Assembly (NCBI GenBank): GCA_951406725.2
Contig: OX597826.1
Location: 63,798,001 to 63,862,000 of the forward strand
Length of the DNA: 64,000 bases
Reading direction: 5' to 3'
From: Octopus vulgaris
Taxonomy: Eukaryota
Shown here: piece after piece, positions 1 to 64,000 of the stretch
Layout of the letters: the number at the start of each line of letters is the position of its first letter
How positions within the stretch are numbered: position 1 is the stretch's first letter
Made by a program: the position numbers and the translations under genes
Notes under the pieces: generated by a model
What the model was told of the DNA's origin: nothing
Databases searched by the model: none
The model's input: only the letters and a program-made list of their open reading frames with translations

Positions 1-3000
1 TAGATGGTACTAAAGTTGTGTTATCTGTTGACAGCTGATGAAGTTAATGTCTTGCAATGTAAACTATATGTAAATTATGTGTAATATTCTATGTAATTAT
101 AAGATAGGTTAGCAGAATTGTTAACACATTGAGTAAAATGCTTGGCAGTATTTCATCCATCCTTATGTTCTAAGTTCAAATTCCACCAAGATCAACTTTG
201 CCTTTCAATCTTTCAGGGTTGATGAAACAAGTAACAGTTGAGCACTGGGGTCAGTGTAATTGACTTGGCTCTTCTCTTGAAATTGCTGGCCTTGTGCCAA
301 AATCTATAATAATAAATGCCAAAAACGAATTTCTGTGTGTCAGTGTGTCACACTTTGACTCCCTTTCTCACTATTCAGTGACACTTCTTCTACTCCTCTT
401 GCTGGGGTAAGAGTAATAGTAGGCATAGAGAAGGTGAGGGCAGTAGTAGATTGACAGTTGAGATGGTAATGGAGCAACCAGGAATCAAAAGCAGACGTTT
501 TAGTCATAGAAATTGAATTGACTTATCTAAAGTATCTTGAGTGTTAATTTTTTGTTTTATTGAGTAAATTTCTCTGGATCTTTTGTCTTTGATTTTCTTG
601 TATAATGGTAATTAATATCACCAGCAGTGAGTTAGAATTTGATTTTTTCCAAACTCACTCTCGTCATTTAATGTTAATAACTGGGTGATGTGAATGGTTT
701 AATCAATCCTAAATAGTATGTGATTTATCTTTTGATAATATTCTAATTATACTTGAAGCAAATGAGCTTTATACCACTTTGTATTTCAAACTTCTAAGCC
801 CTATATTGAACATCATTTAATGTCCACCTTGCATGCTAGCATGGATGGGACGGTTTCACAAGAGCCAGCCAGGCAGAAGCCTGCACCAGACTTCTTTGAC
901 TGTTTTAGCAGGATTTTTACAGCTGGTTGCCCTTCTTAACACCAACCACTCATCAGTGTGGACTTAGTGCTTTTTGTGTGGCACAAGCACAGGTGAGGTC
1001 AGTTTTGGCAAGGTTTTTACAGCTGGATGCCCTTCTGAACACCAACCACATTAGTGTGAACTGGATGCTTTAAAGTGGCACCTACACTGACAGGGTCACC
1101 AAGTACTTGCAAGACAAAGAAAAAACTTAAGAGGGGTGAGGGCATTGGAGGAGGTGATCTTGTGTTGGATAATGAAAGGTTATAGTGAGACAGAGAGACA
1201 GAAACAGGTGTGCCACTGCATGACTGGGATCAGAATATAAATGGGATGGTTGAGTAAAGGAAGAGAGAGATATAGATGGTAGCAAGTACCAGGGCATACC
1301 TTTGAGGTTTGAACACCATAATATAAGTGGCAGGATATTGCTAAGGCAATGTGATTAAATAGTGCGGAGCGGGGTGAGTGGCAAAAACTTGGGTATATAT
1401 AGTTGGTTGTGGGGGGCTACCAGATAGCAATGATACAGAGGAACAGGGCTGTGTGGACAGGATTAAGGAGTGAGAGCTAGGCATAGTGTATGACGGAGGA
1501 AATGTGAGGAAGAGAAGAGATGTGGAAATGTAGATTTGTTTGTTGGGGTAGGTGAGCAAAAATGTTTTCTTGTTACGTATTACCCCCGTATTTTGCGCCC
1601 AGACTGACACCCTCTGAAATTCTCTGTAGATACTGAAAAGTAAATAATTATATGCACAAGTGTTAACACACTGCTTGTTAAACAACTATTTCATTTGGGT
1701 TCCATATCAGCTTTTCCTTCAAATCATATTTCGGTAAGTAATATCCATTAACGTAGATTTAATGGAAATTAGGAGAGTGATATTTTATTAATTCACTGGT
1801 ATTTACATTTTGAATAGGAAGGAGATACAAAGTTGACTCTCTATCCTGCACCCACTCGGGAGTAGTTAATCCCACTAGAGATTTCAGAACATTTTAATTT
1901 GGAGCGTTGCTATTCCTTACAACACTCTGCCATTTGTTTTAATGTTAACAGGAAAGTCTCTAGAATTTCTGTGTATGTTTTGTGTTTTAATATTTGTAAT
2001 ATGTATTTCTGTGTTTATATCAACATCATTGTGATGTTTTTAACATTTACTTTTTCCATATTGGCATGGGTTAAAATGAATTAGCATGTATCCTATCAAA
2101 ATCATCATCATCATCATTTAATGTCTGTTCTTCATACTGTCATGGATTGGACAGTTTGACAGGAGCTGGTGAGCTGGAGAACTGCTCGAGCTACCTTTGT
2201 CTATTTTGGCCTGGTATCTATGGCTGGATACCCTGACTAATGCTAACCACTTTACAGAGTGCACTGGGTGCTTCAAACGTTGCACTGACATGTGTGTGTT
2301 TATAATGTAAAGTTCTATGGTTGGTAAACTTTAACACCTGCTGCAAAATGATGCCCATCATTGCTAGTCATGTTTATGAGAATTATCAAGCATATATATA
2401 TGTGTGTATACTTAATGAAACATGGGTTTGGAATCACTAGGCTAGTCTTCTCTACAGTATCATAAAATTATTTGGTATGAAAATAAATATTAAAAACCGA
2501 ATTAACTACTTCTTAGTAGTTAACTGATGTTAAATACTATAAATGCCAAACTTGAGACAGGAAACATAAACAGATGTTAGCATGTTTGAAATTAGGGCTT
2601 TTAATATCAAATACTTCATCAGACTTGCATCAAAGGTGTGCTGTCACAGTGTATATTTTCATTTGTGTGTGTGTGTTCACCAAGAGTATTCTTGATGACA
2701 TTGTAAATGAAAGATTTATTATTCCAAAACTCTTAGTTATATATTTCTGATCATTCAGCTGGTTATCTAACCCCTTTATATTTTGAAATATATGCAAGCT
2801 ATGAAGAAAATGAAACGCTTATCTTCTTTATGTTCTTCTTTAAAGCATTTTGCAGTGGCAAATGCTATATATATATATATTACTTTAAAGTAATTTGGAG
2901 TGGGCGGGTTGTAAATGTAAACCCTAAAAACAATAAAGTCTGGTATAGGATTGTAATTTTGACCTGTGTCTTGCTCAGCTTTATTTATTTATTTTTTTTT

Positions 3001-3703
3001 TTCAGAACTACGCATGTTCTCTTAGACTGTAAATGTATCTATAGCTGTTGGAAATTTATCGTCCTATTGTCAATGTCACATGTTCTCTCTTGGCATTATT
3101 CTAAGTATTGCTAAATATTTGTATATAGAATTCATGCTATATATATATATATATATTAGGGCATTAGCTGTCATTTGATGAGCAGTTCTGGGAGTATACT
3201 TTTGCTATTATGGACAGTATCAGGAAATATGGCATACACACAATAATTTTGATTTAACTTTTATCAAATTTCTTGGTGCTTGTACAAAATGATGACTGAA
3301 TACTGATATTGAAAAGAAAATATTTTTTGCCTTCAGATTAAATACAATAAGTTTCTTGTGCGCATATTTGCAATAAATATATGCAATTACATAGCATGGT
3401 TGGTGTTAGGAAGGGCATCCAACCTCTGAAACCATACCAGAACAGACAATGGAGCCCGATGCAGCCTCTAACCATACCAGCTCTGGTCAACCCATCCAAC
3501 CAATGCCTGCATGGAAAATGGGCTTTAAATAATGATGATTCTAAATTTAATTGACATAATCAAATCTACTGCATCAAAAACCTATTTCTGCAAAATTTCA
3601 TTTAAAAAAGGAAAAAAAAACTATATTTCAGAAAGTCCTAAGGCACTTATCCTGCACCTCTTCTATTAATTCTCTCTGTGTTTCTCATTTTACTCTCTCT
3701 TTC

Positions 3704-3738
<35 letters not shown>

Positions 3739-3960
3739 GTGAAGCATGACTAAAGAAATCTACTAACCAATATTTATATCAACTATTATTAATGATTTTT
3801 CTACATATAAGTAATGCTAAACGTTATATTTTTACTTAGAATTAATGCATATATGTTATATCTAAATAAAAATTTTAAGCTAAATAGCTTCTGTTAAGTA
3901 ATTTTTATTTTGTTTTCCTTGTACAACTTTATAAATGAAATTTTTTTTTATATTTTCCAG

Positions 3961-3995
3961 CACAGGATTCGGTGGTGCTACCCAAGGAACTACAA
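3961..3995 (+). CDS. NUP58: NUP58 micro-exon (TGFGGATQGTT)
   Basis: Long T tract then ttccag acceptor; donor A|gtaatt at 3996; the final A joins GT of the next exon to give Ser in frame. An alternative acceptor (cacag) ends at 3965. Confidence 0.75.
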
Positions 3996-5447
3996 GTAAT
4001 TAAAATTTTATTATTTCCTAATGTAATGGCATACCAGTGTGGAACAATATCAGATCATCTTATTTCTTGTAGATGTCAGAAATTGATTAAGGAATTAATG
4101 ATTGAGATCTCAGAATTATACAAATGGTCAATGACTTGAACATAATATAAAAAGATAAAACATGAATGATAGCATGAGATTTAAGTTTATCAATGCCAGT
4201 ATGAGATACCACTATTTAAAGAACACTATATTGCGATTCACTCGTCATACTAATAGTTGCTCAGCCTCTTGAAAATAGCTAAAATTGCAAGAAAATCCTT
4301 CCCAAATCACATCCAACTGTCTTTAAAACAAGACATTATTGAATAATGTAGCCTTAATTAGATAAGGTATGTTGTTCATGGGTAGAATGCTTTTGTAGGT
4401 GTTCTCAGTCAGGGTTGATTTGTGGTTAAAAACCAACCAATATATAAAATAACAGATATTTTACTACACCACATCAAAATTTTGATTAAAAGTTACATGA
4501 GTTTGGCTGTGGCAGACGAGTAATGCCATAGCATTTTCATATACCTTCCACACTAATGAGAGGAAGTTATTCTCAGACCTGGAACCTGATCTGAGTATTT
4601 GCTACAGAGTGGGCTTCACTAAAGGCACCAAAGAGTTTTAGAAATTGCAACCAAATCTGCCTCAAATCACACTCTGCTACCTTAAAAAAGGGAAGAACAC
4701 ATAAGATAATGTAGTCTTAGCCGTCACTAAAATGGTAGGGGTTGCCAATACTGGAATGCCTTTGATCACAGGACATCTCGATCATGGTTTACCTAGGGCT
4801 AAACAATAAACTAACAATCTTCCATCTGCTGTAAATAATACACTGTTAGTACTAAAGCTCATGGAATATGTCCTAGATGCTGGCAAAGTTGTATAGTTAA
4901 AAAGTTTGTTTTGAAATTGTATAATTCCAGGTTTGAACCCACTGCATGGCACTTTGTATAAGTGTCTTCTAATATAGCTTTAGATTGACTGAAGGCTTGT
5001 CAGTGACATTGAGTCAACAGAGACTGTGCAGATGTCTTACAGACAGGCTGCAGCTGTTCTTGTGTAGAAGACTTAATCCATTATTCTGTTTAAAAGCACC
5101 ATCTGGCCAAGTCCTGAGTGTGAAGATAACTTTCACTCTTCTTCTTATCCTAAAGAGACACGAGAAAAAGTTCATGAGAATTGCTTTCCTTCACTGGCAG
5201 AGTCATTTAGAAAAATTAACAGATTACTTGGTCTCAAAGGATACATTCATTAGATAACATAGTCCTTGATACACTATACCTGTAATGTAAGCAGTAAGAT
5301 GATCATAGCTGAAATATTTTTCCCCTATTTATTTTGAGACGTACTCATCATAAGAAACTGAGACTTTTAATACAAGGAAGCATTTTTAAATCTGAAGGCA
5401 AAATATTGTTCAAAACCTGAAGTATTTCTTTTCTTTTTTTTTTGTAG

Positions 5448-6248
5448 GTGGGTTTTCCTTTGGAGGTTCTGGCAATGCTGCACCTGCAACTGGTGGTTTC
5501 TCTTTTGGCGGTGCTCCCAAAACGACAACAGCTGCTACTGGTGGTTTCTCTTTTGGCAATGCTGCCAAAACAACTGCTGCCACTGGTGGATTTTCCTTTG
5601 GTTCTTCCACACCAGCTTCGAGTGGATTTGGTGCTACTCCTAATACAGGGTTTTCTTTTGGTGCATCACCAGCCACTACTACCGCAGTCCCAAACCAGGG
5701 AGCAACGGCAACAGGTTTTTCCATGGGTGGACAAACGGCAACTCCGGCTCCAGCTATGGGAGGGTTTTCTTTCAACACGCCAACTTCTAACCCAGCACCA
5801 ACAGGATTTTCCTTAGGCTCCACTGGTACAACTGGTTTTGGAGCAACCGGTGGCGGAGGTTTTAGTTTTGGAACTCCTGCAGCAGCTACAACAGCAGCAG
5901 CAGCTACAAGTGGGACAACTGCAAATACTGGGTTCAATTTCGGTAATCCAGCTTCTACTGGAGGGTTTGGTAACCCAGCGTCTACCGGTGGGTTTGGGTC
6001 ATTTGCTGGAACACCAGCAGTAGCAGCGCCACCACCAACAGCAACAACAACTGCTAGTAATTGGCTTCTTGGTGCAAAACCACAGAGCACTGTAGCTCCA
6101 ACTACTAATACACTAGGATCTGGTACAACTGGAAGCTTCTTTGGGCAACAGCCAACTACCAGTGGCCTTGGAGGTTTTGGGACTACGACGACAACATCAT
6201 CGTCATTATTTGGAAGTTTTTCTTTTGGTAAAACAACAGCTGCAACAG
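5448..6248 (+). CDS. NUP58: NUP58 large N-terminal FG-repeat exon (801 nt, phase 1-1)
   Basis: Poly-T tttgtag acceptor; open frame GFSFGGSGNAAPATGGFSFG...SFGKTTAAT; donor G|gtttgt at 6249. Confidence 0.93.
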
Positions 6249-7329
6249 GTTTGTCCAGATTTATTTGTATTTAACCTTTCTCTTAATTTTCAATTTAGAA
6301 TGTGTACAAAAAAAAATTGGTATTTTTTTCCCCACTTTCTCTTTTGTGTATGTGTGAGAGAAAGAAATTGATATGCATGATATTAGATGATAGAAATTTT
6401 AATATTTGCATTCTGCAATTCATTACTTATAATTTCTGTGAAAGATATCAATAACGAGGTGCTGGTTTGGCTATATGGCAAGAAGTTTGTTTCTTAACCA
6501 CATGATTGGCACCTTGGGCAAGTGTCTTCTACTGTAGTCCCATGCTGGCCAAAGCTTTTTGAGTGGATTTAGTAGATGGAAACTGGAAGAAGTCCTGAGT
6601 GTGTGTCACTGTCATACAAGTGATGTCCTTCATTTCCAATCTTATGGAAACATGTCTAGTCATGGGGAAAGAAGTATTCTGGCTATAGAAAATCCTCAAA
6701 TTCCATCTAACCCATGTGAGCATGGGAAAGTTGACATTAGAATGGTGATGATGTTTCTAATTTAGACAAGACCAGCAGGTTTGAGGGAAGGGAGTTAGTT
6801 GATTAAATTAACCCCCTTACTTGACTGTTGCTTTATTTTACTGACATCAGAAGGACAAATGGCAAAGTTGACCTTGGCATAAGTCTGTTCTTTTTTTCTT
6901 TCTTTCTTTCTGTCATACTATAGCTGTGTAGAAAGAGAAAGCAGTGGCTCTGCTGAGAGGGAAAGAAAGTATTATAGAGATAGATAGGGAGAATAACAGT
7001 GGGAAGAAGAGACAAACATAGCCAGAATCAGCAGCAACTGGAGTAAACAGTCAACCAAGCTGACCATAAAATATAAAAGAATGGAAGTATTAGTGTGTAC
7101 TCACACTAATACAGTTCACTCAGCTGTAAAAATGAGCTGTGGTATCACTGATGCCAAGCCGTATTGGCCTTTGCTTTCCCTTGGATAACAGCAGTGGCAT
7201 GGAGAGGAGAGACTGGTATGCATAGGTGACACCTTGGAGGGTGACTTTCTAGGTACAATCCCATGGTCATTCATGACAGAAGGGGGTCTTTACTCTTTTA
7301 GTTTGGAAGAGAGGGAATATGTATGAGGT

Positions 7330-8990
7330 AGTTTTTACAGTGTTAGTGTAAGGTTTTTTTCTCTCTTTTCCTGCAATCTAGGATGTTAGTAAGTGGTTAC
7401 AGTACCATTCCAGATATGTGAGAAGTAGCTCAATATGCTGTTGTGCTTTTAGAGGACCAGAATTTGACTAGAGCTGAATTATTATCTGGCCTTGAAACAG
7501 AACTCTAGTCTTTATGAGATAGGTTTAACTATGTTAGAAATGTGAAGCTGCTACTAGAAGTCATCAGCATCTATGAAACCTAGCAGCTATTATGATATCA
7601 TAGGTTTGTGTATTGTTCATAACTAGAGAGGAGGTAATGCAAGATTGTTTTTTTCATAGGTGGAGCACTTGTCTTTGTACTGTTGAAAAACTGTTGTGCC
7701 CCAATTAAAGAAAGTTTTCAAGATCTATGGTTCTGGAAGTGGTTGAAGATGGGTGTGAGGTGTCTCAGTTGCTAGTAGATGAGACACATTTGGAAGTGAA
7801 GAGTGATATGATCTGCCAAGGAGTTTGTGTCAGTAAAAGTAACAGAAGGAAGATTGTAGGATAACTGATAATGATGAAATGTGGATCTGTAATGGAGCAA
7901 GTTTGACCGGAAATTGCTAATCCAAGAGATAAGAGGTAGACATAAGTAGGAGAGTCTTATGTTAGACATGGTGGACAGCTTTACTGCTGTCAAGGGCAAT
8001 AATATGGCTTTTTGGAAACTTATGATGTTAAGTTTGTTTCCCAACCACATGCTTCTATAGCCCTGGGCTGACCAAAGCCTTGTAAGTGTATTTGATAGTT
8101 AGGAACTGAAAGATGCCCATCATGTTTATATATATGTATATTTGTGTCTTCTTGCCTTGATGTTGTGTAATACCTGTAAACAACTGTTGTACAAGTAGTC
8201 ATTCATTTCTGATATTCTGCAAAACACATCTGACCCTTGGTGAAAGTTGGCAAAGAGCATCTAGCCACAGAAAATCTGTCTCGGTACTCTCTGCCTGATC
8301 CATACAAGCATAGAAAAGTGGACATTAAAATGATGTTTTGTATGCTTGGGAGATTCAGTCTCTGGTTACTGGTGACCCCTGACATGGGAGAGAAACCAAG
8401 TGATGAAGGAGGTAAAGATTTATGAATGGTACCACTACTTTTGAGATATTGAATATTAGGGCAATATTAGAGAGGTTGCTGTTCTTGAGAATGGGACCCA
8501 CTGTAAAGTGTTTCCAGAGACTGAGGTAGATCTCTGGAGACAAAGATCGATCGATAAGTTTGGCTGGAATAAGAACTAACATCAGATTGCACTGTTTTAG
8601 TGGAAAAGCCACTGTCAAGAAGAGTCTTTTGTTAGTTAATTTCAAGTCTTAGTATGAGCAGGGATTGGGAGTTCTTGCACAGTAGGAAAGTATGAGGTGG
8701 GTATTTTCATTAAGCAGTAGTTAAATGAGCCAATCATAGAAAATATACTGAGAGGTGGGTAAACTAATTGTTGCAGACAATTTTCTTAGTAGAAAACAAT
8801 CCAGTGTGTATGCTATTTGTGTTAGTGAGGGAGGAATACCAGATGTGAAAGTTGTATGTGTTCATGACATCAAAAAGGATCGCTTCAGAAAGTGATGAGT
8901 TGAGATAGATCTCTCCTGTTGTAGGTCAAGGGATAGTGGTATGACTGCTGGTATAAAGCAACATAAGAAGTTTTAATTAAAACTTCATTG
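7330..8990 (-). mobile_element. Highly decayed LINE-like (L2/CR1-type) remnant interrupted by a SINE at about 8040-8340
   Basis: GA-rich + strand composition with no intact ORF; similar decayed patches at about 33170-33440 and 57460-57950. The family call is tentative. Confidence 0.3.
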
Positions 8991-9048
8991 CAGGTTTTTT
9001 TCACATACTATATACGCACACAAAAACACACACATATTTGTATGTATT

Positions 9049-9292
9049 TATGAGGTGCGTTAAAAAACTATCCAACTTTTTTTTCTTGCCTAAATTAATG
9101 CTGCACAAGCAAAATATTTTGGGTGGGCTGTGACACCACCCTTCCTGCACATGCATGAAAATTTTTGTGCCCATAGGCTGAGTCAGTTCCCAGTTGTTGC
9201 ACTTAGAGTACAGGCATGTAATGCATGCTCGGCAGATTTTCGTTTTCATGCAAGATGACCAAATGCATTGAGCAGAAAAATTGCATCAAGAT
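9049..9292 (+). mobile_element. Mariner-like 5' fragment
   Basis: TA-tgaggtgcgttaaaaaactatcc end resembles TACGAGG-type mariner TIRs; followed by ATG ACC AAA TGC ATT GAG CAG AAA AAT TGC ATC AAG (MTKCIEQKNCIK), like a mariner transposase N-terminus. Confidence 0.55.
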
Positions 9293-11411
9293 ACTACCGC
9301 AGTCAACCTCATGGGGCTTGCACCCTACCTTGAGAAACACTGATATAGATCTATTCCAACAATACCAAGTCCTTTCTGAATCTAACTTCCATCAGCTGTG
9401 AGTATTCAAATCCGAATACTACAACTCACACTAGCATAGTGAAAATTCAAATAAGATTTCATCACTCATCCTGACTACTTTGTATGACACCCAACCCTCT
9501 CAGGTCAGTGTTAATTGAGTAGATCTATGATCAAAGGCATTCCAGTTATGGCCATTCCATCTTAATATATATCCAAAACTTCATTACTTTAGTCAGTTTT
9601 ATATTACGGACTGCATTACTACTTTGTCTTTTGTTTTATTTTACTTATTAAGACAACAGCACAGGCATGGCTGTCTGGTTAAGAGGCTTACTTCCTAACC
9701 GTGTGGTCTCAGGTTTAATCCCACTGTGTAACATCTTGGGCAAGTGTTGTGGCTTTGGCAGTGGATTTGGCTGACGAAATGGGAATGTGTGTATTTGTTA
9801 CCCTTGTCTAGATATCATGGGATGGTTGTAAATGAGCATCACTGTCATAAATGAGGTTGTTAGTGTCCAGTCTTCCACAGAAAAAGCTGTCTAGCTATGT
9901 GGAAATATCATTACCTTGCCAAGGAACAGTTCTAGGTTGGCAACAAAAGCATCGACCCATAGAAAATCTGACATGACAAATTCCATCAGACTCATGCAAG
10001 TATGGAAAAATGGACATTAAATGATGACAATGATTATGAACAGCATGTTATCTCTCATTAGTCTTCCTGCTGCTCTACACAACCAGACAGCTACTGTTGC
10101 CACTTGCTTCTTTCTAGTCTCTCTGCCCCATTCCATCTAACCTTGTGTCTTGAAAGTCTCCACCCTGATACCTCATCACCACTATTTTCAACACTTCCCA
10201 GCTCCACCTGATCCTTCTCTTCCAAGATGTGAATAGTTATATAACTCCTATACAGCAAGAAACCCGTTCGGCTCCAGTCCTCTTCTCTTATACTTTACCA
10301 TTCTCTACTCTTCAACATCTGGCCTAAAGTTGTTCCTTTAGGGTTCCTAGTCTTGCAAGCTGCATTAGTGACCTTGCTAATGCCATGAAAAAAGCATCCA
10401 GTACGCACTGTAAACTAATTGATTGTTAGAGCATTCATCCATAGAAACCATGCCAAAGCAGAAATTGGTGCATGATGTAGTCCTTATACCATCAGATACT
10501 GTCAAACCATCCAATCCATGCCAGCATAAAACACATTTTGAATTTGAATTTTAGGCTTTACTTAAAATGATAAAAATTTAGTTTAGAATCATTAGTGGTT
10601 ATAATATCTCCTATTTTCAGTTTGTTCTAGATTTTATATGAAATCAATATACAGTGTGCAATGGGTAAATTGTTGCCATTTTATATTTTTAAATTTTATG
10701 CATACACATTGTTTTTGATTTTGTCAACTACACAGTATAGTAGGGTCAGTTGGGCACCATCTGTGAGCAAAACAGCACCATGTTGCAATTCACTCTGCCA
10801 GAAATTTGGAAATGACATACTGCTTGGCATTCACAGCAGAAGCTCCAATATGAACATTTCAGAGTGTTTGGGTGTCAATCTGAGGACATGTACTGAGAGT
10901 GATAAAAATCAAACAGCCAGTCAACATCATGGTGTTTGGAGCGATTACTAGTAGTGACAACTTTCATCTTCCCACACAGCCTCAGACTTGAAAACAGAGG
11001 CCTACATCAAGTGCATGGAGGAGGTAGTACTGTTCTGGCTCAAGAGGGTGGTTGCTGGAAGACCCTATGTCTGGCGATAGGACTCTACACCATGCCACAC
11101 AAGCAGGAGAACCCAGTCATGGCTATCAGACAATTTCTGCAACCACATCACACCTAGTGTCCGTCCATCTAACTCCCCAGACTGCAACCCCCTTGATTAT
11201 TGTGTGGGGTGCAGTTGAGTGGGAGACCAACAAAACTACTAGTAGTACCAAACATGGTTGAAGTCAATGGTGATTTTATTATTAAATAAATTTACTCTTT
11301 AGTATTTCAAGATATTTTTCTGTAATTTTGATAAATATATCTGTTAAAATGAGATGTCAGTGTTATTTTCATTTTTGTGTAATTTAGACGACAGTTTATT
11401 AATTGCATCCA

Positions 11412-11418
11412 GTATGTA

Positions 11419-11455
<37 letters not shown>

Positions 11456-11935
11456 GTATATGTATATATATGTATGTATATGTATATGTATGTATATATA
11501 TGTATATGTATGTATATATATATGTATGTATATGTATGTATATATATATGTATGTATATGTATGTATATATATATATGTATATATATATATGTATGTATA
11601 TATATATATGTATATATATATATGTATGTATATATATATATGTATATATATATATGTATATATATATATGTATATATATATATGTATATATATATATGTA
11701 TATGTATGTATATGTATGTATATGTATATATATGTATATGTATGTATATGTATATATATGTATATGTATGTATATGTATATATATGTATATGTATGTATA
11801 TGTATATATATGTATATGTATATATATGTATATATATGTATATGTATATATATGTATATATATGTATATGTATATATATGTATATGTGTATATATATGTA
11901 TGTGTATATATATATGTATATGTATGTATATATAT
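11412..11935. repeat. Compound (TA)n/(TATG)n/(TG)n microsatellite, about 520 bp
   Basis: Continuous purine-pyrimidine alternation of T with A/G. Confidence 0.98.
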
Positions 11936-13210
11936 GGAATTTGATGGCCAGACTGTGTTTACATAGGAGCTTCCTTTATGGATCAGTTTTCTTTTTCTGG
12001 CATTTTTCCATGGTCTAGCAAATGCCTGGTACCTGGTTTGCCAGGTTTAAACTGGATATATCTGGCCCAAATATTCTGCTTGTTTTGTGTTCAAACTAGC
12101 TAGATCTGGTTTCTCACCTACCCTACAATGTCATTTTGAAAATAAACAATCACGTCATCAAAATCTCAAAGCTACAAGATAATTCATGATTAATTCAAAA
12201 CAAGGTGAATAAATAAGCATAACATTTATCTCCTATAGAATGACACCAGACATAAAACCACCTCCCTCCTCTCTCAAATACACTCCTACTCAGTCGAAGG
12301 TTTTTTTTTTTCCTTTTCTCTTTTTTATTTTGTCTTGCACGTTACTTGGCAACCTCATTAATGACAGTGTCATGAAAAAATAATGGGATTAGTACACTCT
12401 TTAAAGTGGTTGGCATTAAGACATTGGAGCCTGACGCAGCTCTGCAGCACATTGAGCTCTGTCAAAGTGTCCAACCCGTGTCAACATTAAAAACGGGTGT
12501 TAAATGATGTCGATGCATTTGATTGAGTGATGTAAATGCTAAAGAGATAAATTGTGGTCAAAACCACGTAAATAACAAGATGAAAGTGTACATTAGGTTA
12601 AAAGCTTTCATTATCTTCTGAGAAACGTGATGTATTTAAAATTTTAAATCATACTCTTAGCAATGAAATCAGTCGTTATCTTAGACTTAATTATAGCTAT
12701 AAAAAAAAATTTTTTTAATTAAAAAAAAAGGGTGTGGAAACAACTCATTAAACAGAAAGTGGGGATTGTGATCTTTAGCTGTACAGTAACAACTCTGTCA
12801 GCAGTTCTCAAACTAATGAATATCAGAGCCTTCTGAAAATATTAGTAAAATTTTATGGCACCCTTCACCATGGTATTCGACAAGTTTTAAAAATAACTGA
12901 AAGTTTTCTTAATTTTATCAGAAATGTCAATTTGTCTGCCTCTTTTTCAGTCCTTCTAGCCCTCCCTCCAACCCCATGTAAAACATTCACCTACCACCAC
13001 AGCTATTCACCTTGAGCCAACAAGGAGGCTTCTGTGTGGTTGTATGGCTTTCTAGAAATAGCAGTCAAATCTCTCTCAAAATAATTCTATCTTCAAAATG
13101 GAAAGGCAATGGATAATTGCCATCATTATCATCATTTGACATCTCTGTTCCATGCTGGTATGGGTTGGACAGTTTGACAGCATTTGATGGACCCAAGAAC
13201 CACATTTGTA

Positions 13211-13447
13211 TTGAGTTGGTGCATAATTATTGCGCCTTTTTTTTCAACAAAAACAATAACGTTTAACAAAAACATCTTTAAATGATTATTCTGGAGCATA
13301 TTCACCATCTACTTCAATTACTGCTTCCCATTTGCTTGGCAGACGGTTAGACCGTCATTTAAAGATATTTTTGTTAAATATTGTTATTGTTTTTGATGAA
13401 TAAAATTTGTTGCAAAAAAAAGCTGCGATAATTATGCACCAATCCAA
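13211..13447 (-). mobile_element. Internally deleted mariner (Hsmar1/MADE1-like TIR) MITE
   Basis: TIRs ttgagttggtgcataattattgcg / cgataattatgcaccaatccaa flanked by TA on both sides; the minus strand encodes the mariner C-terminus RLPSKWEAVIEVDGEYAPE*. Confidence 0.85.
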
Positions 13448-15619
13448 TATTTCAGTGTCTGTTTAGTATGGTTTACAGATTCTTAATGCCAACCATTTTG
13501 TAGTGTGTATTTGGTAATTTTTTCATGGCACCAGGGAAGTCGCCTTGCAGTTTACAAGATTACAAACCCTGAGTGGGGAGGGAGGAACTTTATGCTTGGA
13601 GTATAAGGGATAAAGGGGTAAAGTATGAGAGTAAGGGTCAGAGCTGAACAAGGATTCTTGCTGTAGAGCAGTGACAGGGCTTCTCACATTTTAAAAGACA
13701 CAGAGGCAGAAAGTGATAAAGTGTTAGGGTAAACCTTCAATTGAACAGGGTGGTCATGGTTGGAAAACCTTTAGTCACAAATCTATTCTTACAGACCTAC
13801 TTGGCAATATACAATAACTTAGAGGATAGCATAATTCATTCAGCAACCAGGGCTGTAAAAACTCCAGTGTTTTTTATTGTAACTAATGTAGCAATTCACT
13901 TGTCAGCAACAGTAGTTATCAGTGTTTTTACTATCTTGTAGTAATGAGTTCATATCCAGCTGCAGATGTGGATTGGAAATAGACAATGATGGGGAAATCC
14001 TTGCAACAAAAATGGCAGCAACCATAACAGGGGTTTCCATCCATCATGGTCTCCATGTAATATATATAAACATGCATTTAGCCAGTAAAATTATGATAAA
14101 TTTCTAACAGTATGAATTTTAAAAATTTACAATAGGGCATTACTGATTTCACTCTTTCTAGAATTAATAAGTTCACAATAGACTAGAATATGTTTATTTC
14201 AATGAATTCTCAAAGCTAAATCAATGTGGAAGACACGACAAACTGCTTTCAGTTTCTATCTGCCACATCCACCCTCAGCCTGGAGCTATAGTAGAAGACA
14301 TTGCCTAAGGTGCCACTGATTGTGACTGAACCCAAGACCGCATGGTTGGGAAGCAAGTTTCTCAACCACACAGCCACACCTGCATCCATAAAATATATTT
14401 CAAAAAACCAATGCAACTCGTTTCAGTCATGACAACTGATTTGTACATGCCAGATGGAAGTAGCTGTATGGTAAGGCTTGTATTGTGTAGCACAAGAATA
14501 TCCAGCCCCCTCAGAAATGTGGTTGATGAGGTATTCAGATATTGCTTTAGTGACTTGACTAAGCCATACCAGTATTGGAAATTAATAAACATTAAAATAC
14601 TATGAAATTTGCAGTTCTATCCAACCCATCTATGTCAGAAAGGGAATTCTCATATTGACTGAGGAGTCATATTTGTCTTAAGGAGCATCTTTTTTTTTCT
14701 TTTATTTTTCTTCAAAATATAAACAGGTGAATGCTGCTCAAATCAACTCCTTTGTGTTTGTATGTTTCTATTATTGAACAGCTTCTACCCTTTAGCATTT
14801 AATCCAGCCATGCCAGGCCCAAATATTCTACCTGTTTTATGTTCAAAATGTCCAGATCCAGTCTTTTACACCTACCCTTCAATGCCATTCTTAAAAATAA
14901 ATCACATCATCAAAATCTTGAATCTATTGAAAACAATGTGAATAAGTAAGCATTACACTTGACCAAGTAATCTGAATGCTAAAATAGTAAAACAGGTAAG
15001 CCTCCAGCTAGCAAGGTCTTACTACCTTGGTTTCCTTTCTCAGTCAGATTGATTTTACAAGACAGTGGCTTGAACTGGCATTTAATTGTTTGTTTAACCC
15101 CAGTCAACCTTGATTGAACATACCTATGATCAAAACCATTCCAGCTGTTATCAACCATCCTGTCTTTTTGTTGTACCTTGAACTACATTCATTATTCAGT
15201 GTGTTGTTCCTTGTTTAAAACATTGGAGTTTGATTTGAAAGAAATTTGGCTTTCGTTTCTAGCAGGGTGAATGACCATGTAGAGGTTCTCTCGCTTAGGT
15301 GACTTCTGTAAATATTTAAGATATTGATTGATTCCCTGTTAAGTTTCATATGTTTTCTCTCTCTCTCTCTCTCTCTCTCCCTCTCTCCATTCTTGATGTG
15401 CCTGTCATTGTGATGCTATGTTGAGTTCTTACTTAATTGGATCTGTTATCAATAAATACTATTTCAGTTTTTCATTGGAATCACTGCACACTTAAGGAAT
15501 TTAGAAAAAAATATTAAAGCATAACAATGTTTCCTCCTCTCTCTCTCACTCACTCCACTCACTCACTCACTCACACTTGTAAATATTAAGTTTAATAATT
15601 GTTTTATTTTAATTAGCAG

Positions 15620-15700
15620 GTCTAACAAGCACCACGCCTGCAACCGGTTTTTCTTTCTCTGGATTGAGTGGTACTCCTGCAACTACCAGTATTGGTTTTG
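15620..15700 (+). CDS. NUP58: NUP58 FG exon (81 nt, GLTSTTPATGFSFSGLSGTPATTSIGF)
   Basis: tagcag tandem acceptor, donor G|gtatgt, phase 1-1, S/T/G/F-rich composition. Confidence 0.88.
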
Positions 15701-16023
15701 GTATGTATGCATTTTTGTTTGTGTGTGTGCATGCACGCATTTGAAAGGGAATAAGCATGGAAATGTCCCTGCTCAAATTTCATAGAAAGGTGTAGGCATG
15801 GCTGCGTAGTTACAAAGCTCACTTTGCAACCACATGGTTTTGGGTTCAGTCTCACTGCATGGCATCTTGGGCAAGTGTCTTCTAATATAGACTTGAGCTG
15901 ATCAATACCTTGTAGATTAGCAGTAATTGATTAAAGAGAGTAGGTGATCAAATTACGAGGGATTTACCAGACTAAGTATGTCTGGCAAATTGATTTCAGT
16001 AATTAAAGAAATATATAGATACT

Positions 16024-16191
16024 GTGGTTGTATACTGTCAACTTAACGTGACAGTAAGGGAATTACACCACCGCTGTTTAGCCCTAGGAAGCATCGACGC
16101 TTCCTGTCGGCCTTGACGTCGATGCTTCCTAGGGCTAAACAGCGGTGGTGTATTCCCTTACTGTCACGTTAAGTTGACAGTATACAACCAC
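16024..16191. repeat. Near-perfect inverted repeat (76/75-bp arms, 17-nt spacer) inside an insertion flanked by a 15-bp direct repeat
   Basis: Arms 16024-16099 and 16117-16191 differ by one indel; atatatagatactgt occurs at 16011-16025 and 16250-16264. Confidence 0.95.
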
Positions 16192-16974
16192 TCTATCGCT
16201 CCACCACCGTACATATCTCTATGAGATATTTAGAAATTTAATATTTCTGATATATAGATACTGTTTAACCCTTTAGCATACAAACCAACCATATCCAGCT
16301 TGAATATTTTACCTTTTTATGTTCAAACTGACCAGGTCTGGCCTCTCACACCTACCTTACAATGTCATTCTAAAAGTAAAACAATGTGAATAAATAAGTA
16401 CTACATTTGATGGAGTAATCTGAATGCTAAAAGGTTGAATGTTTTTAAGCTCAAAGGCTTAAGCCTAAAGGGCCAGTGTTAAGCTTCAACTACATTACTT
16501 GACCCTTTAAGTCAGTTGATTGTGATACATCATCACCATCATGCCACTCCCATGCTGGTATGGATTGAATGGTTCAGCAGAATCTGACAAGCTGAGCTCT
16601 GTCTTCTTTAACATGTTTCCTACACCTTGATGCCCCTTCCTAATACCAACCACTTTAGAGAATGTAATGGGTGCCTTTTACACAGCAGTGTCACTAGTGG
16701 GGTCACTGCAACATAAGGCCCTTCAACTGAAAATGAGGTGCAGTATTGAGGGAGGTGTCTTTATGCCAGGAGGAACTGGTGTCATGCTGTAGAGATATTC
16801 CTGCTGGAAAGAGGGGAAAATAACATCTTAGTTATTTGTGGCTGTGGATGAGAAAATAGGATAATTTAAGTTTGCATGAACAATGTTTGTATCAGAAAAA
16901 TCTATTGTTTCTGTTAAATATTGGTTTTATTTATTTTTTTTTTTCTTTTCTTTTTTTTTTAATGCCGATCTTAG

Positions 16975-17148
16975 GTGTGCAATCTTCATCACTTGGAGGC
17001 GGCAGTGGCTTTGGCCTTGGAACTTCAGGTTTTGGCTTGTTTTCAACCACAACAAGTACAACTTCTATCACTGGCAGCATTCCTAGTTCTCAAATAGCTT
17101 CAAAAGGTTTGGGAGGTGTTGATCCAAAAGTGTCCATTGCAGCTTCAG
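16975..17148 (+). CDS. NUP58: NUP58 exon (174 nt, ...KGLGGVDPKVSIAAS)
   Basis: Poly-T..cttag acceptor, G|gtaagt donor; GLGGVD corresponds to vertebrate GLGGID. Confidence 0.93.
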
Positions 17149-17982
17149 GTAAGTTGTCTGTTGTATCTTTTTGTCATTAGGGGTGAGCAATTAACCAGTA
17201 TAATGTACCTGTATACATAAGGGACCAAAATTCTTTGTGTATAAATGTTATATTTACCTAGTTTCTTATAAAAGTTTCACAGTGCAAACAGCATCTATGA
17301 AACTTTTAGTAACAAATCTTAATCAAACTTAGTTTTGAGTTGAATGCTTTTTCTTTCTTTACACACTTATTTCTACACAGGTGTTAAGAAGTCAGCTTCC
17401 CAACCATATGTTTCGGTTTCAGTCCCACTGTGTGACACTCTTGGCAAGTGTTTTCTATTATAGCCCCTGGCTGACCAAAGCCTTGTGAGTGGATTTTGTC
17501 GGTGGGAACTGCATGAGGTTGTTGCACATATGTATGTGTTTATTGTGACATAGCTTGAAAGTTGTAAATGTCTATGTCATACAAGCAGTGTCATTTCTTG
17601 TGAGAACACGTCTGGTCATGAGAGAAATATTACCTTGCTTGGAAACAGGTATGGGTTGGCGACAGAAAGAACATCCAGCTGTAGAAAGTTTACTTCGGTA
17701 AACCCCTGTCCAGCAGTCATGGAAAAGTGAATGTCAAAATGATGCTACTGATGTTGATGATCATGGCGCACATACAGAGTCTGCCAAAAAAATGTATACA
17801 CACATTGGGCCTGTTTAAGTTTTTAAGTCATTCATTAGATAAATATGAGGATTTGATTTAGCCACAATTTATTTTAAGAACTACTCTATTGCTTGTCCTA
17901 TTTGATATTTTAACACTTTATGAAATTTGCTGTCAACATATTTTATTGTCTTCATTGTCATTCCTACATTTCTATTTCACAG

Positions 17983-18010
17983 ATGGAACTGGACCCAATG
18001 GTAAACAAGC
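17983..18010 (+). CDS. NUP58: NUP58 micro-exon (28 nt, DGTGPNGKQA)
   Basis: tttcacag acceptor, GC|gtaagt donor; required to bridge phase 1 to phase 2. Confidence 0.85.
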
Positions 18011-19396
18011 GTAAGTATATCTTTATATGTATTGACTATCATTTCCTGTTGCTGTATAGCTGTGGTTCAATTTGCCTTACATACCTGTCAAAAGAAACTA
18101 ATCCTTATTAGATTATTAGATGTTAACTGTATCTTGCACAATGGTTCTTGACCTGGACAATATTAGTTCCTTGGCCAGGGCCATTTGTGAAATCACAAGA
18201 AGGTGGCTATTATGTACGGGTGATGAGCCCTGGGCTTTAGAGAAGTCAAGATTTTTCTTTGAAGTAAAATATTTCAACCAGTTACAATACTTATATCTTG
18301 AACACATTTTCAAAAATAGTCTTTCTCAGCATTAGTATACAGATTGACACTATGTTATCAGTGAGCAGAAATATGACTGGTCATGCACCCAAAGTCCTTT
18401 ATGATTTCGTTGCATAAATCTTTTCTTTCAGTAATTTCCATAAAATTGCAATGTACTGGGCACTATTCTACACAAATATCTAAAAGAAAGTACATACTGG
18501 AACTGGACAGGAGAATATAAGAACATTTGATTTATAAATCACTTTGCAAAATGAGATTCTGCTGGATTAAAACAATAACTGGAGTTTTTATTTTTTGATA
18601 AGGTGTTCTTTTGTAATATGTGGAGTGTTTGTAAAATGCCATTCTGTAAAACAAGTGACTTACAAAAGGTTGAGAACCACTTACACACATAAGTTTACCA
18701 ATGTATAGCCTTATTTTAAGAGGAAAATATTAGACAGTTTTGTTAGCAAAAAAAGCATCTGTGAGAAGTGATGATTGTGTTTAGAGTGAAAATCTTGGTA
18801 CATTAATTGCGCTATCGACAGCTTTCCAACCAATGGAAGGAATCTGAATTGAAGACTAGAGGAACTTTATTTATTGCAGGTATGGCTGTGTTGAGATGCT
18901 TACTTCTCAATCATGTAGTCTTGGGTTTAGTCACACCGTGTGACACTTTGGGCAAGTATCTTCTACTGGCTGACCAAAGCCTTGCGAGTGCATTTGGTAG
19001 TTGGAAACTGAAGGATGTTTGTCGTATGTGTTTGTATATATCCTTGTTTTCATATGTGATTGTAAATATATATCAATCATACAAGCAATGTTGCTCATTT
19101 ATTTTCACCCAAGGTGCTATGCAGTGAGACTAGACCCAAGAATATGTGGTTGAGAAGCAAACTTCTTAGCTACACTGCTACACCTGCACTTCACCGCCAT
19201 GCCTGTTTACATACATACATTTATAACATGATTGGAAACATAGAAAGGCATTGTTTGAAACAATATAAAATATAGATAGATAGAATAGGATAGGCCCAGA
19301 CACATCTTTTAATCTAATTGTCAGGTTTGAACCTTGTTATATTCTGTAAATTTTGTATTGTCTTAACTAATGTTTTTTATGTTTCTATTTTTTAAG

Positions 19397-19462
19397 GAAT
19401 TCCAAAGTTTTGAAAGAAACACAATTACCACAGCAGCTGCTAGTTTGTGTAGAACCCCTAAA
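19397..19462 (+). CDS. NUP58: NUP58 exon (66 nt, NSKVLKETQLPQQLLVCVEPLK)
   Basis: ttttttaag acceptor, AA|gtaagt donor; resembles vertebrate DSKALKDENLPPVICQDVENLQ. Confidence 0.9.
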
Positions 19463-19889
19463 GTAAGTTTTTGTGAGACTTTTTTTATTTCTAATATTTC
19501 CCTAAAAACTAAAGTTTCTACCCTCATTACTAAGCTTGCATTTTTAATCCATAGTAAAATCCATAAAATTCTCAGATGCACATAACCAAATCTGCAACTT
19601 GTTTCTGTAAATGTGACAATAGGGTATGGTTTGGGAAGGATTTGGCTATTGTTTCAAGCAGATTGAGTGAACATGTAGAGGCTTCCGCATTAACTCCTAA
19701 TATACTAGACATGGTAGATCTGATACTCTTCTCTATTTAATTTTGTTGGGTGAATTTACTCTGTTGTTAGCTTTCTTCCCTACCAAATTTGACCATCAGC
19801 CTTATTAATCTCACCAGTTTACTGAGTGGGCTGCAATGGTCTTGGGCTTTCTCCTCCATCCCCTATCTTATAGAAAAAATTATAAGAAT

Positions 19890-20515
19890 ATTGGTTTCAA
19901 ATTTTGGCACAAGGCCAGCAAATTTTTAGGGAGTGCAGAACAAGTCTATTACATTGACCTCAGTCAGTGTTCAACTGATACTTATTTTTGTTGTCCCCCA
20001 AAAGGATGAAAGGTAGAGCTGACCTTGGTTGAATTTGAACTCAGAACATAATGAGTCAGAAGAAAATGTAATTTAATAATTTTGCCCTAATTGCTTACAA
20101 TTTTTATTTCTTTTCTGCCCACAAGGGGCTACCAGTGCATAACTGGTACTTATTTAATCGACCCCAAAAGGATGAAAGGCAAAATCGACCTCATCGGAGT
20201 TTGAACTTAGAACGTAGCGGCAGACGAAATACTGCTAAGTATTTCACTCAGCGTGCTAACATTTCTGCCAGTTTGCCACCTTTGTTTTAATAAGAATATT
20301 GGTTTCAAAATTTGGCACAAAGCCAACAATCTCCAGGGAGGGGCTAAGTCAATTACATTGAACCCAGTACTCAACTGGTACTTATTTTATTGACCCCCAA
20401 AAGGATGAAAGATGAAGTTGACCTCAGCAGAAGTTGAACTTAGACAGTAAAGATGGACAAAATGCTGCTAAGCATTTGGCCCAGCATGCTAATGATTCTG
20501 CCAGCTTTTCACCTT
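19890..20515 (-). mobile_element. Stack of three SINE copies (family of the 47207 element)
   Basis: Three consecutive copies of the ..ggtacttatt..gacccc..aaaggatgaaagg..gacctc..tgaact.. core. Confidence 0.8.
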
Positions 20516-20647
20516 TGTTATAAGAATATCAATTGTATTTTTTAAATAGAAAAATTCTTCAGTTTAAAAATGTTTTTGTTTGTTTATTTTTTTTCTTTAA
20601 TTCAAAAGCCTGTTAACTTTTTCTTATCTTTTTTGTCATTTTTATAG

Positions 20648-20822
20648 AAAATATATAAAATCAGAGAAGGCTATACGAGAAAACATTTCTCGAATGTCTA
20701 CAAAATCTATGATAAAGGTACAGACAGACCTAACAGCATTGCGACAAATCCTTGGAAGCGTGTCTAATGGTGTACAAAGGAATGCTGTGTTGATTGAAAA
20801 ACTGAAGAAAGAGTCAGTACAG
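20648..20822 (+). CDS. NUP58: NUP58 coiled-coil exon (175 nt)
   Basis: tttatag acceptor, CAG|gtatgt donor; KYIKSEKAIRENISRMSTKSMIKVQTDLTALRQILGSVSNGVQRNAVLIEKLKKESVQ. Confidence 0.95.
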
Positions 20823-21010
20823 GTATGTCGCTTGAAGCCCTTCATCCATTTAAGTGAATCTCCTAGCTTTTTCAGTGCTGTCTTTAATGCAATCCATCAT
20901 GTCTTTATATGGTCACTTGGTCTGCTAAAGATAGCAGCAAAATCTCTTTCAAATCATACTCTACTTACTATTTTTAAATTGAAATGACACAGTGGATAAT
21001 GTGTCACAAC

Positions 21011-21134
21011 AAATAGAGACTCAGACATTGCTTAGAAAATAATTTTCATTTTTAACCTTGTATATAGTACACTCTAGGGATTTTGACCTTTAAATTTTGT
21101 GGGGGAAATGCGAATTATACTTGAGGATTTACGG
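21011..21134 (+). mobile_element. Right end of a pogo/Tc2-like DNA transposon
   Basis: Ends ..gaggatttacgg-TA, the reverse complement of the TA-ccgtaaatc end at 63541; internal sequence nearly identical to 63939-64000. Confidence 0.7.
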
Positions 21135-22084
21135 TAAACATTATTATTATTATTACTTGTGCTGTAAAAGGAATTAACATAACAATAGACTAGCATTGCT
21201 CACCAATACTAGCTGATCCATTATGAGTAAACTGGTTTTTCTTGAATGTATGTTGCTGGAGGGAACTTATGGTAGAGGTAGACCCAGGAAGACATGGGAC
21301 AAGGTGGTGAAGCATGATCTTCAAACTTTGGGCCTCACCTAGGCAACGATTAGTGACCAAGACCTTCGGCAATATGCTGTGCTTGAGAAGACCTGTCAAG
21401 CCAAATGAAATTATCATGGCTGATGTTGGTGTCACATAACTGGCACCCATGCTGGTGGCACGTAAAAAGCACCTTTCAAGCATTGAGCCTCACAGAGGCA
21501 ATGTAGCTGATGCCAGTGGCACATAAAAAGCTCCTTTCATTGAGACAATGACCAAGACCTTTGATATTGTCATGCTTGAGAAGAAGATCCATCAGACCAA
21601 GTAAAATTGCAGTCATGGCAGATACTGGTGTCATGCAAATGACACCTGTGGCACGTAAAAATACACATTACACCCTTGGAGTGGTTGGTGTTAGGAAGGG
21701 CATCCAGCTGTAGAAACCATGCGAAATCAGACTGGTGTCTGGTGCAGCCTTCCAGCTTCCCAACATGGACAACGGAGGTTAAATGATGATGATGATGTTA
21801 TTTAGGTATTTTAAATTGTTAGTCTGTCATGCCACACACCAACTCATATCTGTCATTCTACTCCTCACTGTGTGTTGTGTTCTTTTACTCATTGTCTCCC
21901 ATCAAGCACTCATCCAACACATCTTAATTCTCCATAACTCTCCCCCACCCCCTTGATATGATGTAAAGTGTGTTCAGAGAAATCAACCAGCCAACATTCA
22001 TTGACTATTATTATAACAGGATACAACACATTCCATATATGTTAAGCTGTCTGATAACTTGCTTTGATATTTACTGTTTTGCAG

Positions 22085-22164
22085 GAACTGAAAAATACTG
22101 AAATGGGTCAACGAACAGAAGATATGTCTGCTGTTCTTCAAGACGAGAATGTTGCCCCAACTGA
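22085..22164 (+). CDS. NUP58: NUP58 coiled-coil exon (80 nt)
   Basis: ttttgcag acceptor, GA|gtaagt donor; ELKNTEMGQRTEDMSAVLQDENVAPT. Confidence 0.93.
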
Positions 22165-22992
22165 GTAAGTTGGTGTTTTTTCTTCATTTTTTTAAAATTT
22201 CCCTTTTTGTTTTGTTAAACATAGTTTTACTTTTATGCTAGTTTGTTAGAAATTTGTTTATTTTATGCTTTCTTTTTTATTTTGCTTTATTTCATTTACT
22301 GTTCTAGTTTTTGTTAAGTATCCCCTTCTTTATTTATATCCATTTCTTCTTTCAAATGTAGGCAATCAGCCCCTTTTAAACTTGGATAATTTCTCCTGCC
22401 ACCCTTGTACATCAGCAAACCAGACAATAAAAAATTAAAAAAATAAATAAATTTTGATTGTTGTTTGCCAATTTTTATTACATTAATCACCAACTCCTTG
22501 TGTGTCTGTCAGATAGAGAGAGAAAAAAATGACCAGATGTGTATACCTGATCTTTCTCCTATTTGATCAGTGTTCTATCAACTCAGCCATTTGTTGCTCT
22601 CCTGTTCCCCTATAAACATTTTACTACTAGACTCGGACTGGTGTTTCTATATACTAGAGGTGGTATAATTGGGAGTTATAATTTTAATCAACTGTGATTA
22701 TATTATGTGTTTTGTATTATGTGCTTTTAATAAACACATTTTATTAACTTAATAGAATTATTTAATCCTTTAGCAATCAAATTAATCTGTCAAATGTAAT
22801 GCTTGTTTGTTCACATTATCTCATAGCCTTGAGGTTTCACTAATGTGATTGGTTATTTTTAGAATGACATTGTAGGGTAAATGTGAGATGCTTGATGTGA
22901 CTAGTTTAAATGCTAAAGATGATTTCTTGATCTATTGTCTGTGTAGAGAAAACAATAAACCAGTTTTGTATTTTTTTTTTTTTTGTTTCTAG

Positions 22993-23111
22993 TTATTTTC
23001 AGGGTCTCTTTGAAGATTTTGAAATCCAAATGAAAGCCTATAAAGGTGAAATCCAGAATTTGGAGAGTCACATCCTGTCCCTACATCAACCAAGTAGACT
23101 CTCCCCTGAAG
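22993..23111 (+). CDS. NUP58: NUP58 coiled-coil exon (119 nt)
   Basis: Poly-T ttctag acceptor, G|gttaat donor; (D)YFQGLFEDFEIQMKAYKGEIQNLESHILSLHQPSRLSPE. Confidence 0.92.
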
Positions 23112-24408
23112 GTTAATTTCTTTCATTACTACTTTATCACTTATTCTAATTTCTATTTCTGTCATAAAAACCACAAAACTAATTTTCACACAGTATCCCT
23201 ACTATTGTCCCTTATCACCTCCTCTTTCCCAAACCACTCCTATTTCCTTTTTCATTTCCCCTTCCCCAAACTGATATTCACTGTGTCCAACTCAATCCTT
23301 CTCTTTAATCATCTATCACATTCTTTTCACTATCTCTCTCTCTCTCTCTCTCGTATTTAACTTATACCTTGACTTCACATCTTCATCTCTTTCATACAGA
23401 TAAACCATATATTCACCTCTTCAGCAGGACACCTACTCCTGTCCTTCTATCATGCTTTCACATCCTTCAGTATTACACTCTACTCACTTTGGGGAGTGGG
23501 TCTTGTCTTGTGAGTACTTAGTGTCCTTACCAATGCTGATACTATGAAAAGCACCAAGTACACTCTGTATAGCAGTTAGCATTAGGAAGGGCATCAAGTG
23601 GTTAAAAACTGGAGTTTGACACTGCCCTTAAGGCTCCTTAGTTCCTGTCAAACCATCCAACCCATACCAGTGAGGAAAAGGAACATTAAAAGACAATACT
23701 ATTTAATCAATAAATGTACATTTCCTGCAGGAGTGGTTGTTTTATTGCTTGACTTTTCCTTACCAGATGTGCCCTTACAGTTCGTTTATTTTACATCTGC
23801 TCATCTGAAGCGGTTAGCTACATACCCTCTCCAATCAGGCCTACCTAACTCGTCTTTGCTTTCTCCCAACCCCTACACTAAACAGTTCACACTGTCTTTC
23901 TTCTCTAGAACTGCAACATGCTGAATTAAACAGTATTCTCTCTTTCTTATAGCAAAAAAACTCTATCATCTATTTACAGCTGGGTGAATGTTTCCAAGAG
24001 AGTGAGATCTTATGAGAAAGCTTTACTATCTGTGTAGCTGTACTTTTGAGTTATTATACTACTCCTAGAATAAGTTGACGTCTCCTAATTTTGAAATCGC
24101 ATGGTAGTTGTAAATGAATTGTCACCATCATACAGCAGTGTCTTTCACTCCCAATCTTGTGAAAGCATGCCTGGTCATGAGGAAATGTTACCTTACCATG
24201 AAATGGGTATGGGTTGATGACAGGAAGGACATCCATATGTAGGCTGTTCCATCAAATCCTGTCCAATCCATGCAAGCAGAAGAAGTAGACATTATTGATC
24301 TCATAGGCCTTTTAGTTTCCATATTAAAAAAATATGGAACTTTTTTTTTTTTTTACATTCTGTACATTGTTAATAACAATTTATAAATGTTGTCAAATTC
24401 TATTTCAG

Positions 24409-24491
24409 AATTAACAATGCTGCTTCACAAATCACATGAAAATTTCCTCGCACTTGCAGCCCACTTTCACCAAGTTCATGAATCTGTAAAA
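24409..24491 (+). CDS. NUP58: NUP58 coiled-coil exon (83 nt)
   Basis: tatttcag acceptor, AAA|gtaagc donor; ELTMLLHKSHENFLALAAHFHQVHESVK. Confidence 0.93.
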
Positions 24492-24619
24492 GTAAGCTAT
24501 GTCTTGTTTGATTATTAACTCCAATTGCATTGTGCGAGTAACCTACCTGTGTTTCCTTTTGATCCTTTTGTCCACACCCCCTCCCTCTCTCATTTGACTG
24601 TACATGTAGATAGGTAGAT

Positions 24620-24870
24620 GTATGTGTATATATGTGTGAATGCATGTTTGTGTGTACCCCCCCTCTCTCTCTTTCGGAGAGGCACTGAGCACCTACACGC
24701 ACACATACACACACGGCAGTAACTTCCACCTACCGAATTCAATCACAAAGCTCCGGTCGGCTCGGGACTATAGTGGAAGACACCTACCCAAAGTGCCACG
24801 CAGTGGGACTGAACCCGAAACCATGTAGCTAGGAAGCAAGCTCCCTAACCACACAGCCATGCCCGCGCCT
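24620..24870 (-). mobile_element. tRNA-derived SINE, relatively young copy (family of the 36061 element)
   Basis: Minus-strand head aggcgcgggcatggctgtgtggttagg..gggttcagtcccactgcgtggcactttgggtagg; CpGs retained. Confidence 0.8.
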
Positions 24871-25901
24871 AACCATTGTCTTGATATCACATGAAGATTG
24901 TAAATGAATGTTATCATCGTACCAGTTGCAGTGTTGTTCACATCCAGTCTTCTATAAAGCACATGTCTGGCCCTGGGGAAATATTACCTTGCTTGGAAAT
25001 AGGTGAGGGTTGGCAACAGGAAGAGCATTTGTCCATAGAAAGCTGCCTCGACTAATTCTGTCTGACTCATGCAAGCATGGGAAAGTGGGCAATAAAATGA
25101 TGATGAACTTGTTGATGCCAGAGAGGTTAAGTTCCAGGCAGTTGCGGTTCTCAGGAGGCAGGATAGGTAAAAGTGTTCAATATGGGGTTTCAGGAATAAG
25201 ATACAACAGGGATGATGTGTTAGTGTCTGCAAAGATGGTACATTGCCGGCTGGAACTATTTTAACAACTGCTAGCTGTAATCATCCTCACCATTTTAATG
25301 TCCAATTTTTCATGCTTGCATGGGTTAGATGGAATTTGTTGAGGTAGATTTGCCACAGCCAGACACCTTTCCCATTACCCACCTGTTTCCGAGTCAAGTA
25401 ATATTCCCCCCATGGCCAGACAGGTTTTTCTTCTTTTTTTTTTATAGACTGGGAGCTATCAACCTCATTTCTATGATGATGCTCATTTACAACAACCCTG
25501 TATTGCCTAGACAAGGGTATACACTAACACCCACACAACAACCTTCTTTCAATTTCCACTCAACAAAGTTTAGTCAGTTTAGGACTGTAGTAGAAGCCAC
25601 TTAACCTAAGTGCTGCACAGTAGAACTGAACCCAAGACTGCATGATTGAGAAGCAAGTGTCTTAATCATACAGCCACACCTATGCTGATGTTTGGGTAAT
25701 AAATGTAACATGTCAGCTTAATGAACATTCATCAATCAGTCCGATGTTTTATATTCTTGTTTGAATGTTATCTAAAACGTTTTACTGTGTATGTTTATCA
25801 GCTGTTCCTCCCTTATATGCTAACCATATTCTGTATAATGTAGTCTCTTCATAACAAAGCTTTTCTTCTAACCTTCCTGTCTTTGTTTTCTGATTCTGTA
25901 G

Positions 25902-26103
25902 ACTTTAAAAGAGAAATACCTGAATTATCGACGTATATTCCTCGGAGACACAAAAGATGTGTTTGAAAGCAAACGGAAGTTAACAAAACGTTTGGAGATT
26001 CCCGGCATTGAATCTCAGCAAGGACCAAACCCATTCACGGGGTTCCCCAGCACCACTGCAATTGCTCTTGCTGCTGCTCTTAGTCGTAACCAACAGGCTC
26101 CTT
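25902..26103 (+). CDS. NUP58: NUP58 exon (202 nt)
   Basis: ttctgtag acceptor, T|gtaagt donor; TLKEKYLNYRRIFLGDTKDVFESKRK...GPNPFTGFPSTTAIALAAALSRNQQAP. Confidence 0.95.
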
Positions 26104-27171
26104 GTAAGTATCACTACACCCAACTACTTTTTTTCTTTTAGGTGAAATAAACAGCAGAGATAATTTTACCCCATGCAGAAACTGCAGGAGCTACTCAGAG
26201 TTTTCGTAAGCTCTTCTAAGTCCATTTTTAATGCTGAAAACCCTTATTGTCAGCAGATGTCTTGAGCTGCATGCTTTTTGCCTCTTAGCTCAGTATGCTT
26301 CACCTGAGTGGGACAGCAAGGACTGAACTAGTCTTCATCTACGGAAGGGTTCCATTTGCAGACTCTTATCAACCATAGCCACTTGAGTTAGTTTTAGCAA
26401 TGCCTTTCTCCTTGATGCTTGATCAGTCCACTTGGTGATTTATTAAGCCTCTTAATCTCAGACCTCAAGCTGTCCCACCATGGCAACTAAAATCAATGTT
26501 CTCTGATTATGAGATAACATGTGCCAGAAAAATACTCTTATCTTTTACTTGTTTCAGTCATTTGACTGCAGCCATGCTGGAGCACTGCCTTTAGTCGAAT
26601 AAACTGACCCCAGGAGTTATTCCTTGTAAGCCTAGTACTTATTCTATCGGTCTCTTTTTCCGAACAACTAAGTTACAGGTACATAAAAACACCAACATTA
26701 GTTGTCAAGTATGGTGGTTGGGACAAACAAACACACACACACATATATATATACACGATGGGCTTCTTTCAATTTCCATCTACCAAATCCACTCACAAGG
26801 CTTTGATCAGCCAAGGCTATAGTAGAAGACATTTGCCCAAGGTGCCACACAGTGGGACTGACTTGGGAACCGTGTGGTTAGGAAGCAAACTTTGGAGTTG
26901 TTCCTAAATCTTTGGAAATAGAAAACACTAACAAGTAGAATTTTGTGGCCAAAAAAGAAAAGTGAATATTAGGAAGTCAATAAATGTAGTTAAAAATACC
27001 TGAAGACCATACTATAACGTATATTGTAAGCTCACCTTGTCACCAGAGTTTGGAACTGAAAAGAGAAATTGAATATTCTTATCTACCAGATGGAAAAAAG
27101 ATTGCATCTTGGAAAAAAAAAAGTTAATCACTTCAATGCTTTCATTCTTTTCATTAAATATATGAACAACG

Positions 27172-28130
27172 TACACAGATATGACAGAAGTAAATAGACA
27201 TCTTCATAATCGTTAAAATTTATTTAAATCTGAAATCATACATTCAAATTATTTATTTATTATTATAACATGTATATCTAATATTTAGTAGACATGCCTT
27301 TTGCATTTTTCAATGCAAGGACTCTATTAGGCATGCTACTGATCAGATGACGAATATTCTCGAGGAATTTCTTGCCGAGTTTCATAGAGTAATCTCAAGA
27401 GATCTGGCTTTGAAGATGCTTTCTTGTTTTTTTATGAAGTGTTTTGTTCATTATGCCTCAGGTGTTCAATAGGGCTCATATCTGGTGACTGGCTTAGCCA
27501 TGGAAGCTTTTTAATGCCATTCTCTTCCAACCAATCTTGAGTCTTTTTAGCTGTGAGACAAGGAACCCCATCTTCCATAAATAGTCTTATTTAATCATTT
27601 CACCACCTGAGAAGATTGGAAGGAGTTCTATCTGCAATATGGACACATATTTATCTGAGCTTATGTTTCCCTCACACTCCACCAGATCTGTTCAACCATT
27701 GTTCCAAATTGCTCCTCAGACCATCACAGAATAGCTGCCGTGTGCCATTGTTGACTGCAATCTTTTCATGTCAAATTCTTGATCACAGAGTCTCCAGACC
27801 CTCACTCAACCAATGTCAGGAAATACAGCAAATCTGGACTCATCAGAGAATATGACAGTGTCTCAAAATGTTAGTGGCCTCTCCACCATCTCACTGGCCC
27901 AATCTTTTCTTTGCTTGATACTGGCTGGTCAAAGAAGTGGCCTCCTTCTTGCTGCTCTGCCATAGTTGCTAAGTTTGTGGCGATACCTGACAGCTGTTCT
28001 GCTATGTCATAGGATGTGCAGTGAGGATTATCCTCCACACTTCTCTTAACAAAGCAAAGGGTCCTGTCAGAGGGCCCTGGTTAACCTGGGCAAAGAGATA
28101 TAAATTGATTTCACTCAGCTAATTTGATGG
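27172..28130 (-). mobile_element. Tc1 (DD34E) transposase pseudogene remnant
   Basis: Minus-strand motifs VIFSDESRF, FMEDGVPCLTAKKTQDWLEENGIKKLPWLSQSPDMSPIEHL (34 residues between D and E) and LISSMPNRVLALKNAKGMSTKY* (stop at 27278-27280); disrupted elsewhere. Outer limits are approximate. Confidence 0.88.
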
Positions 28131-29548
28131 ATACAAATAATTGGTAATATTACTGTAACTCATTGTGTTTTTGTTTTTATTCGCTTAAAGACCAATTGGG
28201 CTTCTTCTGCTGATATGGTACTTCGGATTCTGTCTTGAATTGCAGCCCCTCAAAAGTAGTATCTATGTAATAGCCAATCCCATAAATTTGACCTTAAAAA
28301 ATGGTCTTAAAAAAATCCAACTTTTACACGAGTATATATGATGTATATATAAATATATCTCACACTATAACTGAACATGTATAAAATTGTAAAAGAATAT
28401 GTTATTTTATTTGATTTATGTATTGTTACATGTGAAAACAATATTTCAACACAAGATGGAAAAGGAAAGTAGAAGTACCATCACTAATGTTGGAAATACA
28501 CACCTGGCCAAGTACTACTGTAATGAACATGCAAAAGTTACTCAAAACACAGGCAATATGAGACAAATATTGGTTGTAGTGCTTACATGGTAAACTTTGG
28601 TATAATAGCTTTTAAGCCATGTCACATGGTTCATTTTCCTGGCTAGTAAATTTTCAGTTAAGATTTTATTATGTATTTAAGCACAGACATGCATGTATGT
28701 CTCACCTTGGGCAAGTTTCTTCTATTATAGCCCCTGAATAGATTTTGTAAATAGAAACTGAAGGAACACTGTGTGTGTGTTGCAAAAATGGGGGGGGGGG
28801 ATGATGTTAAAGAAAGCTGTATTAGGTTTACACTCAGGAAAAATTGCAGGAAAAGTCTTTTGCATTTCAAGCATAGCTCCTCTATGGAAAGGAGAGAAAA
28901 AAAAAACAAATGTCTCAAATGTTCACTGTTTGTGTGTGTGTGCGCATTTCTCCTTGTTTTGACATTGCATGTTAGTTATAAATGAGTGTCACTGTCCTAC
29001 AAACTGCATCCTTTGTTTCTGATCTTCCCCTCTCTGTGGGAAGATATTACCTTGCTTGGAAGCAGGTAGGGGTTGACAACACAATGACCTTAGAAAATCT
29101 ACCACAATGAACTCCATCCACCCCATACAAGAGATAAGAAAGAGGATAGAAATTTTGATGTTATGAGATAATCCATGACTAATTTAAAACAATATGAATA
29201 AATAAGCATTATCTTGGCACAGTAATCCGATTGCTAAAGAGTCAAAACATGATAAGAACTTATATTAATTCACTCCAAATCTTTAACTCAAGTTAGGCTA
29301 CAACAAAGAGTCAAAGGCTGGTTATTTTGTATTTTATTTTCCTGTTTGAACCTGAAAGAAATGTTATGGATAAGGGCTATCAAATGTCTCCCTGAAACGA
29401 ATTTGTAGACTTGATACCCAAAATTTCAGCAACTTTTCAAAAATGGTGTGGAACATCATTTTTGACAGAAATTGTATGAAACTTATGCCAGAGTGAATCT
29501 TACATAGTCAATTAACTTACTAGAAACAACAGGCAAAGTCCCCTTAAT

Positions 29549-29747
29549 CCCTTTGATACCAGCTTAACTGAGACTGTTTCTTCTTTAATGATACAAATTT
29601 CTTTCAAAGTAATCTAAATTAAAACCTACCATGAAAATATTGAACACCAGTTTAATAATAACGGTAATTATACTAAATTCTTCATTATTTTCAAAATTAA
29701 TTGAAGCAAAAGTGGTGTATTGCAACAGAAATATAGTAACAAAAAGG
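29549..29747 (+). mobile_element. piggyBac-like MITE, second family
   Basis: ttaat-ccctttgatacc ... gtaacaaaaagg-ttaa ends; a related right end at about 40570-40710 (gtaacgaaaggg-ttaa). Confidence 0.6.
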
Positions 29748-30549
29748 TTAAAATGCATTCTACCATTTTTAACCAAATATAAATTGAACAAGTGGTTATA
29801 CTTTTACAGTCTCAGTTGACATGTCTTTGATCTTGTTAATCAGGGCTGATTTGGTGCTGTGACAGGAATATCTCTGCTGATCCATAAATTCTTGAATCAC
29901 AAATCTCTAAAACTGGCAAACATAAAATGCATAACCAATTATATCTCTCTATATATATAGTTATTGTCATCATCTTCATTTAGCGTCTGTTTTCCCTGCT
30001 GGCATGGATTAGATAATTTGACTGGGACTGTTAAGCCAGAGAGCTGCACCAATCTCCTCTCCCTTTTGCTTGGTGTCTACAGCTGGATGCCCTTCTTAAT
30101 GCCAACCACTCCAAGAGTGTGGTGGGTGCCTTTTACGGGTCACTGATATTGGCCATGATTTACAATTTCACTTGGCTTGGCATGTCTTCTGAGGAAATGG
30201 CCATGAGGATGAGGGATACCAGCAGAAGCGGCTCAGAGGAGAGGAAGTGATGACTGGCTGAACAGAAAGGACGAAGAGCAGTAGAATACTACAGAAGATG
30301 AGTTGAGGTGAGAGGTGGGTAATGGGTGCAAGAGTATAAAGGAGAATGAGAAGTAGGAGCAGAGGTGCTCAATGTTACTTGAGAGTGAATAATGATGAGG
30401 GTGTGGTCAGTGGTTGATATGAAACAGTGTGAAGATATATATGCACATGCAAGCATCAGAGATTGTAAGCCTAGTTTCACAATATAAATACAGTATACTG
30501 ATGATTTGTCACTCAAGATGTCATCAAATATTTATTTTTATGTTTTCAG

Positions 30550-30717
30550 CTGGACCACCTAATATCGGTCTTGGTACAAACACTCTTGGTCAACACAGGT
30601 GTTTTGGTACCCCATTCAATAATCAGGGTAGTTTGTTTGGAAGTACAGGCACTGGCACTACATTTGGAACAAGTATGAACAATGCTAGTCTATTTGGAAA
30701 CAGTACTCCCAAAACAG
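30550..30717 (+). CDS. NUP58: NUP58 C-terminal FG exon (168 nt, phase 1-1)
   Basis: ttttcag acceptor, G|gtatgt donor; GPPNIGLGTNTLGQHRCFGTPFNNQGSLFG...SLFGNSTPKT. Confidence 0.92.
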
Positions 30718-33700
30718 GTATGTATTTTAAATCCTCTCGTCATGGGTAGATTTTCGAGGGGTTTTTTTTTTTCTCAGTTGAAGTGTGGAGTCTGTTTTGG
30801 GGGTTGTTTTTTTTTATATATATATATATATATTTTAAATTTTAAAATGATAAAACTGAGTAGTTATTCATAAAGAAACACAGAGTAGTGACAAATTGAA
30901 TGTAAACATATATCGTAATGTTATTTTTCATTTGTTTGAATTCAAATTTAAGCTTTGGTGTGTTAGGCAATTTATGGGAAAACATTTCAGTTTTATGAAT
31001 TTTGAAATTTCAAACTAAAAGAAAGAAAAAATTAAGAAAATTTGCATCAGAATCCCCTGTCTGGTTACTATTGTTTACAGGTTTATTAGCTATCAGCTGA
31101 TGTTGTTTGTTGCAACAATTGTAAGCAATTCATCTACACAGTCCACAGGTGTAGCTGTGTGGTTAAGAAGGTTGCTTCCCAACTATGTTGTCTTGGGTTC
31201 TGTCCCACTGTATTGCACCTTAGGCAATTGTCTTCTACTTTAATTCCAGGCCTGCCAAAAGCCTTGTAAGTGGATTTTGTTGACAGAAACTTGAAAGAAG
31301 CTTGATGTGTGTGTGTATACCCTTCTCTTGACATCACATGATGGTTGTAAATAATCATCATCATCTTACAAGTAAAGTTGTTCATTTCCAGTCTTCTGTG
31401 ACAAACCTGTTGGGCTATAGGGAAATATTCACCTTTGCTTGGTAACAGATGAGGGTAGGTAACAGAAAGGGCATCTGGCCATAAACATTTACCTCAATAA
31501 ATTCTGTCTTATCCATGTAAGCACAGTAAAGTAGACTGACTAATGTTAGCACTCAGTTTAATTCCTGTCTTTTTATCTGTATATGGAATTATTGTTGTTT
31601 AACCCTGGGTCAGCTGTGATTTAATAGACCTGTGATCAAAAACATTCAAGTCCATGACCAGTAATTTTTTTTTTTATTTAAGCATTGTATAATCACCATG
31701 CTTAATATTGTTGTTTAACCCTGGGTCAGTCCAGATGACTAAGCAGCCTTATGACTAAAGGCACTCCAGTGAAGATAGAGGAAGGCTTTGTGGTTAAGAA
31801 GTTTGCTTTGCAACCACACAGTTCCACGTTCATTTGGTTCCACTGCATGCTACCTTGGGCAGTTGTCTTCTACTGTAGTCCCAGGCCAACCAGTGTGTTG
31901 TGAGAGAATTGAAAGACAGAAACCATTTGGAAGTCCATAGTGTCTTTTTTGTGTGTGTTTTATCTTTTACTTGTTTCAATCATTGGACTGTGATCTTTCT
32001 GGGGCACTGCCTTGACGGGTTTTTGGTTGAACAAATCAACTCTAGTAATTATTATTTTTTTTAAAGCCTGGTACTTAATCTATTGGACTCTTTTGCTAAA
32101 TATTAAACGACAGGAATGTAAACAAACCAGCAGTGGTTGTAAGGTGATGGTTGGGGAGAAGCACAAAGACACACAGGCATAGGCGTGTGTGTGAGTATAT
32201 GTAATGGTCTTCTTCAAGATTCTGTCTACCAAATCCACTCATAAGACTTTGGTTGGCCTGGGACTATGGTAGTAGACACTTGCCCAAGATGCCATGCATT
32301 GGGACTAAACTTGAAACCATGTGGATAGGAAGCAAACTTCTATCACACAACCAATCTTGCACCTGTGTGTGTTTGTTTGTTCCCTATAACTTAGTGGTTT
32401 AGAAAGAAAAATCTGATAGACCAAGCTTGAGTCAATTTGTCTGACTTAAAATCCTTCAAAGGCTGTGAATGCCCCAGTATGATGGGGCACCTACAGTATC
32501 TGAAACAAGTAAGAAGATAGAAGATACAATAATAATATAAATAAAAGCAAGTAGAGGACACCAAAAACCATTTATGCTCAATAACTAAGTATTTTTTATG
32601 TGTTCTACAAGTTTGTAATACAGAGAATATGTCCTACTTGAATTTTGAGAAATGTTGCACATATTAGTGCAACCACAAATATGCCATAATTTTACATCTT
32701 CTTTTCCATGCTGGTATGGGTTGGAATAGTTTCCTTTTTTTTTTTTTTGGTTAAGGCAGTGTTTTACAGTTAGGATATGCCCATCGTGATGCTAGCTCTT
32801 TCAATCATTTCTTATAGCGTGTTGGGCTAAAACCCAGATATATGCACTCTATATATTTGTGAGTGTATTCGTGCATAGGTTGGTGGTGAAGGGTAGTCTG
32901 GTTAAAGAATCCTGTCCTGGGCCGAGTTTGTGCACTTTTGCAAACTTTGAGCTGCCTTAGACTTGTGATGACAGAAATTTGAAATTCATGGGATGCTACT
33001 GCTAGTGGGTGGTTGTAAATGAATGTCACCATCATGCAAGTGCTGTTCTTCATTTCCAAACTTCTGTGAAAACAGATTTAGTCATTGGGAAATATTAGCT
33101 TACTTAGCAACAGGTGAGGGTTGATGACAGGAAAGGCATCAAGCCATAGAAAATCCACGTCAAACTATATGAAAGGTTGCTGAATATGGAGAACGTGTGG
33201 GGGAGATAGAGACTACCCCAAGTAACTCCATCCAGCTGTGAAGTTTGATAGTATCTAAGGATATGAAGAAAGGGAAGCCAACCTGACCATCTAAGATAGT
33301 TACTGAGACACTAAAAATATCCAATGATGTAGAGTTAGGGCACATGCTAATCACTTACATGGTCAGTCAGGTAGTAGAGGTAAATGTTGGTGTTTTCCTC
33401 AATAACTGAATGAGATGAAGGATGGTTACCACAGATGATCTCTACATATTGGTTTCAAATTTTGGCACAAGGCCATCAATTTAGGGGGAGGGAGTTAAGT
33501 CAGTTTGATTGACCCCAGTATTCAACTGGTACTTATTTTATTCAACCCATAAAAGATAAAAGACAAAATCAACCATGGCAACATTTGAACTCAGAACATA
33601 AAGTCAGGCAAACTGCTTGGTGGCATTTTGCCCAGCATGCTGAAGATTCTGCCATCTTGCTGCTTTCCAGATGCCCTCTTCATATTGATGCAACTTCAGA

Positions 33701-34743
33701 GTTTGATCCACTGGCTGTCCAGGTTTAGGGATTGGATACAGGGTTAACATCACCATCATCATCAACTGCGAGTTCTAGGAGTCATAAGGCTGATTTCCCA
33801 GTTTGCATGGCATATAAGCAGCCAAGATCACAACATTCCTGTTGAACAAGATACCAGTCTGTCACAGGATTTCTCATTTACAGAATGAACTGGAGCAACA
33901 TGAAATAAAGTGTTTTGCTCGAGAGAACAATGCCCCCGTCCAGTCTGGGAATCGAAACCACAATTTTGTGATTATGAGTGCAATAATCACTGGGCCACAT
34001 ACCTTCATACTAACAACCAAGTCTTATAATTAATAGCTTTGTTACAGAAACAGTAACAAAACAAGTCAACGCAATTGTATAAAGTGGACTTCCAGAGTCG
34101 AAAATCTTCATTCCTGCTTTACAGACCAAAAAAGTGGGGTAGTTGTGTGAAAATGTGATATTGCATATTAGTAAAGCATAATTAACCAATTAACTTTGTA
34201 ACTGACTTTCTTGACTTCATTCTGACAAATGTCCAAAAATGTATTTTACGCAATCCAGTTTTCCTATTAACTAGTAATTAGTCATTGTTACATTATTTTT
34301 TGTCTTTTTCTCTTCCTTTTATCTTCTTCCTCTTACCCACTCAAACACTGCTAAGGTTTTCAACTCCTAACCCTCACAACAGTGGCAAGTAATATCTCAA
34401 TAATTCAAAAGGCCACCTCTATATGGTAACTCTACTTGCTGGAAATAGCTGTCAAATTAAACACTGCATCAACCAGATTATCAGATGTTTTTATACACTG
34501 CTGATCACTAATGTGCTTTAAATTCTCTTCTGACTGCACCCTTCTTTTCCGTCTTAGCTTAATGTCTTCAGGGAGCAGGTAGGGGCTCTGCATGGCCTTT
34601 TCCGGTCTCTTGGATACTGCTCAGCAACTGCACAGGTCCACCTTTTGTCTGTGAACGATGTGACATGTCTAGCCTAGCAGTGCTGGTACTTTCAGTATTC
34701 TGCAGTCATGCTCACTCCATTCCATTATTGAATTACTTTGTTT

Positions 34744-35166
34744 CATCATCATCATCATCATCATCGTTTAACGTCCGTTCTCCATGCTAGCATGGGTTGG
34801 ACGGTTCGACCAGAGTCTGGGAAGCCAGGAGGCTGCACCAGGCTCCAGTCTGATCTGGCAGTGTTTCTACAGCTGGATGCCCTTCCTAATGCCAACCACT
34901 CCGTGAGTGTAGTGGGTGCTTTTTTACATGCCACCGGCACAGGTGCCAGGGGAGTCTGGCAGCTGCCACGATCGGTTGGTGCTTTTTACGTGCCACCGGC
35001 ACAGAAGCCAGTCAAGGCGGCACTGGCATCAGCCACGTTCGGATGGTGCTTTTTACGTGCCACCAGCACATAAGCCAGTCGAGGCGGCACTGGCATCGGC
35101 CACGTTCGGATGGTGCTTTTTACGTGTCACCGGCACAGAAGCCAGTCAAGGCGGCGCTGGCATCGG
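34744..35166 (-). mobile_element. Retroposon with (ATG)n tail (RTE-associated SINE or LINE 3' end) carrying four tandem units of about 62-67 bp
   Basis: (cat)n-cgtttaacgtccg..catgggttggacgg..ctacagctggatgcccttcctaa motif, also at about 811, 2101, 29964, 43340 and 45808, and in the opposite orientation at about 3395 and 21680. Confidence 0.8.
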
Positions 35167-35400
35167 TGGATATGATATTCCTAGAACAGATCTTTCCATG
35201 GCCTTTTTTTTGTCATAGCTGTTTGATGTTTTCCCCACATTTCGTAGCGGCCCATTTGCATATAAAAGCACAGGTAAGACGGTGCTATTGAAGAGACTGG
35301 CACATACTATGTTTCTCACCTTTGCATTCAGCACATGTTTTCCATCATGTCCTTAGTCTCTGAGATTTCAGCATCCATATCTGTTATAAAAACATAGGTA
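35167..35400 (-). mobile_element. RTE-clade LINE reverse-transcriptase C-terminal fragment
   Basis: Minus-strand LFNSTVLPVLLYA...KKAMERSVLGIS resembles the RTE post-RT motif (VLPVLLYG.ETW...AMERRMLG). Confidence 0.7.
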
Positions 35401-36060
35401 AACATAGAGGGCTAGATATGAAATGCTCAAGAGATGAACAGGATGGTCATACTGGAGCAGTTTTGATTATAGGTCTGTTCAGTCTGGAATAAAGTGTACT
35501 TAACAACCACCACAATTACATTTCAGCCTTTTTAATTTCTAAATATATTTCCACTTTATTTCCTGTCTTTCTCCATCAACATAAGTCATTGTATGTAACT
35601 AAATCTGCTACATTTATGTGACTCTATTGTGAAATACCAGTAATGTCATTGTGTCACATCACACACACATCTTTTGTTGTTGATGTTATGTTTTTTTTTT
35701 TTTAATTTATTTATCTGTTCATTGTCCTATTTTGCATGGTTATATTTTATGACTTGTGGTGACTGTTCAACAACCTGCATTAATTGAATGACAGATTGTT
35801 TTGTTATTGTTTTTTTTTTCCCCCCCTTTCGTTTTTTTAAACTTTGGAAATATTGTCTACATTTCATTTCCACAAAAGATCGTAGATATTGTCATCATTA
35901 TCACCATCACATCTAATTTTTTTCTATGCTTGCAACACCTGTACGTATTTTCTCCCATCTAATGTTTTATGACTTGTTGCAGCTCTTTTTCATCTCCCTT
36001 GGGAGGTTCAGCACTCTGAAATCACCCCTTGCCACTCTTTCCTCTGTTTTCTTTGGAATT

Positions 36061-36452
36061 TTTACTCTTTTACTTGTTTCAGTCATCTGACTGCGGCCAT
36101 GCTGGAGCACCGCCTCCGGTCGAGCAACTCGGCCCCGGGACTTATTGTTTTTGTAAGCCCAGTACTTATTCTATCGGTCTCTTGCCGAACCGCTAAGCAA
36201 CGGGGACATAAACACACCAGCATCGGTTGTCAAGCAATGCTAGGAGGACAAACACACACACGCATATATATATATATATACATATATACGACGGGCTTCT
36301 TTCAGTTTCCGTCTACCAAATCCACTCACAAGGCTTTGGTCGGCCCGAGGCTATAGTAGAAGACACTTGCCCGCGGTGCCACGCAGTGGGACTGAACCCG
36401 AAACCATGTGGTTGGTGAACAAGCTACTTACCACACAGCCACTCCTGCGCCT
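36061..36452 (-). mobile_element. Full-length young tRNA-derived SINE (most abundant family in the window)
   Basis: Minus-strand head aggcgcaggagtggctgtgtggtaag (A-box-like) and ggttcagtccc (B-box-like), a gggcaagtgtctt core, an internal (TA/TG)n, and an aaacaagtaaaagagtaaa tail. Many decayed copies, e.g. 4875, 6460, 9660, 15790, 17380, 26540, 31140, 41258, 51270. Confidence 0.88.
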
Positions 36453-37049
36453 GCAGTTTTTTTTTTTTTTTTTTTTTTCTCCTACTTGGAATACTCGACA
36501 CACCCTCATTTAACTTGCATATCATCTCCATTTGTCTGTACCTGCTCTGTCTTCTCTCTTGATTACTTCAGTTGATTCCTCTTAGATTCACTTTTTTTTT
36601 TCAACTAATTTCCACTCTGTCATTTATTCACACTACCCTTATGCATCCAACAGATTGTGCTTGTCTCATATCTTTCCTGCCTCCAAACGCATCTTCTGCA
36701 TTCACTGGCCGTCTTTTGCTACCAATGCAACACCGTTTGATATGTAAGCATCACACAATATGCTGATCCCTTGCGTAGGGAATCCCTTTGTTACCAGCAG
36801 CAGTAACAGCTCACTCATTGTTTTACATCTAATCCTTATTCTAACTACTAAGTTCTCAGATCACCTTCCTCCATTGTTAATTTTGTCACCTAGGTTACAG
36901 AAGCTATCAATTACTCCTATGGAATCCTCCAAACATTTGAGAGAATTTATTTAATGAGGCAAAATATGTTTCTATGAAACCCTCTTGCAGATCTTCTCCA
37001 TATTAAATGGCAGAAATCTGGTGATTTAATGGTTATGTAAGGCAGCACC

Positions 37050-37680
37050 ATACTGACTACTCTTACATATATAGTGGCTAATGGGCACAGTACAAGAAAT
37101 GAAGAGAAATCAAGGCTCTTGGAATTTTGTAATGTAAATGGCCTAACCATTTACAACATTAACTCAAGGAAACTAACTTGCTACTTGATCATCTTTTAAT
37201 CAGGTGAACATGTAAGACAGATAGATTTCATACTGTCCAGGAAATTGGGCAGGCAACTGGTTATGAATTGTCTTTCATATACCACTCAACATAGGTTAGT
37301 GATTAGTGACACCAGAGTAAGAGCTAGACAAACCCAGATATATATGAAAATGGGGAAACTGAAAGATCCCTCTGCAGAGAGATTCTAGGTGATGTGTATA
37401 TGGAGGAGAAGGAAGAGACAGTAGGAAATTTATAAGAGACTTTTTACTGCAGGAAATTAAGCAAGCTATAACAGCTAAGAAGCACATCTGAGGAAAATGG
37501 ATTGAAAGGAACATTATCTGGTGTAAAAGTAATCAGATATAGTAAAGCAAAACAGAATACTGCACTGACATAAGCATGATGTATATGGGGGATGATAGAT
37601 GAGTTAAAAAAAGCTAAGAGAATAAAATGAGAAAAACCTGTGGAAGAAAAAGTCTAACAAAGATATGGGAAGAAGTGATG
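37050..37680 (+). mobile_element. Decayed RTE LINE endonuclease fragment
   Basis: RNEEKSRLLEFCNVNGLTIYN, QIDFILSRK and QHRLVISD motifs of the APE domain, with frameshifts. Confidence 0.75.
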
Positions 37681-37769
37681 GCAGTTAATCTTAGGAGATA
37701 TGACAAGTGACTGCAACATGTAAGCAGGAGAAAATAGGCATAAAAATATGATAATGGTGATTATGCATT

Positions 37770-38760
37770 GACTGCTTACTCTTGCATATCTGCTACATAC
37801 GAAGCCCTTCTTTTCTATCAGCCAGTCTATGATCCCACTGCATATCTTGTACACACACCCATAGTATTGAGAGCAGCATATGGAATCTCTACAGACTTTT
37901 CTGCATATCAAGCATGGCTACTTTCCATGATATTAGCAGAGTCTTGTCTTCCTTGCTAATTAAAACTTTTGCCTTAGCTATGTTTATTTTACCAAGACCT
38001 CAAAACTTACAGGACCGGTTACCCAGTTTCCTTGTCATACAAGTGACTGAGATTACAACATTCCCCTCTGAACTGGACACCAGTCCATCACAGGATTACT
38101 CATTCACAACTGAGTGGACTGAAGCAACATGAAACAGTGTCTTGCTCTCAAGAACACAATACACTGCCCTGTCCAGGAATTGAAACTTATGGTGTTGAGT
38201 GCTGCACCCTAGCCACTAGGCCATCCATCTGGATACTTTCCCTACCTTCATATTCTTAATGGTTTCTTTTCATTGTCAGTGGCCGGCTTCCCTATTGAGT
38301 ATACTTGGACGATTCTAGTTCTTCTCTTTCCTTCAAATTCTCCTCATTCAGTAACTTTGTGTTGTAGCATTTCTATGTTTCCTCTTCCTTCTCAATGCCA
38401 CTGAGGTGGAGTACATTGCTATCAGTAGTTAAACACTTCTCATCAACAGTGTCTCCTGATTCATACTGATACACTACTTCGCAGCACCTCATGTGCAGCA
38501 CCTCATACCTCACATCGCAGAACATTGGTAAACTCTTAATTTCAGTTTTTCTTCTAACTACTTGATTATCGTTCTCAGCTCCTCAACTGCCATTCTTTCC
38601 ATTTCTCTACCATTGCACCACCATATCACCTTCCACTTGGTTGGTACCTTACTCTGTCCCCACAGATTTTGTCTTTGGCTCGTAGCAAATTGTCTGGTAG
38701 AAATTCCCAGTTGTCTTGTGTTATAGGGATCTACCTCTCCTCCTCCCCCTCCCACATTCC
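37770..38760 (-). mobile_element. Decayed RTE-like LINE fragment with Cys-rich insert, split by a SINE at about 38010-38225
   Basis: Minus-strand CRKVCRDSICCSQYYGCVYKICSGII..KGFVCSRY resembles the PHD-like insert of some RTE ORFs. Confidence 0.5.
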
Positions 38761-41700
38761 TCTTCGACATGCATATCATTACATATTCGTTTCACATTTT
38801 AGCCCCAAACTCAGCAATTATGGGGAATGGGGTAAGTCAGTTACATCATCAGCCCCAATGCTCAATTGGTACTTATTTTATTGACCCCCAAAACAATGAG
38901 AGGCAAAGTTGGCCTCAGCAGAATTTGAACTTGGAACATAAAATCAAATGAAATACTCTAAGCATTTTGTCTGCTATGCTAATGATTCAGCCAGCTCACC
39001 TCCTTATGCATATCACTCGCATATTGCAGAGGGATCTTTCAGTTTCCATGCCTACCTTCTTCGTGTTGTCTTGTATCTCTGCCTCTCTCTGTTTCTCATG
39101 TAACTAACCACTGGTCAATATTGCTGAATAAATTTTCACCAAATAAAGACTTACACAACCAGCCATCTGTTTTGTTTCTGTTTCATTTCCTGGTGAGTAT
39201 GAAGTGTAGCTGCTCTGTGTACTTGTCTGAGTGTTGGGTGATAAGGCAAATGACCAGTTTTTGGAAATTGTTATAAAGGTTGAGTAGGCCGTTTGCATCA
39301 GAGACATCCAAGAAACTTGATCATTTGGAGTCTTGATTTGGAATTAATGTATGTTTGTGTATACATTTGCAAATTAGTCTCTGTATATTTGCTCTGCATA
39401 TGTATACAGTTTTTACATTTTACTTCTTTTAAATTGTAAACAAAACTATGGTTTATGTATATTTAATTTACCAGGTATGAAAAATTCAGATTTCTACTAT
39501 CCTTCTTGCTTAATAGTGGAATGGAAACAAATTGTCTGTTTGTTGGTCAGGTCAACTGTAGCTCAAGTAAATAATGATTTTATAATCAATGACATTGCCG
39601 TAAAGCTATATTAAGCCTTGCGCTTATGACTTAAAAGCTTGTATTAATAGATGAGTACAGGTATGGCTAAGTGGTTAAGAAGTTTGCTTCACAAACATGT
39701 GGTTTCTGGTTCACTCTCACTGCGCAACACCTTTGGTTAGGAGCCTCTAGTATTTACTACGTAAATGGAATTTTGTTGACTGAATCTTTGCAAAAGTTTG
39801 TGTGTATTTGACTGATTTATATTAGTGGAGGAGATAAACATATTGAAAAAAGCTGGTGCCTTGAAATGTTTTCTGCAATGAATTACAAACACTGCCTTCT
39901 CATTCAGAAATGTAGTGAGCCATTGATAGCCCATTGCAAACCTGTAACCAGTGAATTATTATTCACTGGTTGCTACTTAAATATATAGATGTGAATATGG
40001 CCATCTGTTGAACTTGCTTTTGCATTTTCTTTCGTAGATTTCTGCATAACATTGTAATAATGTGCAAATTTCTTTGAAATTAAACCAGGTTTATTTTATC
40101 ATAGTATAGCAGCTTTTCTTTTCACTATGTATCAGGCAAGCTTCTGATAGCAATATAGAGCCTCCAAACACTTGCTTAATTGCTAGAAATAGCATTCCTT
40201 AGACATTCTAGAACTATTTTACTTATGTACCAAAATTTCCAGCAATTTAACCCTGTAGCACTCAAATTAATCTGCCAAATGTAAAGCTTATTTATTCATA
40301 TTGTTTTGAATTTATCATGGATTGTCTCATAGATTTGAAATTTTGATGATATTATTGTCTATTTTTAGAATGGCATTGTATGGTAGGTGTGGGGTTAGAT
40401 CAGGCCAGTTTGAACATAAAAACAGGAGGCATATTTTGGCCGGATATAGCTGGTTTAAATGCTAGAGTTAAAAGGTCTTCAACCAATGCTTTTAGTGAAG
40501 ATAAGTGGACTAGTGGTTGAAGAAGTATGGCAATCATAATCTCAAGATTGTGAAAGTTCTAAATTAAAATCTTCCACCAAGCCTTAGTCATAATTCATGT
40601 TCCTAACACTAGCTTAATGATAACCAAGTAATTTTACCAAATTCTTTGTTATATTTAAAGTAATTGAAAGAAACACAGAACATCTCAAAATAGATATAGT
40701 AACGAAAGGGTTAAGTCATTTATACATCACAGAAGCCAGGTAAGCAACCTTCTGAGTGCTAGGACTTGAGACAGTAATATCCATGGGTTGGTAATGAAGA
40801 ACCAATGCCTTTCATTACAGTCAGACAGATGCTTACGGTGTTAGCCTGGCAACTTAATGCTGATTACAGTTTGTCTCCTGATATACATTTTTTGCTAATT
40901 ACCTTAAAATAAAAATAGGGTAAAGTTACCTTTTCAAGTCATACCAACTCATAAGGGCCGTTTTTGTAGCATATATATTCCCCACCTGGACAGGACACCG
41001 GTCTGTTGCAGGATTACTCATTTTTACGAGCTTAGTGGACTGGAGCAACATGAAATGAAGTGTTTTGCTCAAGAACACAATGCATTGCACTGTCCAAGAA
41101 TCGAAACCACAATCTTACAATCATGAGTCCAACATGCTTACCACTTAGCTATGTGCCTCCTTACTAGCTACCATACATAGGTACTACTCCCCATTATGGA
41201 GAACAGGATATTGTATTTAAAGAATTGACGTGAACTAATTGTTAGGGAGCATGCTTCCTAACTACATGGTTTCGGGTTCAGTCCCACTGCGTGGCACTTT
41301 GGGTAGGTGTCTTCTGCTATAGCCCCGAGCTGACCGAAGCTTTTTGATTGAATTCGGTAGGTGGAAGTTACTGCCGTGTGTGTGTATATATATATGTTCG
41401 TGTAGGTGCTTGTGCCTCTCCGAAAGAGAGAGAGAGAGAGAGGGGAATAGATATTGTTTATCATCATTGTTTTGTTTTTATATCCATTTTTCCATACTTG
41501 AGTAGGTTGGGTGAGTATAATCATCAAGGCATTGTATGATAGTGGGATACCTTTCTTGTTTCTAACCCTTACTGTTTTTCACATTGAGGATTTCTTTTAT
41601 TTCATACATCTTTAATAGTCCAAAGCCAGCAGAGAATCTGTTGACCAGAAAAATGACAGCAGTGGTGTCACTGCTTCTAGCAGAGTTGTTTTCAGAGATG

Positions 41701-43882
41701 CACAGATGTAAACAAACTCACACGCCTGTGTGTGTGTGCACATGGCTGCTATGGTTATGCTCAGAGCTCCAGGTAGCTTATCCTATTCCAGTCTGCTCCC
41801 AGTATAGTGATTAAGTAACTACTATACTTAGTTGTATTAAGTTACAGAAAACTGTCATTAGTGCTGTTACACACACACACACGTGAGGCTTCTTTCAGTT
41901 TCTGTCCTGTAAATCTACCCATAAGGTTTTGGTCAGCCTGAGGCTATAGTAGAAGATTATACCCAAGATGTGGTGCCCAAACTTCTCAAACCGCACGGCC
42001 AAGCCTGCACCTATCTCTATTATTTTGTATAAATAATGTATGCATAAAAGATTAACTTGACAGCTACAAGTATACTAACTCAAACAACCTCTGTTCTGTT
42101 TACTCAGTCTCTTTCCCCAACTTTTATCTCAACAGTGGAGGCAGATATAATATTCTATTATATCTTTTTTTTTTCTATTCTGAATTTAAATCCCAGCATG
42201 TGTGTGGCTGTTGATATTGCTCTTTCAGCCTGTCAAGTACCAGTAACATATTGGGATTGAGACGAGTAGAGAAACTAATAATGACATAACAGATTAGTAT
42301 AAGAAAAGGAAACTCCTGAGTTTTCACTGTTGCTTAAGTCATTCATCATTCATCATCATCATCATCGTTTAACGTCCGCTATTTTGTAAATATAAAAACA
42401 AAAAATGTCCCAGTGCATGCTTTAGGAAAGTGTCTTCTACCATAGCCTCTGGCCAACAAATGCCTTGTTAGTGAATTTGGCTGAAGCCTGGTGTGTGTGT
42501 TTTTGTTTGTCCACACACACCACTTGGTAACTGGTGTTGGTTTGTTCATATCCCATAATCTAGCAGTTTGGTAAAAGAGACAGATAAAATTAGACTTAAA
42601 TAAGTACTGTGGTTTTTTTGGGGTTGTTTTTTTTTTTATCTTCAACTAAATTCTTCAAGCCACAGTCCAATGACTGAAACAAGTAAAAGATATTCAGTAG
42701 TCAGGCACAGATTAGATCACTGTTGTATATCATGTGCTTCCCTATTCTTTTCAGTATTGTGTGGATCCCATTGTTGATGGTGTGATAATTCAGGTGTCAT
42801 TCACCTTAAACTTGCCCACTTGTCTTCACTTTTACTCCAACTAACCAAGCCATCACTCCCAACCCCCATCTGACAATCTATTTGGCATCAGACCAAGGTA
42901 GTGTCTTTATTCTGACTGAGAGTTTTCACAGCAAGCTAATCCTTTTCTTATTTTCAAAGATCTATTGGACCAAAAATAAAAATTGAATAGATTAAAAACC
43001 ATAGCCATCGCAAGCAAGTAAGTATGACATGGCAGCAAGCATCATGCTTTCACTACTTGTTTTTGGTAACCCTATGTAGTGCTAAGCAATCATAGACATT
43101 CTCAGCCCTCCAGCCCTTGTGCTAGTGGAATGTTGAGAGATGGCTGCACCAGCTCTCAGCTGGTACTCATTTTTTAAGTTGAGCAGACAGAAACAATTCA
43201 AAGTGAAACGCCTTGTTCAAGAACACAGCTTGCTGCCCAGCCCTGAAATCAAATGATCAATTATAACCACAAGCCGAACATGTTGTGACAGAACTTGCTC
43301 ACCTTGTGGTTAAGGCCAAAATAATAACCAGAATATCATCTTTTAACGTCCGCTTTCCATGCTAGCATGGGTTGGACGGTTCAACTGGGGTCTGGGAAGC
43401 CCGAAGGCTGCACCAGGCCAGTCGGATCTGGCAGTGTTTCTACAGCTGGATGCCCTTCCTAACGCCAACCACTCCATGAGTGTAGTGGGTGCTTTTTATG
43501 TGCCACCGACACAGGTGGGTGCCAGACGAGGCTGGCGAACGGCCATGCTCGGATGGTGCTTTTTACGTGATAATTACAAATTTCCTATATGTATAATTCT
43601 GTGCTACCATACATTGAGCAAATTTTTTCTTTTTGGGGTTTTCATGACAAGTCATTTTGGATTATGCATATATAATAATACACCAGGTGTGAATATTTGG
43701 ACTAACTTGAGGTTAAAGATAGTTTAATTGTGACAAATCAATGTCTGCTGAAAAATACATGCTATTGTTAAAGCTTACTCTTTTGTCCTTAGTGGTTCAT
43801 CATAGACCAGCTTTTGGTTCCTTTCTCACAGCTTTGTTGAAACTAAATTGATAATTCCTTCCATTATTATTATTCATTTCAG

Positions 43883-43957
43883 GATTTTCATGTTTTGGCC
43901 AAGGCTCCACTAGTGGCTTTTCCTTTGGTTCCAATACTGCTGCTGTGAAACCTCTAG
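43883..43957 (+). CDS. NUP58: NUP58 penultimate FG exon (75 nt, GFSCFGQGSTSGFSFGSNTAAVKPL)
   Basis: catttcag acceptor, G|gttagt donor, phase 1-1; resembles vertebrate ..TFGFGTTNKPSG. Confidence 0.9.
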
Positions 43958-45411
43958 GTTAGTGGGTGGTAAGGTTTCCTGGATCTTTCTCTATCTTTCC
44001 ATTTCTTTCTCCTTCCCTCTTCCTTTCACTCACTCACTCACTCACACACCGACACCCCCCCCCCCCCCCACCTCTCTGTCTCTCCCTCCTCCTCTCTTTC
44101 TCTCTGCCTTCCACTCGATTTTCTTTATTTTTAAACCACACCCGTCGGACAATCAATCAATAAGCTGTTTGATAGATGGACCCTTCGTTGGAGCAATAAA
44201 ATTTGATATCCAACAACATACCAGTATTCTTCAATGACAGCAAATTCACACATGTAAAATAAAAAAAAAAAATAATTTTATATACTGCTTATAAAAGAAA
44301 CCAAAAAAAAAAAAAACAACCAAGCTTTCAAGTCTGCTGTTTTCCAATTTTGGCCTTAGGCTGTTTTTTTTTTTTTTTCTTTCTTTTCCTTCAATCCTCA
44401 TTGAATCATTAGTGCTGTGTAATGTAAACATTTCTTTACAAACAAGAACCAAATATATCTGCTTCAACAAAAAAGAAACGTGTACGCTTAACTTCATCTG
44501 CTGATACTTAAGAGATAGGGGAAGCAAATAAAAATATAATCATGCTCTCGACTTCTTCCTATAACCTGTCAACAAGAGAAAGGCAAAAATATTCTAGGCA
44601 TTAGACGGTTACTGGTTTATATTTACGAAACCATATTGATGAATATTTTTTTTTTTTCTTCTTCCTTTTAATAAAAAATATTTGAAGAATCAAACATGTC
44701 CTATTTTCTCTGCATCCATTAATATCTAAAAGAAGTAATTTGTCTTTCCTTTGTTGTGATGACGCTTAGAAATGTATTATTTCTGGTTGTTTGTCCCTTT
44801 AGTTTTTGCATTAGCTCCTGTCGTTGTTGTATATGTTGTCTGTGTTTGTACGTACATGTGTGCACCCATTCTATATTGCACATTTACAACTATATTTCTC
44901 TGTGTCCACATTGCTGTAATTTTGAAGAATTTTTGATATGATCGTATGCAATTTGTGTGTGAATGTGTGTGTGTGTATTGAATGAAGGTACATTTCATTT
45001 AATAAAAAGTTTCCTTTTCTTGACACAAATGTTGAACCAATTTGAAAATTTTATACACACACACACATTAGTTTAACTAATCAGATATGACAATGGTACT
45101 GTTGCAATAATATTTAGGTTTTGAAATAGATTTCAAAAGTACTTTTGAAATTAATTTTTGCAGAACAGTTTAAGATTTTTGGTTACTAGCCTGGGATACT
45201 TTCAGTAAAGTTACCAACATGATATTTAGCTACTGCTGGTGATTTTTCCAAATCATTTCTTATATTATTAATTATATAAATATAGGTAATTAAATGTTAT
45301 GAAAAACAAATTTGCTGTTAAATTCCCCAGTATTTATGAGGAGAAAATCTAATGATATGACGCTGTAAACTAGTAGATATTGTTTCATCATATACTTGTA
45401 CATAGATTCCT

Positions 45412-45546
45412 ATCATTTTTTAAAGTTATCCCTCGCATTTTCTATAGAAATTAGAGCCAGCACTGAGAGTATACAAAACATTCGTAACTCTCAATGCTGA
45501 CTCTAGTTCCTATAGAAAATCTGTTGAGATAACTTTAAAAACTGAT
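45412..45546. repeat. Imperfect inverted repeat (about 60-bp arms, short loop)
   Basis: ttttaaagttatc..attttctatagaaattagagccagcactgagagt pairs with actctcaatgctgactctagttcctatagaaaat..gataactttaaaa. Confidence 0.9.
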
Positions 45547-46293
45547 TCAATCACACTGCTAACATGATATTGACTTATAAACCCTTCTATATACTTGATA
45601 GAATACTATGGTTACATAACTAAATACGGTGTCCCTACCAGTGATTAATATGTGCCTACATATATTGATTGTGACAGTTGACACCTCTCACTTTCATATC
45701 CTGACATTTTAAAAATAATACCTGTATTCACTGTAGGAAGTATAATTATCATTTAAGGAGAAAATCTGGAAGAAATGTGGCACAAACTCAATTTTTGGTG
45801 ATATGACATCATCATCATCATTTAACGTCCGTTCTCCATGCTGGCATGGGTTGGACGGTTCGACCGGGGATCTGGGAAGCCAGAAGGCTGCACCAGGCTC
45901 CAGTCTGATCTGGCAGTGTTTCTACAGCTGGATGCCCTTAATTATATTAACAATAACAAATATTTCTTAGATTAGCACATGGTTATAAATTTTCAGGAGT
46001 CAGTTGAATTGATCTCATTGTATAACTGTTCTCTATTCTCATCAGACATAAGGGTAAAGAAAATCAAAACCAGCTCCTGGAGTTGACAAGAAAGAGATCT
46101 AACTAAATCCTTATCATTCAATGTCCATTTTCGGTGCTGGCATAGGATGAACAGTTCAGCAGGAACTGGTGAGCCAGAGGAGTGCACCAAGACCCTCTGT
46201 CTGCTTTGGTATGGTTTCTTTGACTGGGTATCCTTCTTAACATCAACCACTTAACTGAGTGTATTGGGTGCTTTTTATGTGGCACCAGCCCAG

Positions 46294-47985
46294 TGAGATT
46301 GTATAACATTTAAGAGAATATAGCTACAAATTGATGTAAAAAAATATTTAAATAAATTTTTATATATTTGTGTAATAGTGAGGGCAACACCAGTTATTTC
46401 TCTGTAATAATATATATTAATTATATCAAAGTTGACAGCTTACTTTGAGTTCAACTCCAGGTTAAGTTGTCCACTATACACACATACACATTCTGTGTAT
46501 GTGATGAAATTAAAATATAACAGATACACTTGCAGCATACTAGATAACAAGGAACCTTCTACATGGTCACTAGAAATAGCAGCCAAATCTCTTTTACGTA
46601 TCATATCTTAAATAAGGAAAGAACACGTTAGACAATGTAATTCTGGATACTCCTAAAAAGAAGTGATGGCCACACACTGAAGGCCTTTGAACCTGAGGCT
46701 AAAAGAATGATAATGAACTTTTTTTTTTCTTGCATTGGCCAAAAATACCCTCATTTTCAGTGTGAACATCTTGTTTACAAATAATATTTAATACTACTTA
46801 TATAGTGCAATGTTATTTAGTGATTTCTCCTACATATTTTTATTAACTTTAAGGTTTTTCTTAATATAATGTGTAGAACAAAGCATCACGTGAAGTGACT
46901 TCTGTTCACCCTAGTTGTTAATGTGTTTAAGTTTCACTTCAAATGCCTGATTCAACCAAATCACCCTTGCAGTCCATTCAATTACATAATTGAGTTATCT
47001 TGTTTGTCATTGGATTGTGCATCATGCTGGGGCACCATTTGAAGGGTTTTGTTGAATAAATTGACCGCAGTACATATTTCCCTAAGTCTGGTACTTATTC
47101 TCTCTGTCCCTTTTGTTGAACTGCTAAGTGATGGGGGCATAAACAAACCAACTCTGGTTGTCAAATGGTGAGAGAGACAAACACAATGACACATATTCTC
47201 AGATATGGCGGCGAGCTGGCAGAAATGTTAGCACCCCGGGCAAAATGCGTAGCCATATTTCATCGTCTGCCGTTACGTTCTGGGTTCAAATTAAGCCGAG
47301 GTCGACTTTGCCTTTCATCCTTTCGGGGTCAATAAATTAAGTGCCGGTTACGCACTGGGGTCGATGTAATCGACTTAATCCGTTTGTCCTTGTTTGTCCC
47401 CTCTGTGTTTAGCCCCTTGTGGGTAGTAAAGAAATATATTCTCAGATATAAGTAAAAAGTGGCATACATGGTGTTACATTTATTCCATGGTTCACAGGCT
47501 TCCACCACTCTTTCCATCTACCAAATTCACTAACAAGGCATTGTTCAATTCAGTACCTATTGTAGCAGACACTTGCCCAAGGTGCTGCACAATGGGACTG
47601 AACCCAAAACCATATGGTTGCAAAGTGAGCTTCTTACCAGCTAAACATTAAAATATTTCCTATCCTATACACTAACAGAGAAATTGAGAGAATGTAGTTG
47701 TCCATCAAAATTAACAATATATCAGTTGCTTTTCATAATTCCATCAGGAAGTGAGGAAGATGTTCTGATAAAACGCCTCTGTTTATCATATTTTTTTTAA
47801 TGCCATATAAGGCCAATTTGCTTTTACCTGGCACAGAAACCTATGTAACAGGTATGTATGAGTAGAAATGAGATTGTGTAACATTCAAGAGAATATAGCT
47901 ACAAACTGATGTAAAAAATATTTAAATAAATTCTGATACATTTTTGTGTAATAGTGAAGGCAACACCAGTTATTTCTCTTTAATA
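46294..47985 (+). repeat. Local direct duplication of about 116 bp (46294-46409 and 47869-47985)
   Basis: tgagattgt.taacatt.aagagaatatagctacaaa.tgatgtaaaaaa..gtgtaatagtga.ggcaacaccagttatttctct is present twice. Confidence 0.9.
47207..47435 (+). mobile_element. Young SINE (Meta/Nin-like core) with 14-bp TSD, nested in an older SINE
   Basis: TSD atattctcagatat at 47193-47206 and 47436-47449; head ggcggcgagctggcagaa..gggttcaaatt; core gtcgactttgcctttcatcctttcggggtc. Other copies at about 105, 33447, 38790 and 48280. Confidence 0.9.
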
Positions 47986-47986
47986 T

Positions 47987-48256
47987 GTTTGTTCCTTCTC
48001 AAGCCATGCCTAGCTCATAAGGGCTGGTTTCCTTGGCGTATAGGTTCCCCGCCTGGACGGGATGCCAGTCCATCGCAGGTGAGCTACAAGATGCAGGAGG
48101 AAAGAGTGAGCAGAAGTTCGCCATTACCTTCTGCCGGAGCCATGTGGAGCTTAGGTGTTTCGCTCATAAATACACACATCGCCCAGTCAGAGATTCGAAC
48201 CCGTGATCCCTCGACCGCTAGTCTGTTGCTCTAACTACTAGGCCATGTGCCTCCAC
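47987..48256 (-). mobile_element. tRNA-derived SINE with 11-bp TSD
   Basis: TSD ctctttaatat at 47976-47986 and 48257-48267; minus-strand head gtggaggcacatggcctagtagttagagc..gggttcgaatctc with A and B boxes. Confidence 0.88.
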
Positions 48257-50820
48257 CTCTTTAATATAGGATACAGTAAAAAGGCGGCAAACTGGCAGAA
48301 TCATTAGCACAATGGGCAGAATATTTAGCATTTTATCTGTCTATATGTTCTGAGTTCAAATTCCACCAAGGTCTACTTTGCCTTTTATCCTTCTGAGGTC
48401 GATAAAACAAGTACCAGTTGAATACTGGAGGTCAATGTAATTGACTTATCCCTTACCCAAAATTGCTGGCCTTGTGCCAAAATTTGAAACATGATGCAAT
48501 AATTGAGAAGTGTTAAATATTAATATAAGGAGTTGTATCAATTGAACCGAAATTTTGAGGGGAGTTAACTGTGAATTTTAAAGATAAGAATAATGTGGTA
48601 GTGTGAATTATTTTGTTGTATCTTGAATGGAAACTAGTGAATAGTTTTAAGAAATTTTATTCACTATAGGCATAGCTGGTTTTGAGTTCAGTCCCTTAGT
48701 GCCGCACCTTGGACGAGTGTCTTCTATAATAACCCTAGACTTACCTATGCCTGATGGGTGAATTTGGTAGATGGAAACTGGTTGCCCATCACTTATATGT
48801 GCTTGTGTCCTCCATCACTATTTGGTAATTAATGTTAGTTTGTTTACATTCTTTTAGTAGAGTAGCTTAACAAAAGGGACCAATAGAATATGTCAAGATA
48901 AGTACTGGCATCAGTGTGTTCAACGGAAACCCTTCAAGGCAGTGCCCCGGCATGACTACCATCCAATGACTGAGACAAGTAAAAGATAAAGATTATACTA
49001 TCTAACCATCCCAGTAAGCCAGATTATCTAAAAGCTACTTATGAACGATTCAGTTTGGAATTTAGGTGTAATTTACACTATCTGTTGTTGTTAAGTGTGA
49101 GATCTGTCTCACATATTGTAATATATAACTGCTTCAACATGCTGAACAAAATTACTGAAATCTTCTCCAAGAGCCATCACAGTTTTATTCATTAAGGTTA
49201 GTAACGGTGGTAGGTATGTATACATCATTATCATCATCATCATTACCACAGCTACTTTTCCCTGCTGGTATGGGTTGCACAGTCTTTATTGAGGCAGATT
49301 TTCTATGGCCACATGCCCTTGCTGTCTCCAATCCTCGCCTGTTTCCAAATAAGATAATGTTTCACCATGACTCACACTCGTTTACAATTATATGATGTGA
49401 AAGCAGAGAGACAGTAATACACATATTTATGTATGTAATATATATTTATAAACGGACTGCCATACAGGTTTTGTCAACCAAAATACTCACATGGGCATTC
49501 GTTGGCCTAAAACTATTGTAAAAGCCACTGCCCAAGTTGAACCCGAAACCATGTGGTTGGGAAGCAGACTTCTTATCACACAACCATGCTTTCACCTATC
49601 ATTAATTTAATTTGGTTTTTAAAGGATCGGGCTGCTCCCACTTTTTAATTTTTGTCAAGCAATTGAAAAAAGAGTCAGTTTAAAATACTGTCAGTGGTGA
49701 AAAAGTCCAGTGTGTAAATCTGGTCCATCACAGCATTGAATAAATTTCTCTGGGATAAAATACAAACCAACATTAGTATTGTTCTTAGAACAGCTTTGTG
49801 CTTACAACCCACCCTTCAGCTAAAGTAGAATTGACTTTATAGCTTACTTAGATATCCCTGAAAAATTGTTACGGATATCAACTTGTAAAATCGGAGCTTG
49901 TAGCATGGTTCTTTCCCGAAATTGCCTTTCTTTCTGTTGGTTTGAAATGTTCATAAATGCTATCATATGTTTGTAAGTCATAAAAGTAAATGGAATTTAT
50001 CATTATATTTCTTTTTTCTATGAAAAGAAAAAGAAAACTTTAAACTAAAAGTTCTTGCATTACTAAAAATATTAGGAGCCTAGTACCCCATTCTTCCCAT
50101 TTTTTTTTTTTTTTCTTTTCAATTTCAAATTAGAAAGTTATACTATTAGAATTAATCTAAGCTGAAATATTTGCGACATTTGTGCTTACTAAATTCACTC
50201 ATGATATAACTTCAGTATTACTAACATTAGTAACTAGGATTTTGAGTAGTTTTACTGAAAGCTACCTTTCAATGGGCTTAAATAATATTTTTCTGCAAAT
50301 GATTTTTAAAAAATTTTTATTTTACAAATTTTGGATTTTCTTTTAGCTTTTAAATTAATACCATATGTATGTTTAAATTTTAATCCATTTTCATTCAATA
50401 TTTTTTCGAATATGTAACTTTCATCCCATAACTGAAATTTATTTAATTTTTGGTTTTTTTTTTTTAATTGCCAGTTGTCTCCCTTGTCATTTTCATTTAT
50501 TTATTTTTAACATTTTCAAGACATTTTTGTACCATTTTTATTTATTTATTTATTTGTTTGTTTTTTTTTCTGTTAATTTAGTTTTTGTCTGAAATACCAA
50601 CTCATAATGTTTACTCATATACATCGTTAAATAAATTACAAATAATAATATTTTTAAAATCCTCAAAGACAGACAAACTAATAAAGCTTAATCCCCACCA
50701 CCCGCTTCGCCTCTCCCTTTCTGCCCATCACAACATATTAACCCTTTGAAATATTGTTTAATAGATATTTTAGCTATTCATAGCTTGTTTGTATTTTTTT
50801 TTTTTAAATCTGTTTTGCAG

Positions 50821-50922
50821 GTTGAAAATATTAAATTCCTGTGAAATTTTGGTCATGAGAGAACCGTCATTGTTCTTTAATGCAGTGCGTGTTCTCTTGT
50901 GGCCTTTTGACTTCTAGTGCAA
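50821..50922 (+). other. Predicted cryptic stop-containing (poison or alternative) exon
   Basis: T12..tctgttttgcag acceptor and CAA|gtgagt donor; after the phase-1 donor at 43957 it reads GGT TGA. Confidence 0.6.
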
Positions 50923-53900
50923 GTGAGTTTCTTATTCTAGTTTGGGTTGATTATCTTATTAAGTAAACTTAATTTAATTAAGGATTTTTTTCTTTTCCCC
51001 TTCCCTACTCCTTCCTTTCTGTGTGCGCCTGATTAAATAAAATATTTATATATGTGTGTATATATATTTATATCTATAGAGTATGGAAATTTTGCTTCAA
51101 TCTTCATCTTAATTCTTTTCCCAGTTAGAAATTTTTAAGTTGATTAAAATTTGAAATTTTAGTTTTTGTAAACTGAAATGGGGAGAGTGATGAAATGAAT
51201 AAAAACATTTTAAAAAATACAGTAAGAAGTTGAATTAAATTCAGTTAAAAAAAAAAAGGTATGAACATATCTTCTACTTGTTGCAGTCATTGGACTGTGG
51301 CCATGCTGTGGCACTGTCTTGAAGGGTTTAGTCAAACAAATTGACGCCAGTACTTCTTTTTTAAGTCTGGTACTTATTCTATCACTCTCTTTTGTCAAAC
51401 CACTAAGTCATGAGGATGTAAACAAACCAACATCGGTTATCAGGTTGGGGGGGAGGGACAAACACAACACAAAAACACACACACACATATATATACATGA
51501 CAAGCTTCCTCTCAGTTTCCGCCTGCCAAATTTACTCAAAAGGCATTGGTCAGCTCAGTAGAAGATACTTGCACAATGGGACTAAACCTATAACCAACCA
51601 CATGGTTGTAAAACGAGCTTCTTAACTCCATAACGAAGATATTCTAAATGTGAGAAGCAAAAAATTATTTCAGATTCCTTTCCTTTTTTCCTCTACTTAA
51701 TTTCGGTTTATGAAAACAAAATCCCAGTTGTAACCTCTTGAAATTTCAGTCTGGTGGAAGGAAGATGATTTCCATCTCTTATATATATATACACATACAT
51801 ACATATATAAATATATAATATGTATAATACATTCGATAGTTTTCTAAGGTTAGAATTAATTGTTCTTATAATCTTGCTCTTCTCTCTACAGTCATAGTGC
51901 TTCTTTGTTACAGCATGTGTGACATACCCGTTTTCAACAGACCCTATCTTTCTTCTAAACTCCAAAAAAGATTTCTTTCTAGACTCAACCATTTGATTTA
52001 CTTACTTCTGAATACACCTTGAGCTATCTTTCTTTTTGGTACTCTACTCATCAACTCCCTTACCTGTGTGACCAATCTCTTTTCTTCTGGTTTGAAACTT
52101 CGGCTCTGTATTCATTGGAATGTATCTGATGTTTCTGGCAATAAACAAGTTTAGAAACAGTAATATAACATATTACTACTTAACAAATTTTCCTATCCAG
52201 TTGGCTGGGTAACATTATTTTAAACATATCTTATAAATGAAAGGTTGTGTTTGCAAATAATTCCGTGGCCTGCTAGCAATTCTCTTTTCTATTTTGAGTG
52301 TGCTTAAGATTGCCAAACAATAATTATACAAATTTAAGATGTCTTTTTTTTTTTTAAAAAAGAAAAAGGACATTTTGTTTGTTTTCTAAAAGACTTAAAC
52401 AATAATAAATTATAATTATAGTATTTAATATTATTTTCTCTGTGATTACCAGTCTATTCTGCACTGGCTGTCATGCATGTTGCTTTCATTGGTTTTCATA
52501 AAATTTGCATGTCCTGGAATGCTGGATAAAATGCAATAATTGAAAAAAGAAAAAAAATGCTTGATCTATGACTAGTTTGTAGAGATTGTTTAATTTCAAT
52601 ATTATTGTCATATCATATATAACAAAGCTAAAACTTGCTAATGTTTTGACTTTCTAGTTATTTCTTATATATTTTATTTATTCAATGAATTGGGATGCTT
52701 TGTCTTTTCTTTGGTATTATCTTCAAACTTTATTAGTAACAGTTATTCAAGTGGTTCTTGAAGTACAAGGTAGCATCTGAGAGGAAGTGGGGGGACTAAA
52801 ACAGCATAGTAATTAAGTAGCTGTAGCCATGTTATATGTATATATATTTATATTCATTTGTTTTAAAGCTCAGACTTAACTCAATCAAAACGAATAGCTA
52901 AAATTCTGTGTATTCAGGACTTTCTCCTCTTGTACATCAAAAACTCCAACACCATTCTGATCAAATTGAAAATCCTACTGTTGAAACTATTAACACTGAA
53001 AATGTTATTGTCGGTAAGGTTACGGACTTTTTTTCCAGTCTACATGTAATATCAGTATGAAATTATGACTAATTGGTTGTCATAAAGAGAGAAGTGCAAG
53101 GTATAACAACAATAAAGGAGGTGGGTGTGGACCTCAACTTAACTATTTGTAAAATATGTGCTTAGTCTGTTACCATGGTTTCTTAACTGATTACCACAGC
53201 AGATTGCTAGGAGTATCATAAGTATTATCAAACACATACAATATTTTGATTGCTAAAGTAGAAGTATCCTTGGATTTTTTTTTTTTTTTCCAAAAGCAAT
53301 TCAAAACCTTAATTACTATAATGTTACCAGCAAAATAAGTTTAAGTGTTGTCTTATATTATGGTGGGTGGTCATGGAGATAATTAAAGCTTGTAAAGAGT
53401 ACAGTCAATTATATAAGATCCAGAAAGTTAAAAGGCAAAGTTGACCTTAGGGATTTGAACTGAGAACTGTAAATAAATACCAGAAATTTTGTCCAGCCCT
53501 CTAATGATTCTTTCAATTCATGGTCCTTGTAGTAGTCAAACACTAAGCTGTTTGATTACTGTTGAACGGTTTTCAATTAGCTGAACAACTCAAAAGGAAG
53601 TCAAAACTCTTTCCTTGGAAAGTCAACATTTTGTAACATGAATCCATGTTTTCATGACCAAGACAATTTTCTATATCCCAGTTTGCATAGCTATAAGTAG
53701 GTATGATGGGTAGGAATGAGATAGTTTAAAAACGTCTCAAACAATCAGGAAAGGAATCGGTTAAATTTTGACATTAAACGTATCCCCATTAGTATAATTT
53801 TTCTGCCACAATTTAGTACTATAAAGCACTAATATGCATTTGACACATCTGCTGAAGAGTGTGTTGCCAACTGCCTTGATTTCATCTTTGGCGATTACCA

Positions 53901-54277
53901 GCATCCAAAGATCTGACCTCATTATTTCTCTGTCTGTGACTGCCCATCTTCAATAGCATACAGCACATTTTTTATTTAAATTCTTCAAGAAAGGAAATAA
54001 ATTTTATTCCTACTTTACAAGGCTCATATGTTATGATTTTTATCAAAAGCATTTGTTACCTGGAATAAATATATTTAACCAAGAATTGAAAATGAGTTGC
54101 GCAAACTAAACTGGCCAGGGGTTTACCTTTCATTGTACATTGATTTTTCTGCATGAGACCCAGGTCAGCCCTGAGCAAATTTATGATAAGAAGCATTCTA
54201 ACCATGACCAGTTTATCTTTGTATGACATAGTCTTACATACACAAGTGTGATTTGATTGATATTTCAAGCCAAATAA

Positions 54278-54507
54278 CCATGGTTCTCAATTATTTTTGC
54301 CTATGGACCCTCTTTGATTCCTATTTCACTCAGCTGAACCCTCAAAGCCATTTGATGTTTAAAAAAAAAATCCTACAATACCATTGTAATTAAATAGGAA
54401 TTGTATAAAAAAATTTTAATATTTTGTGTACTGTGGAGATATAACCAATTTATTGCACATAAATTTCTACACAAAAATCTTATATGGACCTCAGTTGAGA
54501 ACCACTG
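54278..54507. mobile_element. Decayed hAT (Charlie-like) MITE
   Basis: Ends ccatggttctcaa / ttgagaaccactg; repeated ggaccc subterminal motifs; no clear TSD. Confidence 0.6.
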
Positions 54508-55033
54508 ATGCAGAGGGTCCCTGGAATTACTGTATTTGAAGGGAAAAATGTTATTAGTACATTAAAGCTTATGAGAGTCCTGACTTTGCATATAGCACCC
54601 TAGGACATCCTTTTGAGACAAGTTTTTGGGGAAAAAAAGTCCATCTTATATGCCATCAAATATGGTAGATATAGAGATTTAATATAACCTATAATACTGT
54701 CTTGAATCACACATTCCATTTCTGTGACTCCCACCTTTATCTGAACAAGGTATAAGGGAGCTTAATTGTTTCCTACTTTTCAAAGCTAGAATATCTAAAA
54801 TATAGAAACAGGATAGTACTAATGATTAAATGAAATTCTCAACCCTTCAGTGAATGTTAGTTCATTCAGAATTAAATAGGATAATTAGTGACTAGAAATA
54901 GTTTTAAAAGATCTTTCAGTTTGCACAAATTCAAGACAAAAACTAAATTTTTTTTTCTCTTTCACACTCACACATAAACAATTTATTGAAACTCCAAAGA
55001 ATTTAATAATGATAATATTTATATAATTTTACC

Positions 55034-55415
55034 TTAATCTTTTAGCATTCAGATCTGTCCAGTGTAATGCTTACTTATTTATTCACATTGTTATGAAAGA
55101 ATCATGCATTATCTCGAAGCTATGAGATTTCAGTGATACGATTGTTTATTTATAGAATTACATTGTAGGATAAGTGTGATAAGCTGGATCTGGACAGTTT
55201 AACTTTTTAGCATTCAAACCAGCCATATCCAGCCAAAATATTCTGTTTTATGTACAAACTGGCCAGATCTGGCCTCTGCCATCTACAGTATAATTTCACT
55301 CTAAAATAAACAATCATCAACGTCTCAAAGCTAGAAGATAATGCATGATGAATTGAAAAACAATGTGAGTAAATAAGCATTACATTTGACAGAATAATCT
55401 GAATGCTAAAGAGTT
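55034..55415. mobile_element. Head-to-head pair of piggyBac-like MITE copies
   Basis: A minus-orientation partial copy at 55034-55200 abuts a plus copy at about 55201-55415, both of the 56936 family. Confidence 0.8.
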
Positions 55416-55491
55416 ACATGAAAAGTTGTGGTTTATGCATTTGTTGAAGTTCTGTTTCCTTATTGACTAATTACAATATTTTTTTTTCCAG

Positions 55492-55608
55492 GCTGTACAG
55501 AAAAAAAAAATCGATTATTAAGTAAAATACATTGCTCGCATGTTCTTCAATTAAAATTTTAGCTTCTCTTTAAAAAAAGCATGTATTACAATGTTTAGAA
55601 TCTGATGT
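55492..55608 (+). other. Predicted alternative acceptor or cassette upstream of the terminal exon
   Basis: Branch-like gactaat near 55465, T9-ccag acceptor; in-frame TAG at 55560-55562; possible gtgagt donor at 55609. Confidence 0.45.
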
Positions 55609-55726
55609 GTGAGTGTGTGAACATTGTAGAAGTGAAATTAATCTTTCTGTATACGAATAATATTCTGATTAGAATCGATTCTGTCGTCACAATCCTTGAA
55701 TTTCTTTTGTCCCCTGTTTTTGTTAG

Positions 55727-55965
55727 GAACAATCCTCAATACACCAGGGAATATATTCGGTACATCAGGAAGCACAACAACACAGCCAGGACTGCTCGGT
55801 ACACAACCCAACGCCGCAACTGGAGCAGCATTCTCATTTAATAATCTGTCGACAACGCAACCCAACTTTGCTACCGGAGATGGACAACAGTTAGCTGGAG
55901 GCCAAAACAGAGCTTTTCAATTACAAAAACCACCTCCACCAGCCAGTAAGCGGGGCAAACGGTAA
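55727..55965 (+). CDS. NUP58: NUP58 terminal coding exon ending AFQLQKPPPPASKRGKR*
   Basis: Pyrimidine tract plus tgttag acceptor, phase 1; the C-terminus matches vertebrate LQLKKPPAGNKRGKR; TAA ends at 55965. Confidence 0.96.
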
Positions 55966-56269
55966 TGTTTGACAATGTAAAGCTGAGCCAGATGACAAGC
56001 ACATTTTGTACATACGTAAAAATGTTTCAAAAAGATCTAAATTAAAATGAATGTTTGACTATTTCTACTATCATCCACATTAATAATACACTGAATTCTA
56101 ACTTTGTTTTTAAGATAATTATATGTAAAAGTAAAAACAAAAAATACAATACTTTTCTGTGTTATTTTTATAATTAAAAGCAAAATTACTCAGACATTGT
56201 ATTTTCTTCCTCACAGAATCCATTTGACTTCATCTGTAATTTTTGCCATTTGTCATTAAACATCTCAAC

Positions 56270-56275
56270 AATAAA
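56270..56275 (+). terminator. Probable poly(A) signal of NUP58
   Basis: AATAAA about 300 nt after the stop, followed about 20-50 nt later by a GT/T-rich tract (ctgtgttgctcaattttctattgtttagtttt). Confidence 0.6.
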
Positions 56276-56935
56276 AGCAACTTTTAACAACATATCTGTG
56301 TTGCTCAATTTTCTATTGTTTAGTTTTGATATATTCATATTAGTAAAACTTCATTTTACTATAAATTCTTTGACCAACATACTGTAATACTTAATTCACT
56401 TGGCAACCCTGTACATCCTTATCACTGCACTGTACCACACCAATGTGCTATGATGTATAGGTAGATGTACTGCCAAAAATAGTTCATTTTTAATAAATGT
56501 AACACAAACTAAAAATTCTAAATAAAGTACCTAATTTTTTTGTAAGCCAAATGGTTTAAACATTCACATTGCAAGTGAAATTGGACAGACAGAAACTGTA
56601 TCAAAGCCCATTGGCTAGATTATCCCTGTACTTTAAAGTTACAACCTTGTCACTGTGACATACTGATTCCACCACAGAATTATATTAAGTGTACATGTGC
56701 CTGTGGACTGTTTTGCCACTTACAAACTAAATCAATGAGCAATTAATTCAGTTGATCAAACAACTGAATCCTCATTGATGGAATCAATGAAAATCTATTT
56801 TATTTAGAGGCTAAACTATGTAAAGAACTTTTTCTGGTTCACCATACTTCAACTTCGTACAAAAAAATACACCAAAATATTTATATATGTTCTTAAGTTT
56901 GTCATGTGTAAAAGTTTGGAAACCACTGCCTTAAA

Positions 56936-57156
56936 CCCTTTAGCATTCAAACCGGCCATATCCGGCCAAAAGTATTCTGCCTGTTTTATGTTCAAACTGG
57001 CCAGATCTGGTCTCTCACACCAGCCCTACAATATCGTTTTAAAAATTAACAGCTACCACATCAAAATCTCAAAGCTCCAAGATAATGCCTGATTAGTTCA
57101 AGGCAATGTGGATAAAAAAGGATTAATTTTGGCAGAATAATGCGAACACTAAAGGG
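56936..57156 (+). mobile_element. piggyBac-like MITE (main family)
   Basis: ccctttagcattc ... gaacactaaaggg-ttaa terminal inverted ends at a TTAA-like site; other copies at about 12045, 14790, 16269, 22765 and 40250. Confidence 0.8.
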
Positions 57157-59543
57157 TTAAACTATGTAATATCCAAGATTGAAATGATTTCAACTTAAGT
57201 AATTAGTAACAAAAATTCAATACAAAGCATAAAGGATGCATTGATGACTGATTTAGATGTTTTCTGCTGACATCATTCTTAAATTTCATTGTCAGTGCCA
57301 TTTTAGTCTCTTTTTTTTTATGAATCACAAGAGTTCAATAGATTTGTTGAGCACCTCAACCTACATTTCAACAAAGGCTGACTCTAAAAAATAGATAGTG
57401 CAAACATATGAAGGCTATGCCAACAGCTGATTTACTAATTGCATCAACCAAACAATGAAGAAGTTTTATAGTAAACTTCTATTCAAAGAGATGAGATATA
57501 GATGGAGTCCAAAGGCAGCCAATGGAGCTATAAGGAGGTTCTCATGAAAGACATAAGGTTTTCTGATGTTAAGAGCAACAACAGTGAACTGTGAATCCAC
57601 CATGTTCAAGAATATAAGACCTCTAGTGTGAGACACAGGAAAGTAAATCTCTTGTACATCTAGTTCTATATAAACAATGCTGGTGATCACTGAAAATGGA
57701 GAGAGACTCAGTGGGATGAAGGACATTGTATCCATTACCATTGAAGTGTCCAAAATGCAGGCAGGGTTAAAGAAGTTTTTTGTGGGGAATGGCACACTTG
57801 CAGGAGTCTAAAGATCAGATCAAATCTCATGCAGAGAAAATAAGAGTGTGATGCTGAGGTTGGCAAAGTCGTCAATACTGACTCCTGGGAGTCATCTATG
57901 TGGCTATCTGAGGAGCAATAAATATTAAATATTCTAACTATAAACATAGTATGACTGAATTTTTATTGTCCTTTATCAATTTCATCAAGTATTTTGATTA
58001 AATTTTTTGAAATATTTCTTAAGTGGTGATGCCACAAAAGAATGAGGGAATTATTGTTTTTAAATTGAGAAATTTTTCATTACTTATACTTTTAAATTTT
58101 AGTTTACATATTTGCATGATTGCATTCAATAAGTTATCAATAATTCCATGAAGAGGTCAATGGTAATAAGAAGCTAGCTGACCCCTGTTGTAGAGTTTGA
58201 TGAGGAAAGGAGCTAGCTGTAGGGAAGAGGAACATCATTAGCACAAATCAACTTGTCTGGGTTGAAGTGATCAGGAAAATGTTCACACTTGGTGACTACG
58301 CACATGGAAATGTGAGACATTGGTCTGAGAGGAATGATGAATATGACAGTGAGACTGAGACTGATTGATCTGAAAGGTGTAGCAGATATGCAATGTGGAC
58401 TTGGATGTTTATTAAGCTAACAAATAGACTTTTAAAAAAGTTTGTTCTTTTACTAAACTTCACCCCAAATTTTGGATTATTTTGAAAATTACTAGAAAAC
58501 AGCAGTAAAATAATGAATACATGAAAATTAAACTGGGGCTCTGTCGGTAACAACAAAGGTTCCAGTTGATTCAATCAACAGAAAAACCTTCTCATGAAAT
58601 TAATATGTAATAGGCTGAGCACTCCACAGACACATGTACCCTTAAAGTAGTTCTCATGGAAATTCAGCATGACACAGAATGGCCCTCTGAATTACAGCTA
58701 CAACTCATTTTTGCCAACTAAGTGGACTAGAGCAAGATAAAATAAAGTACCTTGTCCAAGGACACAATACACCACCAGAAATTAAGCTCACAACCTTACT
58801 GTCATGACCCGAATATCCCTAGCCACTAAACCACAGGTCTCCACATACATGGAAATAAACAGTAGAGATTTAAGGATCAACAGTTTGAGTAAGTAGAGGT
58901 CTAAGAATCAATAGGGCATAGTTTCCCATTAATGTTGTACTATGTTCTAATCAAAGACACTTAATCATTGTGGTGTTCTTGTTTTTTGTATTATTTGAAT
59001 TCTTTTCAGAAAGATGTGACCAATGTGTAACAATAATTTTAAAATATTCCTCAAAATATTTTTAAAATATAAAAATCCTGAGAAAAATAAAGCACTGAAA
59101 ATGTTCATTGTGAACAAAAACTGTACCAAAAGCAGACAAGTTGAACATAGTAGAAATAACATTTGTAATAAACAAACAAAATAGCAAACTAACCACTGAG
59201 ATTACTTATTAAAGGATTTCCATGTAAACTCTTTTCTGTTGGTAGTAAACTCAACAAATATTGTAACTGATGGGGACAGGACATAGCTGTAGTGCTTTGA
59301 TAAGAGCTGCTGCTATATATCCAACCTTGTTCAGGTTTAGTCAGACATAGCTTAAAACATCTACCATGAAGTGGTAGAGTTGTTGGTTAACCCCAGGCTG
59401 GGTAGATTTATGCAAGCACAGCTTTGTGGTTAAGAAATTTACTTCACCACTATATGGTTTTCGTTCAGTTGCACTAAACAGCACCTTCAGCAAAGGTCTA
59501 CTAAAGCTTTATGAGTTAAATTTGATAGACAGACACTCTATGG

Positions 59544-59744
59544 CAGTGCTTTTCAAACTATTTGCTGAAGCGGAACCCCAAGGAAACATTCCACAGGCCC
59601 GAGGAACCCCTGTGCAATAATTTAATTGTCCTATGCACACATATCTGCACAGGAGAATTAAAAATTACTGTTGATTTTAGCATTTTTGTAACTTCTTGCT
59701 GAACCCCTAGACTGTACTGGTGGAACTCTGGTTGAAAACCACTG
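59544..59744. mobile_element. hAT MITE with perfect 8-bp TSD
   Basis: TIRs cagtgcttttcaaac / gttgaaaaccactg; TSD ctctatgg at 59536-59543 and 59745-59752; inserted in a decayed SINE. Confidence 0.92.
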
Positions 59745-60109
59745 CTCTATGGAAACCTATGAGACAGACTCTTCCTGTTCTTGGATAGGGAAAAAAAAAC
59801 AAGCTACACAGTCATAAATTCAAATCATATTACAATTACGGCACTTAGTTATTTTGGTTAAGCGATTCCTGTAGAAAGAACATTCAACAGTAAAAATATT
59901 TTCCAACAAAGAAAAAAAAAAAAGACAACTGTATACTGGTGCATACAATTTTTTTTATATATAGTTTGTCAGGTGAGGGAAATGTGAAAAACCACAAATC
60001 ATGGGATGGGTTGCTTCAGAAGGAAGTAGCACATCAAGAAATCAAGTTATCCTCAAACCTGATCTGAATGCTTGTAGCAAGGTTGAATCCCCTAAAGATG
60101 TCCAAGAGC

Positions 60110-60320
60110 CTATTGTTGTCTAGCCTCAGATTAGCTTAATTGAGCAGGCCAATGATCAAAAGGTGTTCTAGCATTAACAATCTGGTCTTTTCCTAGAGAT
60201 TGCTTATCTAGGTATTAGATCATATGTGTCCTCCTCTTTTCAAGATGGTAGGTTGTAATTTGAGTGGGGTTGGCTGCTATTTCTAACATGTTAAATGACT
60301 ATGTAGAGATTCTTTATTGG
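60110..60320 (+). repeat. Unclassified interspersed repeat family
   Basis: Motif ..tgatcaaa(g)g..ttc(c/t)agc..gatttga..ttggctgctatttcta..gacc/tatgtagag recurs at about 4250, 4620, 9500, 15085, 31590 and 46550 in both orientations. Confidence 0.6.
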
Positions 60321-63300
60321 CTGGCTGGCTGACCTGTTCTACCTCAAGGTCCAGTCCTTGTGGTGTGGTGGTTTGTGTGTCTCAGTGAGCCTAAGAGCTA
60401 AGCCAGCAGAGTGCAAGTTCCTGGTAAGGTGTATTCCATTCTGGGCAGGCCAGTGGATAGAGGCCAGACTAATATGGGTCACCTCTTTGTAAAGTTAAAA
60501 ATAGATTTGTATAGGGCCAATATTCCTACCTAGAAAAAGCAATGTTACAGAAGCAGTGATAACAATTCAAAACAAACAAGACCTGGGAGAAGGCTTTTCC
60601 TTAGAAAAATGTGATACAGTGCAGCAAAATCTAATAGAAAGCTGCAAGGAAATAGAAGGTCCATCAGGAGAGAAGCAGAAAAGACAGCCTAGAGACGATA
60701 AACACTGAAGAAAAGCCATTGATGGCATATACTCTATAGGAAGTAAAAGACTTAAGTGACAGTATTTTGAAACAGAAGTAACATTTAGAAAACAAGTAAA
60801 AAAAATTTTGGTAAAAACATGTGTGCATGTATGTATGTATATGTATATATATGTATTCCATGCAATGTTATATATATATTTATTTCACAGATTGACATTA
60901 CATTTAAGAGTGTAATTCATATTTACAAGCCAAATATACACAACTTTATTTAAGCAATGAGAGAATATCACCTCACCTCAAACTTCCACTTTTTATCAGA
61001 TCTTTTGGGATCTTTTGTTCAAGTTTTGTGGGGTTTTTTTAGTCAGATCTTTTTCAAATTTTAATATAGATTTATTTTTCAATTTTTTTTTTTTGTAATT
61101 TAATGAATAAAATAATTTTAATTTTTTAGAATTTTTGTTTTATTTGTTTGTTTGTTTTTTTTTTTTGTAATATTACTGCAACTTATTAATATATCTTCAA
61201 ATTTGGGCATTAAACACTTAAAAATAGATTTGTTAGAAAATGGAGATATTTGCTAAAACAATAAAACTGTACAAAGATAAAATATAGAAATGCATATATC
61301 AAATCTTGTAAAGATTAGGGGAAAAAAAAAGAATCTCGAAAGGATTTTTATAACAAATCTATATACAGATAAGACAAGATCAGGTTATCAAAAACATTTC
61401 AAGAGTGGGTATTAAGAACATTAACCAAATAATACAAACTTAAATTACCAAATCAGTAATATAAGGCTGTATCGTTTTTTTTTTTTTCCTTTTTAAACAC
61501 TCAACTTGTGGAATCAAGTTAATCCTTATAATGCCTTTCATTTATTATCACTTCTTCCTGATATAAGTACGAAAGCAGATATCAAACCTTAAGCTACAAA
61601 ATTTCAAGTTATAAACAACAATAAGACATTATGAAGCATTTTGGTTCCTCTATACTTCTAGTTGTAGAGCTAATGCAAATTGAAAAAATCTCAGCTGCAC
61701 AGAGGGACTAAACTATCAATCTCTATCTTAGAGTCATGTATGAGATGTTTTGGTGCCACTTATTTGACAATAGCTGATCCAGCACTGATTTATTTGACAT
61801 CATGTTTCTTCAATGTTTTTCTCAAGCTCTCTCTCTCTCTCTCTCTCTTTTAGTGTTTATATGTTAGCATATTTCTCTATATCTATGAGGAGCAGGGAAA
61901 GTTTTTGCCAATCATATTCAATTAATAAAGTGTAATCTCTCTCTCTCTCACACACACACACACACTTTCAATCTGTATGTGTATATTTCTAAACATGTAT
62001 GATTGAGTGTTTGCTTCCAGCACCAAAAAGGTACTGTCACCAAAACAAACCGAATGTCCAGTTGACAGTGTCAAATCCTGTGTCCACACAGTTGTGCCAA
62101 GTCATCTCATTCCATTTAGAGTGCTATGATTCAACAGCTGACCCTTGATGCTTTCCTAATAAGAAAGCAGTGTTAAATAGTTCTTCATTTGGTTAAAACA
62201 TTATTAGGCTTCTAACCACACTAGAACATTCTTAATTATTAAACATTAGTATAGCAATTAAATGATGATAGCATTGCTTCTATATTTTCTCATTATCCAA
62301 TAACTGAGCAACACGATACAACTGAAAAAATTATTGGGGTAAATCTTCAAAAAGGAACAATAAATACATTTAGTTTGTATTGTATGATGATTGTTGCCAA
62401 ATTAGAGTTTACTTTCATATGCAAAAGATCACAGCAGTATGACATTGTCTAAATAGTATTGTATTTCAAAAATAATTCATATTTTGGAGGCAGAACTATT
62501 GCTAGAAAAAATACTCTGAGATTCTCAGAATAGTAAAATTATATTAATCTGATATGTAAATTTTTATATATTTTTTTTTTGTATAAATTTAGAAATAAAT
62601 CTTATTTTTAAAAAAAATAATAACAAGAATAACAATTAGTTGATATGATTGATCTAAAATTATTCAAACAATTCAATGATGTTTAAATATTAATTTGTTA
62701 CACATGTTGGTATAATACCTTGCAATTATAGGGTTTGAATCAAGAAACTGTGCAACATTCATCATTCTGTTCACAAGAGCATTAGCAATCAAGGTAAGTT
62801 GATTTAAACTGGATGCAAGCGGGAATCGAAACTAAAGACCCAGATTTTGATTGCCAGGAGTTCATTTATACTCCAAAGTGTTCTTCACCGCACAATGATA
62901 TTTAGATATAGATATATATATTAAAAGAAACTTAGTGTAAGTTTTCAAATATGAAAAAAAACCTACACTGAAATCAATTTAATCAGTCACTGAAGAGCAA
63001 GAAACTATTTTAACAGGGAGCCCATCAAGAATGAAAGCTTCATTTTATAATGGCAAGAATGAGTACTTGCAATAAAATAACAGGACAAAATATATCTGGA
63101 AACCAAGTCAGAAATGCATGATATAACGTAACTTATAGCATAACATATTGAATTTACAGGTGTAGTAGAATCCAAGCAACTACGTAGCAGTAATAAAACA
63201 AGTTATAATATGATATATAGAATATGAGACAGTATTTTTTGATTGGTATATCAGTTGGTGGGTGGATACAGTTTCACAGTTTAATCAAACATTTGCATCG

Positions 63301-63540
63301 ACTTCTTATTTAGGTGCATGACCCTTATTTAGGTGCATTCAATGATTGAGGGTATATTTTCGTTCTTATTTCTTTTTAATTTAAAATTACTGGTAGCAGG
63401 AAATTTGACAATGATAACAAAATAAAAATTAATCAATACATTTTTAAATAGTTAAAAAGAAAAAACAGAGCAATTTATTTACAAGACAGAATTTAGCAAA
63501 ACCGAGTAAATTAAAACCCAATTTTATATATATATGTATA

Positions 63541-64000
63541 CCGTAAATCTTCGAGTATAGTCCGCCCTTGAGTATAATATGCAGAGGATTTTTAGGGGAC
63601 TGTACTTCTGAAAAAACCTAAATCTTGTGTATAATACACACCCCTTCTCTAACTTGAGTCGTGCGTAATTAAGCCAGCAGCACCTAGTCGAACAAACACT
63701 TCCGTGCATATGTAATACAATAATGGTGGTGTTCTTAACTGTTATATGGGAATGTAAATATGTTTGCAAATTGTTTTTGTTACATGTTATTCTGTGTTCT
63801 GAATACTTTTATTTTAATAAGTGTTGCTTACTGCAAGTTATGAATGATCCCTTTATGACTTCCTTGCTTTCAGGTTTAGCTTAAGGTATTTTCGTGCCTG
63901 GCATCACAAAATGCGTCTGAATAAACATTGCCGACAGCAAATAGAGACTCGGACATTGCTTAGAAAATATTTTTCATTTTTAACCTCGTATATAGTACGC
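63541..64000 (+). mobile_element. pogo/Tc2-like DNA transposon running off the window
   Basis: TA-ccgtaaatcttcgagtatag terminus after a (TA)n run; shares internal sequence with the 21011-21134 right-end fragment. Confidence 0.7.

Follow-up and report, generated by a model that had tools for sequence, protein, structure and literature searches.

Alternative C-terminal ends of NUP58 in Octopus vulgaris and other lophotrochozoans

Described short forms and related RNA processing events

The coiled-coil region of NUP58 has an established role in assembly with Nup54 and Nup62, and Nup45 differs from Nup58 at the C-terminus. In rat, NUP58 has a shorter splice variant (52 vs. 59 kDa), both products are found in pores (PMC2173148, PMC4004597, PMC1257468), and Nup45 is a stable and abundant pore protein (PMC2173148). 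The parts of the literature covered by our searches describe Nup45 from mammals and state no function for it. The octopus locus shares with mammalian Nup58/Nup45 the same gene (PF15967) and a shorter product made through alternative RNA processing, whereas the mollusc/brachiopod form ends invariantly in [KR]PLG, with no added tail. Exon sizes are ambiguous as to the mammalian break, as the vertebrate last exon encodes 5.4 kDa and the last two 8.3 kDa vs. the approximately 7 kDa gap between Nup58 and Nup45. Among the 120 listed of 685 matches, none was mammalian.

Annotated isoforms often reflect read-through of a last intron, and poison cassette exons are known in splicing and export factors (e.g., the NXF1 retained intron with an RNA element). 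As with composite exons and intronic polyadenylation, one NUP58 exon may be internal or terminal, with a stop right after its donor. The difference is that the NUP58 stop is kept across phyla, and that two predicted routes lead to one protein with different 3' UTRs. The likeness to poison (NMD) cassettes includes a stop-bearing exon, a structured element, a stop lying over 55 nt upstream of a junction, and a gene of the export machinery; the hairpin of the candidate NUP58 exon matches no Rfam family. For octopus, table S3 of PMC9699675 counts 263 cases in which a retained last intron contains a poly(A) site and 223 that involve two last exons.

Readings from the donor of the 75-nt exon

The window, i.e., the whole 64,000-nt stretch of Octopus vulgaris DNA analyzed, contains Octopus NUP58, identified by a PF15967 coiled-coil region between FG regions. 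For the segments found, the exons match the O. vulgaris record P0012 letter for letter. Bird NUP58 and the octopus protein have 44% identity across 245 residues and can be aligned at both KP.G and the terminal KPP..K.GKR; the C-terminal basic motif is also present in human NUP58. On the forward strand, an upstream coding exon (30550–30717) has a phase-1 donor that joins the 75-nt PLG exon (43883–43957; FSCFG...AVKPL-G) or, in the skip isoform, acceptor 55727 directly. The PLG exon may thus be included, skipped, or last coding. An 11.8-kb last intron separates donor 43957 from acceptor 55727 of the last coding exon (55727–55965, forward strand), which has the C-terminal end FQLQKPPPPASKRGKR and a TAA at 55963–55965.

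The four outcomes that had been predicted for donor 43957 can all be read in the sequence exactly as described. The donor is TAG/GTTAGT, and the unspliced reading through GTTAG (43958–43962, forward strand) gives GGT TAG and a KPLG-stop end (exit a). Junction 43957>50821 gives the identical KPLG-stop end (exit b), 43957>55492 gives a 22-residue tail with a TAG stop at 55560–55562 (exit c), and 43957>55727 gives the full-length C-terminus. The identity of the ends of exits (a) and (b) is mildly unusual, not extreme: a glycine-stop end would come from 10 of the 591 intronic AGs, and an immediate stop follows two of the seven phase-1 donors of NUP58, with one of the six others also giving glycine-stop.

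Exits (a) and (b) had been placed in repeat-poor islands, and both are indeed repeat-free by comparison with a 400-kb genome sample. The gap at 43570–45796 is the longest in the gene body and that at 49616–51264 the fourth longest. The candidate 3' UTR of exit (a) (43958–45796, forward strand) is T-rich and has AATAAA at 44195, 44258, 44527, 44670, and 45001. Acceptor 55492 of the proposed exit (c) (55492–55562, forward strand), previously considered strong, is an unsupported cryptic site; it ranks 9th of 591 AGs by an ad hoc score and falls below the 75% pyrimidine cut, with 15 AGs above it, and its tail occurs in none of the 329 proteins compared. The expectation of an RNA stem near each exit held in part, in that all three fold well above shuffles, but two of them are dispersed repeats. 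The stem at 45412–45546 (z -13.3), 1.45 kb away from exit (a), is a MITE-like palindromic dispersed repeat with 266 genome candidates. The 55034 stem (z -13.7) belongs to a MITE-like palindromic high-copy repeat (55031–55423) with 6692 genome candidates. Both repeats are short, self-complementary, and without coding capacity, match on both strands at the same places, and are not specific to the switch.

The candidate exon of exit (b) is 102 nt long and single copy (50821–50922, forward strand), with a TTGCAG/G acceptor, a TGA at 50823–50825, and a CAA/GTGAGT donor; reading past the TGA gives two further codons and then TAA. Its acceptor ranks first of the 591 intronic AGs (ad hoc score), and its donor is in the top 7 of 642. 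With cuts set post hoc from the candidate itself, only three AG..GT pairs in 49 kb pass, one of them a real exon, and by the same score and cuts both splice sites equal those of real exons in strength. These features suggest that 50821–50922 is likely a real exon, although exit (b) may never be used. The stop is 97 nt upstream of the 50922 junction, beyond the 50–55 nt of the NMD criterion, which is a vertebrate rule. Downstream, ATTAAATAAA (51032–51041, forward strand) followed by a TG/TA-rich tract is a candidate poly(A) signal if the exon is terminal. A sequencing-run search with 50640–51060 listed no RNA run that contains this region; of 12 rows presumed to be RNA, 10 shared 0.40–0.71 of words, an observation not counted as evidence.

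Within this exon is a single-copy 54-nt hairpin (50851–50904, forward strand) with 22 pairs, including five G-U pairs and no mismatched pair. No other 60-nt window of the intron is more stable; the hairpin has -29.5 kcal/mol on the sense strand vs. -13.3 on the antisense strand and a z of -9.2 against shuffles. In 265 kb of repeat-free background, nine hairpins reach -27 or lower, a cut again set post hoc from the candidate, and none of the nine has GC at or below 0.5 and such strand bias. The 23-nt arms, 8-nt loop, and stem of about 22 bp fit pre-microRNA dimensions; the lower stem is weak. An Rfam scan of 43800–56600 returned seven weak matches (E up to 5), none at the gathering score and none on the hairpin; lineage-specific microRNA families need not be present in Rfam. 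The hairpin motifs had no match in the portions of the PMC9699675 and PMC11701709 supplements searched, an uninformative result; no microRNA sequence table was seen in these portions. Judged by eye against the respective consensuses, a SECIS element was rejected because the 3' GA of the quartet is missing, as was an iron-responsive element because there is no 5-bp stem under CAGUGC.

Short and skipped forms across taxa

Database records contain three C-terminal forms of NUP58, namely full, PLG-exon-skipped, and [KR]PLG-ended. The conserved three-way choice is thus between inclusion, skipping, and ending at the 75-nt exon; skipping had been overlooked in the original prediction. The whole exon is skipped in 11 named species (skip isoforms including P0008, P0006, and P0013). 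Annotations of three Octopus species already include a KPLG-stop short protein, and at the annotation level the short products P0012, P0014, and P0001 stand beside long forms of the same gene. The [KR]PLG-stop end is shared by 14 named species of molluscs and brachiopods from eight genera, as well as by 12 Logan/ENA assembly proteins, which bears out the predicted short, p45-like product lacking the KPP..KRGKR tail. The end is KPLG in octopus, limpet, and brachiopod, and RPLG in bivalves. Among 35 short lophotrochozoan proteins, which come from related species and are not independent entries, the stop is exactly at the glycine in 29 and within one codon of the junction in 34. In an oyster-like Logan cluster, four of six members are short, one of them present on 15 contigs. 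The short form is absent from the records of Liolophura (n = 1), Mytilus coruscus (n = 2), and Patella caerulea (n = 3). The shared cut position in octopus, oyster, scallop, mussel, limpet, and Lingula indicates an old split that has probably been under selection. Taken together, these records point to a p58/p45-like alternative end that is much older than cephalopods.

Other records differ at the same position. One oyster end is RPLV-stop, and a cephalopod protein ends in KPLD plus 13 residues; neither can arise by read-through of a GT, which indicates that spliced exits from this intron exist elsewhere. The Argonauta end KPLR-stop is directly explained by neither exit (a) nor exit (b). At the corresponding exon, the tails of vertebrate short forms vary, and one of 18 stops at the junction; variable-tail read-through isoforms are also known from other junctions and from vertebrates. 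A search of metagenomes for host sequence around bivalve NUP58 yielded two loci from 218 pattern matches, neither of which is NUP58. No description of an invertebrate PLG-stop isoform was found in the literature searched, largely at title level.

The short form lacks 78 residues and one of 28 FG dipeptides; the FG-domain length, which had been predicted to be tuned, thus barely changes. What the short form chiefly loses is the conserved basic tail, KPP..KRGKR, which is of low complexity. In the available text of PMC13367847, the basic tail of human NUP58 enhances capsid binding; the literature searched yielded no cellular partner of this tail, and a PDB search with the last exon gave no matches. 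Drosophila Nup58 binds Nxf1, and the portion of PMC8133776 consulted makes no mention of isoforms.

Possible mechanism and rival explanations

On balance, we consider it probable that the 75-nt exon is included, skipped, or last coding across molluscs, and that the octopus short form is produced via read-through, likely also via the 50821 exon, which would place a Nup45-like subunit lacking the basic tail in the pore. The GT-TAG donor would compete with intronic poly(A) sites over the 11.8-kb intron; left unspliced, donor 43957 would lead to an immediate stop, as would splicing to 50821. An exit (b) message that ends near 51040–51060 would be stable and carry the hairpin in its 3' UTR. Alternatively, it may splice 50922>55727, and is then a predicted decay substrate because the stop precedes that junction by 97 nt. 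The short protein is predicted to assemble with Nup54/Nup62, since the coiled-coil anchor and 27 of 28 FG dipeptides are kept. The splice choice would set the number of KPP..KRGKR tails in the channel, not FG length. A broader version, distinctly unlikely in our judgment, holds that this is an ancient last-intron dosage module with two exits and one tailless subunit, in which a dsRNA reader or export capacity sets the fate of the hairpin exon, feedback tunes tail number, and the PLG-stop form is an invertebrate Nup45 more than 500 million years old.

Unproductive autoregulation would instead mainly lower NUP58 dose, with (b) serving as a poison cassette, retained-intron transcripts held back or degraded, and any short protein cleared. 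The position of the exit (b) stop relative to donor 50922 and the immediate stop on both routes are consistent with it, and the bivalve RPLG-COOH end fits the RxxG C-degron of CRL2-APPBP2 as given in the consulted parts of PMC10614623 and PMC7458402. However, KPLG in octopus, limpet, and brachiopod lacks the Arg needed by APPBP2, the KLHDC2/3/10 ends given there do not include -LG, and the terminal Gly is automatic given the phase-1 G/GT donor. Moreover, assembly contigs commonly contain short forms, which would not be expected if the message were decayed, and the stability and abundance of rat Nup45 in pores (PMC2173148) also argue against clearance. We regard this explanation as unlikely. 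Slow removal of the long last intron combined with annotation habit, where the records reflect retained-intron pre-mRNA, the stop is neutral or merely protective, and exon (b) is a pseudo-exon, would account for the variable-tail isoforms elsewhere and for the immediate stops at two of seven phase-1 donors. It appears quite improbable, as the end is nearly invariant in cephalopods, bivalves, a gastropod, and a brachiopod, oysters have spliced exits with an immediate stop (RPLV-stop), and the best-scoring cryptic exon contains a single-copy, strand-biased hairpin.

That hairpin may itself be an octopus-lineage intronic pre-microRNA whose overlap with the splice sites is incidental or reflects competition between splicing and Drosha. 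Although its arm and loop sizes, G-U richness, and single copy are suitable and many new microRNAs are reported in coleoids (PMC9699675, in part), the seven weak Rfam matches lie elsewhere, the lower stem is weak, and the conserved short protein is left unexplained, making this very unlikely. The original prediction of an ADAR- or structure-sensitive four-way switch with all three stems and acceptor 55492 is extremely improbable. The three stems do exist and would form double-stranded RNA within the pre-mRNA, and octopus editing is mostly in introns and 3' UTRs according to the parts of PMC9699675 consulted, but two stems are genome-wide repeats, 55492 is an ordinary site with a tail unrepresented among proteins, and a switch specific to ADAR or cephalopods found no support, with the isoforms existing outside coleoids.

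The isoforms are already in public annotations, unremarked, and the type of event (alternative last exon/intronic poly(A)) is ordinary. The regulated element to which the alternative end of NUP58 points is the basic C-terminal tail rather than FG number, and the single-copy hairpin exon provides a concrete, testable cis-element.

NUP58 and the proposed exits from its last intron

Most of the NUP58 gene lies inside the window on the plus strand; in the segments that were located, its exons agree without a mismatch with an Octopus vulgaris protein record (P0012; CAI9732025.1). The penultimate coding exon (43883–43957, plus strand; the PLG exon) ends in a phase-1 donor, TAG/GTTAGT. The four outcomes originally predicted from this donor, namely read-through (exit a), splicing to 50821 (exit b) or 55492 (exit c), and splicing to 55727 for the full protein, were all reproduced by in-silico splicing. 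All three stems described in the intron fold far better than shuffles, and the two U-rich islands of exits (a) and (b) contain no repeats from a 400-kb genome sample, in a gene body with 30% repeat cover. The description is accurate; at issue is which parts exceed chance. A second donor-like site (43968–43974, GTG/GTAAGG) lies 11 nt behind the main donor and, if used, would retain the TAG, so that the protein ends in KPLG* with any acceptor. Elsewhere in the gene, a tandem acceptor (TAG CAG, 15615–15620) fits the single alanine by which O. sinensis isoforms X1 and X2 differ. In addition, the O. vulgaris record CAI9732023.1 (one of 11 Octopus isoforms) splices out the normal stop (55961–56345; low-scoring donor CG/GTAATG to 56345), lengthening KRGKR by 41 residues.

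Short and skipped forms among NUP58 proteins

Three NUP58 C-termini are present in protein records. The 103 mollusc- or brachiopod-type proteins, gathered via homologue searches and cluster listings and classed by pattern, comprise 40 long forms with the PLG motif, 21 long forms without it, 35 short forms stopping at the PLG exon, and seven fragments or proteins ending elsewhere. These short forms end in [KR]PLG (29), RPLV (three, oysters), KPLR (two, Argonauta), or a 14-residue tail (one cephalopod-like record, core 82% identical to octopus). Fourteen named species, belonging to Octopus, Magallana, Saccostrea, Mizuhopecten, Ylistrum, Mytilus, Patella, and Lingula, have the exact G-stop, as do 12 further assembly proteins. 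Four scorpion records end in KPLGK. Among 215 vertebrate proteins (the top 120 of 685 hits together with cluster members, none of them mammalian), 18 are short forms ending after the corresponding exon, one of which stops at the junction while the others have variable tails. As far as records go, the short form is genuine, and it is old. The RxxG end of bivalve short forms matches the human APPBP2 C-degron pattern. Among long forms, scorpion, centipede, and one further record (P0032, P0034, P0035) carry 4–5 extra residues behind KRGKR.

Skipping of the PLG exon was overlooked in the original prediction. Isoforms without this 75-nt exon are found in all three Octopus species (records P0008, P0013, and P0006) and in 11 named species overall, including oysters, scallops, and limpets; the corresponding exon is also skipped in vertebrates (e.g., records P0174 and P0114). 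The conserved choice is thus threefold: to keep the PLG exon, to leave it out, or to terminate in it.

Exit (b), exit (c), and the intronic repeats

Acceptor 50821 ranks first among 591 intron AGs by a simple ad hoc score, ahead of the true acceptor 55727, and is followed 102 nt on by a donor (CAA/GTGAGT), giving a candidate exon at 50821–50922. With score cuts taken from this exon itself, only three AG..GT pairs pass in 49 kb, one being a real exon. The exon is single copy in a word search that can miss common words. No 60-nt window of the intron is more stable than the one with its hairpin (22 pairs, five G-U, no mismatched pair), whose folding strongly favors the sense strand. Of nine hairpins that reach -27 kcal/mol or lower in a 265-kb repeat-free background, none combines GC ≤0.5 with such strand bias. 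A poly(A)-like signal follows at 51032–51041. The oyster RPLV* end and a cephalopod KPLD tail are impossible by GT read-through, which points to spliced exits from this intron in other molluscs, not necessarily homologous to exit (b). By these features exit (b) resembles a genuine exon, which may be included as a terminal or cassette exon. Another AG..GT pair (7382–7603), free of repeats and interrupted by stops in every frame, also scores like a real exon and might be a second cryptic or poison exon.

Exit (c) belongs to the background: acceptor 55492 ranks ninth of 591, and its tail occurs in none of 329 proteins compared, 11 Octopus isoforms among them. Two of the stems (45412 and 55034) are likewise background, being palindromic repeats for which a first look at the genome gave 266 and 6692 candidates, respectively. 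An apparent partial second copy of the 55031–55423 repeat family (56918–57169) follows closely after the 3' UTR. A near-perfect palindrome (16081–16140; about -40 kcal/mol on both strands) is probably a small inverted-repeat element, and NUP58 introns also contain a 500-nt TA/TG microsatellite (11429–11936) and a three-copy tandem repeat with a 67-nt unit (34956–35166).

Consequences of the short form

The short form lacks 78 residues yet loses only one of 28 FG dipeptides, which speaks against the predicted tuning of FG-domain length. What disappears is the FQLQKPP..KRGKR motif, alignable from octopus to birds and also present in human NUP58; the coiled coil is retained. Splicing from the GT-TAG donor over 11.8 kb would have two competitors, cleavage within the intron and the higher-scoring acceptor 50821, and exits (a) and (b) would both stop at once.

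Other readings were weighed. The short form calls for some caution: read-through also meets an immediate stop at one of six other phase-1 donors of octopus NUP58, the short-form records are related to one another, and for some species listed there is no short form. That the short-form records reflect retained-intron noise is quite improbable. One phase-1 donor giving such a stop (AAG/GTTAAT, 23110–23117) has no isoform listed with that end. Unproductive or feedback output of the short form seems unlikely. As for the folded RNA, an intronic microRNA is very improbable, and the editing switch of the original prediction hardly credible.

Nup45 is an established splice variant of Nup58, according to three papers (PMC4004597, PMC1257468, PMC2173148). 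A literature search found no description of the invertebrate short form or of exon 50821–50922, to which subscription papers and one supplement might add. The short end is a p58/p45-like alternative end, not necessarily broken at the same junction as Nup45, and by sequence comparison it is common to molluscs and a brachiopod; octopus NUP58 likely has an extra hairpin-bearing exon. On balance, we favor the prediction that the coiled-coil-retaining short form would assemble as a Nup45-like subunit, with the isoform ratio setting how many basic tails the channel contains.

What the first reader, a model, noticed from the sequence alone, without database searches (positions are those of the whole stretch)
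50821..50922. Predicted poison exon whose first full codon is a stop
Seen: a textbook acceptor (T12-aaatctgttttgcag|G) and donor (CAA|gtgagt) define 102 nt. TGA at 50823-50825 is in frame after the 43957 donor and lies 97 nt upstream of the next junction. Known: stops more than 50-55 nt before a junction trigger NMD. Inference: unproductive splicing controlling Nup58 stoichiometry, or the same short protein if used as a terminal exon.
Basis: partly seen in the sequence, partly recalled or inferred. Interest (0 to 1): 0.7.

Follow-up and report, generated by a model that had tools for sequence, protein, structure and literature searches.

The report
Hairpin poison exon in octopus Nup58
The last intron of an octopus nuclear-pore gene (Nup58) hides a 102-base stop-bearing segment with a strong predicted hairpin; one sequenced contig splices it to the final exon while keeping the intron in front, so it likely diverts transcripts to a shortened form that is likely held back or destroyed.

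Summary
The sequence claims are exact: acceptor 50821, donor 50922, in-frame TGA 97 nt before the junction. The gene is octopus Nup58. The splice-site pair alone is not beyond chance (2 pairs seen, 1.1-1.5 expected). Two things make the element real. One contig (1 of 4 runs laid) joins the donor to the last exon. That contig runs unbroken through the acceptor, so what was seen is upstream-intron retention, not cassette inclusion (0 of 2 covering contigs use the acceptor). Read-through of the upstream donor and inclusion give the same protein ending KPLG*, which is annotated in three Octopus species; a spider has the same three isoform types at the same junction. Best reading (0.5): a poison/decoy exon that trims full-length Nup58 output. 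Rivals: a productive Nup45-like isoform (0.22), a pre-miRNA (0.1), noise (0.1). NMD, inclusion and conservation beyond close kin are untested. New member of a known kind.

The parts
43883..43957 (+). Penultimate coding exon of Nup58 (75 nt, phase 1-1, FSCFGQG...AVKPL); itself skipped in annotated isoforms
   Evidence: skipped in XP_014786222.1, XP_036364258.1, CAI9732024.1
43958..43963 (+). Donor GTTAGT; reading through it gives Gly then TAG (43960-43962), i.e. the KPLG* short protein
43958..50820 (+). Upstream part of the last intron (6863 nt); its last 104 nt are kept in the contig that splices the downstream donor
50794..50820 (+). T12 tract and CAG acceptor; among the 6 best of 2744 intronic AGs; use not observed
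50821..50922 (+). 102-nt non-coding exon candidate (poison/decoy)
50823..50825 (+). In-frame TGA, first full codon after a phase-1 join; further in-frame stops at 50832 and 50856
50851..50904 (+). Predicted 54-nt hairpin, 22 bp, 5 G-U pairs, -30.7 kcal/mol on + strand and -13.3 on - strand
50923..50928 (+). Donor GTGAGT, spliced to the 55727 acceptor
50923..55726 (+). Downstream part of the last intron (4804 nt), removed in the spliced contig
55727..55965 (+). Last coding exon (78 aa, ending FQLQKPPPPASKRGKR*), lost from the short protein
50455..50475 (+). Second strong acceptor candidate (would give a 448-nt exon with the same donor and a different C-terminus); no evidence of use
51036..51041 (+). 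AATAAA 114 nt after the donor; only relevant if the exon is used as a terminal exon; one of 19 such hexamers in this intron part

Best explanation
A 102-base non-coding segment in the last intron of octopus Nup58 has a donor that is spliced to the final exon, and it likely works as a poison/decoy exon: it likely diverts part of the transcripts into forms that stop at KPLG and are likely held in the nucleus or degraded. Steps: (1) shown in one contig: the 50922 donor competes with the 43957 donor for the last acceptor; (2) shown in the same contig, for the last 104 nt only: the intron in front is still present after the downstream intron has gone; (3) shown from sequence: both the retained form (TAG 43960) and the fully spliced cassette form (TGA 50823) end the frame at the same residue and leave a junction 6960 or 97 nt downstream; (4) inferred: the upstream intron is slow, the retained RNA accumulates, and the finished +102-nt mRNA is rare because it is degraded; (5) predicted: the 22-bp hairpin is the control element, shortening the exon to about 50 open bases or binding a double-stranded-RNA protein. 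What signal sets the ratio is not known; feedback from pore or export status is a guess.
For: Donor use with one-sided retention: contig 5 of run X8, depth 18.4, loose end placed. One-sided retention beside a decoy is described in PMC7373989 (passage), and cassettes that are rare or undetected without NMD block in PMC6097662 (abstract and passages). The intron is 11.8 kb, in the >1-kb class of that paper. Acceptor ranks in the top 6 of 2744; donor matches 8 of 11 consensus letters, true donors 6-10. Hairpin: exon z -5.35, 0 of 200 shuffles as stable; 0 of 729 other 102-nt windows of the last two introns are both as stable and as strand-biased, and 1 of 506 with GC <=0.40 is as stable. In the gene it is outranked only by a TA/TG microsatellite and one DNA palindrome; a given hairpin would fall wholly inside the exon with chance about 0.001 (computed after the fact). 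No match to repeats elsewhere in the window.
Against: The acceptor is crossed unspliced in 2 of 2 covering contigs. The spliced junction rests on one contig of one run from a differently labelled organism, with 29 letters on the far side, under the tool's 31-letter mark for a bridge. A second contig (X6, depth 3.7) is unspliced at both ends. The retained form could be an ordinary splicing intermediate. The short protein is annotated repeatedly, which fits a productive isoform. No NMD data; no distant orthologous DNA, so no conservation or covariation test. The splice model rests on 12 introns of this one gene.
Confidence: 0.5

Rival explanations
1. Productive Nup45-like isoform switch. The 50922 donor is a distal alternative donor (or the intron is retained), giving a stable mRNA with a long, intron-containing 3' UTR that is translated into a Nup58 lacking its last 78 residues and the basic KRGKR tail. 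The acceptor only helps to define the donor or gives a second route to the same protein.
For: Both routes end in Gly-stop; only 8 of 1364 AGs in the last two introns are followed by GT plus a stop (after the fact). KPLG* proteins are annotated in O. vulgaris, O. sinensis and O. bimaculoides and called on 2 of 3 contigs of an unnamed more distant relative. The spider Parasteatoda has long, exon-skipped and KPLGK* forms at the same junction. Rat Nup45 is a real splice-variant protein of the pore (PMC4004597, PMC2173148, passages).
Against: These are gene models or ORF calls, not proteins seen; pipelines call read-through forms at many introns (Xyrichtys has three different ones), and the Argonauta short form comes from a split model. 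A 7.5-kb 3' UTR with a junction is a typical decay substrate (PMC8339359). An intronic poly(A) signal near 44195 could make the short protein without this exon.
Confidence: 0.22
2. The hairpin is an intronic pre-miRNA (or another Microprocessor substrate), and the splice sites around it are secondary or compete with its processing.
For: 54-58 nt, 22 bp, 8-nt loop, sense-strand bias. Octopus has 90 novel miRNA families and the authors call their list an underestimate (PMC9699675, passage).
Against: Basal stem is weak (pair probabilities 0.32-0.45). No Rfam match on the hairpin down to E 10. No CNNC at the usual distance, read by eye from the sequence against recalled criteria. The hairpin is intact in a spliced contig.
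Confidence: 0.1
3. Splicing noise: a cryptic donor picked up at low rate in a long AT-rich intron, with a chance or decayed-transposon hairpin.
For: Site pairs of this strength are expected by chance. One contig only; 2 of 2 covering contigs ignore the acceptor.
Against: Contig depth 18.4 with no break at the donor. The hairpin depends on G-U pairs and folds well on the transcribed strand only, unlike the DNA palindrome at 16078; no copy elsewhere in the window, though the genome could not be searched.
Confidence: 0.1
4. Alternative last exon: the acceptor is used, the donor is read through and the RNA is polyadenylated near 51036, giving a decay-immune short mRNA.
For: AATAAA at 51036; the X6 contig spans 50796-51021 without using the donor.
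Against: That contig also ignores the acceptor and has depth 3.7; the donor is used in X8; such hexamers occur 19 times in 4804 nt.
Confidence: 0.04
5. Recursive splice site: AG|GT at 50821 lets the intron be removed in two steps, and the exon is its defining RS-exon.
For: AG|GT is present.
Against: The rebuilt donor TAG|GTTGAA scores -1.4 against 7.1-13.2 for true donors and matches 5 of 11 consensus letters. The contig shows the opposite order: downstream intron out first.
Confidence: 0.02

Closest known systems
Decoy exons of human SF3B1 intron 4, OGT intron 4 and ARGLU1 (PMC6097662, abstract and 11 passages read; PMC7373989, 3 passages read)
   Same: Short non-coding, stop-bearing cassette inside a >1-kb intron; retention beside it; full inclusion rare at steady state.
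   Different: Here the gene is a nucleoporin, the intron is the last one, both outcomes encode the same short protein, and half the exon is one predicted hairpin. Deep conservation, U2AF binding and retention-promoting activity, which were shown there, are untested here.
Poison cassette exons of SR-protein and other RNA-binding-protein genes (recalled)
   Same: In-frame stop more than 50-55 nt before a used downstream junction.
   Different: Inclusion and NMD not shown; Nup58 is not a known RNA-binding splicing regulator, so no direct autoregulatory loop is evident.
Mammalian Nup58/Nup45 (PMC4004597, 1 passage; PMC2173148, 8 passages; Hu and Gerace 1998 not held, seen only as a citation)
   Same: Alternative splicing of the Nup58 gene giving a shorter form; that Nup45 lacks the C-terminal part is recalled.
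   Different: The recurrent teleost short form (QQQQPT[PT]G-LTAYKF*, 3 species) stops two exons earlier than the octopus form, which keeps two more FG exons. No rat or human sequence was fetched.
NXF1/TAP intron 10 with its constitutive transport element (recalled, not tested)
   Same: Nuclear-transport gene, retained intron with an early stop, structured RNA element, short protein.
   Different: No Rfam or other evidence that this hairpin binds an export factor; the hairpin lacks large internal loops.
Octopus-specific miRNA precursors (PMC9699675, passages and part of the supplements)
   Same: Intronic, sense-strand hairpin of pre-miRNA size.

Membership tests
Poison exon (AS-NMD) | Canonical acceptor and donor bounding a cassette | tested here: met
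Poison exon (AS-NMD) | In-frame stop more than 50-55 nt before a downstream junction | tested here: met
   97 nt; junction seen in one contig
Poison exon (AS-NMD) | Inclusion with both junctions spliced | tested here: inconclusive
   Downstream junction in 1 of 4 runs; acceptor used in 0 of 2 covering contigs; contigs drop rare forms
Poison exon (AS-NMD) | Inclusion form rises when NMD is blocked | not testable with these tools
   No NMD-block data
Poison exon (AS-NMD) | Sequence conservation across species | tested here: inconclusive
   102 of 102 identical in one close relative with about 1% divergence nearby; no distant DNA found
Decoy exon (Parra et al. 2018) | Non-coding cassette in an intron over 1 kb | tested here: met
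   11,769-nt intron
Decoy exon (Parra et al. 2018) | Host intron is retained | tested here: inconclusive
Decoy exon (Parra et al. 2018) | Cassette promotes retention in a minigene; U2AF binds its acceptor | not testable with these tools
   Bench tests
Nup45-type short isoform | Short form keeps the coiled coil and loses the C-terminal tail | tested here: met
   Annotated models end KPLG*; feature recalled for Nup45
Nup45-type short isoform | Same truncation point as the vertebrate short form | tested here: not met
   Teleost LTAYKF* form stops two exons earlier; mammals not fetched
Nup45-type short isoform | Protein detected in the pore | not testable with these tools
   No proteomics
pre-miRNA | Unbranched hairpin of about 55-65 nt with 16 or more paired bases (criteria recalled) | tested here: met
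   54 nt, 22 bp
pre-miRNA | Basal stem of about 11 bp (recalled) | tested here: inconclusive
   8 pairs at probability 0.32-0.45
pre-miRNA | Match to a known family | tested here: not met
pre-miRNA | Small-RNA reads from both arms with 2-nt offsets | not testable with these tools
   No small-RNA reads available
Recursive splice site / RS-exon | AG|GT at the exon start | tested here: met
Recursive splice site / RS-exon | Strong donor rebuilt after the first step | tested here: not met
   Score -1.4; 5 of 11 consensus letters

The most novel reading that the evidence does not exclude
The last intron of Nup58 is an ancient protostome switch. Octopus and spider share three outcomes at the same KPLG junction (long, penultimate exon skipped, short), and cephalopods have added a hairpin exon that is read by a double-stranded-RNA protein (Microprocessor, ADAR, Staufen or an export factor) to set the ratio of tail-bearing to tail-less Nup58, possibly as feedback from nuclear transport on a central-channel nucleoporin, or while releasing an unlisted miRNA.
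Probability: 0.15. Interest if true: 0.68.

Novelty: new member of a known kind. Interest (0 to 1): 0.42.

Why it matters
How cells keep the Nup62-Nup54-Nup58 channel complex in proportion, and what the tail-less Nup45 form is for, are open. A structured poison/decoy exon would give a defined element to block or delete, in a gene class where my searches found no such exon reported. It is also a clean substrate for testing whether molluscs obey the 50-55-nt junction rule. As it stands it is one more probable unproductive-splicing element in one genus.

Tried and rejected
No whole genome is held, so repeat status and orthologs could not be checked. X1 and X2 have no contig on the exon and X8 none just behind the donor: holes prove nothing. 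Reads were laid only on 50700-51270, so the 43957 donor and any 43957-50821 junction seen from that side are untested. Searches for short proteins starting in the exon and running into the last exon: 0 of 2 candidates; 3 hits, one an Argonauta chimera. Metagenome scans: 0 hits; 7 hits, all unrelated palindromes with no match to the window. The other relative's ending DGKPSVDLFSQGNT has no match in the window. A-to-I editing of the stop to Trp: rejected, three in-frame stops and no A>G in the exon in the 2 covering contigs. SECIS or snoRNA: no Rfam hit. A stem hiding the acceptor: z -0.54, and accessibility within the range of true acceptors, not supported. Argonauta KPLR* as independent support: rejected, split gene model. 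PMC9699675 Data S1 (long-read annotation) was too large to unpack and the rest of that archive was not reached; it bears directly on acceptor use. Hairpin motifs and Nup58 were absent from the 65,650 characters that were readable. PMC4480902 (1 passage) and PMC11061143 (listing only) were not relevant. Scan notes on this gene: none.

Full report
Gene and context. The window holds a plus-strand Nup58 gene. Eleven of its exons match the Octopus vulgaris model CAI9732023.1 at 91-100% in tblastn, with differences at the edges of the hits, and twelve introns were placed exactly against that protein. The finding lies in the last intron, 43958-55726 (11,769 nt), between a 75-nt phase 1-1 exon ending AVKPL and the last coding exon ending KRGKR.

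Observation. Every stated letter and distance is right. By itself the pattern is not unusual: 6 of 2744 intronic AGs and 57 of 2819 GTs score as well under a rough model from the gene's own 12 introns, and they form 2 pairs against 1.1-1.5 expected.

Transcript evidence. Four runs, all contigs and RNA only by the tool's guess, were laid on 50700-51270; 5 contigs fell on it and 2 cover the exon. The X8 contig (organism B, depth 18.4) lies on 50717-50923 and ends in 29 loose letters that match the last exon from 55728 at 28 places. A clean GT-AG removal of 4804 nt is what a spliced RNA would show, so the donor is functional. The same contig crosses the 50821 acceptor without a break and begins at a place with no AG, so this RNA keeps at least 104 nt of upstream intron. 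The X6 contig (depth 3.7, 50796-51021) uses neither site. Inclusion was therefore seen in 0 of 2 covering contigs. The junction rests on one contig with 29 letters on its short side.

Coding consequence. Reading through the 43957 donor gives G|GT TAG; splicing to 50821 gives G|GT TGA. Both end the protein at KPLG, losing 78 residues with the FQLQKPP...KRGKR tail, a KRGK or KRNK motif found in 50 of 71 Nup58-like proteins fetched, from a hydrozoan to fish. Only 8 of 1364 AGs in the last two introns are followed by GT and a stop, a figure computed after the fact. KPLG* models exist for O. vulgaris (CAI9732025.1), O. sinensis (XP_029644295.1) and O. bimaculoides (XP_014786233.1), and as ORFs on 2 of 3 contigs of an unnamed more distant relative; the third ends in a different 14-residue tail. 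These proteins cannot tell which route made them. The Argonauta short form is a split model. The spider Parasteatoda has long, penultimate-exon-skipped and KPLGK* models at the same junction, so alternative handling of this intron may be old; that is an inference from annotation, and one fish annotation shows read-through forms at three different introns.

The hairpin. Positions 50851-50904 are predicted to fold into 22 bp with 5 G-U pairs at -30.7 kcal/mol, with pair probabilities of 0.96-1.0. The 102-nt exon, whose ends were set without regard to folding, has z -5.35 on the plus strand and -1.92 on the minus strand. Of 729 other 102-nt windows in the last two introns, 22 are as stable, 1 of 506 with GC <=0.40 is, and none is both as stable and as strand-biased. 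A coarser scan with 12 shuffles per window ranked it 12th of 498 by z, so strong folds do occur elsewhere, several in repeats or low-complexity DNA. It matches no Rfam family and no repeat in the window. No covariation test was possible.

Mechanism. The best fit is a poison/decoy exon. The inner donor takes the last acceptor first (shown once); the upstream intron lags (shown for 104 nt); either outcome leaves a stop far before the last junction, with 3' UTRs of about 670 or 7500 nt against about 330 (assuming the AATAAA at 56270); nuclear retention or decay follows (inferred). This parallels the decoy exons of PMC6097662, where cassette junctions are rare or undetected without NMD block, and the one-sided retention noted in PMC7373989. 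The 50-55-nt rule is from PMC8339359; its validity in molluscs is not established by anything I found. The main rival is a productive Nup45-like isoform, since rat Nup45 is a splice variant present in pores. A pre-miRNA remains possible: size and strand fit, the basal stem is weak, and the octopus catalogue could not be read. Recursive splicing fails on the rebuilt donor.

Novelty. Ten paper searches listed no paper on a Nup58 poison exon or on cephalopod Nup58 splicing, judged from listings; most subscription journals are outside the library, and the unread Data S1 of PMC9699675 may already contain these isoforms. The short protein is already in annotation. The element is a new member of a known kind, with an unexplained hairpin and a possibly ancient isoform switch as the parts worth following. 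Interest 0.42.

Noticed in passing
P0057, P0032, P0056 (Parasteatoda tepidariorum); window 43883-55965: Spider RefSeq models show the same three Nup58 isoform types as octopus at the same KPLG junction (long, penultimate exon skipped, short KPLGK*); a chiton long form has AVKPIG at that place.
   Followed up: partly
window 43883-43957: The penultimate exon is itself a frame-keeping cassette, skipped in models of three Octopus species.
   Followed up: partly
window 43958-44200: Possible second donor GTG|GTAAGG at 43968, 6 nt after the read-through stop, followed by a CU-rich block (8.2 UCUU/CUCU/UUCU per 100 nt against 2.2 background).
   Followed up: partly
P0033, P0045, P0063: Three teleost genera share a short Nup58 model ending QQQQPT[PT]G-LTAYKF*, a likely conserved alternative exon.
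   Followed up: no
P0017: An unnamed relative joins the penultimate exon to a different short ending (D-GKPSVDLFSQGNT*), with no match in this window.
   Followed up: partly
window 55960-56470: The O. vulgaris model CAI9732023.1 extends the C-terminus by 41 residues encoded at 56345-56467, implying a donor at the normal stop (CGG|TAA region).
   Followed up: no
window 42960-43017 and 32756-32925: Two further strong pseudo-exon candidates in the previous intron.
   Followed up: no
window 16078-16138: Near-perfect 61-nt DNA palindrome (-42.7 kcal/mol, both strands), probably a small transposon remnant.
   Followed up: no
window 45412-45546: Long imperfect inverted repeat in the upstream intron, with a copy elsewhere in the window; a possible editing substrate.
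   Followed up: no
P0044 (Argonauta hians GAB1601543.1): Gene model fuses a histone H2B-like piece (family recalled from the sequence) to the last Nup58 exon; likely an annotation error.
   Followed up: partly

Follow-up and report, generated by a model that had tools for sequence, protein, structure and literature searches.

A stable stem-loop within a predicted stop-carrying exon of the last Nup58 intron in Octopus vulgaris, a possible splicing control element

Introduction

The last intron of the gene for nucleoporin p58/p45 (Nup58) of Octopus vulgaris holds a stable stem-loop which lies wholly between two splice-like sites. This raises the question whether the structure is a microRNA precursor, an element that influences splicing or decay of the host message, or a product of neutral sequence change. 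For the analysis a stretch of 64 kb was used in its whole length, here called the window, and all positions refer to it unless another locus is named.

Results

Fold and strand bias of the stem-loop

The window encodes Nup58 on the plus strand. Most exons are 100% identical to Octopus vulgaris proteins, and when the exons between 5448 and 55965 are joined, the reading frame has one stop, at its end. The stem-loop is situated in the last Nup58 intron (43958-55726, 11.8 kb), upstream of the last coding exon (55727-55965, plus strand), which encodes the C-terminal low-complexity tail ending KRGKR and is lost in short isoforms.

At positions 50851-50904 of the plus strand, 54 nt form 22 pairs, including five G:U pairs, around an 8-nt loop at 50874-50881. 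All 14 positions of the segment 50851-50864 are paired with 50891-50904 (three G:U), and two and then six further pairs follow, with single-nucleotide bulges at 50890 and 50867. The 5′ arm is purine-rich and the 3′ arm is U/G-rich with one A only. Refolding thereby reproduced the position and the pairing proposed in the initial annotation, and it yielded a minimum free energy of -29.5 kcal/mol on the plus strand with a z score of -9.17, none of 200 dinucleotide shuffles folding as well. For the reverse strand the respective values were -13.3 kcal/mol and -2.54, with four of 200 shuffles as good. Among 10,658 windows of 54 nt on the plus strand the hairpin ranked second for stability, behind a perfect palindrome at 16082, and its strand difference of -16.2 falls between the 0.1 and 1 percentiles of these windows (-17.6 and -9.9). 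The best 54-nt windows of ten internal Nup58 coding exons were far weaker (-6.1 to -16.4), and none of 300 shuffles of the candidate exon described below passed -20.4. The shuffles, the window rank and the comparison with coding exons thus show that the hairpin exceeds compositional chance.

In a context of 351 nt the mean pairing probability of the 22 pairs was 0.97-1.00 from 10 to 60°C. As the stem is predicted to stay closed over this range, it is no simple thermometer, and a switch would need some protein. Long-range pairing of the hairpin arms or the exon with the tandem donor (see below) or the last acceptor was found in none of six tests below p 0.16, and the best alternative partners among 869 tiles were all weaker than the local stem. 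Another apparent stem, which covers the candidate acceptor (50812-50847, -8.3 kcal/mol), was dismissed as not robust, its partner changing in wider context; real acceptors are also often predicted to be paired.

All five non-Watson-Crick pairs are G:U on the transcribed strand, and there are no transversion mismatches. By our own estimate such an outcome has a chance of about 1 in 32 under strand-neutral transitions, and less if transversions are counted. It had been argued that wobbles which work only on the plus strand indicate selection on the RNA. The energy bias stands (-29.5 versus -13.3 kcal/mol), but the inference is weakened by antisense-biased hairpins elsewhere in the window. An inverted repeat in the last intron (45420-45538) reaches -65.7 antisense versus -53.1 sense, with -34.7 on the minus versus -23.7 on the plus strand for the window at 45452, and the hairpin at 24810, biased by 19 kcal/mol, -24.0 versus -5.1. 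Since strong hairpins of the window may favor the antisense strand, strand bias alone is no proof of selection on RNA.

Some of the other inverted repeats are themselves conspicuous. The repeat at 45420-45538 comprises about 50 bp, is present in a single copy in the window and has z scores of -12 (plus) and -13 (minus). It is long enough for pri-miRNA geometry on either strand and may represent what is left of a MITE, or a miRNA that has escaped annotation. The palindrome at 16082-16134 with perfect 19-bp arms is the most stable 54-nt fold of the window on both strands. A long TA/TG-rich microsatellite at 11400-11950 is the source of many spurious G:U-rich folds on the plus strand.

The candidate exon and its splice-like sites

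The stem-loop takes up about half (54 of 102 nt) of a candidate alternative exon at 50821-50922 on the plus strand, which carries stops in all three frames; it begins 30 nt past the acceptor and ends 18 nt before the donor. Splice sites were scored with a small matrix self-trained on Nup58's own 13 acceptors and 13 donors. The candidate acceptor, with a polypyrimidine tract of 12 T (50794-50805) and the AG at 50819-50820, scored 12.6, within the range of the real sites (6.0-18.3) and above 10 of the 13. The candidate donor CAA/GTGAGT (50920-50928) scored 7.6, also within the gene's range (6.7-13.2) but weak, above one of 13 real donors; it matches the donor consensus at 8 of 11 positions. Splice-like sites around the hairpin are present; the "cryptic exon" assumed in the initial annotation keeps the status of a prediction.

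The upstream exon ends in phase 1, so that inclusion of the candidate exon would add a Gly and then, as first full codon, an in-frame TGA (50823-50825), with the protein end ...AVKPLG; a further TAA follows three codons on. According to the 50-55 nt rule for nonsense-mediated decay in vertebrates, a message including the exon is predicted to be degraded, as 97 nt separate the TGA from the next junction. ATTAAA/AATAAA at 51032-51041, about 110 nt downstream of the candidate donor, represents a possible poly(A) signal; AATAAA occurs 0.97 times per kb in Nup58 introns.

Site pairs as strong as this one were found twice in 49,676 sense intron bases and once on the antisense strand, which corresponds to about one such pseudo-exon per 50 kb of antisense sequence; with the thresholds set at the weakest real sites, 35 sense pairs faced 38 antisense pairs. 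The candidate exon by itself is thus at chance level. The sole other sense pair of this strength lies in the second-last intron (32756-32925). The chance that one given hairpin lies wholly within such a pair amounts to 0.3%, and relaxing the thresholds by 2 bits raises it to 0.7%. As several strong hairpins have to be taken into account, the chance of the coincidence becomes a few percent, a post hoc figure.

Search for known RNA families, copies and homologs

Rfam covariance models, SECIS, snoRNA, IRE and miRNA families among them, gave no match at the gathering score in the 64 kb and none at E values up to 10 in the region 50760-51060, and an ARAGORN search of the sequence returned nothing. 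A SECIS element, considered because of UGA and AUGA, was rejected: the TAA follows three codons on, Rfam was negative, and the 3′ side lacks the GA of the SECIS consensus. H/ACA and IRE elements were likewise dismissed, as their defining motifs were absent by eye and Rfam was negative. With regard to a MITE remnant, for which multiple dispersed copies would speak, no second copy of the hairpin exists in the 64 kb. It sits in a stretch of 1,669 bases without self-repeats, which ranks fifth in length among such stretches of the gene.

The exon and hairpin were aligned locally with eight distant Nup58 intron stretches (three complete last introns, one partial, and four further ones located toward the 3′ end of the gene). 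None of the eight exceeded the shuffled maximum, at distances too great for a strong test, and the distant last introns contained no hairpin of similar strength (best z -3.9). A mollusc-like Nup58 (L004) has, in a different intron, a hairpin at 2793-2846 with a z score of -9.5 which holds a GTAAGT donor-like site; it has no similarity to the octopus hairpin.

Assessment as a microRNA precursor

Exonic hairpins can be Microprocessor substrates, as those in the DGCR8 mRNA are. The octopus hairpin resembles canonical precursors in length (54-56 nt), pair number (22), loop size (8 nt) and an apical UGU, and its size falls within the ranges of MirGeneDB 3.0, which are about 49-80 nt with arms of 20-27 nt, about 19 pairs and a loop of 8 nt or more (PMC11701709). 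In contrast to such precursors, it has no 11-bp lower stem: all 13 positions outward of the stem ends 50851/50904 had a pairing probability of 0.00 at each of five temperatures. Microprocessor cuts about 11 bp above the basal junction (PMC7049713). A cut at this distance above 50851/50904 would leave an 11-bp stub, and a cut at the stem base would have no lower stem beneath it. For the latter cut, one of four processing motifs is present (the apical UGU), and basal UG, CmR and CNNC are absent. Such motifs are helpful, not obligatory, and for the 114 bilaterians shown, unpaired flanks are highlighted as a peculiarity of Caenorhabditis (PMC11701709).

Suboptimal hairpins with short stems, such as mir-451, can be processed with a neighboring helper hairpin (PMC10576077); a known helper pri-miRNA was not found near the hairpin (Rfam, 64 kb). 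Many novel miRNAs have been reported from octopus (PMC9699675). A look-alike among squid precursors was not seen by eye in 139 rows of the 147-row sheet with headings (PMC8125070). A 10-base motif was absent from the searched supplement parts of PMC9699675, PMC11701709, PMC8125070 and PMC12479628, and an octopus entry may exist all the same. The geometry of a mirtron was rejected as well, because the hairpin lies inside the candidate exon and its ends coincide with no splice site. The missing lower stem together with the absence of three of four Microprocessor motifs makes a canonical miRNA unlikely, and the earlier proposal of a novel miRNA or Microprocessor site is not borne out.

Short Nup58 isoforms and a tandem donor at the last intron

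The penultimate coding exon (43883-43957, plus strand; 75 nt, in frame) is followed by a tandem donor at 43958-43974 with GTTAG at 43958 and GTAAG at 43969. Use of the distal donor, or read-through, adds a TAG (43960-43962) and yields the ending ...PLG-stop, 6 nt before the junction. The distal donor scores 2.8, which is low on the gene-trained matrix; its use is suggested by the conservation of the tandem arrangement. A metagenome scan with a four-bivalve alignment led to 18 loci. Four of them contain the PLG exon, and three of these four distant invertebrate loci show the same tandem donor (L006, 4209-4224; L007, 2307-2322; L011, 2319-2335; not L008); their matched segments were 51-57% identical to the bivalve query.

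Short isoforms ending ...(K/R)PL(G/V/R) are annotated for nine of 130 proteins in one set and 20 of 51 in another. They derive from O. vulgaris, O. sinensis, O. bimaculoides, Argonauta, three Mytilus species, two oysters, scallop and limpet, and no vertebrate Nup58 representative in the 130-protein set has such an ending. Among the PLG-stop forms are the RefSeq/GenBank entries XP_029644295.1, XP_014786233.1 and CAI9732025.1. The oysters possess two distinct short endings, PLG-stop and PLV-stop, which suggests that alternative splicing at the last Nup58 intron takes more than one form. The proteins P0158, P0162, P0165 and P0131 comprise the oysters' second ending and a cephalopod-like sequence (P0131) with an alternative tail of 15 residues following KPL. 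These two cases may point to additional alternative splicing of the last intron; the P0131 tail had no match after any of the 591 AGs in the octopus intron. The penultimate exon itself is skipped in annotated isoforms (P0005, P0010 and P0012), such skipping being seen in three Octopus species, and the matching PLG exon is likewise skipped in oysters, scallop and limpet.

Tandem donor or read-through fully explains the annotated PLG-stop isoforms, so that these are no proof of the candidate exon. Judged from the sequences, an old conserved route to a short Nup58 protein would need no cryptic exon. The tandem donor, a firmer finding than that on the hairpin, possibly marks an ancient p45-like form.

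Discussion

In the model which we tentatively favor, the last intron of Octopus Nup58 contains a poison or decoy exon, here predicted, with an early stop, and the hairpin serves as a structural element controlling it. Folding would take 54 of 102 nt out of the path between the splice sites and so halve the effective exon length. At the same time the purine-rich arm, which we take to be enhancer-like, would be buried against the arm containing UCUCUU, presumably silencer-like, and the stem would thereby help to set how often the candidate exon is recognized. A message including the exon would have its stop 97 nt upstream of the last junction and is predicted to undergo nonsense-mediated decay or to be retained as a decoy. 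Full-length Nup58 would be lowered in this way, in addition to the older route by which the tandem donor would yield a short p45-like protein.

The model is favored by a hairpin beyond its shuffles, second of 10,658 windows and wholly inside one of two strong pseudo-exon pairs, by the five G:U pairs all on the transcribed strand and the single copy in a repeat-free stretch, and by the wide annotation in molluscs of short isoforms that end at the donor of the last intron. It is weakened by the chance level of the pseudo-exon, by the tandem donor as explanation of the PLG-stop isoforms, by the lack of homologs in the eight distant stretches and by antisense-biased hairpins as strong or stronger in the same intron. 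A structured splicing or decay element, as the initial annotation had suggested, is plausible and our preferred reading; the exon that it would serve does not by itself exceed chance.

Nearly as credible as this poison or decoy exon is a neutral origin, in which a short inverted duplication decayed by transitions and lies by chance in an unused pseudo-exon. Other long inverted repeats without evident role (16082-16134 and 45420-45538, the latter more stable and antisense-favored), the frequency of equally strong pseudo-exons on the antisense strand, the absence of an Rfam match and the result of zero homologs in eight distant stretches are all in line with it. It has to account, however, for a coincidence with a top-scoring pseudo-exon expected for only 0.3-0.7% of single hairpins, and for imperfect pairs which are G:U on the sense strand in five of five cases without any transversion mismatch.

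In our estimation it is unlikely that the hairpin acts as part of the 3′ UTR in a short, p45-like Nup58 message. As a double-stranded RNA site for a Staufen-, ADAR- or export-type protein, in a terminal exon with poly(A) near 51036 or in a retained last intron, it would set the stability or location of the message. With the stop at 50823 the hairpin would indeed become 3′ UTR sequence, a hexamer resembling a poly(A) signal is present at 51032-51041, and short isoforms are annotated in three Octopus species. In human NUP58, moreover, mutant isoforms ending at exon 13 still reach the pore, the next intron possibly serving as 3′ UTR (PMC8561638). Against this, AATAAA is common in Nup58 introns, a donor-like site closes the candidate exon, and the 3′ arm with its single A is a poor editing target given the preferences of editing enzymes. 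We consider it highly improbable that the hairpin is a young or non-canonical miRNA precursor or a Microprocessor site destroying the host message. Its size, pairs and loop fit MirGeneDB, the apical UGU is present, and octopus is rich in novel miRNAs (PMC11701709; PMC9699675), but these points are opposed by the unpaired flanks, a Caenorhabditis trait among the bilaterians shown, the absence of basal UG, CmR and CNNC, the lack of mirtron geometry and of a known nearby helper, and the 139 squid rows without a look-alike by eye.

The predicted poison or decoy exon has counterparts of several kinds. Cassette exons coupled to nonsense-mediated decay (SMNDC1, RBM39, RBM3) are likewise short, carry a stop more than 50 nt before the junction and lie in a long intron of an essential gene. 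Their hosts are splicing factors, whereas the host here is a nucleoporin and the exon a prediction. With the decoy exons in retained introns (SF3B1 intron 4; Parra et al., PMC6097662) the candidate shares the character of a cryptic non-coding cassette, the position deep in a large intron (here 11.8 kb) and a strong acceptor. The SF3B1-type decoys are highly conserved and supported by junction reads, with no mention of a hairpin in the abstract; the octopus exon is predicted. Closest in structure is the MIR-derived exon of FGB (Kralovicova et al., PMC4615370), which is also largely folded into a single hairpin whose stability and loop influence inclusion. Its splice sites are in the lower stem and it is derived from a repeat, whereas in octopus the splice-like sites flank the stem at distances of 30 and 18 nt, and the 64 kb contain the hairpin only once. 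Vertebrate Nup58 and Nup45 (Hu and Gerace, 1998, as cited in PMC11289042 and PMC2173148) arise from one gene as splice forms differing only in unstructured regions, a feature shared with the molluscan isoforms. The molluscan short form differs in having a defined end, at a ...PLG junction where the tandem donor is conserved.

A decidedly improbable extension would make the last intron a three-way switch between full-length p58, a stable short p45-like form from the tandem donor and a decay-bound form whose exon is gated by the hairpin. A double-stranded-RNA or export factor reading the hairpin would then feed Nup58 back on pore stoichiometry.

Titles and abstract openings on Nup58 splicing contained no octopus Nup58 hairpin or poison exon, and those searched, with most subscription papers outside the search, contained neither the short Nup58 form nor the tandem donor. 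If neutral, the hairpin represents ordinary intron decay. Should the element prove real, dosage control coupled to splicing would extend to the nuclear pore, by way of a structured poison or decoy exon in a nucleoporin of the central channel, and a concrete element would be at hand for testing RNA regulation in cephalopods. The firmer by-product is a short Nup58 form of cephalopods, bivalves and a limpet which terminates at one and the same junction, together with a tandem donor that distant invertebrates have retained; at the sequence level, the two together point to an ancient p45-like isoform.
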